Positions 1 to 64,000 of a stretch of 64,000 bases of DNA are shown piece by piece. Both the position numbers and the translations under genes were made by a program. The DNA is from an uncultured Candidatus Binatia bacterium. Its GTDB lineage: Bacteria > Desulfobacterota > Binatia > UBA9968 > JAJDTQ01. The number at the start of each line of letters is the position of its first letter. Positions within the stretch are counted from its first letter, which is position 1. Location: assembly GCA_965242525.1 (NCBI GenBank), contig OZ251459.1, positions 704,001-768,000 of the forward strand, written 5' to 3'. The notes below the pieces were generated by a model that saw only the letters and a list, made by a program, of their open reading frames with translations, searched no databases and was not told the DNA's origin.

Positions 1-52
1 GGCTCTGGTTGCCGTCGCGCACCGTGGTATCGATGAAACGGACGTCGCTCAT
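1..52 (-). CDS. 5' end of a DRE-TIM metallolyase (pyruvate carboxyltransferase/HMGL-like), runs off the window
   Basis: Manual translation MSDVRFIDTTVRDGNQS contains the DTTxRDGxQS motif. Confidence 0.75.
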   Translation of the reverse strand, partial: MSDVRFIDTTVRDGNQS

Positions 53-54
53 GG

Positions 55-2028
55 TCACCTCGTTCGTATTTCGTTCCGCTCGCGGGCGAACCGGGGTTCG
101 TCGGGCAGCAGTTCCATGGCCCTCTGGTAGGCTTCCTCCACGTCTCGACGCGGCGCCTTCAGCCAGTTGCGCGTGCGCGCCAGGTCGCGCCAGGCCCAGG
201 CGTGACGGGCCGGCGAGGCGTCGAGTTGAAGGACGCGCTCCAGCAGCGTTCGGGCCTCGGTGAGAAACCGGCGGTTGGACTCGGGTTGGCGTCGTCGGTA
301 GGCTTCGTTCGCCAGCCAGAGCTTGGCCTGTGCGAACTCGTGCAGCGCCCGCGGGTCGGCGTACACTGCGTCTCCGGCTCGTTCGAAGTAGCGGTGTGCG
401 GCACGGGAATCCTTGGCGCGGCGGGCGAGGATGGCCGCGTCGATGGCGTCCTGGCCGAATATCGCGGGACGGTCCTGCCGGAGCAGCTTGCGCGCCTTGT
501 TCTCTTCACCGGCTTCCCACAGTACGTCGACCAGCGTATTGGCGACGTGGGAGACCGCGCTTTCCGGGCCTTGTGCCTCGAACGCTTCCAACACTTCTTC
601 GGCGCGCTCGACCTCGCCGCTGTTCGCGTATGCCCGGATCATTTCCGACGCGAGGACCGCCGAAGCGGGGTTGGAGGCCCACGCGGACTCGACGCGTCGA
701 AGCGCTTCCCTGTGCTCCCCCAACGTCCGCAGATGGGCCGCGTCCCGCAACGCGGACAGCGCAGCGTATTCCGGGTGGGCCGGCAACGTCGCCCGGAAGT
801 AGGTCCGCTGCTCGTCGAAATCGAACCGCGGGGGCTGCGACCCGTTGGCCTCCATGGCCTGGAAGACCTTCCGCAGCCCGGAGAGTCGCCCTTCGGCAAG
901 CCCCAGCTCCTTCAGGAACTCGCCGATACGGCGATTGCGGGCGGGCACGGCCGGGACTTCCGCGCCGGGGAGCAGGTGCCCGGCTTCGATTCCCGGCGCC
1001 GGCCCGGGATAGCTGGTGATTTCGACCCGGCTCGGAAAGAGATAGACCTTGGTGGGCTCGGGCTGGTCCACGTCGTAGCCGCGGTGGTAGAGCGCGTTGA
1101 CGAGGGTTTCCCGGAGCGCCGGCATCGGATAGCTGACCCAGCCCCGGACCCGGCTCCGGTCGTGTTGCTTCTGCAAGTGGTATGTCGAGAGGTTTTCGAG
1201 GTAGTTCAGGCAGTCGCGAAGCTGGTCCACGAGTCCGCCGCGGAAGGTGCGCTCCTCCTGCACGTCCCCGGCCCGGTCCGCGGCGAACTGGACGACCTCG
1301 ATCTTCGCCCCCCGAAACCACTCCACGGGGTCCCTCGCGAAGAAGAGGAGGCCCGCGTTCCGGGGCGCCTCGTGGTCGTTGACCTTCGTCGTGAGCCGCA
1401 TCCGCCGATAGATGCTCCTCTCGTCCGGCTCCTCGATGAGCCCGCTCTCCACGTCGCGCAGGTACTCGCGCACCTTCGCCTCGCGCAGGTCCTCGACTTG
1501 GGCGTCGTGCGCCCGGCGGTCGTCCCAGGGCACGCGGGCCGTCTGCTGGATGAGTCCCCGGAGCAGGTCGCCGCGCCGTTCGGCATCGACGGTCTCCGAG
1601 CCGAGGCGTACCCAGAACCGCCCCGGCCCCTTGCCGTCGGCGGCGGGCGCCCGGTGGGGCCGCATCTCGCTCGCCGGGGCCCACACGACCAGGATGAGTC
1701 GGTCTCCGACCGTCTCGGGCGACAGGAGGGGAGGGTAGGGCGGGTCGAGCCGGTTGCAGTGGCCGCGGATCCACTTCTGCGCCGCTTCGACTTCCTTCGC
1801 GGTCAGGCCGGAGGGGGGCAGGGCGGCCCGCCCGTCCCGCTCCCCGACGCCGATGACGACATAGCCGCCGTTCAGGTTGTGGTAGTCGTTCGCGAAGGCG
1901 CAGATGGTCCGCAGCACTTGGGGGCCGGTGGTGTGCGGGTCCCAGGACGCCTTGAACTCCACCCGCTCCGACTCCACGCCGCGGCAATGGAGGAGGTTGT
2001 CGAGGTTGATGGGAAGAATGGCGCTCAT
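55..2028 (-). CDS. Schlafen/AlbA_2 domain + HATPase_c_4 (RecG-C-like) + C-terminal TPR-like protein
   Basis: ESERVEFKASW...ICAFAND...GGYVVIGV (AlbA_2); ALRETLVNALYHRGY and RNRRIGEFLKELGLAEG (HATPase_c_4); helical repeat C-terminus; start placed at MSAILP. Confidence 0.8.
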   Translation of the reverse strand: MSAILPINLDNLLHCRGVESERVEFKASWDPHTTGPQVLRTICAFANDYHNLNGGYVVIGVGERDGRAALPPSGLTAKEVEAAQKWIRGHCNRLDPPYPPLLSPETVGDRLILVVWAPASEMRPHRAPAADGKGPGRFWVRLGSETVDAERRGDLLRGLIQQTARVPWDDRRAHDAQVEDLREAKVREYLRDVESGLIEEPDERSIYRRMRLTTKVNDHEAPRNAGLLFFARDPVEWFRGAKIEVVQFAADRAGDVQEERTFRGGLVDQLRDCLNYLENLSTYHLQKQHDRSRVRGWVSYPMPALRETLVNALYHRGYDVDQPEPTKVYLFPSRVEITSYPGPAPGIEAGHLLPGAEVPAVPARNRRIGEFLKELGLAEGRLSGLRKVFQAMEANGSQPPRFDFDEQRTYFRATLPAHPEYAALSALRDAAHLRTLGEHREALRRVESAWASNPASAVLASEMIRAYANSGEVERAEEVLEAFEAQGPESAVSHVANTLVDVLWEAGEENKARKLLRQDRPAIFGQDAIDAAILARRAKDSRAAHRYFERAGDAVYADPRALHEFAQAKLWLANEAYRRRQPESNRRFLTEARTLLERVLQLDASPARHAWAWRDLARTRNWLKAPRRDVEEAYQRAMELLPDEPRFARERNEIRTR

Positions 2029-2198
2029 GGAAGGACTACCACCCGTCATCGGGCCTTTCGCCCCGACTCTCTGGACTATACACCCTGAACCGGCGTAGCC
2101 GAAACCGGAACCATGACGTCTTCTCTCGACATTCCCGGAAGCCGTGCTATTTTCGGAAAGATGAGGAAATTGTCTTGAGGAACCCCTGAACAACCCTC

Positions 2199-2237
2199 CC
2201 GTTCGTCCTGAGCGTAGCGAAGCGAAGTCGAAGGACG
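2199..2237. repeat. REP-like family A (CCGTTCGTCCTGAGCGTAGCGAAGCGAAGTCGAAGGACG)
   Basis: Related copies at about 18376, 21118, 24679, 24932-25037, 27512-27617, 28832, 38533 and 39594, all intergenic. Confidence 0.85.
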
Positions 2238-2319
2238 CCCTTTCCCGAGGGAAAGCCGCATCGATCAGGCGTTCCTTGATATTTCCAGGACGTTTTCATC
2301 CATCGCAAGCGCTTGATCA

Positions 2320-2652
2320 TTGGAGGAGACCGTGAAGATACGCGACATCCAGAGGGATATCGAAGAGAGCCTCGCCAGCCTGCCGACCTTGACCCTGCCG
2401 CCGCTCTTGGAGGGGTTGAGGCATCTGCCCGTAGGCGACCGCAATCCCCAGGTGAGTATCCGCTATACGGACCAAGGGAGGAAGGTCCGAGAAGACGCGG
2501 ACGCGGGCTACTTCGATCCGGACCGTTGCGAGTTGGTGCTCCGGTTTACGCCGTTCCAGTCGGAGACTACGGGTCGCGCCGCCACCGGATTTACTCCGGT
2601 CCGCATACGAGGCGACTCCATTGCCGATACGGTGCTCGGTGACCGACGCTGA
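2320..2652 (+). CDS. hypothetical protein
   Basis: 110-aa ORF with protein-like composition; true start may be the GTG at 2332 after GGAGGAG. Confidence 0.55.
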   Translation: MEETVKIRDIQRDIEESLASLPTLTLPPLLEGLRHLPVGDRNPQVSIRYTDQGRKVREDADAGYFDPDRCELVLRFTPFQSETTGRAATGFTPVRIRGDSIADTVLGDRR

Positions 2653-2837
2653 CCGGATCCATGACGAGTCTCTACCTGGGTACGAGCGCGCTGCCGGAAG
2701 GCGTTGTTGCGCCGTCGCCGTGAAGTGCTTTGACAACGCGTCGTCGTTCTGGAATTATCCATGGTTGGATGCCAAAGGATGGGGTGAAACACCAGCGGGG
2801 TATCGTTCGCCCGCTCGTGGATCCGGTGGAGGGATCG

Positions 2838-3311
2838 ATGCGAACCGATTCCGTCGAGATGAACCGCGTCGTGGAAGGGCTGCCGTCCATATCCGCCAAG
2901 ATTCGCGCACTCGACGGCGCCGGATATGCGCGCGCCGACATCGCCAGGTTCCTGGGCAAGCGTTACCAGCACGTGCACAACGTTCTGGCGCGAGAGCGGG
3001 GGAAGGCCGCGGCTGCTCCGGCTCGGTCCGGGGCTCCCGACCGGCCGGGAGACGTCGCGTCGCAGAAACTCCGCGTTGCCGAAGACGGACGGGTCGTCAT
3101 CCCTGCCGAGATGCGCGCGGCGATGCTCATCGACGAAAGCGGCCATCTGACGGCGCGCGTGGTCGAAGGGGAGTTGAGGGTGTTGACGCCGAAGGCGGCC
3201 ATCTTCAAGTTGCAGCGGATGGTGCGGGAGAAGGCGCCCGACGGCGTTTCCCTGGTCGATGAGTTGATTGTCGAAAGGCGGGCCGAGGCGCGGCGTGAGG
3301 ATGACCGATGA
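2838..3311 (+). CDS. vapB: AbrB/MazE/SpoVT-family antitoxin (VapB-like) with N-terminal HTH-like extension
   Basis: LRVAEDGRVVIPAEMRAAM AbrB motif; SLVDELIVERRAEA tail; ATGA overlap with the PIN gene; GGAGG RBS. Confidence 0.85.
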   Translation: MRTDSVEMNRVVEGLPSISAKIRALDGAGYARADIARFLGKRYQHVHNVLARERGKAAAAPARSGAPDRPGDVASQKLRVAEDGRVVIPAEMRAAMLIDESGHLTARVVEGELRVLTPKAAIFKLQRMVREKAPDGVSLVDELIVERRAEARREDDR

Positions 3312-3688
3312 GCGTCGTCCTCGATTCGTCCGCAGTGCTTACGGTGATCAACGGGGAGGCCGGAGCGGAGAGGGTCGAGGCTGTCCTGACGGGGGGTTCG
3401 ATCAGCGCCGCCAATTTTTCCGAGGTCCTGTCGAAACTGGTGGACAAGGGCCACGATGACGGCGATGCCGTCGCCGTGCTCGACGCGCTTCCGTTGACGG
3501 TGCTTCCGATGGACGCGGCGCAGGCGCGGCGCGCCGGGTTGTTGCGCCGTCAGACGCGCAAGCTGGGCCTCTCCCTCGGGGACCGCGCCTGCCTGGCACT
3601 GGCGGTCGAGACGGGGCTTCCTGTGGTCACTGCGGACCGCGCCTGGGCGCAACTGGACCTTGGCATTCCAGTGACCGTGGTCCGTTGA
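3308..3688 (+). CDS. vapC: VapC PIN-domain toxin
   Basis: VVLDSSAVL...LSLGDRACLALA...VVTADRAW PIN motifs. Confidence 0.92.
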   Translation: MSVVLDSSAVLTVINGEAGAERVEAVLTGGSISAANFSEVLSKLVDKGHDDGDAVAVLDALPLTVLPMDAAQARRAGLLRRQTRKLGLSLGDRACLALAVETGLPVVTADRAWAQLDLGIPVTVVR

Positions 3689-3785
3689 GTTCGTGCGGTG
3701 AACGCAACCCTGGTCTTGCCGCGCCGCGGGGCCTCCGTCTCCTGCCGCGCCGAGCCCGCGTCTGCATCGCGCAAGTCGGAGTCCC

Positions 3786-4670
3786 ATGACCGATGAAGTT
3801 GCCCGGGGCGTGCTCTACGCCCTTGCTGCCGGTATCATCTGGGGCGTCGGCCCTTCCCTGCTCAAGCAGGGCATGGTCGCGTCGAGCGTCAGCATGGCGA
3901 CGCTGGTTTCCCAGTATGCGTCCACCGGCGCCCTGCTCCTGATCACCGCATGGAGGGGCGAGTTCGTGTCCCTGGGCTGGCGGGCGCTGCTTGCCTTCGG
4001 CCTTACGGGCGTGGCCGCGGCCCTGGGCAAGATCTTCCTCAACCGGGGGATCGACAGCGTGGGCGCGTCCAAGTCGGTGACGGTGAAGAACTCGTCGCCG
4101 CTCATCACCGTGTTCCTGGGCGCGGCCCTGCTGGGGGAGCGGGTGGGTTGGGAGATCCTGCTGGGGGTCGTGGTCATCGTGGCCGGCGTGCTGCTGCTCA
4201 GCGCCGCCCCCAGGGAAGGGTCCGAGGGGCCCGGCCGCCTGAGCTACTTCATGTACCCGCTGCTGTCCGCGCTGGCCTTCGGCGTCAATCCCATCTTCAA
4301 GAAATGGGGGCTCCTGGGCGCCGCGCTGCCCGCTCTGGGGACGCTCATCAACCACGTGGTCTCGCTGGTCTTCATGTTCACTGCGGGTCCCTTGCTGGGG
4401 ATCCATGCCCGACGGGAGAAGGTTCCGTTGAGGAGCGCGGTCCTCTTCTCCGTCACCGGCGTCACCGAGGCCGCGGCCTCCCTCCTGACCTACCAGGCCC
4501 TGCTGATCGCCCCCGCAGTGCTGGTGGCGCCCATATGGCGCATCTCGCCGCTGGTTACCTTCGTGCTGTCGCACTTCACGCTGAAGGCGCTGGAGACGGT
4601 CACCCTCCGGGACGGGTTGGCGGCCCTGCTCATCGTCGGCGGGGTGTGGGTGCTCAGCCTGGGCGGTTGA
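3786..4670 (+). CDS. EamA/DMT family transporter
   Basis: About 10 TM segments, two EamA repeats, LLGERVG motif. Confidence 0.85.
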   Translation: MTDEVARGVLYALAAGIIWGVGPSLLKQGMVASSVSMATLVSQYASTGALLLITAWRGEFVSLGWRALLAFGLTGVAAALGKIFLNRGIDSVGASKSVTVKNSSPLITVFLGAALLGERVGWEILLGVVVIVAGVLLLSAAPREGSEGPGRLSYFMYPLLSALAFGVNPIFKKWGLLGAALPALGTLINHVVSLVFMFTAGPLLGIHARREKVPLRSAVLFSVTGVTEAAASLLTYQALLIAPAVLVAPIWRISPLVTFVLSHFTLKALETVTLRDGLAALLIVGGVWVLSLGG

Positions 4671-4784
4671 CGCATCCGGGCCTTGCGAGCACCGGGCGGT
4701 TTGTCCGGCGTCCGGCGGTCCTGTACACTCGCGGTTCACTCAGGGGAAACCCTGTTCGGTCCGGGAAGAACCAAGGGGGAACGG

Positions 4785-5957
4785 ATGGCGGTTTCAGCTT
4801 TCGAGTACAGCAATCCTCGCGTGGAGCGCATCGTCTTCGGTCGCGGGACGGTAGGCCGGTTGGCGGACGAGGTCCGGCGGCTGGGCGCGAGCCGGGTGTT
4901 CGTGGTGACCTCGCCTTCCATCGCCCGGACGTACCTGCTGGACGCGGTGCGTTCGGCTCTGGGCGGCCTCTGCGTCGGGGTCTTCGACACGGTGAAGCCC
5001 CATTCGCCCACGGACTCGGTGGTGGCCGCGGCAGGGCAGGCGTCCGCGGCGTCCGCGGACGCTTTCGTCAGCGTGGGCGGCGGCAGCTCCATCGACACCG
5101 CCAAGGGCATGGCCGCGTACCTGGCCGAAGGCCGTCCGCTGAAGAGCCTGGCCACCCACTTCATACCGCCTGACCGCAAGGAAGTCCCGGACATGCCGGC
5201 GCCCAAGCTGCCCCACGTGGCCATCCCGACCACCTTCTCGGGGGGCGAGTACAGCTATTCCGCAGGCTTGGCCGAAGCGGGCCACAAGCTCATCCTCGCC
5301 GACCCCAAGCTGTCGCCCCGGGTGGTGCTGCTGGACCCGGAAGCCGCGCAGACCGCCCCGCCCAGGCTGCTGGCCGCGTCCGGCATGAACGCCCTGGCCC
5401 ACTGTGTGGAGGCCATCTACTCGACCCAGACCCAGGTGCTGAGCCAAGCCTACTGCCTGGCCGCGGTGGGACCCATCGCCGCCTACCTGCCGCGTCTGGT
5501 GGCGGACATGGACGACCTGGAGGCCATCGGGGAGATGCAGGTGGCCGCGTGCCTCTCGAGCATGGGGGTCTATAGCGCCTGGACCGGCATCCACCACGGC
5601 ATCGTGCACGTGGTGGGCGGGCGGTTCACCGTCCCCCACGCCCACATCCATGCGCTGATGCTGCCCTACGCCATGCGCTGGAACCTGGACGGCACCACCG
5701 AGGCCATGGCCCGCATCGCCCGGGCCATGGGGGTAAGCGAACCGGACGACGGGAAGGCCGCGGCCCGGGCCCCGGAAGTGGTGTACGAAATGAACGTCGA
5801 GATGGGGCTGTCGTTGCGGCTCCGGGACCTGGACATCCCGCGGGACGCGCTGCCGTCCCTGGCCGAAGCGGCCCTGGACGACATCAGCACCCACAACAAC
5901 CCCAAGAAGATCCACTCGGCCTCGCAGGTGCTGGAGTGCCTGGAGATGGCTTGGTGA
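4785..5957 (+). CDS. iron-containing alcohol dehydrogenase (maleylacetate reductase-like)
   Basis: VGGGSSIDTAK, IPTTFSGGE, GMNALAHCVEA and HHGIVH motifs. Confidence 0.9.
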   Translation: MAVSAFEYSNPRVERIVFGRGTVGRLADEVRRLGASRVFVVTSPSIARTYLLDAVRSALGGLCVGVFDTVKPHSPTDSVVAAAGQASAASADAFVSVGGGSSIDTAKGMAAYLAEGRPLKSLATHFIPPDRKEVPDMPAPKLPHVAIPTTFSGGEYSYSAGLAEAGHKLILADPKLSPRVVLLDPEAAQTAPPRLLAASGMNALAHCVEAIYSTQTQVLSQAYCLAAVGPIAAYLPRLVADMDDLEAIGEMQVAACLSSMGVYSAWTGIHHGIVHVVGGRFTVPHAHIHALMLPYAMRWNLDGTTEAMARIARAMGVSEPDDGKAAARAPEVVYEMNVEMGLSLRLRDLDIPRDALPSLAEAALDDISTHNNPKKIHSASQVLECLEMAW

Positions 5958-6557
5958 CCGTTGCGGCGACCTTGCCGTGAAAGTCTGGAGAGCCCCTTGC
6001 CCCGGTTGTCCAGATTTCCTGGATTAACTCCAAGTCTTTGACTTCCTTAAGGTTTCTCCTACATCGGGGGTTCCCAAAAGTCAAGGGGAAACCGGCAGAA
6101 AATCCGGGAAAATCGGGGTCCTTCCGGGGTCCATCCGGGCGCCGTCGAGGGCGTCCATCCGGGGACCTCGCGGGTGCCGTCTCCGGGATCCGTCCGGGGT
6201 CAGCCCGTGGGGACGCCTTGACCCCGGCAAGGTGGTTTGGCAAGGGCAACCAGCAAACGTCCATCCTGGGCACCGTGGGGAAGCGTGGGCGGCGTCTTCG
6301 GGGGTCCGTCTCCGGGGTCCCTGCCGGTAGCCAGAGAGACGGCGATCCACGTGGGGGCCGGGGTCTCTGGCAGGGTCCGGGGTCAGGCTTCGCGGGCAAG
6401 GTCCGGGGCGGCGTCGAGGGCGTCCGTCATGGGTCAGCCCGTGGGGACCTCGCGGGGGCCGTCTTCGAGGCGCCGTGGGAAGCCGTCCCTGGAAGCCGTG
6501 GGAAGCCCGTAGCGACGCGGGAGAGACTGGCCAGTAGGATAGGAAGGGTTGGGGGTC

Positions 6558-6601
6558 GAGACGCCGCCCACGGCTTTCCTGGGCATCCGGGGCGGCGTCT
6601 C
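6558..6601. terminator. conserved stem-loop downstream of cassette cargo
   Basis: GAGACGCCGCCCACGG...CCGGGGCGGCGTCTC; the copy-2 counterpart is a perfect 17-bp inverted repeat. Confidence 0.5.
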
Positions 6602-6639
6602 CAGTTGGGGTCAGGCTGGCAATCACGTTGTCCTTGCCG

Positions 6640-7161
6640 TCAAAGCCCGAGTTCGCCTTCTTTGGCCTTTCTGCATTCGTGATGATTTTTGAACCAGTAG
6701 GTTATCACCATCTCGAAGTTTTCAATATCTGTACCTGATTTCGACCTCGAAATACTAAACAAAATCTCGTCGATATTGTCCGGGTTCGTATCGGAGTCGG
6801 ATATGAACCATCGCATAGACAACCGCGCTTCGGATGCTGTTTCGGAGGTTTCTTCCTTGTCATGCTCTCCATACTTGGAGGCTAAAAACATCGCTGTTAT
6901 TGCTATATTGCCTTTAGCCTCTTCTATGCTAGATTCTGACCAGATAGCCGCAACTTCACAGGCCCCACCGTCCCGCGTACCTCCGATTAAGAGTCTCCCA
7001 AGGTTAAGACTACTTTTATACTCTCGCGTTTCCTGTCCATACCCTCCAGCACTCCATCCGTCATCCGGCTTGATGGGGTCTCCCATGCTGACCCCCAAGA
7101 GACCCGCCGCGGCCGTGTTCCCGATGGCCAGCATCAACGCCAAGGCCAGCAACGCTTTCAT
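6640..7161 (-). CDS. secreted hypothetical protein, paralog of the ankyrin protein C-terminal domain
   Basis: Signal peptide MKALLALALML; shares MGDxI, GTRxGGxC and YWFxNHxECxKAK with the neighbour. Confidence 0.8.
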   Translation of the reverse strand: MKALLALALMLAIGNTAAAGLLGVSMGDPIKPDDGWSAGGYGQETREYKSSLNLGRLLIGGTRDGGACEVAAIWSESSIEEAKGNIAITAMFLASKYGEHDKEETSETASEARLSMRWFISDSDTNPDNIDEILFSISRSKSGTDIENFEMVITYWFKNHHECRKAKEGELGL

Positions 7162-7190
7162 TTCAAACCTCCCGTCCCTGCCGTCAAAGC

Positions 7191-8957
7191 CTAGAGGTCT
7201 CCATCTTCGGGTTTCTTAGCTTTCTTACATTCGTCATGGTTTTCAAACCAATACGATAAACCAAGCAGGTGGTTATTGGGAAGAATATCTGTTCCTACTT
7301 TTGTGACCCAAAGGGCAAACTCCATGAGCTTGCTTGGGTTCGACTTCGGGAACCATCGCGCTTCCGGGTATTCCGAAGACGACTGCCGACCGAACAACCC
7401 CGATTCAGGTTTTTCCTTGTCAGGCTTTCCGTACTTGTCAGTTAACAAGGTCAGCACCCTGTCATATTCGCTTAAAGCGCGTTCTTTGGTATGAAACCAT
7501 CCGTTAGCACGAAAGGCACAGACCCCACCTTTCCGCGTCCCTTGAACTGTGTATTTTTCAAAGGGGAGACTACCTCTATAGGTGCGCGTTTCTTCTCCCC
7601 ACTTTTCGGATGCTGGTATAGACCTGATGCGATCTCCCATGCAGACCCGGAAGGGACAGGCCGCCCTCCTGAGCCTCTCGGCTTCCTTGGCCTTCTCTGC
7701 GGCTGCCTTGACCCTTTCTACGGCTTCCTTATCTCCGACACTCTCTGCGGCTTTCCTTACGGCCGCAGCATATCCACTGCTCGCCGCAAGGTCAAAAGCC
7801 GTCTTTCCGTCCGTGTTCTTGGCGTTGACGTTGACCCCGGTTCTCAATAAAACCTCTATGGCCGCAGCATGTCCTTGCCACGCCGCATAGTGCAAAACCG
7901 TCCATCCGTGCTTGTCTTCGGCGTTGATATTGGCTCCAGCCTTCAACAGGGCATCAATAGCCGTTACCTGTCCATCAGCCGCCGCATAGTGCAGGGCCGT
8001 CCTTCCCTCCTCGGCCTCGGCGTTGATATTGGCTTCAGCCTTCAACAGGGCATCAATGGCCGTTACCTGTCCTTTGCTCGCTGCCCAATGCAGGGCCGTC
8101 TCTCCCTCCTCGGCCTTGGCGTTGATATTGGCTCCAGCCTTCAACAGGGCATCAATGGCCGTTACCTGTCCGTTGCTCGCTGCCCGAGACAAAGCCGTCC
8201 ATCCGTGCTTGTCCTCGGCGTTGATATTGGCCCCGGCCTTCAACAGGGCATCAATAGCCGTTACCTGTCCTTTGGGCGCTGCAAAATGCAGAGCCGTCAA
8301 TCCGTTCGTGTCCTTGGCGTGAACGTTAGCCCTGGCCTTCAACAGGGTATCAATGACCGCAACCTGTCCGTTGGCCGCCGCATAGTGCAAAGCCGTCAAT
8401 CCGTTCTTGTTCTTGGCGCTGATATTGGCCCCAGCCTCCAACATGGCATCAATGGCCGCAACCTGTCCGTTGGCCGCCGCATGGTGCAAAGCTGTCAATC
8501 CGTTCTTGTCCTCGGCGTGGACGTTAGCCCCAGCCTTCAACATGGCATCAATGGCCGTTACCTGTCCTTTGCTCGCTGCCCGAGACAAAGCTGTCCATCC
8601 GTGCTTGTCCTCGGCGTTGATATTGGCCCCGGCCTTCAACAGGGCATCAATGGCCATTACCTGTCCTTTGCGCGCCGCATGGTGCAAAGCCGTTCTTCCG
8701 TTCTTGTCCTCGGCGTGGACGTTAGCTCCGGCCTCCAACAGGGCATCAATGGCCGCAACCTGTCCTTCCCACGCCGCATCGTGCAAAGCCGTAAATCCCT
8801 TCTTGTTCTTGGCGTTGACGTTGGCCCCTGCCTTCAACATCGTCTGGATTGAAGCCACATCGCCCGCCGCTGCCGCATCATGTAACTTGTCAGCATGAAC
8901 GCTCTTCCCGATGGCCAGCAACGTCAGCATCAACGCCAAGGCCAGCAACGCTTTCAT
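7191..8957 (-). CDS. secreted ankyrin-repeat protein (about 11 repeats) with C-terminal unknown domain
   Basis: 33-aa repeats GxTALHxAAxxGQVxAIDALLKAGANINA; 99-bp tandem DNA repeats; signal peptide. Confidence 0.95.
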   Translation of the reverse strand: MKALLALALMLTLLAIGKSVHADKLHDAAAAGDVASIQTMLKAGANVNAKNKKGFTALHDAAWEGQVAAIDALLEAGANVHAEDKNGRTALHHAARKGQVMAIDALLKAGANINAEDKHGWTALSRAASKGQVTAIDAMLKAGANVHAEDKNGLTALHHAAANGQVAAIDAMLEAGANISAKNKNGLTALHYAAANGQVAVIDTLLKARANVHAKDTNGLTALHFAAPKGQVTAIDALLKAGANINAEDKHGWTALSRAASNGQVTAIDALLKAGANINAKAEEGETALHWAASKGQVTAIDALLKAEANINAEAEEGRTALHYAAADGQVTAIDALLKAGANINAEDKHGWTVLHYAAWQGHAAAIEVLLRTGVNVNAKNTDGKTAFDLAASSGYAAAVRKAAESVGDKEAVERVKAAAEKAKEAERLRRAACPFRVCMGDRIRSIPASEKWGEETRTYRGSLPFEKYTVQGTRKGGVCAFRANGWFHTKERALSEYDRVLTLLTDKYGKPDKEKPESGLFGRQSSSEYPEARWFPKSNPSKLMEFALWVTKVGTDILPNNHLLGLSYWFENHDECKKAKKPEDGDL

Positions 8958-9088
8958 TCCGCCCTCCTCTGGTTAGTCAGCCTACAAGGTGGGGAGCGGC
9001 GTCGTTCCGGTAAGGGACTTTGACAATGGCGGCGTGAACCCGCTCCCCGGACCCGTCCATACACAATCCAGCCCGCGGCGTCAACCCA

Positions 9089-9253
9089 TTAGGCGTCATC
9101 GTCCTCTTCGCCGTGGTTAAGCCAGTAGTTGAGAGCATGACGAACCACCGCCGAGTTTGTGACCTGCACGGACTGATGGCGTTCCGAGTAGGGTTCCACC
9201 GTCACATCAAGCAGTTCTTTCTTGATGCTGACCAACTTGTAATCAGGATGCAT
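9089..9253 (-). CDS. 54-aa ribbon-helix-helix (CopG-like) DNA-binding protein, putative
   Basis: MHPDYKLVSIKKELLD...TNSAVVRHALNYWL strand-helix-helix pattern; AAGGGG RBS; second copy at 17964-18128. Confidence 0.6.
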   Translation of the reverse strand: MHPDYKLVSIKKELLDVTVEPYSERHQSVQVTNSAVVRHALNYWLNHGEEDDDA

Positions 9254-9581
9254 AATCGTATCCCCTTTCAAATGGGGCTCTTCAGGAATTCGAGTGGGCA
9301 AGGTAGGAAGGAAAGAGGAGGACAGGGGTCATGCCGTCATTGCTCCGCAGACGCCTACCCCGTCATTCCTGCGAAACCATGTCCTCGTGGAAGCGGGGAC
9401 GGGAATCTCGTTGTACAAACTTCCATGCCCGCTTCTACTTCTTGACCACCTTTTTTCTCTGGATAGCGCTTTTCATGTAGTCAGGGACCTCGTATTCAAC
9501 CAATTGGTCCACAGTGATTGCAAGGCGTCATGGGGTTTGGGTCGGAAGGATGGAAACATGGGGAGTTTGCATAAGAATGGA

Positions 9582-9872
9582 TGGATTCCCGCTTTCGCGG
9601 GAATGACGGTTAGGCTTTCGCGGGAATGTGGGCAGGATTTCACGGCTGTAGCGTTCCGTCCCCTCATGGCGCGGCCGGGTGGGGCGCCCTCCTGGATTCC
9701 ACCCGGGTCACCTCGCCGCCAGCCGTCCCGGGTTGCGCTTCATGGCGGTCTCCACGTCTTCCCGTGAGACGCCCTCGGCCATGAGTCCCGCGGCCAGCCT
9801 GCCCAGTCCTTCCGCGGGGCTCATCCGGTCCACCTGTCCCAGGTCCGTGGACAGGACCACGCGGTCGGTGCC
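9582..9872. repeat. direct repeat of 11802-12130 (3' end of the DUF6282-like gene plus downstream REP)
   Basis: Near-identical sequence encoding DRVVLSTDLGQVDRMSPAEGL...NPGRL. Confidence 0.9.
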
Positions 9873-10100
9873 TGCCTGTTTTTCTGATGGAGAGCTTCGA
9901 GAAGGGAGTTTTACCGGCAGGTTCGCGCACTCGATTTGCAATTGAGCAAAGTACCGGCTTGGGCCGCTCGGGGCGGGGGCGATGTTGCCCAAGCGCTGAC
10001 CCCGTTACCTTGTTCCGACTCAAGGCGCCTCGATTTGGGAAGCGTGTGCGGCCGTCCTTTCGGCTTTGACCTCGCCTTGGCATGGGACTATGCTGTCCCC

Positions 10101-11672
10101 ATGAGCGTTCCCGGTGATGGCGCCGCCAAGCGCAAGCTGCCCATCGGCGTCCAGACTTTCCGCAAGATCCGGGAGGGCGGCTGCTACTACGTGGACAAGA
10201 CCCCCTGGGTCCGGCGGCTGGTGGACGAAGGCGAGCAGTACTTCCTCTCCCGACCCCGGCGCTTCGGCAAGAGCCTCCTGCTGGACACCATCAAGGAACT
10301 CTTCGAGGGCAGCGAGGAACTCTTCCGGGGACTCGCCATCCACGACCACTGGGACTGGGACGCGCGCTTCCCCGTGGTGCGGTTGAGCTTCGGCAGCGGC
10401 AACTACAAGGACCCGGACTGGCTGGAGGAAGACGTGACGGACCAGTTCGACGACCTGGAGAAGAGCGCCGGCATGGACGCACGGGCCGGCAGCGGTCCGG
10501 CCCGCCTCCGGCGTCTCGTCCGGTCGCTGCACCAAAGCACGGGGCGCCGTGTGGTGGTGCTGGTGGACGAGTACGACAAGCCCATACTCGACGCCCTGGG
10601 GACCCCGGAGGTGGCCAAGGCCAACCGGGACTACCTGCGCGGGCTGTACTCCGTCATCAAGGACTGTGACCCGCACATCAAGTTCACCTTGCTCACCGGG
10701 GTCAGCAAGTTCTCCAAGGTGAGCCTCTTCTCCGGGTTGAACAACCTGAAAGACATCACCCTGGACCCGCGCTATTCCGCGGTCTGCGGCTACACGGACC
10801 GGGACCTGGACGCCGTGTTCGCGCCCGAACTGCCCGGCCTGGACCGGGACGAGATACGCCGCTGGTACAACGGCTACTCCTGGCGGGGCGACGAGAAGGT
10901 TTACAACCCCTTCGACGTCCTGCTGCTGTTCGACACCCGCGAGTTCCAAGCCCACTGGTTCGAGACCGGCTCCCCCAGCTTCCTCGTCAATGCCCTGATG
11001 GAGCGCCGCGTCTCCTCCCTGGACCTGGACCGCATGGTCGGCGACGAAGAGATGCTGTCGGCCTTCGACGTGGACGAGATGGCCGTCGAGGCGTTGCTGT
11101 TCCAGACCGGCTACCTCACCATCGCCGGGGAGGATGCACAGGACGGGTCCATCGGTTACCGCCTGGCCTACCCCAACCACGAGGTCCGCCAGAGCCTGAA
11201 CCGGCACCTGCTCCTGGCCCTGCTGCCTGACGCCTCGCGGCAGAAGGCCCGGAGGAGTTCCCTTCGCAAGCTGCTGGCCGCCAACGACTTCGCCGGCCTG
11301 GAAGCGCTGTTCCGGTCCATCTTCGCCGGCATCCCCTACGAGTGGCACGTCAGGAACCCCATCCGGGACTACGAGGGCTACTACGCCAGCGTGGTCTATT
11401 CCTGCTTCGCGGCCCAGGGCCTGGACCTGATCGCCGAGGAGAGTTCGAGCGCGGGGCGTGCGGACATGACCGTGCGCTTCGATGGCAATATCTACGTGTT
11501 CGAGTTCAAGACCGTGGAGAAGGAATCCACCGGGGACGCCATACGGCAACTCAGGGAGAAGGGCTACGCGGACAAGTACCGCAGCCTGGGCCAGCCCGTC
11601 CGTCTCATCGGCGTGGAGTTCAGCAAGGCAGACCGAAACGTCACCGCTTTCGAGGTGGAAACGCCTTCCTGA
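10101..11672 (+). CDS. AAA-ATPase-like + PD-(D/E)XK nuclease (PDDEXK_9) protein
   Basis: KLPIGVQTF, SRPRRFGKS Walker A, VLVDEYDKP, GRADM...VFEFK. Confidence 0.92.
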   Translation: MSVPGDGAAKRKLPIGVQTFRKIREGGCYYVDKTPWVRRLVDEGEQYFLSRPRRFGKSLLLDTIKELFEGSEELFRGLAIHDHWDWDARFPVVRLSFGSGNYKDPDWLEEDVTDQFDDLEKSAGMDARAGSGPARLRRLVRSLHQSTGRRVVVLVDEYDKPILDALGTPEVAKANRDYLRGLYSVIKDCDPHIKFTLLTGVSKFSKVSLFSGLNNLKDITLDPRYSAVCGYTDRDLDAVFAPELPGLDRDEIRRWYNGYSWRGDEKVYNPFDVLLLFDTREFQAHWFETGSPSFLVNALMERRVSSLDLDRMVGDEEMLSAFDVDEMAVEALLFQTGYLTIAGEDAQDGSIGYRLAYPNHEVRQSLNRHLLLALLPDASRQKARRSSLRKLLAANDFAGLEALFRSIFAGIPYEWHVRNPIRDYEGYYASVVYSCFAAQGLDLIAEESSSAGRADMTVRFDGNIYVFEFKTVEKESTGDAIRQLREKGYADKYRSLGQPVRLIGVEFSKADRNVTAFEVETPS

Positions 11673-11737
11673 TTCCCCGTCCCCGGTTCCTTGACACTGG
11701 GCGCCCCGTCTCTGGCGCCCGTGAAAGCCCCGCCTCC

Positions 11738-11827
11738 GTCATTCCCGCGAAAGCGGGAATCCAGACCCTGCGAGCAAACCCCATGGTACCCTGTATGAAA
11801 GTGGATTCCCGCTTTCGCGGGAATGAC
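11738..11827. repeat. REP-like family B palindromes (GTCATTCCCGCGAAAGCGGGAATCC), inverted pair
   Basis: Other copies at about 9362 (interrupted), 9583 and 38436; ATTCCC-N8-GGGAAT core. Confidence 0.85.
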
Positions 11828-11965
11828 GAGTGTGAGCTTTCGCGGGAATGACAGACCTTTGATTTCTGGCGTCTTCCGGCTTTTGTGCGGCAGGATTCCA
11901 CGGGTGTAGCCTCCCGTCCCCTCAAGGCGCGGCCGGGTGGGACGTACTCCGGGATTCCATCCGGG

Positions 11966-12904
11966 TCACCTCGCCGTCAGCCGTCCCGGGTTGCGCTTCA
12001 TGGCGGTCTCCACGTCTTCCCGTGAGACGCCTTCGGCCATGAGCCCCGCGGCCAGCCTGGCCAGTCCTTCCGCGGGGCTCATCCGGTCCACCTGTCCCAG
12101 GTCCGTGGACAGGACCACGCGGTCGGCGCCCACCTGCCGGAAGACCGCGGCGGTGTCCGCGAACGATACCGCGCCCATGTCCACCAGGACGTAGCTGAGT
12201 TCGACGTACGCTCCGGCCCCGGCCAGCTCCCTTAGGTCGCCGACGTCGAGGGCCGGCGGGTCGTAGCAGGGGTGGGTGACGACCACCTTCTCGACACCGA
12301 GGGCGCCGGCCCGCTCCATCACGTGGAACACCTCGTCCCGTCCCACGTGTCCGGTGGCCAGCGTCAGCCCTTCGCCGGCCGCGATGCGCATCACTTCGTC
12401 CAGGAGGGGCCGCCATCCGGGGGCGAGCACGTCGATGGGCTCCACCTGGTGAAGGGGCTGGGCCATGGCGGAGACGGCGCCGCCGCACCACTCGGGCGGG
12501 ATGTCGTACTGCTCCCCTTCGCCGTGGCGCGCGGTGAGGTGGGCCGCGGCGTGGACCGTGGGCAGCCACACCACCTTGAGGTAGGGCTCGTTGCCTTCCG
12601 ACGGTCCCAAGGCGCCGCGCACCGCCGCGGGGTTGACGCCGCCCACGTAGTGGTTGAGCGTCACCGAGCCGTGGAGGCGGAATCCGGTGACCCGGTGGGC
12701 CATCTGGGCCCAGCTCCCGGTGGCCGCCATGTGCGACTTGACCACGACTCCGGCCAACCCCGACTCGCATGCGTGCAGGGCCAGGGACACGGCGTCGTAA
12801 CGCCGGGGGATGCCCTCGGGTCCGCAGTGGACGTGGAGGTCCACGGCTCCGCCCACGTCGAAGTCCGCGCCGGTGGCCGCGCCGCGCCGCGGGTCGTGGC
12901 TCAT
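11966..12904 (-). CDS. DUF6282-like amidohydrolase-superfamily protein
   Basis: DLHVHCGP, VVKSH, LATGH, VVTHP and LSTDLGQ motifs. Confidence 0.8.
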   Translation of the reverse strand: MSHDPRRGAATGADFDVGGAVDLHVHCGPEGIPRRYDAVSLALHACESGLAGVVVKSHMAATGSWAQMAHRVTGFRLHGSVTLNHYVGGVNPAAVRGALGPSEGNEPYLKVVWLPTVHAAAHLTARHGEGEQYDIPPEWCGGAVSAMAQPLHQVEPIDVLAPGWRPLLDEVMRIAAGEGLTLATGHVGRDEVFHVMERAGALGVEKVVVTHPCYDPPALDVGDLRELAGAGAYVELSYVLVDMGAVSFADTAAVFRQVGADRVVLSTDLGQVDRMSPAEGLARLAAGLMAEGVSREDVETAMKRNPGRLTAR

Positions 12905-14139
12905 GCCGCGCCGCAGACGTCCATGGCGGTATGGGCCAGCACCTTGGCGCATTCCACCATCTCGCTGATGAAGACGTAGCCGCCGTCCGGGCCGGACTCC
13001 AGGAAGCCGCCGCCGGGTCCGTAGTGCAGGCACGGGATGCCGTGCTTCCACAACCAGCAACTGTCGCCCGCGGAGTAGGACATGGGCAGGCAGGCGCCGA
13101 TGAGGTTGGGGGGCGAGCCCGTGACCCGCCGGTGGTTCCGCGCCACCGCCTGGACGATGGGCGTGTCCCGGGGCACGTCCAGGGGGTCCATCACCAGCCG
13201 CCGACACCCCTCGAAGAACGCGGGCGGCGGGGTCTCGACGGCGTAGTCGAAACGTGGGTCCGTCTCCTTGAGGGGGTCGAGGGCGCGCTCCACGTCGGCG
13301 ATGACCGAGGCCGCGGTCTGTCCGGGCACGAAGTGCACGTCCACGATGATCGTGCACAGGTCGGGCACGTAGGGCGGCTCGGTGAGCACGTAGCCGTCGC
13401 CCCGGCCGCCGATGATGCTGCCCACGTTCAGGCGGGGCAGGGCAGGCAGGTCGGCCCTCGGGGTATGGGAGAACTCGACGCTCCGCAGGGCTTCGATGAC
13501 CCGGGTCATCTGCTCTACCGCGTTGACCGTTTCCTCGACCCTGCTGACGTGCCCGGTGACGCCGTAGGTGTGGACCGCGAAATGGACGATGCCGCCGTGC
13601 ACGGTCACCAGGTTCCCCAGGCCGAAGGGTTCGGGCAGCACCGCCATGTCAGTCCGAAAGCCGCTCTCCATGAGGTGGCGCGTGCCTTCTCCCCCCTGGG
13701 TCTCTCCCACCACGCAGGCCAGCACCAGGTCTCCGCGCAACCGGACTCCCGCCTGGCGGACGGCTTCGGCCGCGGCGATCATGGAGGCCACGCCGCCCTT
13801 CATGTTCTGGACCCCGTGGCCGTAGAGTCGGTCGCCCTCCACCACCGGAGTCCAGGGGTCCCGCTTGCCGCCGCGGGTAAGGGAGTTGATGTCGATGTGT
13901 CCGTTGAACATGAGGCTCGGGCCGCCTCCCGTACCCGGCAGGGTGGCGATGGCCTGGAGGCGCCCGGGCTCCACCTCCTGCATGGTCACCCGGTACCCCC
14001 GGTCCGAGAGGTAGTCCCGCAGGAACAGGGCCGCGGGGGTCTCGTTCGGACAGAAGCTCGGGATCCTGACGAGCTCTCCGGCAAGGTCCACCAGCGCCGC
14101 GGGGTCAACGTCCATGTGGGGGATGGTCACGGGGGTCAT
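12901..14139 (-). CDS. M20 family deacylase (ArgE/DapE-like)
   Basis: LMFNGHID, LYGHGVQNMKGG, VGETQGG, HYGPG. Confidence 0.88.
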   Translation of the reverse strand: MTPVTIPHMDVDPAALVDLAGELVRIPSFCPNETPAALFLRDYLSDRGYRVTMQEVEPGRLQAIATLPGTGGGPSLMFNGHIDINSLTRGGKRDPWTPVVEGDRLYGHGVQNMKGGVASMIAAAEAVRQAGVRLRGDLVLACVVGETQGGEGTRHLMESGFRTDMAVLPEPFGLGNLVTVHGGIVHFAVHTYGVTGHVSRVEETVNAVEQMTRVIEALRSVEFSHTPRADLPALPRLNVGSIIGGRGDGYVLTEPPYVPDLCTIIVDVHFVPGQTAASVIADVERALDPLKETDPRFDYAVETPPPAFFEGCRRLVMDPLDVPRDTPIVQAVARNHRRVTGSPPNLIGACLPMSYSAGDSCWLWKHGIPCLHYGPGGGFLESGPDGGYVFISEMVECAKVLAHTAMDVCGAA

Positions 14140-14170
14140 CCGGTGGGAAGGGGTCCTGCCGCCGGCGGGG

Positions 14171-15463
14171 TCACGAGGCCGCGTCGGCCAGCCGCAGCAC
14201 CATGCCGGCCATGAGCATGGCGCCGTGGGCCAACGCCTTCTCGTCCAGGTCGAAGGTGGCGGTGTGGTGTCCCGATGGGGCGCCCCCGCCCAGGAGGAAG
14301 TAGAGGGACTTGCCGCCTCGTTCCTGGACCCGGCGCATGAAGTAGGTGGCGTCCTCGCCGCCTCCCAGGGGGCGTGCGTCGTGGACGCGAAAGTCCACGG
14401 GCAGCGCCCGGGCCACGGCCGCCAGGTGGTCCTTGAGCTCCCGGTCCGACTTCCCGCCGATGGTGCGGCCGGTGACCTCGGTGTCGGCTTCGACCCCCTG
14501 GAGCGCGGCCGCGCCTTCGATGCAGCGCTGCGCGCCTGCCTCCATGAGATCGCAGATTTCGTCCGTGCCGCCGCGCACCTCGTACTTGATATGGGCCCGG
14601 GACGCCACCACGTTGGTTCCCGTGCCCGCGTTCAGCACGCCGACGTTGACGAACGTGGCGCCCTGGCCGTGCCGGGGCAGGGCGTGCAGGGCAAGGGTGG
14701 CCTGGCAGGCCGCCAGCAGCGCGTTGCGGCCGCGCTCGGGGGCGCCGCCCGCGTGGGAGGCCGCGCCGCGGAAGCGCGTCTCCATCTTGACGGACGAGAG
14801 GAAATGGGTGGCCTCCAGGGCCACTTCCCCCAGCGGCAGCCCGGGCCCGCCCATGTGGAGGCAGGCGAAGTAGTCCGCGTCGTCCACCACCCCGGCCTCC
14901 ACCATGGGGTGGGCGCCGCGGCCTCCTTCCTCCGCGGGCTGGAACAAGAGCTTCAGCCGGCCCCGCCAGTCCGGGCTCTCGGCCAGCAGCGCCGCGGCGC
15001 CAAGGCCGATGGCCACGTGGGCGTCGTGCCCGCAGGCGTGCATCACCGCGGGCTTCCCGGAAGCGAACCCGCCGGCCGCCGGACGGTGCCCGGCCTCGGA
15101 CGACTCGGCCACCTCGGTGGCGTCCATGTCGAAGCGCAGCGCCACGGTAGGGCCGGAGCCGCGCTCCAGGATGCCCACGGCCCCGGGCGTCTCCACCTCC
15201 CGGCCCAACGCGCCCGCCTGGGCGCGGCTCTCCCGCACCGCCTGCTCATCCGGCCACCCGCGCACCGCGTCCGCACGAACGCAGTCCGCTCCCGTCTCCA
15301 CCCGGTACCCGAGCTCCCGCAGCCGCCGGACCACCATGCCAGTGGTACGAAACTCGGTCCACCCCGCCTCCGGATGCCGGTGCAGGCTGCGCCGCACCTC
15401 GATCATCCCGGGGAGCTTCCCCTCGCACCGCTCCGCCAGTCCCTTCAGGTACTCGTGCGCCAT
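14171..15463 (-). CDS. M20D amidohydrolase (AbgA-like)
   Basis: HRHPEAGWTE, RFDMDA, MHACGHDAH, FQPAEEG, GGEDA. Confidence 0.9.
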   Translation of the reverse strand: MAHEYLKGLAERCEGKLPGMIEVRRSLHRHPEAGWTEFRTTGMVVRRLRELGYRVETGADCVRADAVRGWPDEQAVRESRAQAGALGREVETPGAVGILERGSGPTVALRFDMDATEVAESSEAGHRPAAGGFASGKPAVMHACGHDAHVAIGLGAAALLAESPDWRGRLKLLFQPAEEGGRGAHPMVEAGVVDDADYFACLHMGGPGLPLGEVALEATHFLSSVKMETRFRGAASHAGGAPERGRNALLAACQATLALHALPRHGQGATFVNVGVLNAGTGTNVVASRAHIKYEVRGGTDEICDLMEAGAQRCIEGAAALQGVEADTEVTGRTIGGKSDRELKDHLAAVARALPVDFRVHDARPLGGGEDATYFMRRVQERGGKSLYFLLGGGAPSGHHTATFDLDEKALAHGAMLMAGMVLRLADAAS

Positions 15464-15524
15464 GACGCCTTCATAACCTTGATGCGGACCGGAGGCAACG
15501 ACGGAACCCTGCTTTGACCCATTG

Positions 15525-17114
15525 TCACATGCCCCACACCGTGACCGGCGCTCCGCCTTCCGTTTCTTCGCGGCGGTACACCCGCTCGTCCCATGACCTG
15601 TCCCGGGTGCGGTCGAAGATCACCAGGTGTCCTTCGGTCGCGGCGCAACGGTCCATGTAGGCGCGTGTTTGCGTGAGACCCTGCCGGAGGGTCTCGTCGA
15701 GGCCCCGGTGCAGCACCTTGCACTCGATGACGATTTTCTGCGTCCGGTCGGCGTCTCCCGCCACCGGCCGGACCATCAGCAGGTCCGTCCGCATGCGCCC
15801 CAGTCCGTACTCGCGCTCGATGCGCCCGCCGCCGTTGACGACGCGCTGCAGGAACGCCTGCAACAACAACTGCGGTCCGGCCTCCCGGTACTGGAACCGC
15901 TCCATCCAGTGCTCCGAGTGTTCGCGGAAGAACGTCTGGAACGCGGCCAGCAGCCCGTTCGTCCGCAGCCCGCCGTCGTCGTCCACGTACCATGCGGGCT
16001 CGTGATGGATGTTCATGGCCTGGGTGGTGTAGGTGAGGTCCCGGGGGATCACTTCCCGGTAGATGGGGTTGGCGATGGCTACGGGATCGTCTCGCGCCAC
16101 CAGCCCCAGGTCGCGCGCGTACTGCAGGTCGTCGGGCGGAATGGAGTCGGTGGAGGGGATGCCGCTCAGGATGGGTTCCACCACCCGGCGCACGCGTTCT
16201 TCCCGGAGCTTGTCCGCGAGCTGGTCCAGGTGCGTGTCGCGGCGCAGGATCAACCGCTCGCGGGCCCGTTGCACCGCCTCCACGTCGATGGGGTCGGAGG
16301 CTTCGGGGGCATGGTCCACGATCTCCGCGCCGAGGGCGTTCACCAGCCACGGCTGGCCCCGGGTCAGCTCCCAGATGAGGGCCACGGCGTCGTCGCGCCA
16401 CACACGGCCCGTCTCCGCGGCGTGTTGCGCCAGCAGCGCCCGGGTCTGGGCTTCGGAGAAGTCCCCGAGGCGCAACGAAGCGGCCTTGACGTTGAAGGCG
16501 CTGCCGCCGGTCACCAGCGCGCCTTCGCCGAGCGAGTGGATCCGGTAGTCCCGCACGTCGCGCACGCCGCAAAGGATCACGCTCTGGGGAAAGCGTTGCG
16601 GGCGCTGGTCGTACCCGGCCCGGAGTTGCCGCAGGACCGTCAGGAGGGTATCGCCCAGCAGCGCGTCGATCTCGTCCACCAGGAGCACCAGAGGGATCCG
16701 GTCCTCCTGCGCCCAGCGGCTCAGAACCTCCTCGAAGGCGCCGTAAGGTCCGGCTCGGTCCAGGGCCTCCGGCCAGATGCGGGCCACGAAGTCGTCGTCC
16801 ATCGTAGCGCACGCCCGGAGCGCCATGTGGTTGAGGATCGCCCGCATGGCCGCGCCCACGTCTTCCCGCGCCGCCTGGGCGCTCTCCACGTTGACGTGCA
16901 CGCAACGGTAGGCGCCGTTGCGGTTCAACCGCTCCATCAACGCCAGCAGCGCGGAGGTCTTGCCGGTCTGCCGCGGCGCGTGCAGCACGAAATACCGCCG
17001 CTGGCCGATCAGGCGCAGCACGTGGTCGGCGTCGAGGCGCTCCAGCGGTGGAATGCAGTAGTGGTCCCGCGCATCCACGGGACCGGTGGTGTTGAAGAGA
17101 CGCACTTTCCCCAA
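15525..17114 (-). CDS. AAA+ ATP-binding protein with C-terminal PD-(D/E)XK-like domain
   Basis: FNTTGP, HAPRQTGKTS Walker A, LLVDEID, REYGLGRMRTDL...IECK; start may be the GTG at 17105. Confidence 0.88.
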   Translation of the reverse strand: MGKVRLFNTTGPVDARDHYCIPPLERLDADHVLRLIGQRRYFVLHAPRQTGKTSALLALMERLNRNGAYRCVHVNVESAQAAREDVGAAMRAILNHMALRACATMDDDFVARIWPEALDRAGPYGAFEEVLSRWAQEDRIPLVLLVDEIDALLGDTLLTVLRQLRAGYDQRPQRFPQSVILCGVRDVRDYRIHSLGEGALVTGGSAFNVKAASLRLGDFSEAQTRALLAQHAAETGRVWRDDAVALIWELTRGQPWLVNALGAEIVDHAPEASDPIDVEAVQRARERLILRRDTHLDQLADKLREERVRRVVEPILSGIPSTDSIPPDDLQYARDLGLVARDDPVAIANPIYREVIPRDLTYTTQAMNIHHEPAWYVDDDGGLRTNGLLAAFQTFFREHSEHWMERFQYREAGPQLLLQAFLQRVVNGGGRIEREYGLGRMRTDLLMVRPVAGDADRTQKIVIECKVLHRGLDETLRQGLTQTRAYMDRCAATEGHLVIFDRTRDRSWDERVYRREETEGGAPVTVWGM

Positions 17115-17418
17115 GTCAATCCAAGTCTTTGATTTCCTTAAGGTTTCTTCTACATCGGGCTTTCCCGGAAGTCAAGGGGAAACTGGCGGGAAAATCGGGT
17201 CCCTGGGAAGGTTCCGGGGACCTCGCATGCGCCGTCTCCGGGGTCAGCCCGTGGGGTCCGGGTGCCGTCTTCGAGGCGCCGTCAGGGAAGCCGTCCCTGG
17301 AAGCGGTGGGAAGCCCGTGGGGACGCGGGAAGCCGGTCAAGGTGAGATGGGAAGGGATGGAGAGAAGACGCCGCCCACGGCGTTCCTGGGCGTCCGTGGG
17401 CGGCGTCTTCGGTTGGGG

Positions 17419-17724
17419 TCAAAAGCGGCCCTCAGGGTCATGACGCCAATACTCGGGATAGAATATTCTCATATATTCCCAGAAGTCGGTACCGCCAGCG
17501 ACCGCCTGCAAATCGCCCTCGTTCAGCCTGCTGGTGGGTGGCAGTACCAGATGCGCAACATCGGCGCTCTCTTCGTGGACTTCGACGGAGATGGACGCCG
17601 GAATAGTGACGCCGAACTCCTGCCCGATGGCTCCCTTCGGGTCACTAAGCAACCGGGCTCGGAAGTCTGCGTCCTCTATCGCCTTGCCCACAATTTTCAT
17701 CCGCATTTCATTTTGTGTTTCCAT
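17419..17724 (-). CDS. NHLP-leader (nitrile hydratase-like leader) RiPP precursor
   Basis: KAIEDADFRARLLSDPK...HLVLPP...DLQAVAGG double-glycine leader; core TDFWEYMRIFYPEYWRHDPEGRF. Confidence 0.9.
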   Translation of the reverse strand: METQNEMRMKIVGKAIEDADFRARLLSDPKGAIGQEFGVTIPASISVEVHEESADVAHLVLPPTSRLNEGDLQAVAGGTDFWEYMRIFYPEYWRHDPEGRF

Positions 17725-17963
17725 TGGTTCCCTCCTTCCCGTTAGTCAGGCTCTCCGAAGCCCTACTGCCGTTCATGGTGGCGGCGTGCAAGAGAGAAGG
17801 TAACGAGGTTGATGTCCTCCCCGGTAGTGGAGACTGCACGCCCCAAGCCCTCGCAGCCCCCTACCACAGCAAGGGAAATCCCGTCTATACGACAACCCCT
17901 CCCTTGTCAAGACCCGCCCCCGCGCCAGGTAGAGCGGGCTTCGGAGGGCGGCGCCGTGGACCG

Positions 17964-18128
17964 TCAAGCGTCATCGTCCTCTGCGCCGTGGTCAAGCCAC
18001 TAGTTGATGGCCTGACGAACCACCGCCGAGTTTGTGACCTGCACGGACTGATGGCGTTCCGAGTAGGCTTCCACCGCCACATCAAGCAGTTCTTTCTTGA
18101 TGCTGACCAACTTGTAATCAGGATGCAT
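17964..18128 (-). pseudogene. second copy of the RHH-like gene with an in-frame TAG at codon 43
   Basis: Colinear with 9089-9253; TAC(Tyr) replaced by TAG at 18000-18002. Confidence 0.65.
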
Positions 18129-18472
18129 AGTCGTATCCCCTTTTTCAAATGGAATACTGGAAGCTAAGCATACAATCCATCAAAGTCAAGGTGCCCCTGA
18201 AAGTGCGATACGAACTAATTCCTTCAAGTATCAATTGGCGAGTTGGCGCGGGGTTGCTATTTTGACGAACATGTGATACATTTGAAATATGAGCGATGAT
18301 ACAAAACTTGAAGTAGGCTCTCCCGAGTGGTTGGCAGTAGCTCGCCGCGGTGCAATTGGACAGAGAGCATGAGCGCGTCCTTCGACTTCGCTTCGCTCAG
18401 GACGAACGGGGGTCGAGGGTCAGGGCGAGGGAATCCATCCCCCATCTCTCGTTTATCCAGACGTTCCCCAGG

Positions 18473-19447
18473 CTATTCGTCCCGGGCCAGGGCCACCACG
18501 CGCTTGCGCTGTTCCTGGGCGCCCAGGGGCATGAGCAGCGGCAGGTCCAGGCCGCCCCGGACGAACTCGTCCAGGCGCCGGCGGCAGTCCTTGGGGGTCC
18601 CGGAAAGGGAGTGGGCGTGGACCACCTCGTCGCTGATGAGGCCCTTTGCTTCGTCCCAGTCCCTTCGGCCCACCGCGTCCGCCAAGCGCTCCCGGTCCAC
18701 CGCGCCGCCGCCGAGCCGGATGTTCTCCTCGTGGTGCGGGTTGCGGAAGATGTAGGCCAGGAAGGTCCGGGCCGCATCCATGGCTTCCCGCGGGTCGTCC
18801 GCCACCGAGGCCGCGATGAAGCCCGCCGCCTTCCGCCCGCTCGGCGCGCCGGCGCGGGATTCGCCCTTGCGGAACTCCCGGACGCAGCGTTCGATGTAGG
18901 CGGGCGTGCAGCCCGCGGACAGGAGCACGCCGTCGCCCATCTCGCCGGCCAGGCGCAGCATCCGGGGGCGCACCGCGGTCATGTAGATGGGGATGGGGCT
19001 CCCCGGTGTGAGCCCCATGCGGGCTCCCCGGAAGGTGAAGACCTCGCCGTGGAACTCCACGGTCTCCCCCGCCAGCAGCCGGCGCAGCACCGTCATGTAC
19101 TCGCGCATGGTATCGATCATCCGGTCGGCGTCGATGCCGATCTCCCGGAGGGCGGTGGGATTGGCTGTGCCCGCGGTGGCCGCCACCCTGCCGGGCGCGA
19201 ACTCGTCCATGGTGGCCAGCGCCATGGCGGTGACCATGGGGTGCCGCGTGTAGGGGCTCAGGGGAGCGGGGTTCACCGTGATGCGCCGCGTGGCCCCGAG
19301 GAGGGCGGTGGCCGAAGCGATGGAGTCCCGGAAGCAGATGTGGTCGGACATCCAGATGGAATCCATGCCGGTCTCGTCCGCCATCCGCGCCAGCTCGATC
19401 ATCTCCCGGATCGAATAGAAACCGTCGAAGCACAGTCCGGCGTTCAT
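18473..19447 (-). CDS. LLM class flavin-dependent oxidoreductase
   Basis: DSIWMSDH, PYTRHP, PRMLRLAGEMGDGVLL. Confidence 0.9.
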   Translation of the reverse strand: MNAGLCFDGFYSIREMIELARMADETGMDSIWMSDHICFRDSIASATALLGATRRITVNPAPLSPYTRHPMVTAMALATMDEFAPGRVAATAGTANPTALREIGIDADRMIDTMREYMTVLRRLLAGETVEFHGEVFTFRGARMGLTPGSPIPIYMTAVRPRMLRLAGEMGDGVLLSAGCTPAYIERCVREFRKGESRAGAPSGRKAAGFIAASVADDPREAMDAARTFLAYIFRNPHHEENIRLGGGAVDRERLADAVGRRDWDEAKGLISDEVVHAHSLSGTPKDCRRRLDEFVRGGLDLPLLMPLGAQEQRKRVVALARDE

Positions 19448-19505
19448 GGGTCAACTCCCGGTTATCGGGTGGGCCAACGCGCCGCGGTCTCCGAGCGCTC
19501 GCGCC

Positions 19506-20960
19506 TCAGAGCGCGTTGGATCGCCACAACTCCAGGCTGCGGAGGATGGCGCTCTCCAGCCAGGGGAGAAAACGCTCCTCTGCCTCCTGTTGCGATTCCT
19601 TGTAGTTGATCTGGAACACCTCGTCCGTCACCGGAGTCACCGGTCCGGGTTCGCTTTGCCCATCTCCCGTTTCCACCCGCTGGAACCAGGTGGCGGAACA
19701 GGCCAGCACTCCCCGGAACTCGTGTCCGACGCCATGGAACGCGATCAGCAGTTCCGTCTGGTTGGCGTTCCTGATGACCAAGCGCGACCATGCGCGGTAG
19801 ATTTGCGTGTTGACGAAATAACCCAGTATTTTTGCGGTCTCGATGATCTGGTTGCGATAGTAGTGGCTTCGTTCGTCGTCCACGGCGCTGTCCGCGGAGA
19901 ACTCGGCGTGCTCGAGAACGTCTTGCGTGGTCGCGCGTAGTTTGTCGGCCACTTCGTCGAGACGCCGTTTGGACAGGCGGCACAGATGGGCGGCGACGGA
20001 CTTCACGGATTCCTGCTCGGGCATGAGTGAATCCCGGCGTCTTGCCAACTGCCGCCCGATGGACTTGATGGCGTCATCCACGCGGCGGGATTCGAGCACG
20101 TCTTCGGAGATGCCGAGGGCGCCCATGAATGCGTCTTTTTGCAGGCCGGCAAAATACTCTACCAAATCCGCCAGGTTTCCGGCGTCCCCGGCTTCCAGGG
20201 CGTCGATATAGCGCGCCCGGTCCCGGTTCCGGACCACCAGCGGAAACCATCCTGCCTTGACGAACACCAGGGTCGCCAGGGCGCGGGCGATGCGCCCGTT
20301 GCCGTCCTGGAAGGGGTGTATCCGGGTGAAGCGATGGTGCAGCCATGCGGCCTCCACTTCCGGAGCGACGTCGCCGTGACCCAGATGCATTGCGATGAGC
20401 CGCTCCATCTCCGAGGCGACGTGTTCGGGCGGGCAGTAGTGGTGCACTGTTCCGTCGGGGCGCACAGGATTGTTGGGCTGGAGTTTGTAGTCCCCGCGGC
20501 GGAGAGGAACCCGTATCTCCCTGCCGAAGGCGTCCACGCCCTCCACCGTCTCCTGATGCCGCGTCATCAGGGCGTGCAACTCCTTGACGTAGCCGGTGGA
20601 CAGCGAGCGGACGCCTTTGACGAACTCGAACACGCCCTCTACCGCTTCTCGATGGTCCTCGATCATCGACACGACGGAATCCGGGTCCCGTGTGCTCTCG
20701 TGCGGAATCAGCGCGGCCTTGACGCCGTGCTCGATCAACAGTTCCGTGACGCCCCGATCGAGGGTGTAGAGCCGCTCGATCAACCCGGTCTCGATGGCCC
20801 ATTCGCGTTTCAGACGCTCCTCGAAGCGCCGGAAGGCGTCTCCCTGGGCCAGCCGTTGGCGCTGCTCCCGCCAGACTTGGGAGAGAGCGCGCAACTCGGC
20901 GCGGGCGAGTTGCGCGGGCGGCGTCTCGTAGTCCCGGATTTCCGTCCAGTCGTGCGCCAT
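19506..20960 (-). CDS. Fic family protein
   Basis: Canonical HPFQDGNGRIAR motif; AIETGLIE N-terminal motif. Confidence 0.9.
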   Translation of the reverse strand: MAHDWTEIRDYETPPAQLARAELRALSQVWREQRQRLAQGDAFRRFEERLKREWAIETGLIERLYTLDRGVTELLIEHGVKAALIPHESTRDPDSVVSMIEDHREAVEGVFEFVKGVRSLSTGYVKELHALMTRHQETVEGVDAFGREIRVPLRRGDYKLQPNNPVRPDGTVHHYCPPEHVASEMERLIAMHLGHGDVAPEVEAAWLHHRFTRIHPFQDGNGRIARALATLVFVKAGWFPLVVRNRDRARYIDALEAGDAGNLADLVEYFAGLQKDAFMGALGISEDVLESRRVDDAIKSIGRQLARRRDSLMPEQESVKSVAAHLCRLSKRRLDEVADKLRATTQDVLEHAEFSADSAVDDERSHYYRNQIIETAKILGYFVNTQIYRAWSRLVIRNANQTELLIAFHGVGHEFRGVLACSATWFQRVETGDGQSEPGPVTPVTDEVFQINYKESQQEAEERFLPWLESAILRSLELWRSNAL

Positions 20961-21229
20961 GGTGTTCAGGGTCTCCCTATAGCGCATCGCTACGGATGGG
21001 AGAAGACATTGCGCGGGCTTGGCCTCGACGGCGGCGTCGCACCACGCATCCCGGCCCCCGAACATCAGGAACGTCTGATCGATTCCGGCTGGAATTTCCT
21101 CTCCCTGTGGGAAAGCGCGTCCTTCGACTCTGCTCCGCTACGCTCAGGATGAATGGAGGACTTCGCTTCGCTACGCTCAGGACGAACGGGGTAATCGTTC
21201 AGAAATGGGGTAATCGTTCAGGGTTTCCC

Positions 21230-22339
21230 TCAACGGAACCCATGCGCCAGGATGGCCTGCAGGTCCGCGGCCGCGGCGTCCCGGAGTCCCATCCGTTCCA
21301 GGGTCAGGCCGTCGCGACGGTAGTCCCGGCGGTTGATTTCCGAGGCCAGGGTGACGAGGGCGTCGATGGCGGGGGTCTCGACTCCCAGGAGCCTGCCCAG
21401 TTCGGCCATGGGCACGAGGCCGTAGGCCACGTCTTCGTGCAGGTAGCGGTGGTCGTGGCTCGTGGGTGCGGCGATGGTCCGGTTGGGCCCGCTTTCCCGG
21501 ATGGCCCGGAAGACCGAGCCGCTTCGGAGGGCGGCTTCGGAGGTCAGCCCCGCGGCGTGGAAGATCTCGACGAAAGTGCGCTGCGGCAGGTCCAGCCCGC
21601 GCACGATGGCCAAGCGTTCCCGGTCCACCGCCTCCATGAGGCGCGCCACCGCGGGCGAGACCGCTTGCCCGTAGAACGACAGATCGCCGGTGTGCTGCTC
21701 GATCCAGCCCGCGTTGGCCACCATGCCCGCGGGATGCATGACGGCGTTGATGTTGGACAGGCCGGTCTCCATGACGTTCTCCGCGGCCGCCACGTTGGGG
21801 AACGCCGCGGCGACCTCGGGCAGGACGTCCGGCGCGAGCTCCCCGGGGAACGCCGCGCACAGGAGGTTCGTGGTGCGCCGATAGACCTCCACCCGGGCCG
21901 GGCCGGCCATGCGGCAGATGCAGGTGAGGGTGACCGTTTCGCAGCACCGCACCGGGCGCTCGCAGCCGGCCCGCCGAAGCTCGCGCACGAAGTGCAGGCT
22001 GCCCCCGGTCTGTCCCGGGTTCAGGTGCACGATGGGGTCCTCGCCCAGGAGCGGCGCCAGGGCGCGGGCCAGGAAGCCGTGGGCCACGGCCGGGACCGCG
22101 GCCACGACCAGGTCCGCGCCGGCCACGGCCTCGTCCAGCGCCGACGTCACCAACTGGGGGCGGGCGAAGGCCTCCCTGCCTTGCTCCACCAGCTCGATGC
22201 CGCCGCGGCGCCGGATGGGTTCCAGGGTCCGCTCGGAACGGGAATAGAGCCGGGTCTCGAACCCCCGGATGGCCAGGTCCGCGGCGGTGGCGCAGCCGCC
22301 GTTGCCCGCCCCGAGGACGGCCACCTTGCTGACGGTCAT
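21230..22339 (-). CDS. NAD/NADP octopine/nopaline (opine) dehydrogenase family
   Basis: VLGAGNGG, LNPGQTGG, NINAVMHP, HRYLHEDVAYGLVP. Confidence 0.9.
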   Translation of the reverse strand: MTVSKVAVLGAGNGGCATAADLAIRGFETRLYSRSERTLEPIRRRGGIELVEQGREAFARPQLVTSALDEAVAGADLVVAAVPAVAHGFLARALAPLLGEDPIVHLNPGQTGGSLHFVRELRRAGCERPVRCCETVTLTCICRMAGPARVEVYRRTTNLLCAAFPGELAPDVLPEVAAAFPNVAAAENVMETGLSNINAVMHPAGMVANAGWIEQHTGDLSFYGQAVSPAVARLMEAVDRERLAIVRGLDLPQRTFVEIFHAAGLTSEAALRSGSVFRAIRESGPNRTIAAPTSHDHRYLHEDVAYGLVPMAELGRLLGVETPAIDALVTLASEINRRDYRRDGLTLERMGLRDAAAADLQAILAHGFR

Positions 22340-22354
22340 GGCGGCGCCACGGAC

Positions 22355-23515
22355 TCAGCCCCGGTCCAGCCGGTAACGCTCCACCTTCTCTTCGTCCAGC
22401 TCGACGCCCAGCCCCGGCCGGTGGGGGACCTTGACCGCGCCGTCGGCGAACTCGAACGGCTCGGTGACGATGTCGTCCTTGTAGTAGATGCCCGCGGTGC
22501 GCCCCGCGGCTTCCGCGTCCGGGGTGGTGACCGGTATGACGCAGGCCAGGTTCACCGCCCCGGTGGAGGCGGCCAAGTGGACGTTGGCGGCGTTGCCCAC
22601 CCCCATCTCCACCGAGCCGTTGACGTTGCACGGGAACCCCGCGGCCTCGGCGATGGCGGCCACCTTCCTGGCCTTGAGCAGGCCGCCGGGCTTGGTTGCG
22701 TAGATGGAGATGATGTCCGCGGCCCTCTTCTCGATGATCTCCAGCACGTCCCAGGTGGTCCAGGCGCTCTCGTCGGCCATGATCGGCGTGTCCACTCTCC
22801 GGGTGACCTCGGCCATGGCGTCCAGCCCCTCCACCGGTTGCTCCATGTAGAGTATGCCGTATGGCTCCATGGCCCGGGTGGTCTGCACCGCTTCCTTGGC
22901 GGACCGGTAGCCGTTGTTGGCGTCCACGGTCAGGTTCATCTCCGGTCCCAGCGCTTCCCGGACGCGCCGGAGCAGCTCGACGTCCCGCCCAGGCTCCACG
23001 CCTCCCTTGAGCTTGATGGTCTTGATCCCTTCCGCCTTCACGCGCAGCACTTCGTCCACCGCCTCGTCCATGTCCATGAGCCCGATGCTGTGGGAGACGG
23101 GGACCGATTCCCGGTACATCCCTCCCAGGAGCTGGTAGGCCGGCACTCCCGCGGCCTTGCCCGCCACGTCGTGGAGGGCCATGTCGATGGCCGCCTTGGA
23201 GTAGGGGTATCCCTTGACGGCCCGGTCCATCAGGGTGTGGAGCCACTCGATGCGCCGCGGGTCCTCGCCCGCGAGGCTCGGCGCCAGGATGTCCCGGATG
23301 ACGTTGGCCGCGGAGGAGGGGGTCTCGCCGTAATACCGCATGTGGTCGCCGCCCCAGTCCTTGAGGGCCGGGGCTTCGCCCAGGCCGGTCCAGCCGTCGT
23401 CGGTCTCCAGCCTGACCAGGAGATAGACGCCGATGGGCGTCTTGAGGTTCGCCCACTGGTGGGGCCGCCGCGTCGGCAGCCTGACGGGGATGGTCTCGAT
23501 GGACTGGATCTTCAT
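22355..23515 (-). CDS. enolase superfamily, muconate cycloisomerase/epimerase subgroup
   Basis: KLK, VDAN, MEQP and ADES motifs. Confidence 0.88.
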   Translation of the reverse strand: MKIQSIETIPVRLPTRRPHQWANLKTPIGVYLLVRLETDDGWTGLGEAPALKDWGGDHMRYYGETPSSAANVIRDILAPSLAGEDPRRIEWLHTLMDRAVKGYPYSKAAIDMALHDVAGKAAGVPAYQLLGGMYRESVPVSHSIGLMDMDEAVDEVLRVKAEGIKTIKLKGGVEPGRDVELLRRVREALGPEMNLTVDANNGYRSAKEAVQTTRAMEPYGILYMEQPVEGLDAMAEVTRRVDTPIMADESAWTTWDVLEIIEKRAADIISIYATKPGGLLKARKVAAIAEAAGFPCNVNGSVEMGVGNAANVHLAASTGAVNLACVIPVTTPDAEAAGRTAGIYYKDDIVTEPFEFADGAVKVPHRPGLGVELDEEKVERYRLDRG

Positions 23516-23548
23516 CTTCGCTCCGATGGGCGGGTCCGCTCGCCGCGG

Positions 23549-24661
23549 TCAGCCGACCTCCATGAGCCTGTCGGTGGCGGTGACGTCCGAGAGCAGCTCG
23601 CACCCGTCCCGGGTCACCAGCAGCATGTCCTTGTTCTGGAGCCCCATGCGCCCGGGGATATAGACCAGGGGCTCGATGGCCAGCACCATGCCCTGCTCCA
23701 GCGTCTTCTCGCCGTACCGCCCCAGGTAGGGTTCCTCGTGGAGGAACACGCCGATGCCGTGGCCCACGAAGCTGATGGGCGCCAGGCCCAGCTCGTCGAA
23801 CTTCTCCAGGAACCGTTGGTACACGGCCCTGGCGTGGGCCCCGGGCCGGACCAGGTCCATGACCAGACGCTTGCACTCGATCAGGTTGTCCCAGATGCGC
23901 GCCTGCTCCGGGGTCGGCCGGCCCACCACCGCGGTGCGGCACACGCCCGCGTGGTAACCGTCGATGACCCCGAAGACCTCCATGCGGATCAGGTCCCCCT
24001 CCCGGAGCGTCCTGTGGGTGGGACCCACGTTGGGGAACTGGCTGCGCTCGCCCGAGGCCACGATCAGGAGCCGGAAGTCCTGCGCCCCCAGGGAAAAGAG
24101 CCGGCCCGTGAGCTCGCCGGCCATCTCCAACTCGCTCATGCCCGGACCACCGCGGGCCAGGGTCTCGCCGATGGCCCGGTCGGTGATGCGGCTCAGGGTG
24201 CGCAGCCGCTCGACCTCCCGCTCGGTCTTGACCTGGCGGAGGTCCCGGAACAACTCGTCCGCGGCCACCAACTCGGCCCCGGGCAGTCGGCGGCGCAGGG
24301 TGGCGAAGTCCCCCGCGGGCAGGTGCTCCATCTCCACGCCGACCGCGCCCGCGGCCAAGCCCCGGTCCTCCAGGGCGTCGGCCGCCTCCTGCATGGGATC
24401 GTCCATGAACTCCCGGTAAACCCGTATGTCGTCGAAGGCGGCGTGGGCCCTGACCGTGGTCTCCTCCATGTCGATGGCCACCATGGTGGTGTGGCCGGAC
24501 GGCTCCACCATGCACAGGGCGTGACGCCAGCGCATGAGTCGTTGCGAGGGCGCCACCAGACCCGCGGTGTACGTCAGGTTCTCGGGCGAGCTCGCGACCA
24601 GAGCGTCCAACCCCCGCTCCGCCATGGCCTTCCGCTGCTTGGCAATTACGTCGTCGTCCAT
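23549..24661 (-). CDS. M24 family (Xaa-Pro peptidase/creatinase-like) hydrolase
   Basis: GHGIGVFLHEEP, GMVLAIEP; the metal-ligand Asp positions look altered (RMEVFG, YHAGVCRT). Confidence 0.85.
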   Translation of the reverse strand: MDDDVIAKQRKAMAERGLDALVASSPENLTYTAGLVAPSQRLMRWRHALCMVEPSGHTTMVAIDMEETTVRAHAAFDDIRVYREFMDDPMQEAADALEDRGLAAGAVGVEMEHLPAGDFATLRRRLPGAELVAADELFRDLRQVKTEREVERLRTLSRITDRAIGETLARGGPGMSELEMAGELTGRLFSLGAQDFRLLIVASGERSQFPNVGPTHRTLREGDLIRMEVFGVIDGYHAGVCRTAVVGRPTPEQARIWDNLIECKRLVMDLVRPGAHARAVYQRFLEKFDELGLAPISFVGHGIGVFLHEEPYLGRYGEKTLEQGMVLAIEPLVYIPGRMGLQNKDMLLVTRDGCELLSDVTATDRLMEVG

Positions 24662-24874
24662 GGGGTCACCATCGCCGGCGTCCTTCGACTTCGCTTCGCT
24701 ACGCTCAGGACGAACGGGAATTTTCCCGTTTCTATGCCTCCTTCGATTCCGCCTCGCTACGCTCGATACGAACGGGAATCTTCCCGTTGCTAGGGGTCCT
24801 TCGACTCCGCTTGCGCTGCGCTGGGACGAACGGGGAGCCGTGGTTCAGGGTTCCTTTACAGCAAGGTTTCCTTC

Positions 24875-25074
24875 GGGAACCTCTGAACGATCGAGACATC
24901 CAGGATGGATTCCCTCTCCTGACCCCTGTCTCCGTTCGTCCTGAGCGTAGCGCAAGCGGAGTCCTCCGTTCATCCTGAGCGTAGCGAAGTGGAGTCCCCC
25001 GTTCATCCTGAGCGTAGCGAAGCGGAGTCGAAGGACGCGCTCATGCCCCTTGTCCCGATTTTCCAGAGGTTTCC
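24875..25074. mobile_element. ~200-bp MITE-like element with terminal inverted repeats, containing family A REP units
   Basis: GGGAACCTCTGAACGATCGAGACA...TGTCCCGATTTTCCAGAGGTTTCC; inverted sister copy at 27475-27676. Confidence 0.65.
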
Positions 25075-25226
25075 TTTACAACATCGCGGCCCTGCTGCCT
25101 ATCCGCGTCCGCGCCTTGCCGAACCCTTCTCAAAGCGCGTCCGATCGTATAGGGAAGGAAGGGTGGCGGGTCGGCGTCGCGCGGGCCGGCCGCACAGTTC
25201 ATCCGCGGGGAGGGAAACAACGGGAA

Positions 25227-26315
25227 ATGCTGCTCATCAACAACCGGGAAGTGGAAGAGCTGATGGACATGAAAGCCTGTCTCGAAGCGTTGGAGACGGG
25301 CTACGACGACCTCGCCCGCAACGACGCGGTCTATCGCCCGCGGCTCGACGTGTGGGCGCCCTGCGAGCGTCCGGACGGGTATTACCGATGGGGCACCATG
25401 GAGGGGGCCAGCCGCACGATCGGCACGTTCGCCATCCGCATGAAGTCGGACGTGGTCCATTGGCCCGGCGGCGACACCGAGGAGAAGTACTGCATGGAGC
25501 CGGGCAACTACTGCGGCCTCATCATGGTGTTCCGCATCGCCAACGGCGAGCCCCTGGCCATCATCAACGACGGCGTGCTCCAGCACATGCGGGTGGGGGG
25601 CTGCGCCGGGCTGGGGGTGAAGCACCTGGCCCGGGAGGACGCCGCGGTGGTGGGCATGTTCGGCTCGGGGGGCATGGCGCGGACCTACCTCATGGCGTTC
25701 CACGAGGTCCGCTCCCTGGAGGAAGTCCGGGTGTACAGCCCCACCCGGGCCAACCGGGAGGCCTACGCCAACGAGATGGGCGAGAGCCTGGGCATCAAGG
25801 TCGTGGCGGTGGACCGGCCGGAGGACGTGGTGCGGGGCGCGGACATCGTGTCCGCCTGCACGGACTCCACCCGGGTGGTCTTCGACAACCCCGAATGGCT
25901 CAAGCGCGGCGCCCACATCACCTGCGTCCGCTCGTGCGAGATCGGTCCCCGGGCGGTGAAGGCGTGCGACGTCTCGGTCAAGCTCGGACGCAACACCATG
26001 GTGCAGCTCGACGAGGGCATGGTGCGGCTCCACGGGAACGTGGGCTACGTGGCCGGACAGCCCGAGGAGATCGCGCGCATCCCCAACCCCACGGTGGACA
26101 ACTACACCGGGGACTACTTCGACTACTTCATGGACGTGAAGCTCGGCCGGAAGCCGGGGCGCACCAGCCCGGACCAGACCACTTTCTTCATCAACGCGGG
26201 CACCCAGGGGCTCCAGTTCGCGGCGTGCGCGGGGCGCGTCTATCAGATGGCCCGGGAGAAGGGCGTGGGGCGCGAGCTGCCCACCGAATGGTTCACCCAG
26301 GACATCCGGGACTAG
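25227..26315 (+). CDS. ornithine cyclodeaminase/mu-crystallin family protein
   Basis: MRVGGCAGLG, GSGGMA, VYSPTRANRE, GTQGLQFAA. Confidence 0.88.
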   Translation: MLLINNREVEELMDMKACLEALETGYDDLARNDAVYRPRLDVWAPCERPDGYYRWGTMEGASRTIGTFAIRMKSDVVHWPGGDTEEKYCMEPGNYCGLIMVFRIANGEPLAIINDGVLQHMRVGGCAGLGVKHLAREDAAVVGMFGSGGMARTYLMAFHEVRSLEEVRVYSPTRANREAYANEMGESLGIKVVAVDRPEDVVRGADIVSACTDSTRVVFDNPEWLKRGAHITCVRSCEIGPRAVKACDVSVKLGRNTMVQLDEGMVRLHGNVGYVAGQPEEIARIPNPTVDNYTGDYFDYFMDVKLGRKPGRTSPDQTTFFINAGTQGLQFAACAGRVYQMAREKGVGRELPTEWFTQDIRD

Positions 26316-26329
26316 CGGGGCGCGGCCGC

Positions 26330-27457
26330 CTGCCCGCGGCGCGCTTCCTCGTCGTGGTCCTTGCCGCGCTGCTCGGCGGCTGCGGGTTGGCGCAGCCGCC
26401 TGCGGCCCCGAAGGCGCCGGAGGAAGTCGGCGACGACCTGGACGCCCGGTCGCTGCGCACGGCCGTGGTCGAAAGCCTGCGGTTCCTCGACCGCGTGCCT
26501 CCGGGACGGCTCCTGAGCCAATGGCCCCGGAGGACGACCGCGGCGGACGTGCGGGCGACCCTGACGGAGTTCCTGGAGATCCTGGACGAGCCGCGGGAAC
26601 CGGGGGCGAGTTGGGCGGACCGCGCGGCGGAACGGTTCGAATTCTTTCCCGCTCCGCTGGGTCCCGCCCGTGCGGACCCGCTGTTCACCGGCTACTACCA
26701 GCCGGTCATCGACGCAAGCCCGGTGGAGACCGACGGTTACCGCTACCCCGTGTACCGGGAGCCGGACGAGCTGCGCGCCGGTTCCGGTTCGGCGGGCAAG
26801 GCGCCGGGGTACTCCCGCCGCCACATCGACGTGCTGGGGAGCCTCCGGGGCAAGGGTTACGAGATCGCCTGGCTGCGGGACCCGGTGGACCGCTTCTTCC
26901 TGCACGTCCAGGGATCGGGGCTGCTGCGCATGACCGACGGGCGCGAGACCCCGCTCAACTTCGCCGCCTCCAACGGCAGGCCCTACACCAGCATCGGCAA
27001 GGTCCTCATCGACGAGGGCAAGCTCGACCGGGAGTCCATGTCCATGCAGCGGCTCCGCCGTTACCTCGCGGAGTTCCCGGAGGAGCGCGAGGCCTTGTTC
27101 GCGCGCAACGAGCGCTACGTCTTCTTCCGGCTGGGGGAGGAGGGACCCATCGGGAGCCTCGGCGTCCCCCTCACCGCCGGGCGCTCGGTGGCCACGGACC
27201 CCACGGTCTATCCCAGGGGCGCGCTCCTGTTCATGGAGACCGGGACCCCGGTGGTGGACCGGCGCGGGGAGCTGGCGGGTTGGCGCCCGGTGCGGCGGTT
27301 CGTGCTCAACCAGGACACGGGCGCGGCCATCCGCGGTCCGGCCCGGGTGGACCTCTATTTCGGAAGCGGCCCCGCGGCGGGGGCCCGGGCCGGGTACATG
27401 AAGAGCAGGGGAAAGCTCTATCTCCTGGCGAAGCGAGGACCGGCGCCGTCCGGTTGA
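26330..27457 (+). CDS. mltA: membrane-bound lytic murein transglycosylase A (lipoprotein)
   Basis: LGGC lipobox; FTGYYQP, FFLHVQGSG, QDTGAAIRGPARVDLYFG (3D domain); start approximate. Confidence 0.88.
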   Translation: MPAARFLVVVLAALLGGCGLAQPPAAPKAPEEVGDDLDARSLRTAVVESLRFLDRVPPGRLLSQWPRRTTAADVRATLTEFLEILDEPREPGASWADRAAERFEFFPAPLGPARADPLFTGYYQPVIDASPVETDGYRYPVYREPDELRAGSGSAGKAPGYSRRHIDVLGSLRGKGYEIAWLRDPVDRFFLHVQGSGLLRMTDGRETPLNFAASNGRPYTSIGKVLIDEGKLDRESMSMQRLRRYLAEFPEEREALFARNERYVFFRLGEEGPIGSLGVPLTAGRSVATDPTVYPRGALLFMETGTPVVDRRGELAGWRPVRRFVLNQDTGAAIRGPARVDLYFGSGPAAGARAGYMKSRGKLYLLAKRGPAPSG

Positions 27458-27474
27458 ACGGCGCCGCGGCTTGG

Positions 27475-27676
27475 GGGAACCTCTGAACAATCGGGACAGG
27501 TGGCATGAGCGCGTCCTTCGACTCCGCTCCGCTACGCTCAGGACGAACGGAGGACTCTGCTACGCTACGCTCAGGATGAGCGGGGGACTCCGCTCAGCTA
27601 CGCTCAGGATGAACGGGGGATAAGGGGTCAGGATGAGGGAATCCATCCTGGATGTCCCGATTGTTCGGAGGTTCCC
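27475..27676. mobile_element. MITE-like element, inverted copy of 24875-25074
   Basis: GGGAACCTCTGAACAATCGGGACA...TGTCCCGATTGTTCGGAGGTTCCC. Confidence 0.65.
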
Positions 27677-27701
27677 CTGGTAGAACGACAGGGAGGTTGC
27701 A

Positions 27702-28790
27702 ATGGCACAAGTCTTGTTGCTGGGACCCGATGACATGAGCGGGCTCATCACCATGAAGGAAGCGGTGGACGCCATGGAGCGGGGGTACCGGGACTGGGCG
27801 GCGAACCGGGAGGTGGCCGCGGTGCGGCGGCGGGTGCACGCGCCATCCGGGGCCCGGGTCACGGTGCACCAGGGCGCTCCGTACTCCGCGGGCTCCACCG
27901 GCATACTGACCCACTGCGAGCAGGTGGTGATCCACGACGACGGCATCCAGACCTACGCCACCCGGGGGCGGCCGGTACGGGTCATGTTCGACTCCGGCAA
28001 CTCCGAGCTCAAGGCCATCACCGTGGGCGAGCTGCGGGTCCGGGAATTGCCCGAGGCCAACAACGTGGTGAACGTGCAGACGGCGTGCTCCACCGCGGTG
28101 GGCATCAAGCACTTGGCGCGCCAGAGCTCCAGGGTAGTCGGCGTGCTGGGCTCCCGGGCCCAGGCCGAGTGCCAGTTGACCGCGTGCAAGGCGGTGGTTC
28201 CGGGCCTGCAGGAAGCCCGGGTCTATAGCCCCAACCCGGACAACCGCACCCGGTTCGCCGCCAGGATGACCGAGCTCCTGGACATGGAAGTGCGGCCGGT
28301 CAGCACCTCGCGCGAGGCGGTGCAGGGGGTGGACGTGCTGCTGTCCGTGACCAACTCCAACGTGCCGACCTTCGAAGGCGACTGGCTCGAGCCGGGGGCG
28401 CACCTGTGCTCTATCGTCTCCAGCAACATCGGCCTGTTGCGCGGCGGCTTCATCCGGCAGAAGCGGCGCGAGGTGGACGACGCCACCCTGAAGCGCTGCG
28501 ACATCATCGTCTGCAACTCCAAGAAGCAGGAGATCCTGGACGAACCCGGAGTCCTGTGGGACCCGGTCCAGCAGGGCGTCATCACCTGGGACGACGTGTG
28601 GGACCTGGGCGAACTGCTGGCCGGACAGGTCCCGGGCCGGACCTCGGAGGAGCAGATCAGCTTCTACAAGAACAACGCCTTCTGGGGCGTGGGCGACCAG
28701 GCCATCGGCCAGCTCCTCTACGACCGTGCGGTGGAAAAGGGGCTGGGCACCTGGCTGCCCATCGACGGCGCCGAGTACCGGGAGTCGTAG
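27702..28790 (+). CDS. ornithine cyclodeaminase/mu-crystallin family protein
   Basis: VLGSRAQA, VYSPNPDNR, PGRTSEEQISFYKNN. Confidence 0.88.
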   Translation: MAQVLLLGPDDMSGLITMKEAVDAMERGYRDWAANREVAAVRRRVHAPSGARVTVHQGAPYSAGSTGILTHCEQVVIHDDGIQTYATRGRPVRVMFDSGNSELKAITVGELRVRELPEANNVVNVQTACSTAVGIKHLARQSSRVVGVLGSRAQAECQLTACKAVVPGLQEARVYSPNPDNRTRFAARMTELLDMEVRPVSTSREAVQGVDVLLSVTNSNVPTFEGDWLEPGAHLCSIVSSNIGLLRGGFIRQKRREVDDATLKRCDIIVCNSKKQEILDEPGVLWDPVQQGVITWDDVWDLGELLAGQVPGRTSEEQISFYKNNAFWGVGDQAIGQLLYDRAVEKGLGTWLPIDGAEYRES

Positions 28791-28925
28791 CCCCGGCGGC
28801 CGAGGCCCGTGCGCGACAACCGTCCGAATCCCCGTTCGTCCTGAGCGTAGCGAAGCGAAGTCGAAGGACGCGCTTTCCCATGGGGAGCGGGAAGTCGAGC
28901 CGGAATCGAACAGACGTCCCCGAAC

Positions 28926-29522
28926 CTAACGCACGTTCCAGAGCTTGTGTTGCTGCACGGACAGGCGCCACGGGGGGTGGTCCCGGACCAGTCGGAGGCA
29001 CCATTCGAGGGTCCTGGCGTCCAGATGGCTGCCGTCGAACGCGGGGGAGATGAGGTAGTGGTCGGCTTTCACTACAGTCCTCGGAATGCCCTGGCCGTGG
29101 GCGCGCACGTACTTGACCTCGTGGGCCACGCGCTGGCGGACGCAGTGCTCCGCCACCTTGGGCGACACGGTGATCCAGTCGATGCCCGGCGGAAGCTCCA
29201 CCGTGCCGTTGGTCTCCACCGCGAGCCGGTAGCCCTGCTCGTGGAGGTACTCCACCAGCGGGGCGTCCACCTGTTGGCCGGGTTCGCCTCCGGTGAGTAC
29301 GATCCAGGAGCATTGGGGCGCCAGCTCCCGCAGGTAAGCGACCATGGCCACCGCGGTCCAGCGCTTGCCGGAGACGAACTCGGTGTCGCAGTCGAACCCG
29401 TGGGTCTGTGCGGCGCACCGCAGGTTGCACCCCTGGAACCGCAGGAACAGGTTGGCGGTGCCCGCCCGCACGCCCTCCCCCTGGAGCGAGTAGAACATCT
29501 CGTTCACGCGGTAGGTCTTCAC
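28926..29522 (-). CDS. queE: 7-carboxy-7-deazaguanine synthase (radical SAM)
   Basis: EMFYSLQGEG, CNLRC...CDT, LTGGEP, ETNGT, VSPK; GTG start overlapping queD. Confidence 0.92.
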   Translation of the reverse strand: MKTYRVNEMFYSLQGEGVRAGTANLFLRFQGCNLRCAAQTHGFDCDTEFVSGKRWTAVAMVAYLRELAPQCSWIVLTGGEPGQQVDAPLVEYLHEQGYRLAVETNGTVELPPGIDWITVSPKVAEHCVRQRVAHEVKYVRAHGQGIPRTVVKADHYLISPAFDGSHLDARTLEWCLRLVRDHPPWRLSVQQHKLWNVR

Positions 29523-29884
29523 GGCCGGTACTCGCACCTGCTGGTGCAGGTCTCCTCGACGACGACCGCGGTCAACAACGGCAGCCCGGGCTTGAGCCGG
29601 TCGTAGATCCAGCGGGCCACCTCCTCGCTGGTGGGGTTGTCGAGGCCGGTGGAGTCGTTGAGGTGCCAGTGGTCCAGCGACTCTTCCACCAGCGGCGCCA
29701 CTGCCGCGGCGATGGCGTCGAAGTCCGTGACCATGCCCCGGTCGGACCCCGCGGCGGAAAGCTCGCTCGCGGAACAGACCACGCGCCCGACCCAGGAGTG
29801 GCCGTGCAGCCGCGCGCACTTGCCCTGGTGGTAGGGCAGGCGGTGGCTCGCCTCGAAGCGGAACTCCTTGGAAACGGTCCACAT
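29519..29884 (-). CDS. queD: 6-carboxytetrahydropterin synthase
   Basis: FEASHRL...CARLHGHSW, LDHWHLN, PTSEE. Confidence 0.93.
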   Translation of the reverse strand: MWTVSKEFRFEASHRLPYHQGKCARLHGHSWVGRVVCSASELSAAGSDRGMVTDFDAIAAAVAPLVEESLDHWHLNDSTGLDNPTSEEVARWIYDRLKPGLPLLTAVVVEETCTSRCEYRP

Positions 29885-30077
29885 GGCGCGTCGCAGGGGC
29901 GCTCTCGTCCGACGCGGTTCCGGGCGCTCGGACGCCCCGGGCCGCGGCAACCGGAGTTTACGACGCCCTCGACGGAACATCAACGGACGCTCTCCTTCCG
30001 GGATCGGTCGGGGTTTCCGGGAGCGCTTTCAAGTAACGAACCGGACTGTTAGATTTCCCATCGAAGGCGAGAGGCAG

Positions 30078-30440
30078 GTGGCGGGAGTTACGTTTTCCAT
30101 CTGGGCGGGGGTTTCGGGGGTGCTGGCGGGCGCGCTCGCGTTGACGTACTTCCGGGGCCGTCTCGGAAGCCCGGAACGGTACTGGCTCGTGGGGCTGGCG
30201 GCCGTGGCTCCCGCCTGGGTCATCGCCCTCACCGTCCTGCTGGGGGGGTTGTCCGGAGAGGATCCGGACAAGACCCTGAAAGCCTTTCTGGCGGCCTCGT
30301 CCGCCTGTGCGCTGCTGGGCGTCATCGCCACCGAGTTCTGCGCGAGACGGCTCGAACTCCGGTCCCCGGTGCTGCACTGGCTCCTGGGCGCCGCGGCGCT
30401 GATGCCTTCCTGGTGGCTCATCCTGTGGAGGGTGTGGTGA
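30078..30440 (+). CDS. small membrane protein
   Basis: Four hydrophobic segments; overlaps the next gene. Confidence 0.6.
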   Translation: MAGVTFSIWAGVSGVLAGALALTYFRGRLGSPERYWLVGLAAVAPAWVIALTVLLGGLSGEDPDKTLKAFLAASSACALLGVIATEFCARRLELRSPVLHWLLGAAALMPSWWLILWRVW

Positions 30441-31519
30441 GTTTGGGAACGACGACGCCCCGACGGTCGCCTTGCCCCAGGCCGGCCCGCGCCGCGGCCC
30501 CGGTCCGGTGGTCCGTCCCGGCGCGGTGGAAGGGAGCCGGCCAAGTTGCCGTCCTCGCCTTGGCCGCGGTCCCGTGGCCGCAGGCGGTCCATGCGCACGG
30601 CGGCGCGGTCCACGAGCCGTTGCCCCTCGACGCGCTGTTCTCGATGGCGGGGATGATCCGGTGGGACTGGCGCGTGGACATCCTCCTGTTCCTGGTCCTG
30701 GCCACCGGCCTGTATCTCGCGGGATGGCTGCGCCTGCGGCGACAGGCCCGGGGCGCCGCCACCGTGTCCGGCCTCGCGCTCTACCTGGGCGGCATGGCCG
30801 CGCTGGTGGTGGCGCTGGTCTCCCCGGTGGACCGTCTGGCGGCCGAGCGCCTCAGCATGCACATGGTCCAGCACGTGCTGCTGTTGATGGCGGCGCCCCT
30901 GGGGATCCTCCTGGCCAACCCCTTTGCCGCGGTGGTCTGGGGTCTTCCTGCGAGTGTCCGGGACCGGTTCGCGGCGCTGTTCCGGGAAGGCCGCCCGGTG
31001 CGTTCGGCGCTCTCCGCGATGACCTCCATGCCGGTGGCCTGGACCCTCTATGTGGCCAACCTGTGGGCATGGCACCACCCGGCCCTGTACCAGGCGGCGC
31101 TGCGCCACTGGTGGCTGCACGACCTGGAGCACTGGTTGTTCTTCGCCTCCGCGGCGCTCTTCTGGTGGCCCATCGCCAACGCGGCGCCCCTGTCCCGGCC
31201 CGGCCGCCCGTTGGGGCCGCGGGTGGTCTATCTGCTGGCCGCCGCCCTCCAGAACACGCTCCTGGGCATGGCCATCGCCCTGCCCGAGCGGGTCCTCTAC
31301 CCGTTCTATGCCGCCGTTCCCGTCCTGGAGGCCCTCACTCCCATCCAGGACCAGGCCCTCGGGGGCGGCATCATGTGGGTGAGCGGCCACATGTACCTCG
31401 TACCGCTGCTGGTGCTCGTGGCCCGCCGGCTCGTTGCCGAGGACGACGCAGCCAACGCCGGGGACCGGGAGGCGAGCGAAGCTCTCGCCGGCCGCCCGCC
31501 CCGCCTCGCAGGGCCATGA
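30437..31519 (+). CDS. cytochrome c oxidase assembly protein (Caa3 CtaG-like)
   Basis: HMVQHVLL, WAWHHPALY, HDLEH, DQALGGGIMW. Confidence 0.85.
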   Translation: MSLGTTTPRRSPCPRPARAAAPVRWSVPARWKGAGQVAVLALAAVPWPQAVHAHGGAVHEPLPLDALFSMAGMIRWDWRVDILLFLVLATGLYLAGWLRLRRQARGAATVSGLALYLGGMAALVVALVSPVDRLAAERLSMHMVQHVLLLMAAPLGILLANPFAAVVWGLPASVRDRFAALFREGRPVRSALSAMTSMPVAWTLYVANLWAWHHPALYQAALRHWWLHDLEHWLFFASAALFWWPIANAAPLSRPGRPLGPRVVYLLAAALQNTLLGMAIALPERVLYPFYAAVPVLEALTPIQDQALGGGIMWVSGHMYLVPLLVLVARRLVAEDDAANAGDREASEALAGRPPRLAGP

Positions 31520-32202
31520 AACGGGTTCTGGCGCTCCTGTCCCTCCTGGTCCTGTGGCCTATGGCGAGCCCCGCCGCGGACCCGGACCGGCTCCGGAGCC
31601 TCGGCTTCATCGTCCAGGAAGGGTTCGTGGCCGCTCCCGACTTCACCACGGAGGACGCCGCGGGAAACCGGGTCTCCTCCCGGTCCTTCCGGGGCAGGGT
31701 GGTGCTGTTGAACTTCTGGGCCACGTGGTGTCCGCCCTGTCGTCTGGAGATGCCCTCCATGGAGCGGTTGTACGGCGAGTTCCGCGGTCGGGGGCTGGAG
31801 ATCGTCGCGGTCAACTTCATGGAGCCGCGGGAGTTGGTGCAGGCATTCGCCAGGGAGCAGAACCTGACCTATCCCATGCTGCTGGACCGGCGCAGCGACA
31901 TCGCCGAGCGGTACGGCGTGCTGCGCCTGCCGGAAACGGTGGTCATCGGGCGCCGCGGCGAGGTCATCGCCAAGACCACCGGGTACAAGGACTGGTACGA
32001 GGAGGACGTGCGCGAGCTCGTGTCCGCGCTGCTCGAAGACCAAGGGCCGGTGCGCCCCGCGGCCCCGGACACGGCGGCCCCGCCGGAGCAGCCCCCGCAA
32101 CGACCCTGGCCTTACTGGGCCGCGGCGGCCGTCCTCCTCCTGGCCGCGGCGCTGGCGGCGGTCCGGCTGAGACGCCGCGGAGTCCGCGGGATCCCGGGCT
32201 GA
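31516..32202 (+). CDS. TlpA/ResA-like thiol-disulfide oxidoreductase
   Basis: LLNFWATWCPPCRLEMP. Confidence 0.9.
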   Translation: MKRVLALLSLLVLWPMASPAADPDRLRSLGFIVQEGFVAAPDFTTEDAAGNRVSSRSFRGRVVLLNFWATWCPPCRLEMPSMERLYGEFRGRGLEIVAVNFMEPRELVQAFAREQNLTYPMLLDRRSDIAERYGVLRLPETVVIGRRGEVIAKTTGYKDWYEEDVRELVSALLEDQGPVRPAAPDTAAPPEQPPQRPWPYWAAAAVLLLAAALAAVRLRRRGVRGIPG

Positions 32203-32234
32203 CGCCCCCGGCCTGACCGCCGCCGAGACGGAAA

Positions 32235-33041
32235 GTGTTGTCGTTCCCCCACATGGACCCCGTCGCCTTCAGCATCGGGCCGCTGGCGGTGCGATGGTAC
32301 GGACTGATGTACCTGTTCGGGTTCGTGGGCGGGTACTTCGTGGCCCGCTGGGTGGCGCGCAAGCGGGGCCTGCCCATCGGGGGCGATGTCCTGCTGGAGC
32401 TGGTCAGCTACCTGGCGCTGGGCGTGGTCCTGGGCGGCCGGCTGGGGTACGCGCTGTTCTACAACCTGTCGTTCTACCTGGCCTACCCGCTGGAGATCCT
32501 CGCCTTCTGGCAGGGGGGCATGTCGTTCCACGGTGGCTTGCTGGGGGCGGCGGCCGCGGGCTGGTGGTACGTGCGCAAGCGGGGGTTGTCGTTCTACGGG
32601 GTCGCCGACTGCATCTCTGCCGCGGCGCCCATCGGCCTGGGCCTGGGCCGGTTGGGCAACTTCATCAACGGCGAACTGTACGGACGCCCCACGGACCTGC
32701 CCTGGGGCATGGTCTTCCCGCAAGGCGGCCCGGCGCCGCGCCACCCCTCCCAGCTCTACGAGGCCGGGCTGGAAGGCGGGCTGCTGCTGGTGGTGCTGCT
32801 GTGGGTCGCGCTGCGGGTGCGCCGGGACGGTTTCGTTACCTGGGCGTTGGTGGGCGGCTACGGCGTGGTCCGGTTCCTGGTGGAGTTCGTCCGTGAGCCG
32901 GACGCCCACCTGGGGTTGGCGTGGGGGTTGTCCAGGGGGCAGTACCTCAGCATGGTGATGGTGGCCGCCGCGGCCGTGTTCTTCTGGCGCCACTGGCGGC
33001 AGGCCCCGGGCGCGGCCCGCCCGAGGCGCGGGTCCGCATGA
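32235..33041 (+). CDS. lgt: prolipoprotein diacylglyceryl transferase
   Basis: RWYGLMY, GGMSFHGG, GRLGNFINGEL, HPSQLYEA. Confidence 0.96.
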   Translation: MLSFPHMDPVAFSIGPLAVRWYGLMYLFGFVGGYFVARWVARKRGLPIGGDVLLELVSYLALGVVLGGRLGYALFYNLSFYLAYPLEILAFWQGGMSFHGGLLGAAAAGWWYVRKRGLSFYGVADCISAAAPIGLGLGRLGNFINGELYGRPTDLPWGMVFPQGGPAPRHPSQLYEAGLEGGLLLVVLLWVALRVRRDGFVTWALVGGYGVVRFLVEFVREPDAHLGLAWGLSRGQYLSMVMVAAAAVFFWRHWRQAPGAARPRRGSA

Positions 33042-33045
33042 GGGA

Positions 33046-33291
33046 TCACTCGTCTATCTCGCCGAAGTAGTCCCTCAGTATCCGCTCCTTTACGTATTCG
33101 AGGGCGCCGAGGTCGTGGAGGATGTCGCCGCCGGTGTCGTAGAAGAAGATGTCACCGTTCTTGTTCCGTCCCACCGCCATCAGCCATTCGAGCTCGTCCC
33201 GGTCTTCGAGCAGGTAGTTGATGGTCTGGCTGGCGCCGTTGCTGTCGATGATGGTGACCTTCGGTGTCAACCTTTTCTTCGGCTGGTTCAT
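33046..33291 (-). CDS. hypothetical protein
   Basis: ORF with GAGGAAG RBS and protein-like composition. Confidence 0.6.
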   Translation of the reverse strand: MNQPKKRLTPKVTIIDSNGASQTINYLLEDRDELEWLMAVGRNKNGDIFFYDTGGDILHDLGALEYVKERILRDYFGEIDE

Positions 33292-33509
33292 TTCTTCCTC
33301 CCGCTCGCCATCCGACACCATACACCAGTCGGAGCCGTTAGCTCAACCCTTGGGAGGCTGCGGAGGGGATTTTCCGGCCGGGGATCATTTCAAGTGGATA
33401 GGTAGAAAGAACGGATAACCTGTTGACATATTTTGATATTCAGGATAGTTCACCTGCTTTGTGAAGGTAGGAGCAGGGTTCCCTTTCCCGTTTCGCCTTC
33501 TCCAATGGC

Positions 33510-33893
33510 ATGGATCACGACCCGCGCTTCCTCAAGGGCATCGACGAGTTCAACCGGGGCCTCTTCTACGAGTGCCACGAGACCCTGGAGGAGATCTGGC
33601 TCGAGGACCGCGGTCCCGAACGCGAGTTCTACCAGGGCCTCATCCAGGTGGCCGCGGGCTACTTCAAGTGGCAACAGGAGGTCCCGCGGGGCGCGGTCAA
33701 GCTGTTGCGCGCGGGCGTACGGAGGCTCGATCCCTATCGGCCCGTCTGCCTGGGCGTCCGCGTGGCCGAGTTCCTGGCCGCGGTGGAAGTCGATCTGGCG
33801 GTGGTGGAAGCTGCCCGGGACCGGGGCGGCCCAGTGCCGGAACCGCGCGCGCCGCGGCTCTCGCTGGAGGGCGCCGGCGCCGCCGGCGAATAG
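33510..33893 (+). CDS. DUF309 family protein
   Basis: FNRGLFYECHETLEEIW...YQGLIQVA. Confidence 0.85.
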   Translation: MDHDPRFLKGIDEFNRGLFYECHETLEEIWLEDRGPEREFYQGLIQVAAGYFKWQQEVPRGAVKLLRAGVRRLDPYRPVCLGVRVAEFLAAVEVDLAVVEAARDRGGPVPEPRAPRLSLEGAGAAGE

Positions 33894-33931
33894 ACCCCGA
33901 TACCGGCAGACCCCGATACCGGCGCCGCGAC

Positions 33932-34795
33932 ATGTCCCTGCCTCCCCAGATCATCGCCCTGGGCGCATCCCTCTGCTACTCCTTCGTGCTGGTGACGTCG
34001 CGCCGGGGCATGCAGTACTCGACGCCCAAGACGGTGACGCTGGTGTCCCTGGGCGTCCACACGGTGAGCCTCTGGACCGCGGTCTTCTTGACCGGCGGGA
34101 TCCCCCGGGTCGATGCCGCGGCCGTCCATGTCTTCGTCGTCGCCGGCATGCTCCAGCCCATCATCCGCCTGTTCACCTACACCGGGGTGCAGAGGGTCGG
34201 GGCCGCGCGCAGCGGTCCCATACGCTCCACCCATCCCATGTTCGGCGTGTTCGTGGCCATGACGGTGCTGGACGAGGTCGCCACCGTAGCGGCCCTTGCG
34301 GGAGTCCTCTCGGTGGTGTGCGGCATCGTCCTCATCACCTGGAAACCGGCCTCCGAGGTGCGGTCGTTCCACTGGTGGGAGTTCCTGTTCCCCCTCACCG
34401 CGGCGCTCCTGGCGGGCATCGTCCACCCCATGCGCCGCTACGCCCTCTCCATCTCCCACGAGCCGCTGTTCTTCGCCGCGCTGGTGGGCGTCGTCTCCCT
34501 CGTCTGCTTCCTCTGCTACACGCCGTTCGGCCGGGAGCCGCTGGTCTGGCATCGGCGCGCCATGCTGCCGTTCGTGGCGGCCGGAGTATTCGAGACCTGC
34601 GGCATCCTGCTGGTGATCGTCGCCCTGGGCATCGGGAGCGTGGTCACGGTGTCGCCGCTGGTGGGCGTCAGCCCGTTGTGGGTGCTGTTGGGCACGGTGG
34701 TCTTCCTGCGGGACCTGGAGCAGGTCCAGATCCGGACCGTCGCCGGAGCGGTCTGCGTCGTGGCCGGCACCGCGGCCATCTCGTTCGGCGGATGA
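33932..34795 (+). CDS. EamA/DMT family transporter
   Basis: About 10 TM segments, duplicated EamA pattern. Confidence 0.85.
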   Translation: MSLPPQIIALGASLCYSFVLVTSRRGMQYSTPKTVTLVSLGVHTVSLWTAVFLTGGIPRVDAAAVHVFVVAGMLQPIIRLFTYTGVQRVGAARSGPIRSTHPMFGVFVAMTVLDEVATVAALAGVLSVVCGIVLITWKPASEVRSFHWWEFLFPLTAALLAGIVHPMRRYALSISHEPLFFAALVGVVSLVCFLCYTPFGREPLVWHRRAMLPFVAAGVFETCGILLVIVALGIGSVVTVSPLVGVSPLWVLLGTVVFLRDLEQVQIRTVAGAVCVVAGTAAISFGG

Positions 34796-34939
34796 GGCGG
34801 CGGGCAGGGCCGTTGGGTGTGGACCGCCCGGGCCGCGGGACGTTGCCGGCACGGATGCGGCAAGATGCCCGCGCTCCCGCGGTGCGCTCCCGGGAGTGCG
34901 TGGGGCCGCGGGACCTTGCCGGCGAAGGCTCCCTGACGG

Positions 34940-36250
34940 CTACGAAGTCGGCCAGGGAGCGCGAGAGGACGCCGTCCGGGCCAGCCGGGTCCTGCCGAGC
35001 AGCAGGTAGAGGTAGGCCGCGACCAAGTACAGGAATGCGACGCCCAGGAGTGCGGGCCGGTAGCTTTGGGTCCGGTCGTAGATGACCCCCGCGAGGAAGG
35101 GGCCGATCAGGCCGCCCCATTGGTAGAAGAAGCCCATGGCCCCGCGCACCGTGGCGAAGCGCCGGCGTCCGTAGAGGTCCCCGACCATGGCCCAGGTGAC
35201 GGGAAACACCGCTTCCACCACCGAGAACAGGGGAAGGAAGAGCCACAGCAACAGCGGGTTGCGCGCGTACGCGAGCAGCAGGAGGCCGGCGGTGGCCACC
35301 AGCATGCAGACCGCCATGAGCCGGGGCTTGTCGAGCCGGTCGGCCATCCAGCCCACGGTCAGGTGCGTGGGGAGCGACAGGGCCGCGAACGCCCCGAGGT
35401 AGTAGCTGGCGGACAGCTCGTCGATGCCTTTCCAGTCGAAGATCGGCACGAATTGCGCGATGACGGTGCTGAGGCCCAACACCCGGAACAGGGTGGAGAG
35501 CACCAGGAGCCAGAAGGGAGCGCCGCGGAGGGCTTCCCGGACGCCGACGTCGGCTTCGGGGGCCGCCGCGGCCCCGCCGGTGGGAGCCTGGCCGGGCCGG
35601 TGGAGGCGCGAGGGGCCGGCTCCGTCGGGGGCCAGGCCCATGTCCTCGGGGGAGCGCCGGACAAGCGCGGCCAGCGGCGTCCCCAGCACGAGGAAGACGG
35701 CGCCCGCGAACACCACCCCCCAGCGCCAGCCGTAGTAGTGCACCACGTGTGCGAGGAGCGGCGCCAGCAACGCGCCGCCGATCCCGATGGAGCAGCTCAC
35801 CAGCGACATGGCCCTGGCGCGCCAACGGTAGAACCAGCTATTGGCCAGCGCCATGGGGCAGTGCATGAAACCGGCGCCGAAGGCCAGCGAGACCACCCCC
35901 AGGTAGATGAGCAACAGGGTAAGGTAGGACTCGACCCAGTAGAGCAGCACGTAGCCCATGCCGGTGAGCAGGACCGCGGCCATCATGATGGGGCGGGGTC
36001 CCAGGCGGTCGATCAGGTATCCCGCCAGCGGTCCTTCGAGGGCTCCCTCGGCCCGGGCCAGGCCGAACACCAGGCCGGCGGCCCCGCGGCTGAGGCCCAG
36101 GTCCTTGCTCAGCGGCAGGACGAAGACGGTGAAGCCGTAGAAGTGGAAGCCGCCGCCGAGGAACCGGAAGAGGCAACCCACCAGCACCATCCGCCAACCG
36201 TAGAACGAGAGGTGGTTCCGGCAGTCCCGGACGAGCTTGCTCAAGCGCAT
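34940..36250 (-). CDS. MFS transporter
   Basis: GYLIDRLGPR and GWMADRLDK motif A; about 12 TM segments. Confidence 0.9.
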   Translation of the reverse strand: MRLSKLVRDCRNHLSFYGWRMVLVGCLFRFLGGGFHFYGFTVFVLPLSKDLGLSRGAAGLVFGLARAEGALEGPLAGYLIDRLGPRPIMMAAVLLTGMGYVLLYWVESYLTLLLIYLGVVSLAFGAGFMHCPMALANSWFYRWRARAMSLVSCSIGIGGALLAPLLAHVVHYYGWRWGVVFAGAVFLVLGTPLAALVRRSPEDMGLAPDGAGPSRLHRPGQAPTGGAAAAPEADVGVREALRGAPFWLLVLSTLFRVLGLSTVIAQFVPIFDWKGIDELSASYYLGAFAALSLPTHLTVGWMADRLDKPRLMAVCMLVATAGLLLLAYARNPLLLWLFLPLFSVVEAVFPVTWAMVGDLYGRRRFATVRGAMGFFYQWGGLIGPFLAGVIYDRTQSYRPALLGVAFLYLVAAYLYLLLGRTRLARTASSRAPWPTS

Positions 36251-36380
36251 GGGACGCCTTGCACGGTTCTCCTCGTCCCTCGAAGCGAGAGGGTCGGGGC
36301 GAGGGGGAAGGCGGGGCGGAGGGAACGGGCGGTCTGTGACGGACGAACCGTTGGCGCTGCCGCCGTGGCGCGGCCCCGGG

Positions 36381-36836
36381 TCAGGGCTTGCCTCCCGTCA
36401 GGTTGCCGCTGATCATCATGCCGATGAGGTCGGTGATGTCCGGTGGCGACTCGGTCTCGCGTATCCTGCCGCCGGACGGAATGGTCCGGTCGGACGCCCC
36501 CGGGGAGAGGGCCACGTACTTGTCGCCGATGAGCCCCCTGGACCGGACCGAGGCGATGACGTCTTCCTGGAGGGTCACGCCCGGGTCGATGCGGAGGGTC
36601 AGGCGGGCGCGGTCGTCCACCAGCCTCATGGAGTCCACGCGGCCCACGTTGACGCCGGCGATCTCCACCGAGTCCCCCCGGCGGAGGCCGGCCACGCTGG
36701 AGAAGTCGGCATGGACCACGTATCCCGAATGGCCGAAGGCCTCGAGCTTGCCTAGGCGGACGGCCAGGTAGCCCAGGCAGAGGATGCCCGCGATCACGAA
36801 CAGGCCCACGACGATTTCCGTGACTCTGTGGTTCAT
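36381..36836 (-). CDS. mlaD: outer membrane lipid asymmetry protein MlaD (MCE domain)
   Basis: GLRRGDSVEIAGVNVGRV, GLIGDKYVAL. Confidence 0.9.
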   Translation of the reverse strand: MNHRVTEIVVGLFVIAGILCLGYLAVRLGKLEAFGHSGYVVHADFSSVAGLRRGDSVEIAGVNVGRVDSMRLVDDRARLTLRIDPGVTLQEDVIASVRSRGLIGDKYVALSPGASDRTIPSGGRIRETESPPDITDLIGMMISGNLTGGKP

Positions 36837-37579
36837 ACCGCGCCCGCGGCTTCCGGGGCGTCGCTGTCGAGAAAACGCCGCACCGCCGGGTTCGGCGACG
36901 CCAGGAACTCGGCGGTGGGACCGCTGTCGGCGATCACCCCGTCGGCCAGCATAGCCACGCGGTGGGATATTGTAAAGACTTCGGGGATGTCGTGGCTCAC
37001 GATGACGCCGGTGAAGCCGAGACGCGCCTGCATGGCGGCGATGAGGTCATGGATGCTCCGGCCCAGCAGCGGGTCGAGGCCGGTGGTGGGCTCGTCGAAC
37101 AGCACGATCTGCGGGTCCGTGACCAGGGCGCGCGCGAACCCGGCCCGCTTCTTCATGCCCCCGCTCACCTCCGCGGGGTACTTGTAACCCATGTCCTTGA
37201 GGCCCACCTGCTCGAGCCGCTCCCGCACCTTGCCGGCCACCGCGTCCTCTCCCAGGCGCGTCCTCTCCCGCAGCGGGAAAGCGACGTTGTCGAAGATCGT
37301 CATGGAGTCCAGCAGGGCCGCGCCCTGGAACAGGAAGCCGAACTTCCGCCGGGCCTCGTTCAGTGACCGCTGGCCCAGCCGGGTGATGTCCGCGCCATCC
37401 ACCAGCACGCGGCCCCGGTCGGGGAGCAGCAGGGCGATCATGGTCTTCAACAGCACGGTCTTGCCCGAGCCGCTGCCGCCGATGATGGTGGTGATGCGCC
37501 CGTTCTCGATGGTCAGGTCAGCGCCCCTGAGGACCTCCTGGCGGCCGAAGCTCTTGTGGACGTCGATGACCTGGATCAT
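36833..37579 (-). CDS. mlaF: ABC transporter ATP-binding protein MlaF
   Basis: GGSGSGKT, SGGMKKR, FDEPTTGLDP. Confidence 0.9.
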   Translation of the reverse strand: MIQVIDVHKSFGRQEVLRGADLTIENGRITTIIGGSGSGKTVLLKTMIALLLPDRGRVLVDGADITRLGQRSLNEARRKFGFLFQGAALLDSMTIFDNVAFPLRERTRLGEDAVAGKVRERLEQVGLKDMGYKYPAEVSGGMKKRAGFARALVTDPQIVLFDEPTTGLDPLLGRSIHDLIAAMQARLGFTGVIVSHDIPEVFTISHRVAMLADGVIADSGPTAEFLASPNPAVRRFLDSDAPEAAGAV

Positions 37580-37603
37580 GGGGCTCCGCGTCTGCGTCCG
37601 GCG

Positions 37604-38374
37604 CTACAGCAGCACCGAGGTCAGGAAATAGTCCGAGGCGAGGATCAGGACGAACGAGAGCACCACCGCTTCGGTGGTGGCCCGGCCCACGCCGGTGGCC
37701 ATGGGGAGCGCGTGGAACCCTTTGTAGCAGCACACCCAGGTAATGACGAGTCCGAAGGTCGCCGACTTGACGAGGCCTTCGCCCACGTCCCGAAGCTGCA
37801 CGCTCTGCTCCATGCCGGCCACGTAGCTGCCCGAACCCAGGTCCAGCAGGATCACGCCGGTGAGGTAGGCGCCGCAGATGCCGATGACGTTGAACATGCT
37901 GGTGAGCAGCGGCATGGCGATGACGCCTGCCACGATGCGGGGCGAGACCAGGTATTTGACCGGGTTGACGGCCATGGAGTGCATGGCGTCGATCTGCTCG
38001 GTGACCCGCATGGAGGCCAGCTCCGCGGCCATGGCGGAGCCGGTCCTGCCGGTGACCATGAAGGCCGAGAGCACCGGGCCGAGCTCCCGCAGCAGGCTCA
38101 GGGCCACCACCGCGCCGAGGAAGCTCTCGGCGTTGAACTTGCGCAGGCTGTAGTAGCCCTGGAGCCCCAGCACCATGCCGGTGAAGAGGCCGGAGAGGAG
38201 CACCACCACCAGCGAATCCACCCCGATGGCGCGGATCTGTCGTATGACGAGACCGAGCTTGGCGGGCGGACGCACGGCCCAGGTCAAGGCGGAGCCGAGG
38301 AAGATCACGCCCGCGCCCACGCCGCCCGCGAACCCGAGCGTCCGCGCGCCGATCCTTGCCAGGAAAGCGATCAT
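37604..38374 (-). CDS. mlaE: ABC transporter permease MlaE
   Basis: RELGPVL, AELASMRVTEQIDAM, GVGRATTEAVV. Confidence 0.9.
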   Translation of the reverse strand: MIAFLARIGARTLGFAGGVGAGVIFLGSALTWAVRPPAKLGLVIRQIRAIGVDSLVVVLLSGLFTGMVLGLQGYYSLRKFNAESFLGAVVALSLLRELGPVLSAFMVTGRTGSAMAAELASMRVTEQIDAMHSMAVNPVKYLVSPRIVAGVIAMPLLTSMFNVIGICGAYLTGVILLDLGSGSYVAGMEQSVQLRDVGEGLVKSATFGLVITWVCCYKGFHALPMATGVGRATTEAVVLSFVLILASDYFLTSVLL

Positions 38375-38795
38375 GGGAAACCCCGAACGATCAGGCGCTT
38401 CCGGAATTCGTGTGGGTTGCGACACACCCCATCCCGTCATCCCCGCGAAAGCGGGAATCCAGACCCTGCGAGCAAACCCTACGGGCACCCTATATGAGAG
38501 GTTTGTACAACGAGAGCGAGGAAACCGGATCTCCGTTCGTCCTGAGCGTAGCGAAGCGAAGTCGAAGGACGCCCGGATTCCCCGCTTGTCCCGATTGTTC
38601 AGGGTTTCCTATAGTAAAGTCGGGGTTCGGACAAGTAGATCGGGGTTCGGACGAGGTTCGTCAGGGTTCCCGGGTTCCTGGCGCGGAAGGCTGCGCCATC
38701 GGTTAGCCCCGGTTCGCCCTGACGACACCGGGACGCCGACGGCCAGATCGCGCAGGGGCCTCCCGGGACCGGGCTTCGAGACCAGGTGCAGTGTT

Positions 38796-39521
38796 GTGGG
38801 AGAGACCATCGACAGGGTGTTCGGCGGCCGCGTGACCGTGGTCCAGCGGCGCCGCGGCTATCGGTTCTCGCTGGACTCGCTCCTGCTGGCGCGTTTCGTG
38901 GAGGTCCGGGGAGGCGAGCGAATCGTCGATCTCGGGGCCGGAAACGGCGTGGTGGCGCTGTCCCTGGCCGCCTGGAACGACTCGGTGGAAGTGGTGGGCG
39001 TGGAGTTGCAGGAGGACATGGCCGCCCGCATGCTGCGGAGCGCGGCCCTGAACGGCTTGGAGGAGCGGGTCCGGGTGGTGGCTTGCGACGTGCGCCGGGT
39101 GGAGCGGCGCCTCGCGTCCGGGAGCTTCGACGCCGCGGTGTGCAATCCTCCCTACCGGCCGCGCCGGAGCGGCCGGGTCAGCCCCGACCCGGAGCGCTTG
39201 CTGGCCCGACACGAAGTGGAGGGAGGGCTCGCCGATTTCGTCCGCGCCGGGGCCTTCCTGCTCCGGCGCCGGGGCCGGATGTGCCTGGTATATCCGTCGG
39301 AAAGGGCGGTGGAGTTGTTCTCGGTCATGCGCGGGCACGGGCTGGAGCCCAGGCGCGCCCGCTTCGTCCATTCGTTCGCCGGGACCCATGCGACCCTGGT
39401 GCTGGCCGAGGGCGTCAAGGGAGCCCGTGCGGCCCTGACGGTGTTGCCGCCGTTGGTCATCTACCGGAGCGAGGACCGTTACACGGACGAGACGGCCGAG
39501 CTGCTGCAAGCCGAGCCGTAG
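38796..39521 (+). CDS. tRNA1(Val) A37 N6-methyltransferase-like SAM methyltransferase
   Basis: GYRFSLDSLLLA, DLGAGNG, CNPPY, ARHE. Confidence 0.85.
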   Translation: MGETIDRVFGGRVTVVQRRRGYRFSLDSLLLARFVEVRGGERIVDLGAGNGVVALSLAAWNDSVEVVGVELQEDMAARMLRSAALNGLEERVRVVACDVRRVERRLASGSFDAAVCNPPYRPRRSGRVSPDPERLLARHEVEGGLADFVRAGAFLLRRRGRMCLVYPSERAVELFSVMRGHGLEPRRARFVHSFAGTHATLVLAEGVKGARAALTVLPPLVIYRSEDRYTDETAELLQAEP

Positions 39522-39642
39522 CGGTGGCGCGCTCCGCCCGGCTCATCCGTTGCAGAAGCGTCCGAACGATACCGGCTCTCCCTTGGGAAAGCGCGCCCTT
39601 CGACTTCGCTTCGCTACGCTCGGGACGAACGGGGATGGTTGT

Positions 39643-40677
39643 TCAGGGTTTCCCGTAGAAGCGTCGGGCGTTGGCGTAGAGGACCTTGTGCTTGCGGGTC
39701 TCGGTGATGTCCTCCCGGGCCGTCAACTCGTCGATGTCGCCGTAGAACTCGCCCTTGCGGCGCTCGTGGGGATAGTCCGAGGCAAAGAAGATCCGGTCCT
39801 CCCCCACCAGGTCCAGCACCGTGGGCAGGGTCTTCTCCTCCACTTCGCAACTGAAATAGACGTTGCCGGAGCGCACGTACTTGCTGGGCGCTTTGGTCAA
39901 GACCGGGCACCACCGCTTGCCGCGGCGTTCGTAGTTCTCGTCCATGCGGTCCATCATGTACGGGACCCAACCGGCGCCCGCCTCCAGGAAGGCGATGCGG
40001 AGGTCGGGAAAGCGCTCGAACACCCCTTCCGCCATCATGTCGGTGAACTGGATGATCTGCGACACCGGATGCTCCAGCGTGATGGTCTTGAAGAGGTTGT
40101 CAGAGTTGTCGATGCCCAGGCGTTGGCTCACGGCGCCGTGGATGGCCAGGGCGCACCCGAGCCGCTGGGCCTCCCGGTAGAGCGGGTCGTAGTCCCGGTG
40201 GCCGTAGTGCTTGCCGAAGGCGGTCACCGACGGCAGCATGGCGCCGGGCATGCCCAGTTCCGTCACCGCAACGCGAAGCTCCGTCACCGCTTCCGGCAGG
40301 TTCTGGACCGGGACCAGCGCCAGCGCCCGCAGGCGTTCGCTGGCCAGCATGAACTTCCGGTGCACCCACCGGTTGTAGGCTCGGGCGATGGCCGCGGCAT
40401 AGTCCCGGTCCTGGATGAGGCCGCAGGCCAGGCCCACGGACGGATACAGGTAGGAGGTCTCGATGCCGCAACGGTCGAGGAAGGCCATCCATCTTGCGGC
40501 GTCCGGGTCGTCGTCCTCGGTGAGCCGCGAGAAGCCCCGGACGAAGCCGTCCACGGTGGGGAACATGGAGTGGGTGGTCCAGGGCAAACGGTCGTAGGGA
40601 GCCGTCAGATGCTCCCGGATCTCCATGGGATGCTCCAGCACGTGGCCGTCCCCATCGATTGCGCGGTATTTCGTCAC
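39643..40677 (-). CDS. amidohydrolase_2 family protein
   Basis: IDGDGHVLE, AIHG, FLEAGAGW, FASDYPH. Confidence 0.9.
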   Translation of the reverse strand: MTKYRAIDGDGHVLEHPMEIREHLTAPYDRLPWTTHSMFPTVDGFVRGFSRLTEDDDPDAARWMAFLDRCGIETSYLYPSVGLACGLIQDRDYAAAIARAYNRWVHRKFMLASERLRALALVPVQNLPEAVTELRVAVTELGMPGAMLPSVTAFGKHYGHRDYDPLYREAQRLGCALAIHGAVSQRLGIDNSDNLFKTITLEHPVSQIIQFTDMMAEGVFERFPDLRIAFLEAGAGWVPYMMDRMDENYERRGKRWCPVLTKAPSKYVRSGNVYFSCEVEEKTLPTVLDLVGEDRIFFASDYPHERRKGEFYGDIDELTAREDITETRKHKVLYANARRFYGKP

Positions 40678-40777
40678 CTTCCGTTCCTCCTTCCTTCACG
40701 CATGAGAATCGACCTTCCTTTCCTCGCGCATGGGAATCGACCCGGCAGGACGCAGCGGCTGGTGCATCCTGCCGCGC

Positions 40778-41224
40778 CTACCGCCCCCGGCGCGGTTTCG
40801 TCAGGTGGTTCACGAACAGGCGCCGCAGCGAGTCCCGGAGTTCGGGGTTGCCCACGCGAGCCAACTCCCGCTCCGGCAGCCGTGCGGCGTCCAGCGGGGC
40901 AGGGGGAGCGTCCGGCGCCTCGGGCCGGGCCTCGGAGGGAAAGTCCCCCAACACGAAGAAGACGTTGGTGACCACCTCGCGCTCCAGCCGCCGGTTGAGC
41001 TTCTCGACCATGATGTCCTTCATGTACTGGAGTTGCTGCATCCACGTGGCCGCCCGGACCTTGACGAACAGGGTGCCGTGGCGCAGCCCCACCGGCTGGG
41101 CGTTGCGCGCCACCGCTGGCCCCACGGTCTCGTCCCACACCGTCCAGAGGGCGTAGTCGTCCAGCCTCTGCCTGAGCGGCAGCCGCTTCAACGTGCGTTC
41201 GAGAACGTCTCCGAGTCTTTCCAT
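40778..41224 (-). CDS. DUF721/DciA family protein
   Basis: WDETVGPAVARNAQP...LFVKV..ATWMQQL. Confidence 0.8.
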   Translation of the reverse strand: MERLGDVLERTLKRLPLRQRLDDYALWTVWDETVGPAVARNAQPVGLRHGTLFVKVRAATWMQQLQYMKDIMVEKLNRRLEREVVTNVFFVLGDFPSEARPEAPDAPPAPLDAARLPERELARVGNPELRDSLRRLFVNHLTKPRRGR

Positions 41225-41315
41225 GTTGCGTGGGGGGTCGCGTACCTTGGATCAGCCCGGTCCTCATGTTATCAAGGACGCAGACTCCGCTCAACAAACA
41301 GGAAGAGGGTAAATC

Positions 41316-42515
41316 ATGAAGATCGACCTACAGATATTGAAGGATGCTCTCAGCGGGACGGCCGCGGCGTTCCGATGCGTGACCGACTATCAGCCGACCG
41401 GTGGACCGGGCGACAAGGTCTTCCCGCCGACCTATGAAGGCGGCAAGTACGCTACCGAGGAGCGTAAGGCTCCGACCGGCGAAGTTCGGCAATGCGTCCT
41501 TTTGGATTCGGTGCAGTCTCAGGCCAACCGCATGGAGCTGGCGTTGTTGGAAGCGCATCGCGCCGGCAAGATCCAGCTTCCCTTGCTGGTGACCCGTTTC
41601 GATCAGGACGAACTGCCCAAGAAGTTCTCGGTGACGAGCCTTGACGCGCCGCATCGAGTGGCGGACGCGCTTTTCCGCGACAGCCTGCTCGGCGGTATGA
41701 GATTCCGCGAGTCACTCAAGGGTGCGGTTCTCGACACCGCTGAGGTTCGCAATGCCACGGGACTGTTCGGGATCTGCCCGACGGCGTTGGTGTTCGGACT
41801 GTGGGACTCCACCGGACCTCGCGGCGGATTGGGCGCCAAGTTCCAGCGCGCGATAGTTTCGGAAATCACGGGCTATGACGCCGTGCCGGGACAGAAGACG
41901 GCTAGCCGCATTGACCCCGCGGGAATTCAGCTCGGCGCCGGTCCATTATATGAGCGCAAATCTGAAAACGACGGTGCTTCACACTGGACCCTGAACGAAA
42001 AGGAGGGCAACGGAAAGCTGAAAAAGACAGGCAGGCCATCGGAGGCGAACCACGGAAACGTTACTCCGAGCATCTCCGAAGGCGGCTTCACCTTATCGAA
42101 GGCACGGCAGACTACCACGTTGTCGCTGGCTGTCTTGCGCCGTCTCCGTTTCCCTCTCAACGGCGCAGCGGACTCGGAGCGCGACACCGATCTAGCAGCG
42201 CGCACCGCGCTGGCCGCGCTGGGGCTGGCCGCCGGAAGCTTGGCGCGGGTCGATACAGACCTTCGTTCCCGCTGCCAGTTGTTCGCCGAACAGGAATCCG
42301 TGTGGCAACTGCTCGACCGCCCCGGGGCTACTCCTCAGGAGTTCGACCTGGATCCCGAAGCTGCACTTCAGTTGTTGGATCAGGCCATCAGCGAGGCCAA
42401 GGACGCTGGCCTGCCGTGGGAGGGTGAGATCGAGATGGTCCCATCTCCCGATCTGGTCGAATTGGTCCGCCGCAGTCAGGAGTTGGCAAGCGCTTCGGAC
42501 GGAGATAACGGCTGA
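41316..42515 (+). CDS. csb1: type I-G Cas7 (Csb1)
   Basis: KVFPPTY, LLDSVQSQANRME, APHRVADA, PTALVFGLWDS, SRIDP. Confidence 0.93.
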   Translation: MKIDLQILKDALSGTAAAFRCVTDYQPTGGPGDKVFPPTYEGGKYATEERKAPTGEVRQCVLLDSVQSQANRMELALLEAHRAGKIQLPLLVTRFDQDELPKKFSVTSLDAPHRVADALFRDSLLGGMRFRESLKGAVLDTAEVRNATGLFGICPTALVFGLWDSTGPRGGLGAKFQRAIVSEITGYDAVPGQKTASRIDPAGIQLGAGPLYERKSENDGASHWTLNEKEGNGKLKKTGRPSEANHGNVTPSISEGGFTLSKARQTTTLSLAVLRRLRFPLNGAADSERDTDLAARTALAALGLAAGSLARVDTDLRSRCQLFAEQESVWQLLDRPGATPQEFDLDPEAALQLLDQAISEAKDAGLPWEGEIEMVPSPDLVELVRRSQELASASDGDNG

Positions 42516-44818
42516 TGTTTGCCCTTGGCCTCCGTTACCTGAACGGGTGGTCCATGGCGGCGGCAGACGGGGCTCGCAAGGAGCGGGTCGAGTGGCCACC
42601 GCATCCGGATCGGGTGTTCATGGCTTTGGCGGCAGCTTGGTTCGAGACCGGTGAAGACCTTGCGGAAGGCGCGGCATTGCGCTGGTTGGAGGCTCTGCCG
42701 CCCCCGGCTATCAAGGCTTCCGGGGCCGCTAGTCGCGCTGCAACTGTAAGCTACGTGCCGGTCAACGACGTACAGGCCGGGTTGGCCCTGCTGCCCGATC
42801 GCCGTTCGCGCCAACCTCGCCGTTTTCCCGTTGTCATCCCCGATAACCCGACGGTGCATCTGATCTGGTCGGAAGCCGACCTGGGGGCGCATTGCGTCGG
42901 TTTGGATCGACTTGCCGCCAAGGTCACTCACGTGGGGCATTCCGCCTCCTTCGTGCAAGCGTGGCTGGAGGTCAGTCCCCCATTGCCGAATTGGATTCCG
43001 GCGAATGGGGTCGCCCGCAAGCGATTGCGTGTTACAAGTCCAGGCCGTCTGAAAAATTTGGCGACGAGTATGAACCGTGACGCATTGCTTGCCTACAGCG
43101 ATCTGCGCGGCGAGATCGAGCAGGCTAACGCCGACCTCAAGGAGATGAGCCACCCACCGAGGTCGGCTTGGCAGAAGTTCCCGTCCGTCGTCCTGCTGGC
43201 GGGCGAATCCGAAGTCAAGCAACATTCCGAGTACGCTGCCGCAAAATCCGGCGACGCTCTGGCCGCAACGAACCTGGTCGCGAGCCTGGTCAACGAAGAA
43301 GGCGCCGCTGCGGTGCGGTCATTGATCGCCGAAGCCGACCCAAGCAGCGAACCTGTGCTGGTTGGCGCCCACGCGTACGAACGAGACGGCGTCAATGCCA
43401 TTCCGGCGGCTTTGGCTGAACTGCTGAGCACGAGTCTTGGGATCTCGGATGATATTACTACTGTCGTACAGACCAACGTCGTCTCGCACACAGGAGCGGA
43501 CGGTTATGGGCGTCTCGCCCGTCAGGCTTGCTTTGAGGGTCACATTGACAAGGGGCGGGAGTACCTGATGGTGGATGATTTCATCGGTCAAGGCGGCACC
43601 TTGGCCAACCTGCGCGGCTGGATCGAGAAGCAGGGCGGCAAGGTCATCGGGGCCGTTGTCTTGACCGGCAAACCCTACTCGGCCAGACTCGACCCTTCAC
43701 AGGAGCAACTGGATGAACTCAGGCAACGACACGGCAAAGACCTCGAAAAATGGTGGCGGGAACATTTCGGTCACTCCTTCGACTGCCTCACTCAATCAGA
43801 GGCTCGGTACCTCGCCCGCTCCCCGGATGTTGACACCATCCGAAATCGACTTGCTGCGGCAAAGCAAGAAGGAAATCGCCCAGGTCGCACGCGAAGCCCT
43901 GGCGAGCAAAAACGGTACATCGCAGACTTGAAGGCTCGTCTTCCCAAGAGTCCGCCCGCGCCGAGCCTGCGTCCGGGGCCGGGCCGCTGGCAGGGCTATG
44001 ATCCACCACCGGCAGATGATGCACCGAAGGAGCGTGGCTCGGTTTTCGATCCGCAGTTCATCGTTCTTGGCGTCAGCGGCAACCTCGTATCCCTGCCGGC
44101 CACGCTCAAGCTCACGACGGCCCTGCGCGGCCTGTTGATGAAAGAGTGTCCCCAACAGCCGCCGCCCGAATGGTTCAGCGGCCATCGCCCAGACGGAAAG
44201 GCGACGTCCGAACCGCATCTCGCCTTGGCGCCGCTCCCGTTCGTCGGCTCGGAGCACGCGGATGGCCGTATCTTGGGGTTGGCTATGGTCTTGCCAGCGA
44301 AATTGGAGCGACAGGAGGCCGGGCGCTGCCTCGAACCTTTGCTGCGCGATTCAGCGACGGGCCTCCCCCGCGAACATCGGCTGTTCGGCGGCCGATGGTT
44401 CGACATCCGTGTTGCATTGGAAACTCGAGAACGCCCGCCCATGAACCTCAGCCCGCGCACCTGGACGCAGCCGTCGCGGGTGTGGGCTACAGTGACCCCG
44501 GTGGTCCTGAACCGGCACTTCGATGGCGCAGACAAGTGGGAGCGGGCAGCCGAAAGCGTGAAGGAGGCATGCCTGCATATTGGCCTGCCGCGTCCGCGCG
44601 AGGTAATGTTGCACCCGGTTTCACGCGTTGAAGGTGTGCCTCATGCCAGAGACTTCCCACAAGTGGAACACAAGAATGCCGGCGGTCGCCGGAGCCATGG
44701 TCATGCAGTGATCGTCTTCGATGAACCGGTGCGCGGGCCTGTGCTGGTGGGCGCAGGTCGTTTCCGCGGCTATGGCTTGTGTCGCCCCATGGATGAACGA
44801 AGTGATGACCGCGACTGA
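42515..44818 (+). CDS. csb2: type I-G Csb2 (Cas5/Cas6 fusion) with an inserted phosphoribosyltransferase domain
   Basis: EWPPHPDRVFMAL N-terminus; WATVTPVVL and GPVLVGAGRFRGYGLC C-terminus; insert about aa 215-452 with YLMVDDFIGQGGT. Confidence 0.9.
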   Translation: MFALGLRYLNGWSMAAADGARKERVEWPPHPDRVFMALAAAWFETGEDLAEGAALRWLEALPPPAIKASGAASRAATVSYVPVNDVQAGLALLPDRRSRQPRRFPVVIPDNPTVHLIWSEADLGAHCVGLDRLAAKVTHVGHSASFVQAWLEVSPPLPNWIPANGVARKRLRVTSPGRLKNLATSMNRDALLAYSDLRGEIEQANADLKEMSHPPRSAWQKFPSVVLLAGESEVKQHSEYAAAKSGDALAATNLVASLVNEEGAAAVRSLIAEADPSSEPVLVGAHAYERDGVNAIPAALAELLSTSLGISDDITTVVQTNVVSHTGADGYGRLARQACFEGHIDKGREYLMVDDFIGQGGTLANLRGWIEKQGGKVIGAVVLTGKPYSARLDPSQEQLDELRQRHGKDLEKWWREHFGHSFDCLTQSEARYLARSPDVDTIRNRLAAAKQEGNRPGRTRSPGEQKRYIADLKARLPKSPPAPSLRPGPGRWQGYDPPPADDAPKERGSVFDPQFIVLGVSGNLVSLPATLKLTTALRGLLMKECPQQPPPEWFSGHRPDGKATSEPHLALAPLPFVGSEHADGRILGLAMVLPAKLERQEAGRCLEPLLRDSATGLPREHRLFGGRWFDIRVALETRERPPMNLSPRTWTQPSRVWATVTPVVLNRHFDGADKWERAAESVKEACLHIGLPRPREVMLHPVSRVEGVPHARDFPQVEHKNAGGRRSHGHAVIVFDEPVRGPVLVGAGRFRGYGLCRPMDERSDDRD

Positions 44819-47800
44819 TTTGCAAGCGACGGATTTCAGAGAGTTCTTCACCGCGTTGTGGGACAGGCCTCCCTTCGCTTGGCAGCAGGCACTGGCAGAA
44901 CGAGTTCTGGAGAGCGATTCCGGTGGCTCGCCCTGGCCCGAGGCCATCGCGTTGCCTACGGCGTCCGGCAAGACCGCTTGCATGGACGTTGCGGTGTTCG
45001 CCTTGGCGGCCCAGGCGTCTCGATTGGCCCAAAGGCAGACCATCACCGCGCCGCGCCGCATCTTCTTCGTGGTTGATCGGCGCGTGATCGTGGATGAGGC
45101 CCATGAACGGGCTAAAAGGCTTGTCAAGAAGCTGGAACGTGCGGAGGACGGCGTTCTCGGTAGGGTCGCGGATAATCTCCGGCAGATCGCTCACGGAGCA
45201 ACAACGGGCTTCGGTGGCGAGCATCCGTTGCCGCTGGCGGCCCACCTGTTGCGCGGCGGCATGTATCGGTCGGACGCATGGGCTCGCAACCCGTTGCAAC
45301 CCACCGTCGTTGCATCGACCGTCGATCAGATCGGCTCCCGCCTGCTGTTCCGGGCCTATGGGCGCGGCTCCGGTACGTGGCCGATCTATGCCGGACTCAT
45401 CGCCAACGACAGCCTGATCCTGCTCGACGAGGCGCACTGTGTACAGCCGTTTCTCCAGACCCTGCAAGCCGTTCGGTGTTTCCAGACCTGGGCGCAAGAT
45501 CCCCTTCGTCGCTGCTTTCATCCCGTGGTCATGTCGGCAACCCCTCCGCCGGATCTGACGGATCGATTCGACGACCAGTCCGGTGAACGCCACGATCCTC
45601 AACATCGGCTCGGCCGTCGCCAATTGGCGCACAAGCCCGCGGTCTTGCAACGAGTCGAGAAGGCGAGGGGAAAGCAGGCCACAAGCGTGTTTGCTCAGGC
45701 GCTGGCCGACGCCGCAAGGGAGTTGGTGGACGAACGGCGGCGCGCCATCGTGGTATTCGTCAACCGCGTTGCCACGGCGCGGGAGACCCATCGGCTGTTG
45801 GCTGCCGATGACCGTGACCAAGCCGTTCTGCTCACGGGCCGAATGCGTCCCGTGGACAAGGACGACCTGGTTGATCGGTTGAAGGTCCTGCACTCCGACC
45901 GCTCAGGGGAGCGTTCCTTGACAAAGCCTCTGATGGTCGTCGCCACCCAAACGCTGGAAGTCGGGGCCGACCTCGACTTCGATGGCCTCGTTACCGAGTG
46001 TGCGAGCCTCGACGCCTTGCGGCAGCGTTTTGGCCGCTTGAACCGCATGGGGCGACCCATCGAGGCGCGAGCGGCGATTCTCGTGCGCGGCGACCAGGCT
46101 GACGCAACTGAGGTCGAACAGGCAGGGAAGAAGAAAACGAAGGAACCGGATGATCCCGTTTACGGGAACGCGTTGTCCCGGACTTGGGCCTGGCTCAACC
46201 AGAGCAAGGACGAAAACGGTGAAGTCGATTTCGGGATCGCTCATCTTGACTCGTTGTTGCCACAAGGTGGTTCCCTGGCCGCACTGAACGCGCCATCCCA
46301 CAACGCTCCGGTGATGCTCCCCGCGCATGTCGATTGTTGGGCGCAGACGTCGCCCCAACCAGACCCTTCACCCGATGTGGCCCTGTTTCTTCACGGCCTA
46401 CGGGAAGGCGCCGCTGACGTGCAGGTTTGCTGGCGCGCTGACGTGGATCTGACGAACGAACGAGCCCAGTCAGATACGCTTGAGTCATTGTCCCTGTGCC
46501 CGCCGAGCAGTAGTGAAACACTCCCGGTTCCCATCGGTGTATTCAAACGCTGGTTGGCGGGGAAAGACATGGAGGACGACAGCGCTGACTTGGAAGGTGT
46601 CTGGGCAGGTGCCGGAACGGATGAAGAGGGTTCGTCTCCTGTGGCTCATGCGGTCATTCGTTGGCGCGGCGCCGAGACGGATCATAAGGATGTCACGGCG
46701 AAGCCCACCGATATTCACCCGGGCGACGTCATCGTAATCCCGGTCGACCATCCCGGTCCGTGGAGGCAACTCGGCGACCTGCCTACGGATCTCGATGATG
46801 TAGGCGATGCGGCCTATCGTCTTGCACGAGCCAAGCCCATTCTCCGCCTGCACCGGAAGCTGGTGGATGCGTGGCCGGTTTCCATGGCGACCAAGGAGAC
46901 CGCCTTCGAGTTGCTGAACGATCTGGAGCGGAAATACGAGGACGACCCCGACGAAGTCGTTGGTACCGTTGACGATTTGCTGACGGAGTTATCAGAGACG
47001 CCCGAAACGTTCCCGGGAGGCAGGTCTCGGTTGTTCGACGCCGCGAGGGAGCTCGAAGCGGAGTTTTCTTCGCCAAAATTACGCCCCGAGTGCCGCATCA
47101 TCGGAGGTAGAAGCTTGGTCGTCGTCGGACGCCGTCCCATCCCGGAACTCCTGCAGGAAGCCGATCATTTCAGCGACGAGGATGATGCCGTCGCCTCCGG
47201 CACTTCACATAGAGACGGACGTCCTGTCCGTCTGTCCAGGCACCTTCCCGGCGTTGGGGAGTTCGCAGGTCTTCATGCCGTGGGGTGTGGACTGCCGGAC
47301 GAATTGGTGGACGCCGTCACTCGCGCCGGCCGGCTGCACGACCTGGGCAAGGCCGATCCGCGGTTTCAAGCCCTGTTGCAGGGCGGCGCTCGCTGGTTGG
47401 GCGGGGAACCTCTCGCCAAATCCTTCGGAATGCCCAAGACGAGCAAGGCTCGCCTTCGTGCGTCGGGGACTTCCCGTTACCCGAAAGGCGGTCGGCACGA
47501 ACTGCTTTCGGTGCGTATGGCCGAAAGTGTCCCTGCACTCCTGCCGGAACGGCAGGAACTGCGTGATCTGACCCTGCACCTGATCGCCAGCCATCACGGT
47601 CACTGCCGACCGTTCGCTCCCGTAGTTTGCGATGAACAAGACATCCCGGTGGTTTTTGAAATGCAGGGTCACCGCTTGCAGTGGTCCGGAGCTACCGGCC
47701 TGGAACGGCTTGATTCCGGCGTAGCCGATCGTTACTGGCGCCTGGTGCGGCGCTATGGCTGGTGGGGTCTGGCTTGGTTGGAAGCCCTGTTACGACTCGC

Positions 47801-47849
47801 CGACTGGAGGCGGAGTGAGTGGGAGGAAGCACACGGTGGTGATGAGTGA
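44805..47849 (+). CDS. cas3: type I-G Cas3 helicase with C-terminal HD nuclease
   Basis: LPTASGKT, LLDEAH, MSAT, QRFGRLNR; C-terminal LHDLGKAD, RHE and SHHG. Confidence 0.95.
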   Translation: MTATDLQATDFREFFTALWDRPPFAWQQALAERVLESDSGGSPWPEAIALPTASGKTACMDVAVFALAAQASRLAQRQTITAPRRIFFVVDRRVIVDEAHERAKRLVKKLERAEDGVLGRVADNLRQIAHGATTGFGGEHPLPLAAHLLRGGMYRSDAWARNPLQPTVVASTVDQIGSRLLFRAYGRGSGTWPIYAGLIANDSLILLDEAHCVQPFLQTLQAVRCFQTWAQDPLRRCFHPVVMSATPPPDLTDRFDDQSGERHDPQHRLGRRQLAHKPAVLQRVEKARGKQATSVFAQALADAARELVDERRRAIVVFVNRVATARETHRLLAADDRDQAVLLTGRMRPVDKDDLVDRLKVLHSDRSGERSLTKPLMVVATQTLEVGADLDFDGLVTECASLDALRQRFGRLNRMGRPIEARAAILVRGDQADATEVEQAGKKKTKEPDDPVYGNALSRTWAWLNQSKDENGEVDFGIAHLDSLLPQGGSLAALNAPSHNAPVMLPAHVDCWAQTSPQPDPSPDVALFLHGLREGAADVQVCWRADVDLTNERAQSDTLESLSLCPPSSSETLPVPIGVFKRWLAGKDMEDDSADLEGVWAGAGTDEEGSSPVAHAVIRWRGAETDHKDVTAKPTDIHPGDVIVIPVDHPGPWRQLGDLPTDLDDVGDAAYRLARAKPILRLHRKLVDAWPVSMATKETAFELLNDLERKYEDDPDEVVGTVDDLLTELSETPETFPGGRSRLFDAARELEAEFSSPKLRPECRIIGGRSLVVVGRRPIPELLQEADHFSDEDDAVASGTSHRDGRPVRLSRHLPGVGEFAGLHAVGCGLPDELVDAVTRAGRLHDLGKADPRFQALLQGGARWLGGEPLAKSFGMPKTSKARLRASGTSRYPKGGRHELLSVRMAESVPALLPERQELRDLTLHLIASHHGHCRPFAPVVCDEQDIPVVFEMQGHRLQWSGATGLERLDSGVADRYWRLVRRYGWWGLAWLEALLRLADWRRSEWEEAHGGDE

Positions 47850-48771
47850 ACCGGATCCGGGTCTATTACTGAAAGGTCTCGATGGCGGCAATCTGCTGGG
47901 GTTCCTCGCATCCATCGGAACGCTACGGGCTGTAACCGAGGCAGACTCTTCGGTGAACTGGCGTATGAGATGGGAAGTGAACGGAGGTTGCTGGTCTCCT
48001 GTTCTCATGGGAGGCGGTTCGCTTACAGAGGATACTTTGATTGATCTACTGGTCCCTGTTCTAAGGCAGGTGAAGATGGATCCACCCCTGCATTCCTACA
48101 AGAACCTGACGATCAACCCTGAAGACTTCCGGGGTGTGGCTCGAGACGCTCAGACCAGAGCGACTTTCACCGACCGACACTGTGCGGATTTCGTTGCCGC
48201 CTTTGGTTGCGACATCCTGTCTGTGCCCGGGAAAGAACCGGGAAATATCCAGGACACTGCCCTCCGAACCATGAGTGGAGCAGGACATCAACACTTCCTT
48301 GATTCCATGCGAGATCTTGCGAAGAAAACCGAACCGGATCATTTGCGTAGTTCGTTATTCGAAACATGGCGATATGCAGACGACAAGCCGAACCTTCGCT
48401 GGGATCCCATGGACGACCGCCGACATGCCCTGCGTTGGAAGGAGCCTTCGGATGATCCCATACGGACGATGCGCGGCGCAAACCGCCTTGCCGTCGAAGC
48501 ACTGCCCTTGCTTCCCACCGCGCCTAGCCAACGCGAACTTCGTACGACCGGCTTCTCGCAACAGCGTGGCGAAGGTGTGTTGTTCTCGTGGCCAATCTGG
48601 AAAGTTCCCTTGAATATTGACATCGTGCGATCTCTGCTGAGTATGGCCGAGCTCAAGAAACCTGAACCGAATCGCGATATTCTCCTGAAGATGGGCGTCG
48701 TGGAGATCTACCGCAGTCAGCGAATTACCAGGGACAAATACCGCAATTTCACACCTGCCGTACCTGTATGA
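47842..48771 (+). CDS. cas8g: short type I-G Cas8g-like large subunit (Cas8u2/Cas3-extension type)
   Basis: GLDGGNLLGFLASIG, LRWDP, GANRLAVEALP, WPIW; lies between cas3 and cas4/1. Confidence 0.75.
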   Translation: MSEPDPGLLLKGLDGGNLLGFLASIGTLRAVTEADSSVNWRMRWEVNGGCWSPVLMGGGSLTEDTLIDLLVPVLRQVKMDPPLHSYKNLTINPEDFRGVARDAQTRATFTDRHCADFVAAFGCDILSVPGKEPGNIQDTALRTMSGAGHQHFLDSMRDLAKKTEPDHLRSSLFETWRYADDKPNLRWDPMDDRRHALRWKEPSDDPIRTMRGANRLAVEALPLLPTAPSQRELRTTGFSQQRGEGVLFSWPIWKVPLNIDIVRSLLSMAELKKPEPNRDILLKMGVVEIYRSQRITRDKYRNFTPAVPV

Positions 48772-50480
48772 CCCCCAACCAACAACTCTCCCTCGGTTTG
48801 CCTCCATCGCCCGTCCAGGGCGACGTGCCGCTCATTCCGGTTCGGATGATCAACGAATGGGTGTACTGTCCGCGGCTGGCCTTTCTGGAGTGGGTGGAAG
48901 GGGAATGGGCCGATAGTGGCGATACCGCGGAGGGGAAGCGCGCGCACGCCCGGGTGGACGAGGGCGGGGGACGGTTGCCGGATCCTGAAGGCCTTGGTGA
49001 CGACATGGCCCGGGCCAGGGCGGTTACCCTGTCCTCGGAACGCTTGGGGATCATCGCCAAGATGGACGTGGTGGAGGCGGACGAGGGGACGGTCACGCCC
49101 GTGGACTTCAAGAAGGGGAAACGGCCGCACGTGGCCGCGGGCGCCTATGAACCCGAACGCGTCCAGGTCTGTGCGCAGGCCATGATCCTGGAGGACAACG
49201 GCTATGCGGTGGACCGGGGGGCGTTGTGGTACACGGGCTCACGCGAGAAGGTGCCGGTGGTGCTGGACAACGAGCTTCGCGCCCGGACGCTGGATGCGGT
49301 CTCGGGCTTGCGCGGGGCCGCAATCTCGGGACGTCGGCCGCCGCCGCTCGACAACAGCCCCAAGTGCCCGCGCTGCTCGTTGGCGGGCATCTGCCTGCCG
49401 GATGAGACCAACCTGTTCCGCAAGGGCTATCCGCCGCGTCCCCTGAACCCGGCTGACGACCCGGCCCTGCCGCTCTACGTGCAGACGCCCGGCGCGAGGC
49501 TGCGCAAGAGCGGCGAACAGTTGATCGTCGAGGTCGAGGAAGAAAAGGTCGAAGTGCCGATGATCAACGTTTCCCAAGTCGCGCTGTTCGGTCCGGTCTC
49601 GGTCACGACACCGGCGCTGCATGCCCTGATGCGCGACGAAATTCCGGTCTCGTGGTTCTCTACCGGCGGCTGGTTCCTGGGTCACACCTTCGGGACCGGC
49701 AACGGAAACGTGATGGTGCGCGAGGCCCAGTATCGGTTCGCGTTCGACAAGGCCCGCTGCATGGGCTTCTCGCGCGCGCTGGTGGCGGCCAAGGTGCGGA
49801 ACGCCCGCACGCTGCTGCGCCGCAACTGGCGCGCCGACCGGAACGGAGACGACAAGGATGGGACGTTGGCGCGTCTCAGGCGTGTGGCCCAGCGAGCGCC
49901 CTATGCCGACAGCGTCCAGCAACTCCTGGGCATGGAAGGGGAGGGCGCGGCGATCTATTTCGCCAACTTCGAGAAGATGCTTGCGCCAGACGCCGGAGAT
50001 GAGTTTGCCGCGTTCGCCTTCTCGACGCGCAACCGGCGCCCGCCGACGGACCCCGTGAACGCAATGTTGTCACTGGCCTATGCGCTGCTGGCGCGAACCT
50101 TTGCCGCCGCGGTCTCGGCAACCGGACTGGACACCTACATGGGGTTCTACCACCGCCCGCGCCACGGTCGTCCGGCGCTGGCCCTCGACATGATGGAGCC
50201 GTTCCGTCCCCTGGTGGCCGATTCGTGCGTGATCCAGGTCATCAACAACGGCGAGGTCAAGCCGGGCGATTTCATCTTCAACGGCCCGGCGTGCGCCTTG
50301 AAGCCGCGTGGTCGCAAGGCGCTGATCGCCGCCTTCGAGCGCCGCATGGAACAGGAGACCACCCATCCACTCTTCGGCTATCGCGTCTCCATGCGCCGGT
50401 TGATCGACGTCCAGGCGCGGCTTCTCGCCCGGCACCTGCAGGGCGAGATCCCGACCTATCCGCACTATCTCCCCCGGTAA
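48768..50480 (+). CDS. cas4/cas1: Cas4-Cas1 fusion
   Basis: YCPRL, VDFKKG, CPRCSLAGIC (Cas4 Fe-S); LLGMEGEGA, NAMLSLAY, ALDMMEPFRP (Cas1). Confidence 0.95.
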   Translation: MTPNQQLSLGLPPSPVQGDVPLIPVRMINEWVYCPRLAFLEWVEGEWADSGDTAEGKRAHARVDEGGGRLPDPEGLGDDMARARAVTLSSERLGIIAKMDVVEADEGTVTPVDFKKGKRPHVAAGAYEPERVQVCAQAMILEDNGYAVDRGALWYTGSREKVPVVLDNELRARTLDAVSGLRGAAISGRRPPPLDNSPKCPRCSLAGICLPDETNLFRKGYPPRPLNPADDPALPLYVQTPGARLRKSGEQLIVEVEEEKVEVPMINVSQVALFGPVSVTTPALHALMRDEIPVSWFSTGGWFLGHTFGTGNGNVMVREAQYRFAFDKARCMGFSRALVAAKVRNARTLLRRNWRADRNGDDKDGTLARLRRVAQRAPYADSVQQLLGMEGEGAAIYFANFEKMLAPDAGDEFAAFAFSTRNRRPPTDPVNAMLSLAYALLARTFAAAVSATGLDTYMGFYHRPRHGRPALALDMMEPFRPLVADSCVIQVINNGEVKPGDFIFNGPACALKPRGRKALIAAFERRMEQETTHPLFGYRVSMRRLIDVQARLLARHLQGEIPTYPHYLPR

Positions 50481-50485
50481 CCGTC

Positions 50486-50779
50486 ATGGCCAACGAGCGC
50501 CTCTACGTCGTTACCTACGACATCGCCGAGCCGAAGCGATGGCGTCAGGTGTTCAAGACCATGAAGGGCTACGGCCAGTGGCTGCAACTGTCGGTCTTTC
50601 AGTGCCGGTTGACGGCGCGCAGAAGGGCGGAGATGACCGCACGCCTGGAGAACCTCATCCGGCCATCGGATGACCACGTCCTGATCCTCGACCTGGGTCT
50701 CGCCGACCAGGTCCATCCCCATGTGGAAAGCATAGGCAAGGTCTATGAAACGCCCACACGCCAGGCGACCGTCGTCTAA
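50486..50779 (+). CDS. cas2: Cas2
   Basis: YVVTYDIAEPKRW...WLQLSVF. Confidence 0.95.
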   Translation: MANERLYVVTYDIAEPKRWRQVFKTMKGYGQWLQLSVFQCRLTARRRAEMTARLENLIRPSDDHVLILDLGLADQVHPHVESIGKVYETPTRQATVV

Positions 50780-50989
50780 CCCGAAAGATGCCGCGCTCCC
50801 CGCGAGTGCTCCATGAACTCCAAAACCCCAAGCAGCGCTCGCACGAGGACTTTCTCTCGAAACATCAGGAGGTTACCGGAGACCGTGACGAACATTGCAA
50901 GGAGAAATCGGGATGATCCGAAGCGACGGAGCTCAGCGCTCGCAATCCAGGGAAATAAGCCAGTCGATGCATAGAGATCGAAAGGAATG
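50780..50989 (+). promoter_or_regulatory. CRISPR leader
   Basis: Lower-GC noncoding stretch between cas2 and the first repeat; repeated GCGCTCGC motifs. Confidence 0.75.
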
Positions 50990-53900
50990 GTTTCCGGGGC
51001 GATTGTTGCCCCGGCCTCATTGAAGCGACGCGAACCAGCCCTTCGCAGTCTCCGCACCGACACGCTCGTTTCCGGGGCGATTGTTGCCCCGGCCTCATTG
51101 AAGCATGCGCACCGTCCCCTCTTCCACGAAGTAGAAATGCGGAGGTTTCCGGGGCGATTGTTGCCCCGGCCTCATTGAAGCCGAGTGAGCAACCGGGACC
51201 CCACATCCGGGCCAACAGTTTCCGGGGCGATTGTTGCCCCGGCCTCATTGAAGCCCCGAGCACGGCACCGTGTGGATCCAGATGGTCCTCAGTTTCCGGG
51301 GCGATTGTTGCCCCGGCCTCATTGAAGCGCCGGCACCTTCCCGGTCGCGTCCAGCTCGCACACCGTTTCCGGGGCGATTGTTGCCCCGGCCTCATTGAAG
51401 CAGGCCCTCGATCACGCGGGCGGCCGAGGCCCAGCTCAGTTTCCGGGGCGATTGTTGCCCCGGCCTCATTGAAGCGCCGGCACCTTCCCGGTCGCGTCCA
51501 GCTCGCACACCGTTTCCGGGGCGATTGTTGCCCCGGCCTCATTGAAGCGAGGCCCGGGCCGGTCTCCCCGGACCGCGCTTCGATGTTTCCGGGGCGATTG
51601 TTGCCCCGGCCTCATTGAAGCGCTACTACTGGACGCGCTCCCCGAAGGGGCCGTGGAGTTTCCGGGGCGATTGTTGCCCCGGCCTCATTGAAGCAACTTG
51701 CGGGTGCTGATCGGGGAGCCCTGGCACAACTGTTTCCGGGGCGATTGTTGCCCCGGCCTCATTGAAGCGGCGTGGGCCTCCCCGCGGCCAGGATCAATGG
51801 CCCGTCCAGTTTCCGGGGCGATTGTTGCCCCGGCCTCATTGAAGCGCGTCTAAGGCACGTTCTCGGGGACGGCGCCCGGACGTTTCCGGGGCGATTGTTG
51901 CCCCGGCCTCATTGAAGCTTGGAGTTCCTCGATGAGGCCCGCTCCGTCGCTGCTGGTTTCCGGGGCGATTGTTGCCCCGGCCTCATTGAAGCTCGGGGAC
52001 GGCGCCCGGACCGCGTGACTCCCTCTTGACGGGTTTCCGGGGCGATTGTTGCCCCGGCCTCATTGAAGCTGCTGGTTCGACGAGACGGCGCATCGGTTCC
52101 TCGACGTGTTTCCGGGGCGATTGTTGCCCCGGCCTCATTGAAGCAACCAACCAGGGACCCTCTCCGAAGCCCGCGTCAGGTTTCCGGGGCGATTGTTGCC
52201 CCGGCCTCATTGAAGCCGGTTTCCGTGGGATGTTGTGCGAGGGTTGCGCGGGAAGTTTCCGGGGCGATTGTTGCCCCGGCCTCATTGAAGCGATGGGCGT
52301 CGCCGAGAGCCAGGGGTGGGCCTGGGACAAGGTTTCCGGGGCGATTGTTGCCCCGGCCTCATTGAAGCGAGAAGGGTACGAAGAACCGGCGCACCAGCAG
52401 CGGGGCGTTTCCGGGGCGATTGTTGCCCCGGCCTCATTGAAGCAGGGTAACTCGTCTACTGGGCAAGGACGTAGACGAGTTTCCGGGGCGATTGTTGCCC
52501 CGGCCTCATTGAAGCCGGACCTCTTCCACCAGCCGCTCCAGGGCGGCAGACGTTTCCGGGGCGATTGTTGCCCCGGCCTCATTGAAGCGTCGTTGATCGT
52601 GTTGCGGATGGCGTCCGGCATGATGTTTCCGGGGCGATTGTTGCCCCGGCCTCATTGAAGCTCCCGACGGCATGCTCTGCATCTCACCGCATCGCTCGCA
52701 GTTTCCGGGGCGATTGTTGCCCCGGCCTCATTGAAGCGTGCACTTCATCGCTCTCGACGTTGGTGGAGGCATGAAGTTTCCGGGGCGATTGTTGCCCCGG
52801 CCTCATTGAAGCCCCGGAGACGCAGATTCCCGAAATGGGTATCACCTTGGCGGGTTTCCGGGGCGATTGTTGCCCCGGCCTCATTGAAGCGCGTACGGCC
52901 TTGAGGATTTTGGCCCGATTTGCAATCGTTTCCGGGGCGATTGTTGCCCCGGCCTCATTGAAGCGGGAACTCTTCGGCGGCCTGTGCGAGCTTCCAATCG
53001 TTTCCGGGGCGATTGTTGCCCCGGCCTCATTGAAGCAGGAAGTCCTCGGACCGGCTGGAGGCATCGGGTACTGTTTCCGGGGCGATTGTTGCCCCGGCCT
53101 CATTGAAGCCGCGACTCCTCGCCGGTCCTCGCGGTCCGCCCGCATGTTTCCGGGGCGATTGTTGCCCCGGCCTCATTGAAGCGACGATGGCGCCTCCATG
53201 GATCCGCATGATCCCCTGGGTTTCCGGGGCGATTGTTGCCCCGGCCTCATTGAAGCTAGCCATCTATCGCTAGGTCCGGATGTAGTCATGGATGTTTCCG
53301 GGGCGATTGTTGCCCCGGCCTCATTGAAGCAGCGGGACGGACGGACGGCGCTGCACGGAGTGCGGGGTTTCCGGGGCGATTGTTGCCCCGGCCTCATTGA
53401 AGCACCGGCAAGGTAACCGGACTGCCAACCACGTACGCGCAGTTTCCGGGGCGATTGTTGCCCCGGCCTCATTGAAGCAGCATCACGTTCAGCCCAACGT
53501 TGCTATTCAGGTAGTGTTTCCGGGGCGATTGTTGCCCCGGCCTCATTGAAGCTGGGATTACTGTCTGAAGGGGAACGGGTATCTGCACGTTTCCGGGGCG
53601 ATTGTTGCCCCGGCCTCATTGAAGCTCAACATGGCAACCACCCGGTAACCACCCGGTAACGTTTCCGGGGCGATTGTTGCCCCGGCCTCATTGAAGCACT
53701 GCACGAGAGACCACATCCGCCGTTGCCTTCTCGTCGTTTCCGGGGCGATTGTTGCCCCGGCCTCATTGAAGCCGGGATGATGGGCTTCAGCTTGTCTATC
53801 AACCCCTCCAGTTTCCGGGGCGATTGTTGCCCCGGCCTCATTGAAGCGCGGCGCATATCTGGAGGCGGAATCTGGCGGGTCGGCTGTTTCCGGGGCGATT

Positions 53901-56900
53901 GTTGCCCCGGCCTCATTGAAGCCACGGAACCGCATTGGGTTTTCTACGACGTGAACGAACGTTTCCGGGGCGATTGTTGCCCCGGCCTCATTGAAGCACC
54001 ATCCCCTACTCTCCTTTCCCGTTTCGCCGCCGGAGTTTCCGGGGCGATTGTTGCCCCGGCCTCATTGAAGCACAAGAGATCATAGTGAGAGACACAATAC
54101 TACTGGACAGTTTCCGGGGCGATTGTTGCCCCGGCCTCATTGAAGCTGCAAAGCCCCCATGACGATCCGCCCCCACGCGGGGGTTTCCGGGGCGATTGTT
54201 GCCCCGGCCTCATTGAAGCTGCGCGGTGCCGCTCGAGTCGTACGCCAGCGCCCACAGTTTCCGGGGCGATTGTTGCCCCGGCCTCATTGAAGCAGAGAAA
54301 AGTGATCCACTGGAAACTCCTTCCTCGACCGTTTCCGGGGCGATTGTTGCCCCGGCCTCATTGAAGCGTCAGGAACGGGAAGGCGTCCAGGGCCGCGTAG
54401 TCGGTTTCCGGGGCGATTGTTGCCCCGGCCTCATTGAAGCGTCTCCGCCGACCGCCACCAGCCACAGGCCCGCGGCGTTTCCGGGGCGATTGTTGCCCCG
54501 GCCTCATTGAAGCCGTCGGGCGATCTCCGGAGCGCGCGCGATGTCCCCGGTTTCCGGGGCGATTGTTGCCCCGGCCTCATTGAAGCCCCCGGTTGGTGAT
54601 GTCGATGCGCACCACCACCCCCGTTTCCGGGGCGATTGTTGCCCCGGCCTCATTGAAGCAGGACAACCGGGGACTACGGCGACTGGATCGACATCGCGGG
54701 TTTCCGGGGCGATTGTTGCCCCGGCCTCATTGAAGCCAGGCCAGAGCGGTGAACCGGACGGGCGACGGAGCCGGGTTTCCGGGGCGATTGTTGCCCCGGC
54801 CTCATTGAAGCCGGGCGCCGCCCGCCACCCGCTCCGCTTGAAGTTGGCCTGTTTCCGGGGCGATTGTTGCCCCGGCCTCATTGAAGCGTCGAGGACCTCA
54901 AGCAGGTAGAGGGAGGAACCACATTGGTTTCCGGGGCGATTGTTGCCCCGGCCTCATTGAAGCACCCATTCCTCAAGTATCTTCAAGGGCTGGAAATGCG
55001 TTTCCGGGGCGATTGTTGCCCCGGCCTCATTGAAGCTTCTCGTCCACAACCGCACGGCGCAACACACCGGACAGTTTCCGGGGCGATTGTTGCCCCGGCC
55101 TCATTGAAGCGGGGTCAATGAGGGATGTAATGCAGGTAGATATAATCGTTTCCGGGGCGATTGTTGCCCCGGCCTCATTGAAGCTGCCAGCTGGCTCTGT
55201 GCGTCGATCATCGTGGCCTCCTAGTTTCCGGGGCGATTGTTGCCCCGGCCTCATTGAAGCAACTCATCCCCTGAGGGTCCTGTCGTCGTGAGCGTGAGTT
55301 TCCGGGGCGATTGTTGCCCCGGCCTCATTGAAGCGACTCATCCCCTGAGGGTCCTGTCGTCGTGAGCGTGGTTTCCGGGGCGATTGTTGCCCCGGCCTCA
55401 TTGAAGCTTTGCCTCGGCAAGCGTCTGGCCGCCTACTCCGCTGTGTTTCCGGGGCGATTGTTGCCCCGGCCTCATTGAAGCGAGGCCCGCCGCGGACGTC
55501 CATACGGCCCCGGCCGGGAGTTTCCGGGGCGATTGTTGCCCCGGCCTCATTGAAGCAGCAGCGTTCCCACTCCGGCCGCGGCGCCCGCGAGCCGTTTCCG
55601 GGGCGATTGTTGCCCCGGCCTCATTGAAGCCATCGGCTGACCCAGGCGGCGACGGTGCGGGTGACGGTTTCCGGGGCGATTGTTGCCCCGGCCTCATTGA
55701 AGCGGGGCCGCCGCCTACCGGTCCGGGGGGCGGTGGGGGTGTTTCCGGGGCGATTGTTGCCCCGGCCTCATTGAAGCACGGCAACCGACTCGACAGGCAC
55801 ACGATCCAGTTCGAGTTTCCGGGGCGATTGTTGCCCCGGCCTCATTGAAGCCCTGGCAACCTTTGTCCCAAGTCCACCCCTTCCAAACGTTTCCGGGGCG
55901 ATTGTTGCCCCGGCCTCATTGAAGCCATACTCAGGACGATACAACTTCAATACCCTGTTCCTGGTTTCCGGGGCGATTGTTGCCCCGGCCTCATTGAAGC
56001 GCGACCTCGGGCTCTCCGTCTCTCTCTGCTCTCTCGATGTTTCCGGGGCGATTGTTGCCCCGGCCTCATTGAAGCACGCCGTCCACCGTCCGCGTCCGGG
56101 GCGCGTCCTTCGTTTCCGGGGCGATTGTTGCCCCGGCCTCATTGAAGCCCGGCGCCGGGTCCGCTGGCGGCCGCGGCGCCGCCGAGTTTCCGGGGCGATT
56201 GTTGCCCCGGCCTCATTGAAGCGCTCGGACGATGCCGCTACAGAGTGGGCCAGACTGGAGTTTCCGGGGCGATTGTTGCCCCGGCCTCATTGAAGCATCG
56301 CCCGCGGCGACGTGGTCTACATGTGCATGGTGTTTCCGGGGCGATTGTTGCCCCGGCCTCATTGAAGCATTGCGGATCAGATCCCAGATCGGTTCCGTAT
56401 CCGCGTTTCCGGGGCGATTGTTGCCCCGGCCTCATTGAAGCCTGGCGTATCTCGATTCGGCTCGTGCTGGAGCAGGGGTGTTTCCGGGGCGATTGTTGCC
56501 CCGGCCTCATTGAAGCAACACCTTGACCGTAGCGAGCTGGCGGATGGGAGACGGTTTCCGGGGCGATTGTTGCCCCGGCCTCATTGAAGCGGTCATCCAC
56601 GACAGTGCCTGGCGGACGTACTCTTCGAGTTTCCGGGGCGATTGTTGCCCCGGCCTCATTGAAGCCCACCCGTAGATGTGGGTTCGCGCTCGTTGCTCCG
56701 AGTTTCCGGGGCGATTGTTGCCCCGGCCTCATTGAAGCATACAAGACTGTGACCTCCAACGAGCGACGGACGCCAGTTTCCGGGGCGATTGTTGCCCCGG
56801 CCTCATTGAAGCGCGGTGTTGCTCCACACCCTGCCGCGGCGGAGCTGGAGTTTCCGGGGCGATTGTTGCCCCGGCCTCATTGAAGCAACTCGGGCAGGGC

Positions 56901-59900
56901 CGCGTAGATCTCCCGCAGGTGGTTTCCGGGGCGATTGTTGCCCCGGCCTCATTGAAGCGGCGGGATCGTCGGGTTCGCGGTGGTCGGGTCTTCGGGGTTT
57001 CCGGGGCGATTGTTGCCCCGGCCTCATTGAAGCCGGCGGGCCGGTCCGTGGTGTCGAGACCGGCCCATCGTTTCCGGGGCGATTGTTGCCCCGGCCTCAT
57101 TGAAGCTCGCCCTGCCAGCCTAGGCTAGGCTAGGCGGTGCCCACGCGTTTCCGGGGCGATTGTTGCCCCGGCCTCATTGAAGCAGCGGGTCGTTCACCAC
57201 TCGGACCGGGGCCGCGATGTGTTTCCGGGGCGATTGTTGCCCCGGCCTCATTGAAGCGAGCCCACCCTGGTGTCCGACGAGGACGGACGCCCGGCCAGTT
57301 TCCGGGGCGATTGTTGCCCCGGCCTCATTGAAGCTGGGCGATCTGCACGGCGATCTGGACCATGACCTCCACGTTTCCGGGGCGATTGTTGCCCCGGCCT
57401 CATTGAAGCGACACGATCACAGGCGCGATAGCGAGACTGCGCGACGTTTCCGGGGCGATTGTTGCCCCGGCCTCATTGAAGCGAGGGCGGCTTCCTCCGC
57501 GGCGAGGCGCTGGCGCTCGGGTTTCCGGGGCGATTGTTGCCCCGGCCTCATTGAAGCCCCGGGACTCCAAAGAGAAAGGACATGGGGACGATGGGTTTCC
57601 GGGGCGATTGTTGCCCCGGCCTCATTGAAGCTGCGCGATCTTCTTCACATCGTCGGCGTCCCAAAACTGTTTCCGGGGCGATTGTTGCCCCGGCCTCATT
57701 GAAGCCGGAGACAGGAGGATGCGATATCCGCACTGTCGCGGGCGTTTCCGGGGCGATTGTTGCCCCGGCCTCATTGAAGCCACGTCGCGGAGCACACGGC
57801 CTCCGCGGCAGGCCGCCGTTTCCGGGGCGATTGTTGCCCCGGCCTCATTGAAGCGACATCGGGGAGGGGGGAGCAGACCTGTGCGCCACCGTGGTTTCCG
57901 GGGCGATTGTTGCCCCGGCCTCATTGAAGCGGCACCGGCACGCGGCGCGCCACCATGGCGCTGAGGCGTTTCCGGGGCGATTGTTGCCCCGGCCTCATTG
58001 AAGCAGCCGGCAGCGGTGGTGCTGCTCTGCGGGAGGCCAGTAGTTTCCGGGGCGATTGTTGCCCCGGCCTCATTGAAGCCCACACGGATAGATGTTGCTG
58101 GAGGTGCTCGATCGCGTTTCCGGGGCGATTGTTGCCCCGGCCTCATTGAAGCAATGAGGAATTTGCCAAACGCCTGAAGGAGATAGACAAGGTTTCCGGG
58201 GCGATTGTTGCCCCGGCCTCATTGAAGCTTAGGGTCTGGAAGATGTGCCCGTCAGAGAGGGTCTCGTTTCCGGGGCGATTGTTGCCCCGGCCTCATTGAA
58301 GCATAATGGGGTCCACCACGCTCAGCCGGATGCTCTCCCGGTTTCCGGGGCGATTGTTGCCCCGGCCTCATTGAAGCAGCCTGCAGCGGTGGTGCTGCTC
58401 TGCGGGAGGCCAGTGTTTCCGGGGCGATTGTTGCCCCGGCCTCATTGAAGCTAGCTCGCCTCGACCAGCCGCTGGCGGCAGCGCCCGGGTTTCCGGGGCG
58501 ATTGTTGCCCCGGCCTCATTGAAGCCTCCACCGTGAGGAGCCGCCGCGCAAGATCATCGGCGGGTTTCCGGGGCGATTGTTGCCCCGGCCTCATTGAAGG
58601 TTCGAAAGGTCCACACGCTCCACCTGATGGACCGAGGTTTCCGGGGCGATTGTTGCCCCGGCCTCATTGAAGGGCGCGGCGCTCCTTCTTGCGCCGCGCC
58701 GCCCGCTCCTGTTTCCGGGGCGATTGTTGCCCCGGCCTCATTGAAGGGCCGACAACCTCCGCCCCATCCTTGAACGCAAGGGATGGGTTTCCGGGACGAT
58801 TGTTGCCCCGGCCTCATTGAAGGCGTACCTCCCGCCTGTCCTTCCCAGTAGTGATAAATACCTGTTTCCGGGGCGATTGTTGCCCCGGCCTCATTGAAGG
58901 GTCCTATACGTCTAGTAGCTTCTTCTCTCTCCTTTCTACGTTTCCGGGGCGATTGTTGCCCCGGCCTCATTGAAGGCCGCGCCGCCGAAGGAGCAGTGGT
59001 AAACCAGCGGGGCGAGGTTTCCGGGGCGATTGTTGCCCCGGCCTCATTGAAGGGCCGCGGATGCGTCCGACAGGCCCGCCACCAGCGCGTGTTTCCGGGG
59101 CGATTGTTGCCCCGGCCTCATTGAAGGGGCGTCGGCCTTGTCGATGTCGAGCAGCATGAGGGGGGTTTCCGGGGCGATTGTTGCCCCGGCCTCATTGAAG
59201 GATGATCTGCATCATCTACCTCCTGTCCGGCCTTGTGGGTTTCCGGGGCGATTGTTGCCCCGGCCTCATTGAAGGGACAACAGGCGGACTGGCGAGGCAA
59301 TATCCGTCAGTGGTTTCCGGGGCGATTGTTGCCCCGGCCTCATTGAAGGTGGACGGCGCGCCTTTCGCGGACGGCTGGCACATTGTTTCCGGGGCGATTG
59401 TTGCCCCGGCCTCATTGAAGACTGGAATAGATACAACGCAAGCAGATCCAAGAGCGTTTCCGGGGCGATTGTTGCCCCGGCCTCATTGAAGGGGCGTTGA
59501 GCCTGGCGGAACACGGGCGGCGGGACTCCGGTTTCCGGGGCGATTGTTGCCCCGGCCTCATTGAAGGAACAGGTTTTTGTCGATGGGGGTCATGGGGTCT
59601 CTCGTTTCCGGGGCGATTGTTGCCCCGGCCTCATTGAAGGACGGCGGCGCACAGGCGCAAGGAGGCGGTAGCATGGTTTCCGGGGCGATTGTTGCCCCGG
59701 CCTCATTGAAGGCCCTTCCGTTGCGCCCGCCTACTCAACCGGACGATCCCGTTTCCGGGGCGATTGTTGCCCCGGCCTCATTGAAGGGAGTTCGGCGATA
59801 CGGAAGTCGTCGACCTCGGTGCGGTTTCCGGGGCGATTGTTGCCCCGGCCTCATTGAAGGCCGAGGATGGGGAAGACGCCCAGGCCGAAGCTGACGTTTC

Positions 59901-61413
59901 CGGGGCGATTGTTGCCCCGGCCTCATTGAAGGAGGACGTGCGCCGGGCCAAGCGGATCATGCAGCAGCGGTTTCCGGGGCGATTGTTGCCCCGGCCTCAT
60001 TGAAGGAGGACGTGCGCCGGGCCAAGCGGATCATGCAGCAGCGGTTTCCGGGGCGATTGTTGCCCCGGCCTCATTGAAGTGGCCTGGCGGCCGGCGATGA
60101 TGGACGGGACCGCGGAGTTTCCGGGGCGATTGTTGCCCCGGCCTCATTGAAGTGCCCCACCGTTCTATCGTATCAAGCCTGGCGTCTACGACGTTTCCGG
60201 GGCGATTGTTGCCCCGGCCTCATTGAAGTCGTGGGGGGCTGTGGCGACGGCGGAATACCTGCACCTGTTTCCGGGGCGATTGTTGCCCCGGCCTCATTGA
60301 AGTATTCCGGCAGGGGGGGCAAGGGTCAGGGACCAGGGCGTTTCCGGGGCGATTGTTGCCCCGGCCTCATTGAAGTAAGCTCGACTGGCTCGACTACTTC
60401 GGCGGCTACCTGGTTTCCGGGGCGATTGTTGCCCCGGCCTCATTGAAGTGCCGAAGCCTTGACCTTCCACTACCTCGAAGCCGACGAGTTTCCGGGGCGA
60501 TTGTTGCCCCGGCCTCATTGAAGTAGGTGTACTTACTCCGTAGGTTCGGGTATCACCCGAGTTTCCGGGGCGATTGTTGCCCCGGCCTCATTGAAGACTG
60601 CCGTGGGGTCTGCCGTCTTCGATGGCGTGCGCGGTTTCCGGGGCGATTGTTGCCCCGGCCTCATTGAAGCGGCCAGCCGATACGGGTCCACCACAGCCGG
60701 GTCATCGTTTCCGGGGCGATTGTTGCCCCGGCCTCATTGAAGACCGTTCCTGGGCAATCCAACCAACCGAGATCGGGCCTGTTTCCGGGGCGATTGTTGC
60801 CCCGGCCTCATTGAAGCGGCCAGCCGATACGGGTCCACCACAGCCGGGTCATCGTTTCCGGGGCGATTGTTGCCCCGGCCTCATTGAAGCTCGCCGTGCT
60901 CGCCGGGGAACAGGTCCTCGGTGACGGAGTTTCCGGGGCGATTGTTGCCCCGGCCTCATTGAAGCAGGATCGGGTACAGTTGTGTTGCCTCGCTCATCCC
61001 GCGGTTTCCGGGGCGATTGTTGCCCCGGCCTCATTGAAGCAGGAACGAGATCGCAGAGAAGCGCGAGCGGAAGCACCGGTTTCCGGGGCGATTGTTGCCC
61101 CGGCCTCATTGAAGCTCGTAGTCTACTAGCACTGTATCTCTGCAGATTATCACGTTTCCGGGGCGATTGTTGCCCCGGCCTCATTGAAGCCGAGGGTGTC
61201 TCCGAGCGGCGCCATCTCCATGTGCCCCGTTTCCGGGGCGATTGTTGCCCCGGCCTCATTGAAGCGGTTGCCAGGTAGAAGGTCCTGATGTCCCGCTGAC
61301 GCGTTTCCGGGGCGATTGTTGCCCCGGCCTCATTGAAGCACCGGGAAGGGACGCCTGTGGTAGCGGGAAGGAATGAGTTTCCGGGGCGATTGTTGCCCCG
61401 GCCTCATTGAAGC
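50990..61413 (+). CRISPR. CRISPR array, about 141 repeats GTTTCCGGGGCGATTGTTGCCCCGGCCTCATTGAAG(N), spacers about 34-41 nt
   Basis: Manual count; CCGGGGC/GCCCCGG hairpin; ATTGAAG 3' end; one variant repeat at 58787. Confidence 0.98.
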
Positions 61414-61874
61414 CGCTGTCGACGGACAGAAGGAATGATTTGGCGCTATGTGGCGTGATGTGGCGCTAAGTGGCGCAGGGGTGGGGAGTTTCGAGGAAAT
61501 GGGCGGGGTTTGGGACGGACAGAATAAATGATCTTTTCGGGTAAAATGGTGTGAAAAAGGGGGTTTTTCGAGGGTTTTTCGGGGGGTTTCGGCCCCCCTT
61601 TTTCGTTGGGGTTTTCGGGGGTCGATGGCGGCGCGAGGTGGATGACGGCGGTGGGGTGGGGTTGGGATGGGTCCGGCAGGGAAGTCGGTGTCAGGGTTGG
61701 GTTGCGGGGATGCGCGGGGGCGGGTTCTGTCCCTGGGGGTGCAGGTCGGGGCGCGGACACGCGGGCGGGGCGCGGCCCTGGGGGATTTGTCAGGACGGCC
61801 ATCGACCGGCGGGGAGGTCGGTCGTCAGGGTTGGGGGCACGGGCATGCGGGGGGTGCGGGCCTGGGGGTGATGG

Positions 61875-62156
61875 TCAGTCGGGGTTGGCGTCGTGGGCGG
61901 CGAAGTACCAGGGGAACTTGGCGCGCCATTGCTCATCGGTCATGTCGTCGAGGGCCTCGAACTCCTCGTCGGACATGGCCTCCAGTTCTTCCATGAGGCG
62001 GACGTTCTCGGGGTGGCGCAGCAGGTACTCGTTGGTGAGGTCCTGGTCCCGCATCCGCTCTCCCAGGTCGGGGGCCGCCTCAGTGCCCCACTCGTGTTCG
62101 TGCTCGGCGAACCACTTCTTCGATTCTTCCACCCAGGCTCTGTCTTCGTCGGTCAT
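61875..62156 (-). CDS. small acidic protein, candidate immunity protein of the upstream ART toxin
   Basis: 93 aa, very D/E-rich; AGGAGG RBS; directly downstream of the ART gene. Confidence 0.6.
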   Translation of the reverse strand: MTDEDRAWVEESKKWFAEHEHEWGTEAAPDLGERMRDQDLTNEYLLRHPENVRLMEELEAMSDEEFEALDDMTDEQWRAKFPWYFAAHDANPD

Positions 62157-62211
62157 CGCTTCCTCCTGGGACTGACCGGGCGCTTCGGCCCCCGCTTGGT
62201 CAGGTCGGGTC

Positions 62212-63290
62212 TCACCGGATCACTTCCTTCATTCTGAAGGTGAGAGTATCGCCTTCGCCGCGCTCCATGTCAATGACCTCGAAGGGGGTTCCCGGTGGGA
62301 AGAGGACTTCGTCTTCGTCGTCCCGGGTGAAGGCGGAGATGCTGCTGCCCCTGGACCTCTGCCCCTTGTCGGGCTTTTTCACGATGATCTTGTGCGGCCC
62401 CTGGTAAGCCTTTCCGGGGCTGTTGCTGGTGGACGTGAAGGCGGGGTCGGAGACGATCTTGTCCTTCCTGTCCGTGGCTTCGGCTGCCCGGATGTACTGC
62501 TGGAGGACGGGAGGGGGAAGCTCGGTCCCTCGGAAGACCTGGTCTTTTCGCCGGGGGAGTTTCTGGATGGCGGCTTTCAGGGTGAGGGATCGGTCTCGCA
62601 CAGCCTTCTTGGCCTTGGGATCGACGCCGCGCAGGGCCTGGTTGATGGTGTGGAAGGCCCATTGTCCCTGTCGGATGCTGTAGGCGTAGAGGCCGACGAG
62701 TTCGGTGTCGGTGAGGTTGTAGCGCTGGGCGTCGCGGTCGCGCATGAGTCGGAGGACCTCGGTCCGATAGTCGGTATAGTCGCTGCCCATCTGGCGGACC
62801 ACGCGCTGCTGGAAGGCGGGTTCGAGGCCGGCGGCGCCGACGTTGTGGTCCCAACCGGGGTCGATGCCCCGGGGGACCTGGTGGACCTTGCCGGTGCGCT
62901 TGTTGCGCCAGGGGCGGACGTCTCCGGGTGAGGAGTAGGGCGGGGTTCCCTGGGTGAGGGCGAGGCCGTAGCGTTCGAGGTCGTCGGCGTCCAACTGGGC
63001 CACGGTGCATCGGCAGCCCCAGCCGTTGGGGGGGTAGTGTGTCTCCCACCAGGGGTCGTCGATGGGGAGGACGGTGTCGTGCCAGGCGGCGTGTTCGGGG
63101 CGTGTGGCGCCGTCCTGGACTGCGACGTAGCGGAGGTAGGGCATACGGTCCTTGAGTCGCTGGATGCGGTCCCATTTGCCTGCGGCGTAGGCGGTGGAGA
63201 TGTTGGTGTCGAAGATGGTGCGGAGGCGTCGGAGGGAGGGTTGTCGGCGAAGTGCTGGAAGCCGTGGCCGTCCGCGATGGAGGAGTCCAT
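62212..63290 (-). pseudogene. phage Mu gpF (MuF) head-morphogenesis domain fused to an R-S-E type ADP-ribosyltransferase; 5'-truncated and frameshifted
   Basis: RLRTIFDTN...TRPEH...PPNGWGCRC (MuF); VFRG, FTSTS, EDEVLFPPG (ART); ATG at 63290 is out of frame with the body near 63235. Confidence 0.8.
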
Positions 63291-63326
63291 GGCGGCGCGG
63301 GCTCCTGGCCGCGCCCGAAGGGCAGT

Positions 63327-63433
63327 GTTTCCGGGGACTTGTTGCCCCGGCCTCATCGAGGCCCGGTCTGCGGCGGTCGCTTGGAGGGCGGCGAGGGGTT
63401 TCCGGAGTCCTGCTGCCCCGGCCTCGTCGAAGC
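63327..63433 (+). CRISPR. two degenerate CRISPR repeats with one 36-nt spacer (displaced array trailer)
   Basis: GTTTCCGGGGACTTGTTGCCCCGGCCTCATCGAGG and GTTTCCGGAGTCCTGCTGCCCCGGCCTCGTCGAAGC. Confidence 0.85.
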
Positions 63434-63487
63434 GCCCCGCCAGGATGCCCCGCCGGACCGCCCCCCGATCCCCGGAGCGTCCGAGGG

Positions 63488-63540
63488 TTGACAATCACAA
63501 CATGTTGTGGGTATCTTCGGGATTTTGCACCATATAGGGC
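63488..63540 (+). promoter_or_regulatory. sigma70-type promoter overlapped by NrdR box(es)
   Basis: TTGACA at 63488 and TATCTT at 63512; palindrome CACAACATGTTGTG at 63496-63509; weaker second box about 31 bp downstream; precedes an RNR gene. Confidence 0.75.
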
Positions 63541-63583
63541 TGACGCCGTACCGAGCCGCGTCACTCCACGAGAGGGAGGAACC

Positions 63584-64000
63584 ATGTCTGCGATCACGAC
63601 CACCACAACCGCCAAGCCGCTTCGCGAGGATGTCGTCAAGGGGCGAGGGACGGGCATTCGGGTCCCGCGCTATTTCACCAGGGAAGGAGTCAACCCCTAC
63701 GACGAGGTCGAGTGGGAGATCCGCTCGGCGACCATCCAGAACGACGGCGGGCAGGTCGTGTTCGAGCAGAACAACGTGGAGATGCCCAAGGCATGGTCCC
63801 AGATGGCCACCAACGTCGTGACCTCCAAGTACTTCCGCGGCCCGCTGGGGACGCCCCAGCGGGAACGGACGGTGCGGCAGCTCATCAGCCGGGTGGTGGA
63901 CACCATCACGGCGTGGGGCCGGGCGGACGGCTACTTTGCCGAAGAGGGCGACGCCAGGGCCTTCTCCGACGAGCTCACCCACATCCTCCTGCACCAGAAG
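63584..64000 (+). CDS. nrdJ: vitamin B12-dependent (class II) ribonucleotide reductase, 5' part
   Basis: Manual translation RYFTREGVNPYDEVEWE...WSQMATNVVTSKYFRG...ELTHILLHQK. Confidence 0.9.
   Translation, partial: MSAITTTTTAKPLREDVVKGRGTGIRVPRYFTREGVNPYDEVEWEIRSATIQNDGGQVVFEQNNVEMPKAWSQMATNVVTSKYFRGPLGTPQRERTVRQLISRVVDTITAWGRADGYFAEEGDARAFSDELTHILLHQK

Follow-up and report, generated by a model that had tools for sequence, protein, structure and literature searches.

How a phage-type toxin gene comes to lie inside a CRISPR array is the question raised by a 64,000-nucleotide stretch of DNA (the window) from Binatia, an uncultivated lineage that is found in sponge metagenomes and has long type I-G arrays. 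A preliminary description had noted a MuF-ADP-ribosyltransferase (MuF-ART) gene and a small acidic ORF between the last perfect repeat and two degenerate ones, and had proposed either the remnant of a phage inserted in the array or a domesticated toxin-immunity module. The first proposal can now be made precise. As a whole, the block is best explained, with a probability of roughly 0.8, by insertion of a Mu-like transposable phage in the array followed by decay, which left the terminal 1.9 kb of the phage in place.

The CRISPR array and its trailer

The array and its surroundings comprise the following features.

41316..50779, plus strand: type I-G cas genes (csb1/cas7g, csb2, cas3g, Cas3-extension gene, cas4-cas1 fusion, cas2)
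Between cas2 and 50990: CRISPR leader
50990..61413, plus strand: CRISPR array of 141 repeats (36-37 nt) and 140 spacers (35-42 nt)
63327-63362 and 63398-63433, plus strand: two degenerate repeats, 35-36 nt apart
63488..64000, plus strand: promoter-like site with a palindrome, then the 5' part of a gene resembling class II ribonucleotide reductase (ATG 63585); conserved flank

The cas genes were identified by Pfam and NCBIfam (TIGR02570, TIGR02165, TIGR02621, NF049934), and the set is that of type I-G: Csb1/Cas7g, Csb2 (Cas5-Cas6), Cas3g with a C-terminal HD domain, a Cas4-Cas1 fusion and Cas2. The candidate ORF for the large subunit (39550-40971) gave no family match in Pfam or NCBIfam. The array repeat, GTTTCCGGGGCGATTGTTGCCCCGGCCTCATTGAAG(C), is present in 141 copies with starts from 50990 to 61377, of which 140 are perfect and one, at 58787, has a single mismatch. 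The Rfam family CRISPR-DR16 matches the repeat as 37 nt on the plus strand at 61377-61413, and its match to the degenerate repeat at 63327-63362 is weak (24.4 bits, below the gathering score of 35). No array spacer has a match in the whole genome of the window (G000), and credible matches are also absent from the fetched loci of relatives and from the prophage of genome G043. The arrays of G000 and of its relative G023 have no spacer in common, the best match being 20/21 nt.

The gap between the last array repeat and the first degenerate repeat (61414-63326) measures 1,913 nt, in agreement with the 1.9 kb first reported. The insert is single-copy, with one MuF match in G000. The gene at ATG 63585 we take, from its N-terminal sequence, to be a class II ribonucleotide reductase gene (nrdJ), and the palindrome upstream is probably an NrdR box. 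The comparison with related genomes that had been proposed was carried out: G043 carries an intact prophage, and in G023, where the insert is absent, a relic of the last degenerate repeat adjoins nrdJ. On the evidence of this relic, the degenerate repeats are the ancestral trailer of the array, older than the insert. A joint from 61413 to 63327 occurs in run X6 (depth 3.19, side 24). It was considered as an empty site and rejected as such; the best reading is that a unit of the array was aligned over two copies of the repeat.

The toxin gene and its neighbour

Four features describe the coding part of the insert.

62212..63300, minus strand: MuF-ART pseudogene (ART domain about 62251-62736, MuF domain 63001-63249)
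63238..63239, minus strand: junction left by the loss of 88 nt, which shifts the frame
61875..62156, minus strand: acidic ORF of 93 aa, intact and preceded by an AGGAGG ribosome-binding site
62245..62273, minus strand: promoter-like site TTGACA-17-GATACT, within the 3' end of the ART gene and upstream of the small ORF

Pfam matched Phage_Mu_F (PF04233, E 4.6e-19, profile positions 25-111 of 112 in the ART frame) and, both above their cut-offs, ADPrib_exo_Tox (PF03496, 4.6e-6) and ART (PF01129, 7.5e-5); the MuF domain also matched phrog_220 (1e-54). The catalytic residues are the R in VFRG (62538-62527), S-T-S (62439-62425) and E-D-E (62316-62299), and R240, S273 and E314 are invariant in 8/8 aligned homologues. 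These matches confirm the antisense gene with intact R/STS/ExE motifs that the preliminary description had reported. The best solved relative of the ART domain (query residues 173-335) is PDB 6drh_B / 6dre_B, a 'PAAR repeat-containing protein' (E 1.4e-8) which we take to be the Tre1 ADP-ribosyltransferase effector of Serratia with its immunity protein Tri1. Both have an R-S-E type active site, whereas the delivery domain is MuF here and PAAR there, and the Tre1 immunity protein is larger and of hydrolase type, unlike the 93-aa acidic candidate of the window, which has no known family.

The gene is not a complete MuF polymorphic toxin gene. About 55 codons are absent at its 5' end and 88 nt are missing further on, so that the deletion and frameshift first described both hold. 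The ATG at 63290 had been taken as the start of the toxin; it is instead a Met codon within MuF that corresponds to position 59 of the full-length homologue P0006 (448 aa), and it is out of the ART frame because of the 88 nt missing at 63238|63239. The first in-frame ATG past the frameshift is at 63144, and a search of the minus strand upstream of 63290 revealed no promoter-like site. The distance of 36 nt between this ATG and the degenerate repeat was correctly given, but it is not a spacer unit, since MuF homology (R-A-A-M) extends about 10 nt upstream of the ATG; its equality with one spacer length is a coincidence.

The allele polymorphism was observed directly. Contigs of X4 and X6 have 88 extra letters at 63238|63239, and the homologue P0003 (388 aa, 95% identical) starts at the Met equal to ATG 63290 without a frameshift. 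In sister strains of the same sponge-associated population, an open 388-aa toxin frame runs from ATG 63290, with AGGAG 11 nt upstream, beside the partner gene. The X6 contig of record 26, from a strain that differs from the window at about 3-4% of compared bases, continues from MuF through the degenerate repeats to the region upstream of nrdJ; the 5' truncation is therefore common to that strain, and the 88-nt loss is not.

Jamet et al. (2017, PMC5576092) describe MuF polymorphic toxins of temperate phages, in which a MuF head-protein domain at the N-terminus is followed by a variable toxin at the C-terminus. ADP-ribosyltransferases account for 14% of their 191 toxins, the toxin gene is followed by a small ORF in 89% of cases, and prophage remnants hold about 3% of the genes (PMC5576092). 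The copy of the window differs from these in being 5'-truncated, frameshifted and inside a CRISPR array (the paper does not contain the word CRISPR), and in having as its carrier a Mu-type transposable phage of Binatia, with the cassette in terminal position.

The small acidic ORF of the preliminary description was found as well (pI 4.27, 28 D+E against 9 K+R). It has 7 homologues of 92-97 aa, no match in Pfam, PHROG or NCBIfam, and nothing usable in the ESM Atlas. Promoter-like sites, identified by consensus match only, number 3 against 0.2 expected in shuffles. In G023 the ORF is conserved beside ART and is still open in a relic where the ART part is broken. Its dN/dS against the G023 copy is 1.04 and thus gives no sign of purifying selection. 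The 93-aa product is a candidate for the cognate immunity protein, with a putative immunity function.

Could this cassette be an addiction module, domesticated and coupled to the array in the manner of CreTA, with the degenerate repeats as an antitoxin-type mini-array? CreTA, which adjoins the cascade genes, consists of an RNA toxin and an antitoxin RNA in which degenerate repeats enclose a stretch with complementarity to the promoter of the toxin. Degenerate repeats near a toxin gene at a CRISPR locus are a shared trait, and the intact catalytic residues, the intact small ORF with its strong ribosome-binding site and promoter-like site, the open sister frame with AGGAG and the small ORF kept open in G023 all speak for such a module. 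However, the toxin here is a protein enzyme in the trailer position, the repeats are older than the insert, and the sequence between them (63362-63397) has no complementarity to the insert above chance, its longest match being 9 nt, a length equalled in 222/300 shuffles. Furthermore, the toxin gene is frameshifted in the window, the minus-strand search upstream of 63290 gave no promoter-like site, the dN/dS of the small ORF is 1.04, a terminator-like hairpin faces read-through from the array, and the cassette is natively terminal in the phage. The domesticated module of the preliminary description is on these grounds very improbable, and it would be wrong to list the locus among CRISPR-linked toxin-antitoxin systems.

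The phage end and its relatives

The borders of the insert and its non-coding part are as follows.

61414..61416, plus strand: CGC, with which the disrupted spacer begins (3 nt)
61417..61623, plus strand: phage end, with a 5'-TGT terminus, site 1, site 2 and a terminator-like hairpin
61624..61874, no strand assigned: G-rich non-coding stretch, variable in run X6 (47-nt and 18-nt skips)
63301..63326, plus strand: 26 nt, probably the 3' part left of the disrupted spacer, placed by the end of MuF homology

As at the ends of Mu-like phages, the 5'-TG terminus at 61417 is followed by repeated subterminal sites, here predicted from sequence only: putative transposase-type sites lie at 61421-61438 (site 1) and 61514-61531 (site 2), 93 nt apart. 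The hairpin, with a T-run, is at 61581-61603; terminator-like structures are not above shuffles in number (4 vs 2.8 +/- 1.9) and the fold z-score is 0.63. The ORF at 61446-61802 on the minus strand has no family match. This end is 71% identical to an end in genome G002, where the homology starts at most 4 nt from the 5'-TGT at 61417 and the flank is an unrelated gene fragment. A CI-like repressor beside the G002 relic was rejected as a phage gene, being a host gene conserved across the genus.

An intact relative was observed directly in G043, of the same genus. Its 37,133-bp prophage has a 5-bp target duplication (GGGGA/GGGGA) and is bounded, as in the window, by a 5'-TGT terminus and GGACA(G/A)AATAAATGA sites. 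The gene order towards the MuF-side end is transposase A (Pfam DDE_2, 1.2e-47; phrog_310), transposase B, Gam, late activator, terS, terL, portal, MuF and small ORF, the last two being the final genes before the MuF-proximal end, whose architecture the end in the window shares. The MuF core of G043 is 66% identical to that of the window. The C-terminal part and the small ORF of G043 bear no relation to those of the window, a pattern to be expected of polymorphic toxins.

From the duplication in G043, the 5-bp target in the window is presumed to be 61412-61416 (GCCGC). The GCCGC at 63308-63312 was rejected as a second copy, the preceding bases not ending like a phage terminus, and the 26 nt at 63301-63326 have no match elsewhere. 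The far phage end and the target duplication are missing from the window, which counts against direct proof of transposition; because of their loss, transposition at this site is deduced from the relatives. No genes for the DDE transposases A and B were found within the 1.9-kb remnant. A search of G000 for PF09299 (Mu-transposase-C) gave no match, but its control was silent too. In record 24 of X6, the 64 nt to the left of 61416 are unlike the window, which fits another insertion by a related phage.

The end region was found in 3 of the 123 genomes of the order (G000, G002 and, as a 43-nt match, G012). Among the 80 loci listed of 105 stretches from a scan of genome contigs with the end motif, essentially all were chance matches except L076, the relative's own locus. 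IMG/VR yielded one irrelevant AT-rich match to the end motif, none to the spacer seed, and for P0006 relatives at no more than 50% identity over the MuF domain, with nothing closer. Matches by blastn in the phage database had 3-12% coverage, confined to the MuF core. In JGI metagenomes, a 20-nt seed of spacer 58747-58786 gave 20 loci, all of them other genes sharing the peptide ADNLRP (23-27/40 identity to the spacer).

An element that targets CRISPR arrays on purpose, for a safe site or to blunt immunity, would also account for an insertion just 3 nt past a repeat. Other mobile elements lodge within arrays: ΦAP1.1 of S. pyogenes integrates into CRISPR repeats (bioRxiv 10.1101/2020.10.09.333658), and array-targeting Tn7-like transposons of cyanobacteria occupy a fixed spacer position (PMC11837452). 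Their targeting is site-specific or TnsD-directed and recurs at arrays, whereas the window has one low-specificity insertion of Mu type, and of the three insertions known for this end family only one lies in an array. The other two, each with its own flanks, lie outside arrays, in a gene fragment (G002) and after a gene (G043). The element is a 37-kb Mu-type phage and not a Tn7-like transposon, a random hit in the array lands within 3 nt of a repeat border about 10% of the time, and the trailer site costs the array almost nothing. We give deliberate targeting only a slight chance.

Capture of linear phage DNA at a break, or by aberrant Cas1-Cas2 integration as a 'giant spacer', seems just as remote. 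The block does directly abut a repeat on its right side (0 nt) and lies 3 nt from one on its left, and the left border is a genuine phage genome end, but the 26 nt on the right are not MuF sequence, and we know of no case of long-insert integration by Cas1-Cas2. In addition, Mu-type virion DNA carries host DNA past its ends (PMC5977238), so a free end exactly at TGT is unexpected. Least probable of all is an assembly artefact joining the array to unrelated phage DNA, as might arise in repeat-rich arrays and a metagenome-type assembly, since a 2,702-nt X1 contig covers 61386-63640 with 0 differences (X1 may be the source sample of the window and perhaps not independent), record 9 of X4 spans 61381-62574, and record 26 of X6, from another strain, spans MuF to the nrdJ upstream region.

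A spacer directed against MuF

Two neighbouring array units bear on the later history of the Mu-like remnant.

58747..58786, plus strand: spacer encoding ADNLRPILERKGW, which matches the MuF of the phage family
58787..58822, plus strand: the one repeat among 141 that carries a mutation (G10 to A, in the stem of its hairpin)

The peptide ADNLRPILERKGW agrees with P0003 at 12/13 aa, that is, with 1 difference at the protein level. The match has an E of 2.1e-5, against 0.035 for the best hit in a reversed database used as decoy control, and 1 of 142 spacer-like sequences matched MuF above the decoy level. Spacers matching MuF genes number 1/140 in the window array and 4/150 in that of G023. The 88-nt deletion in the toxin gene removes the protospacer of this spacer except for its first 10 nt, starting at position 11-12, and the part that remains is preceded by TTC, in keeping with the TTN PAM described for type I-G (PMC9638904). 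The comparison rests on the P0003 protein, and a perfect match of the spacer to the 88 nt is unproven. The repeat at 58787 follows this spacer and supplies the 3' hairpin of the MuF-directed crRNA. Its mutant hairpin folds at -9.1 vs -16.3 kcal/mol, and a 169-nt X1 contig runs through the mutated repeat.

The rough chance of both coincidences, the deletion site and the repeat mutation, is about 0.1 x 0.01, judged post hoc. Together they suggest an escape, as yet unproven, from self-targeting. In the fullest version, a spacer acquired from a related phage matched the resident MuF relic, and the autoimmunity was resolved twice, by the 88-nt deletion, which also disarmed the toxin gene, and by the mutation of the repeat hairpin, while sister strains kept the toxin frame; we hold this tentatively, at somewhat less than even odds. 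If one escape route sufficed, the second would be left unexplained. No Ku gene was found, which also counts against it, and microhomology is absent (0) at the deletion junction. The FADN spot may simply be deletion-prone, because P0007 has another deletion that begins after the same FADN, between two 8-nt direct repeats.

A parallel is offered by DMS3 lysogens of P. aeruginosa, where a transposable phage making 5-bp duplications is present as a prophage partly matched by a host spacer, and where deletions, together with alterations of the CRISPR locus, put an end to the autoimmunity (PMC11406979). DMS3 was followed by laboratory evolution, in a type I-F host and with a whole prophage (PMC11406979), whereas the window holds a natural relic in a type I-G host. 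Here, moreover, the phage lies inside the array itself, and the resolution by target loss and repeat mutation is deduced rather than observed.

Proposed history and significance

From the anatomy and the homologies, which were read directly, we infer the following order of events. A Mu-like phage would have transposed into a spacer near the trailer of the type I-G array, 3 nt past a repeat. A single large deletion may then have taken out the phage from about MuF codon 55 to beyond its far end, together with a few nt at the start of the remaining spacer. This would have left behind the phage end, the 93-aa candidate immunity gene and the 5'-truncated MuF-ADP-ribosyltransferase gene. Later, in the genome of the window, the truncated toxin gene would have been frameshifted by the 88-nt deletion starting within the protospacer of the genome's own spacer. 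In the reading that we prefer, the array attacked the resident relic, and the conflict may have been ended by target loss and/or weakening of the crRNA; self-targeting as the cause is likewise inferred.

The locus is an ordinary prophage scar with a readable record of conflict. What is new is spacer 58747-58786, directed against a MuF stretch since deleted from the resident toxin gene. For a Mu-like phage family in Binatia, the termini, the gene order and the 5-bp target duplication are now defined. MuF toxin-immunity cassettes are terminal cargo of these phages and therefore survive as end-proximal relics. The locus provides a natural, testable case of possible escape from self-targeting in the little-studied type I-G, with both alleles present in public runs. 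If the proposed self-targeting is true, it would be a natural, allele-resolved record of how CRISPR self-targeting shapes the decay of a prophage toxin cassette.

The CRISPR-Cas locus and its interrupted array

Pfam and NCBIfam searches revealed a type I-G CRISPR-Cas locus in the window.

Features of the locus (window positions)
41316-50779, + strand: Csb1/Cas7g, Csb2, Cas3g (C-terminal HD domain), Cas3-extension protein, Cas4-Cas1 fusion and Cas2 (Pfam, NCBIfam)
50990-61413: CRISPR array of 141 repeats, with spacers of 35-42 nt
63327-63362 and 63398-63433: degenerate repeats, beyond a 1,913-nt block
3' of the degenerate repeats: promoter region, then the start of a ribonucleotide-reductase-like gene (presumably nrdJ)
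63488-63530: TTGACA, palindrome ACAACATGTTGT and TATCTT, upstream of the reductase-like gene

A 473-aa ORF directly 5' of csb1 (39550-40971, +), with no Pfam or NCBIfam match, may from its position encode the type I-G large subunit (Cas8g/Csx17). The repeats are identical in 140 of 141 cases, the remaining one (58787) having a single base difference. Because the array follows the cas genes and Rfam CRISPR-DR16 matches the repeat on the + strand (37 nt), the leader is on the cas2 side and the distal end is the old trailer end. Three spacer sequences are present twice each, with one unit between copies (51328/51475, 59932/60006 and 60670/60817), and look like local duplications. The reductase-like gene beside the array is presumably nrdJ, a name taken from its N-terminus only, and we assume that the palindrome upstream of it is probably an NrdR operator. 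The region 63488-63530 is 80-83% conserved across many members of the genus, for which there are 28 reference genomes. The window stretch was also found in sponge metagenome runs.

The preliminary description of the locus was right: the array, a gap at 61414-63326 and the two degenerate repeats are all present in the sequence. A 2,702-nt contig from sequencing run X1 spans 61386-63640 with zero differences to the window. X1 is possibly the source sample, so this agreement shows consistency rather than giving independent confirmation. The left and right junctions of the block are also bridged by contigs of two other runs (X4 and X6). The block is single-copy in the genome. On its minus strand, Pfam detects a MuF head-protein domain and an ADP-ribosyltransferase (ART) domain. 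The ART catalytic motifs (R, S-T-S and E-x-E) are intact, as had been claimed, and invariant in 8/8 aligned homologues. By sequence, the closest relative with a solved structure is 6drh_B/6dre_B (E 1.4e-8), which we take to be the Tre1 effector. The small acidic ORF described earlier lies 3' of the toxin gene; it was confirmed as intact (93 aa, pI 4.27) and is preceded by an AGGAGG ribosome-binding site. It has no match in Pfam, PHROGs or NCBIfam, and only 7 homologues, of 92-97 aa, were found in a large protein collection.

The block as the end of a Mu-like phage

Two origins had been proposed for the block, a phage remnant in the array or a domesticated toxin-immunity module with expression tied to the array, and the first was borne out. 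At its left border the block has a phage genome end: TGTCGACGGACAGAAGGAATGAT begins 3 nt after the last perfect repeat, and a second copy of the motif, GACGGACAGAATAAATGAT, lies 93 nt further into the block. The first 211 nt of the block are 71% identical to a site in the same-genus genome G002, where homology to the window begins within 4 nt of the same TGT and an unrelated host gene fragment lies beyond it. In another relative, G043, a MuF 66% identical to that of the window in the core is encoded within a 37,133-bp element (G043:C2:1626636-1663768, loci L215-L217). Its first end carries TGTGAGGGGACAGAATAAATGA, followed 128 nt inwards by a second site, and its other end an inverted TGTAGGCGGACAAAATAAATGA with a second site adjacent; the end-motif core occurs at only these four places in 89 kb. 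The element has TGT termini and is flanked by a 5-bp duplication (GGGGA/GGGGA). Genes for a Mu-type transposase (Pfam DDE_2 match; phrog_310), transposition protein B, Gam, late activator, small and large terminase, portal, MuF and a 127-aa ORF lie on one strand towards the first end, and a head protease lies on the opposite strand beyond the transposase, a divergent layout. This element is an intact Mu-like transposable prophage, and in its native gene order MuF and the small ORF after it come last before one of the ends. The window block is the final 1.9 kb of a phage of this type.

The far phage end and the transposase gene are both absent from the window. We infer that a single deletion, from about MuF codon 55 through the far phage end, would be sufficient to produce the block; the same deletion would also remove the target duplication copy at that end, together with 6-13 nt of what was left of the spacer. 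Polymorphic-toxin logic holds: the C-terminus of the G043 MuF differs from that of the window, and the 93-aa protein shows no relation to the small ORF of the G043 prophage. By comparison with PMC5576092, the two window genes belong to the MuF polymorphic toxins, as a pair that is now broken.

Four MuF genes are present in genome G010 (L005, L020, L025-L027). Their open frames span 727, 522, 500 and 549 aa, and an internal TAG lies in the 549-aa match; no Pfam DDE_2 transposase was found in this genome. One of the four, a MuF of 726 aa with an ART-like C-terminal end, adjoins a portal gene. An 860-nt contig (X6 record 24) matches the phage end and small ORF, with 64 nt beyond 61416 unlike the window, and may come from virion DNA or from a related phage inserted at a different site. 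A stretch of ~580 nt in G002 (L076 7492-8070) has at least 7 further copies there at 87-94% identity, at least 7 in G004 and others in G022, and is probably a small mobile element.

Relation of the block to the array

Another genome of the genus, G023, carries an array with 150 repeats that belong to the same family and are one base shorter. This array ends beside the same nrdJ promoter and lacks the phage block. There, a remnant of the final degenerate repeat (…TCCTCGAAGCACCCGCC…) aligns with window 63420-63440. The degenerate repeats are the ancestral trailer of the array. No spacer is common to the window and G023 arrays. The G023 array (L213) is interrupted by one 167-nt gap, and in its trailer a truncated repeat is separated from the last-repeat relic by ~170 nt of unrelated sequence.

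The domesticated module, modelled on CreTA, was not supported: nothing was found coupling expression of the block to the array. Complementarity is the defining feature of CreTA; at the window locus it was tested and not found, the sequence between the degenerate repeats having complementarity to the insert no better than chance. A terminator-like hairpin with a T-run (61581-61603) faces array transcription and is kept in the G002 end; it is not statistically distinctive, and that array transcription terminates there is a guess. The block is an ordinary prophage scar, which the preliminary description over-read as a CRISPR-coupled toxin module. ΦAP1.1 and array-targeting Tn7-like transposons are also mobile elements inside arrays, but these target arrays, whereas 2/3 insertions of the window's phage family are elsewhere. 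Among the papers listed by a literature search, none was seen to describe a Mu-like phage relic or MuF toxin inside an array, which does not prove absence.

Decay of the toxin gene

The closest full-length homologue of the window MuF-ART, P0006, has 448 aa; another, P0003 (388 aa, 95% identical), starts at the Met equivalent to ATG 63290. The proposed 5' deletion and frameshift of MuF are both real. Homology extends three codons (R-A-A) upstream of ATG 63290 and then ends, with ~55 codons missing, and the reading frame changes 17 codons after this ATG, where thirty codons found in every homologue (LRP...AQLG) are represented by two bases. Between 63238 and 63239, X4 and X6 contigs carry an additional 88 nt, which are absent from X1 and X5 contigs; X4 contains both alleles. 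One contig (X6 record 26), from a strain differing from the window at ~3-4% of aligned bases, reads through MuF and the additional 88 nt to the degenerate repeats and the sequence upstream of nrdJ. Its path into the degenerate repeats means that the 5' truncation and the array position are common to that strain, and the 88-nt loss would be younger than both the truncation and the array insertion. The 36 nt before ATG 63290, taken earlier as one spacer length, are a coincidence: ~10 are MuF sequence and the other 26 are probably the leftover of a spacer.

Evidence for selection keeping the cassette is weak. G023 also holds a relic elsewhere in its genome, flanked by nth and a UbiD-family gene. 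The ART C-terminus of this relic is broken (92% identity to P0006, one TAG), and its homologue of the small ORF, 100 aa long, is open. When the window and G023 versions of the small ORF are compared over 93 codons, pairwise dN/dS is 1.04. Just upstream of the 93-aa ORF, a candidate immunity gene, there is a promoter-like TTGACA-17-GATACT; this is a consensus match only, consistent with the separate expression that such a gene would be expected to have. The first in-frame ATG after the frameshift is at 63144, and no promoter-like site was found upstream of it on the minus strand.

A spacer against the resident relic

Spacer 58747-58786 reads as MuF coding sequence, translating to ADNLRPILERKGW, 12/13 identical to P0003 residues 15-27. 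It was the only one above noise (E 2.1e-5) in a blastx search of 142 spacer-like sequences against 129 collected proteins, the best E with a reversed decoy database being 0.035. The resident relic keeps the first 10 nt of the protospacer (GCCGACAACC), and the TTC directly before it fits the TTN PAM reported for type I-G (PMC9638904). The 88-nt deletion starts at the next base, and the rest of the protospacer is lost. The repeat right after this spacer is the array's single mutated repeat (58787), which forms the 3' hairpin of the MuF-directed crRNA; its G-to-A change opens the stem (predicted energy -16.3 to -9.1 kcal/mol). A random 88-nt deletion in the 1,164-nt gene would have a ~0.1 chance of hitting the protospacer, and the chance that the sole mutated repeat neighbours the MuF-matching spacer is ~0.01; both are post hoc and to be discounted. 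Together, the deletion in the protospacer and the mutated adjacent repeat are hard to dismiss.

These observations may reflect an escape from self-targeting of the resident MuF relic by the array, to which we give slightly less than even odds (0.4-0.45). Known self-targeting escapes include deletion or mutation of the target, PAM or array (PMC6990116), and a partial spacer match in lysogens of the Mu-like phage DMS3 was resolved by rearrangements (PMC11406979). Type I-G makes long bidirectional deletions, and small ones with the helicase disabled, according to PMC10482374. Against the escape, P0003 is one residue off the spacer, with the match judged at the protein level, and target loss together with repeat mutation seems redundant. 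Homologue P0007 has a different deletion after the same FADN, between 8-nt direct repeats, and therefore the site may simply be fragile. A search for a Ku gene found none, and there is no microhomology at the 88-nt deletion junction, both of which also count against self-targeting.

No spacer of the window array now matches its own genome. Arrays of this genus hold spacers matching MuF genes: in G023, 4/150 spacers have MuF protein matches (E between 6e-7 and 3e-4, no separate decoy). In the scar there remains an instructive sign, open to testing, of a conflict between the array and the relic lodged in it.
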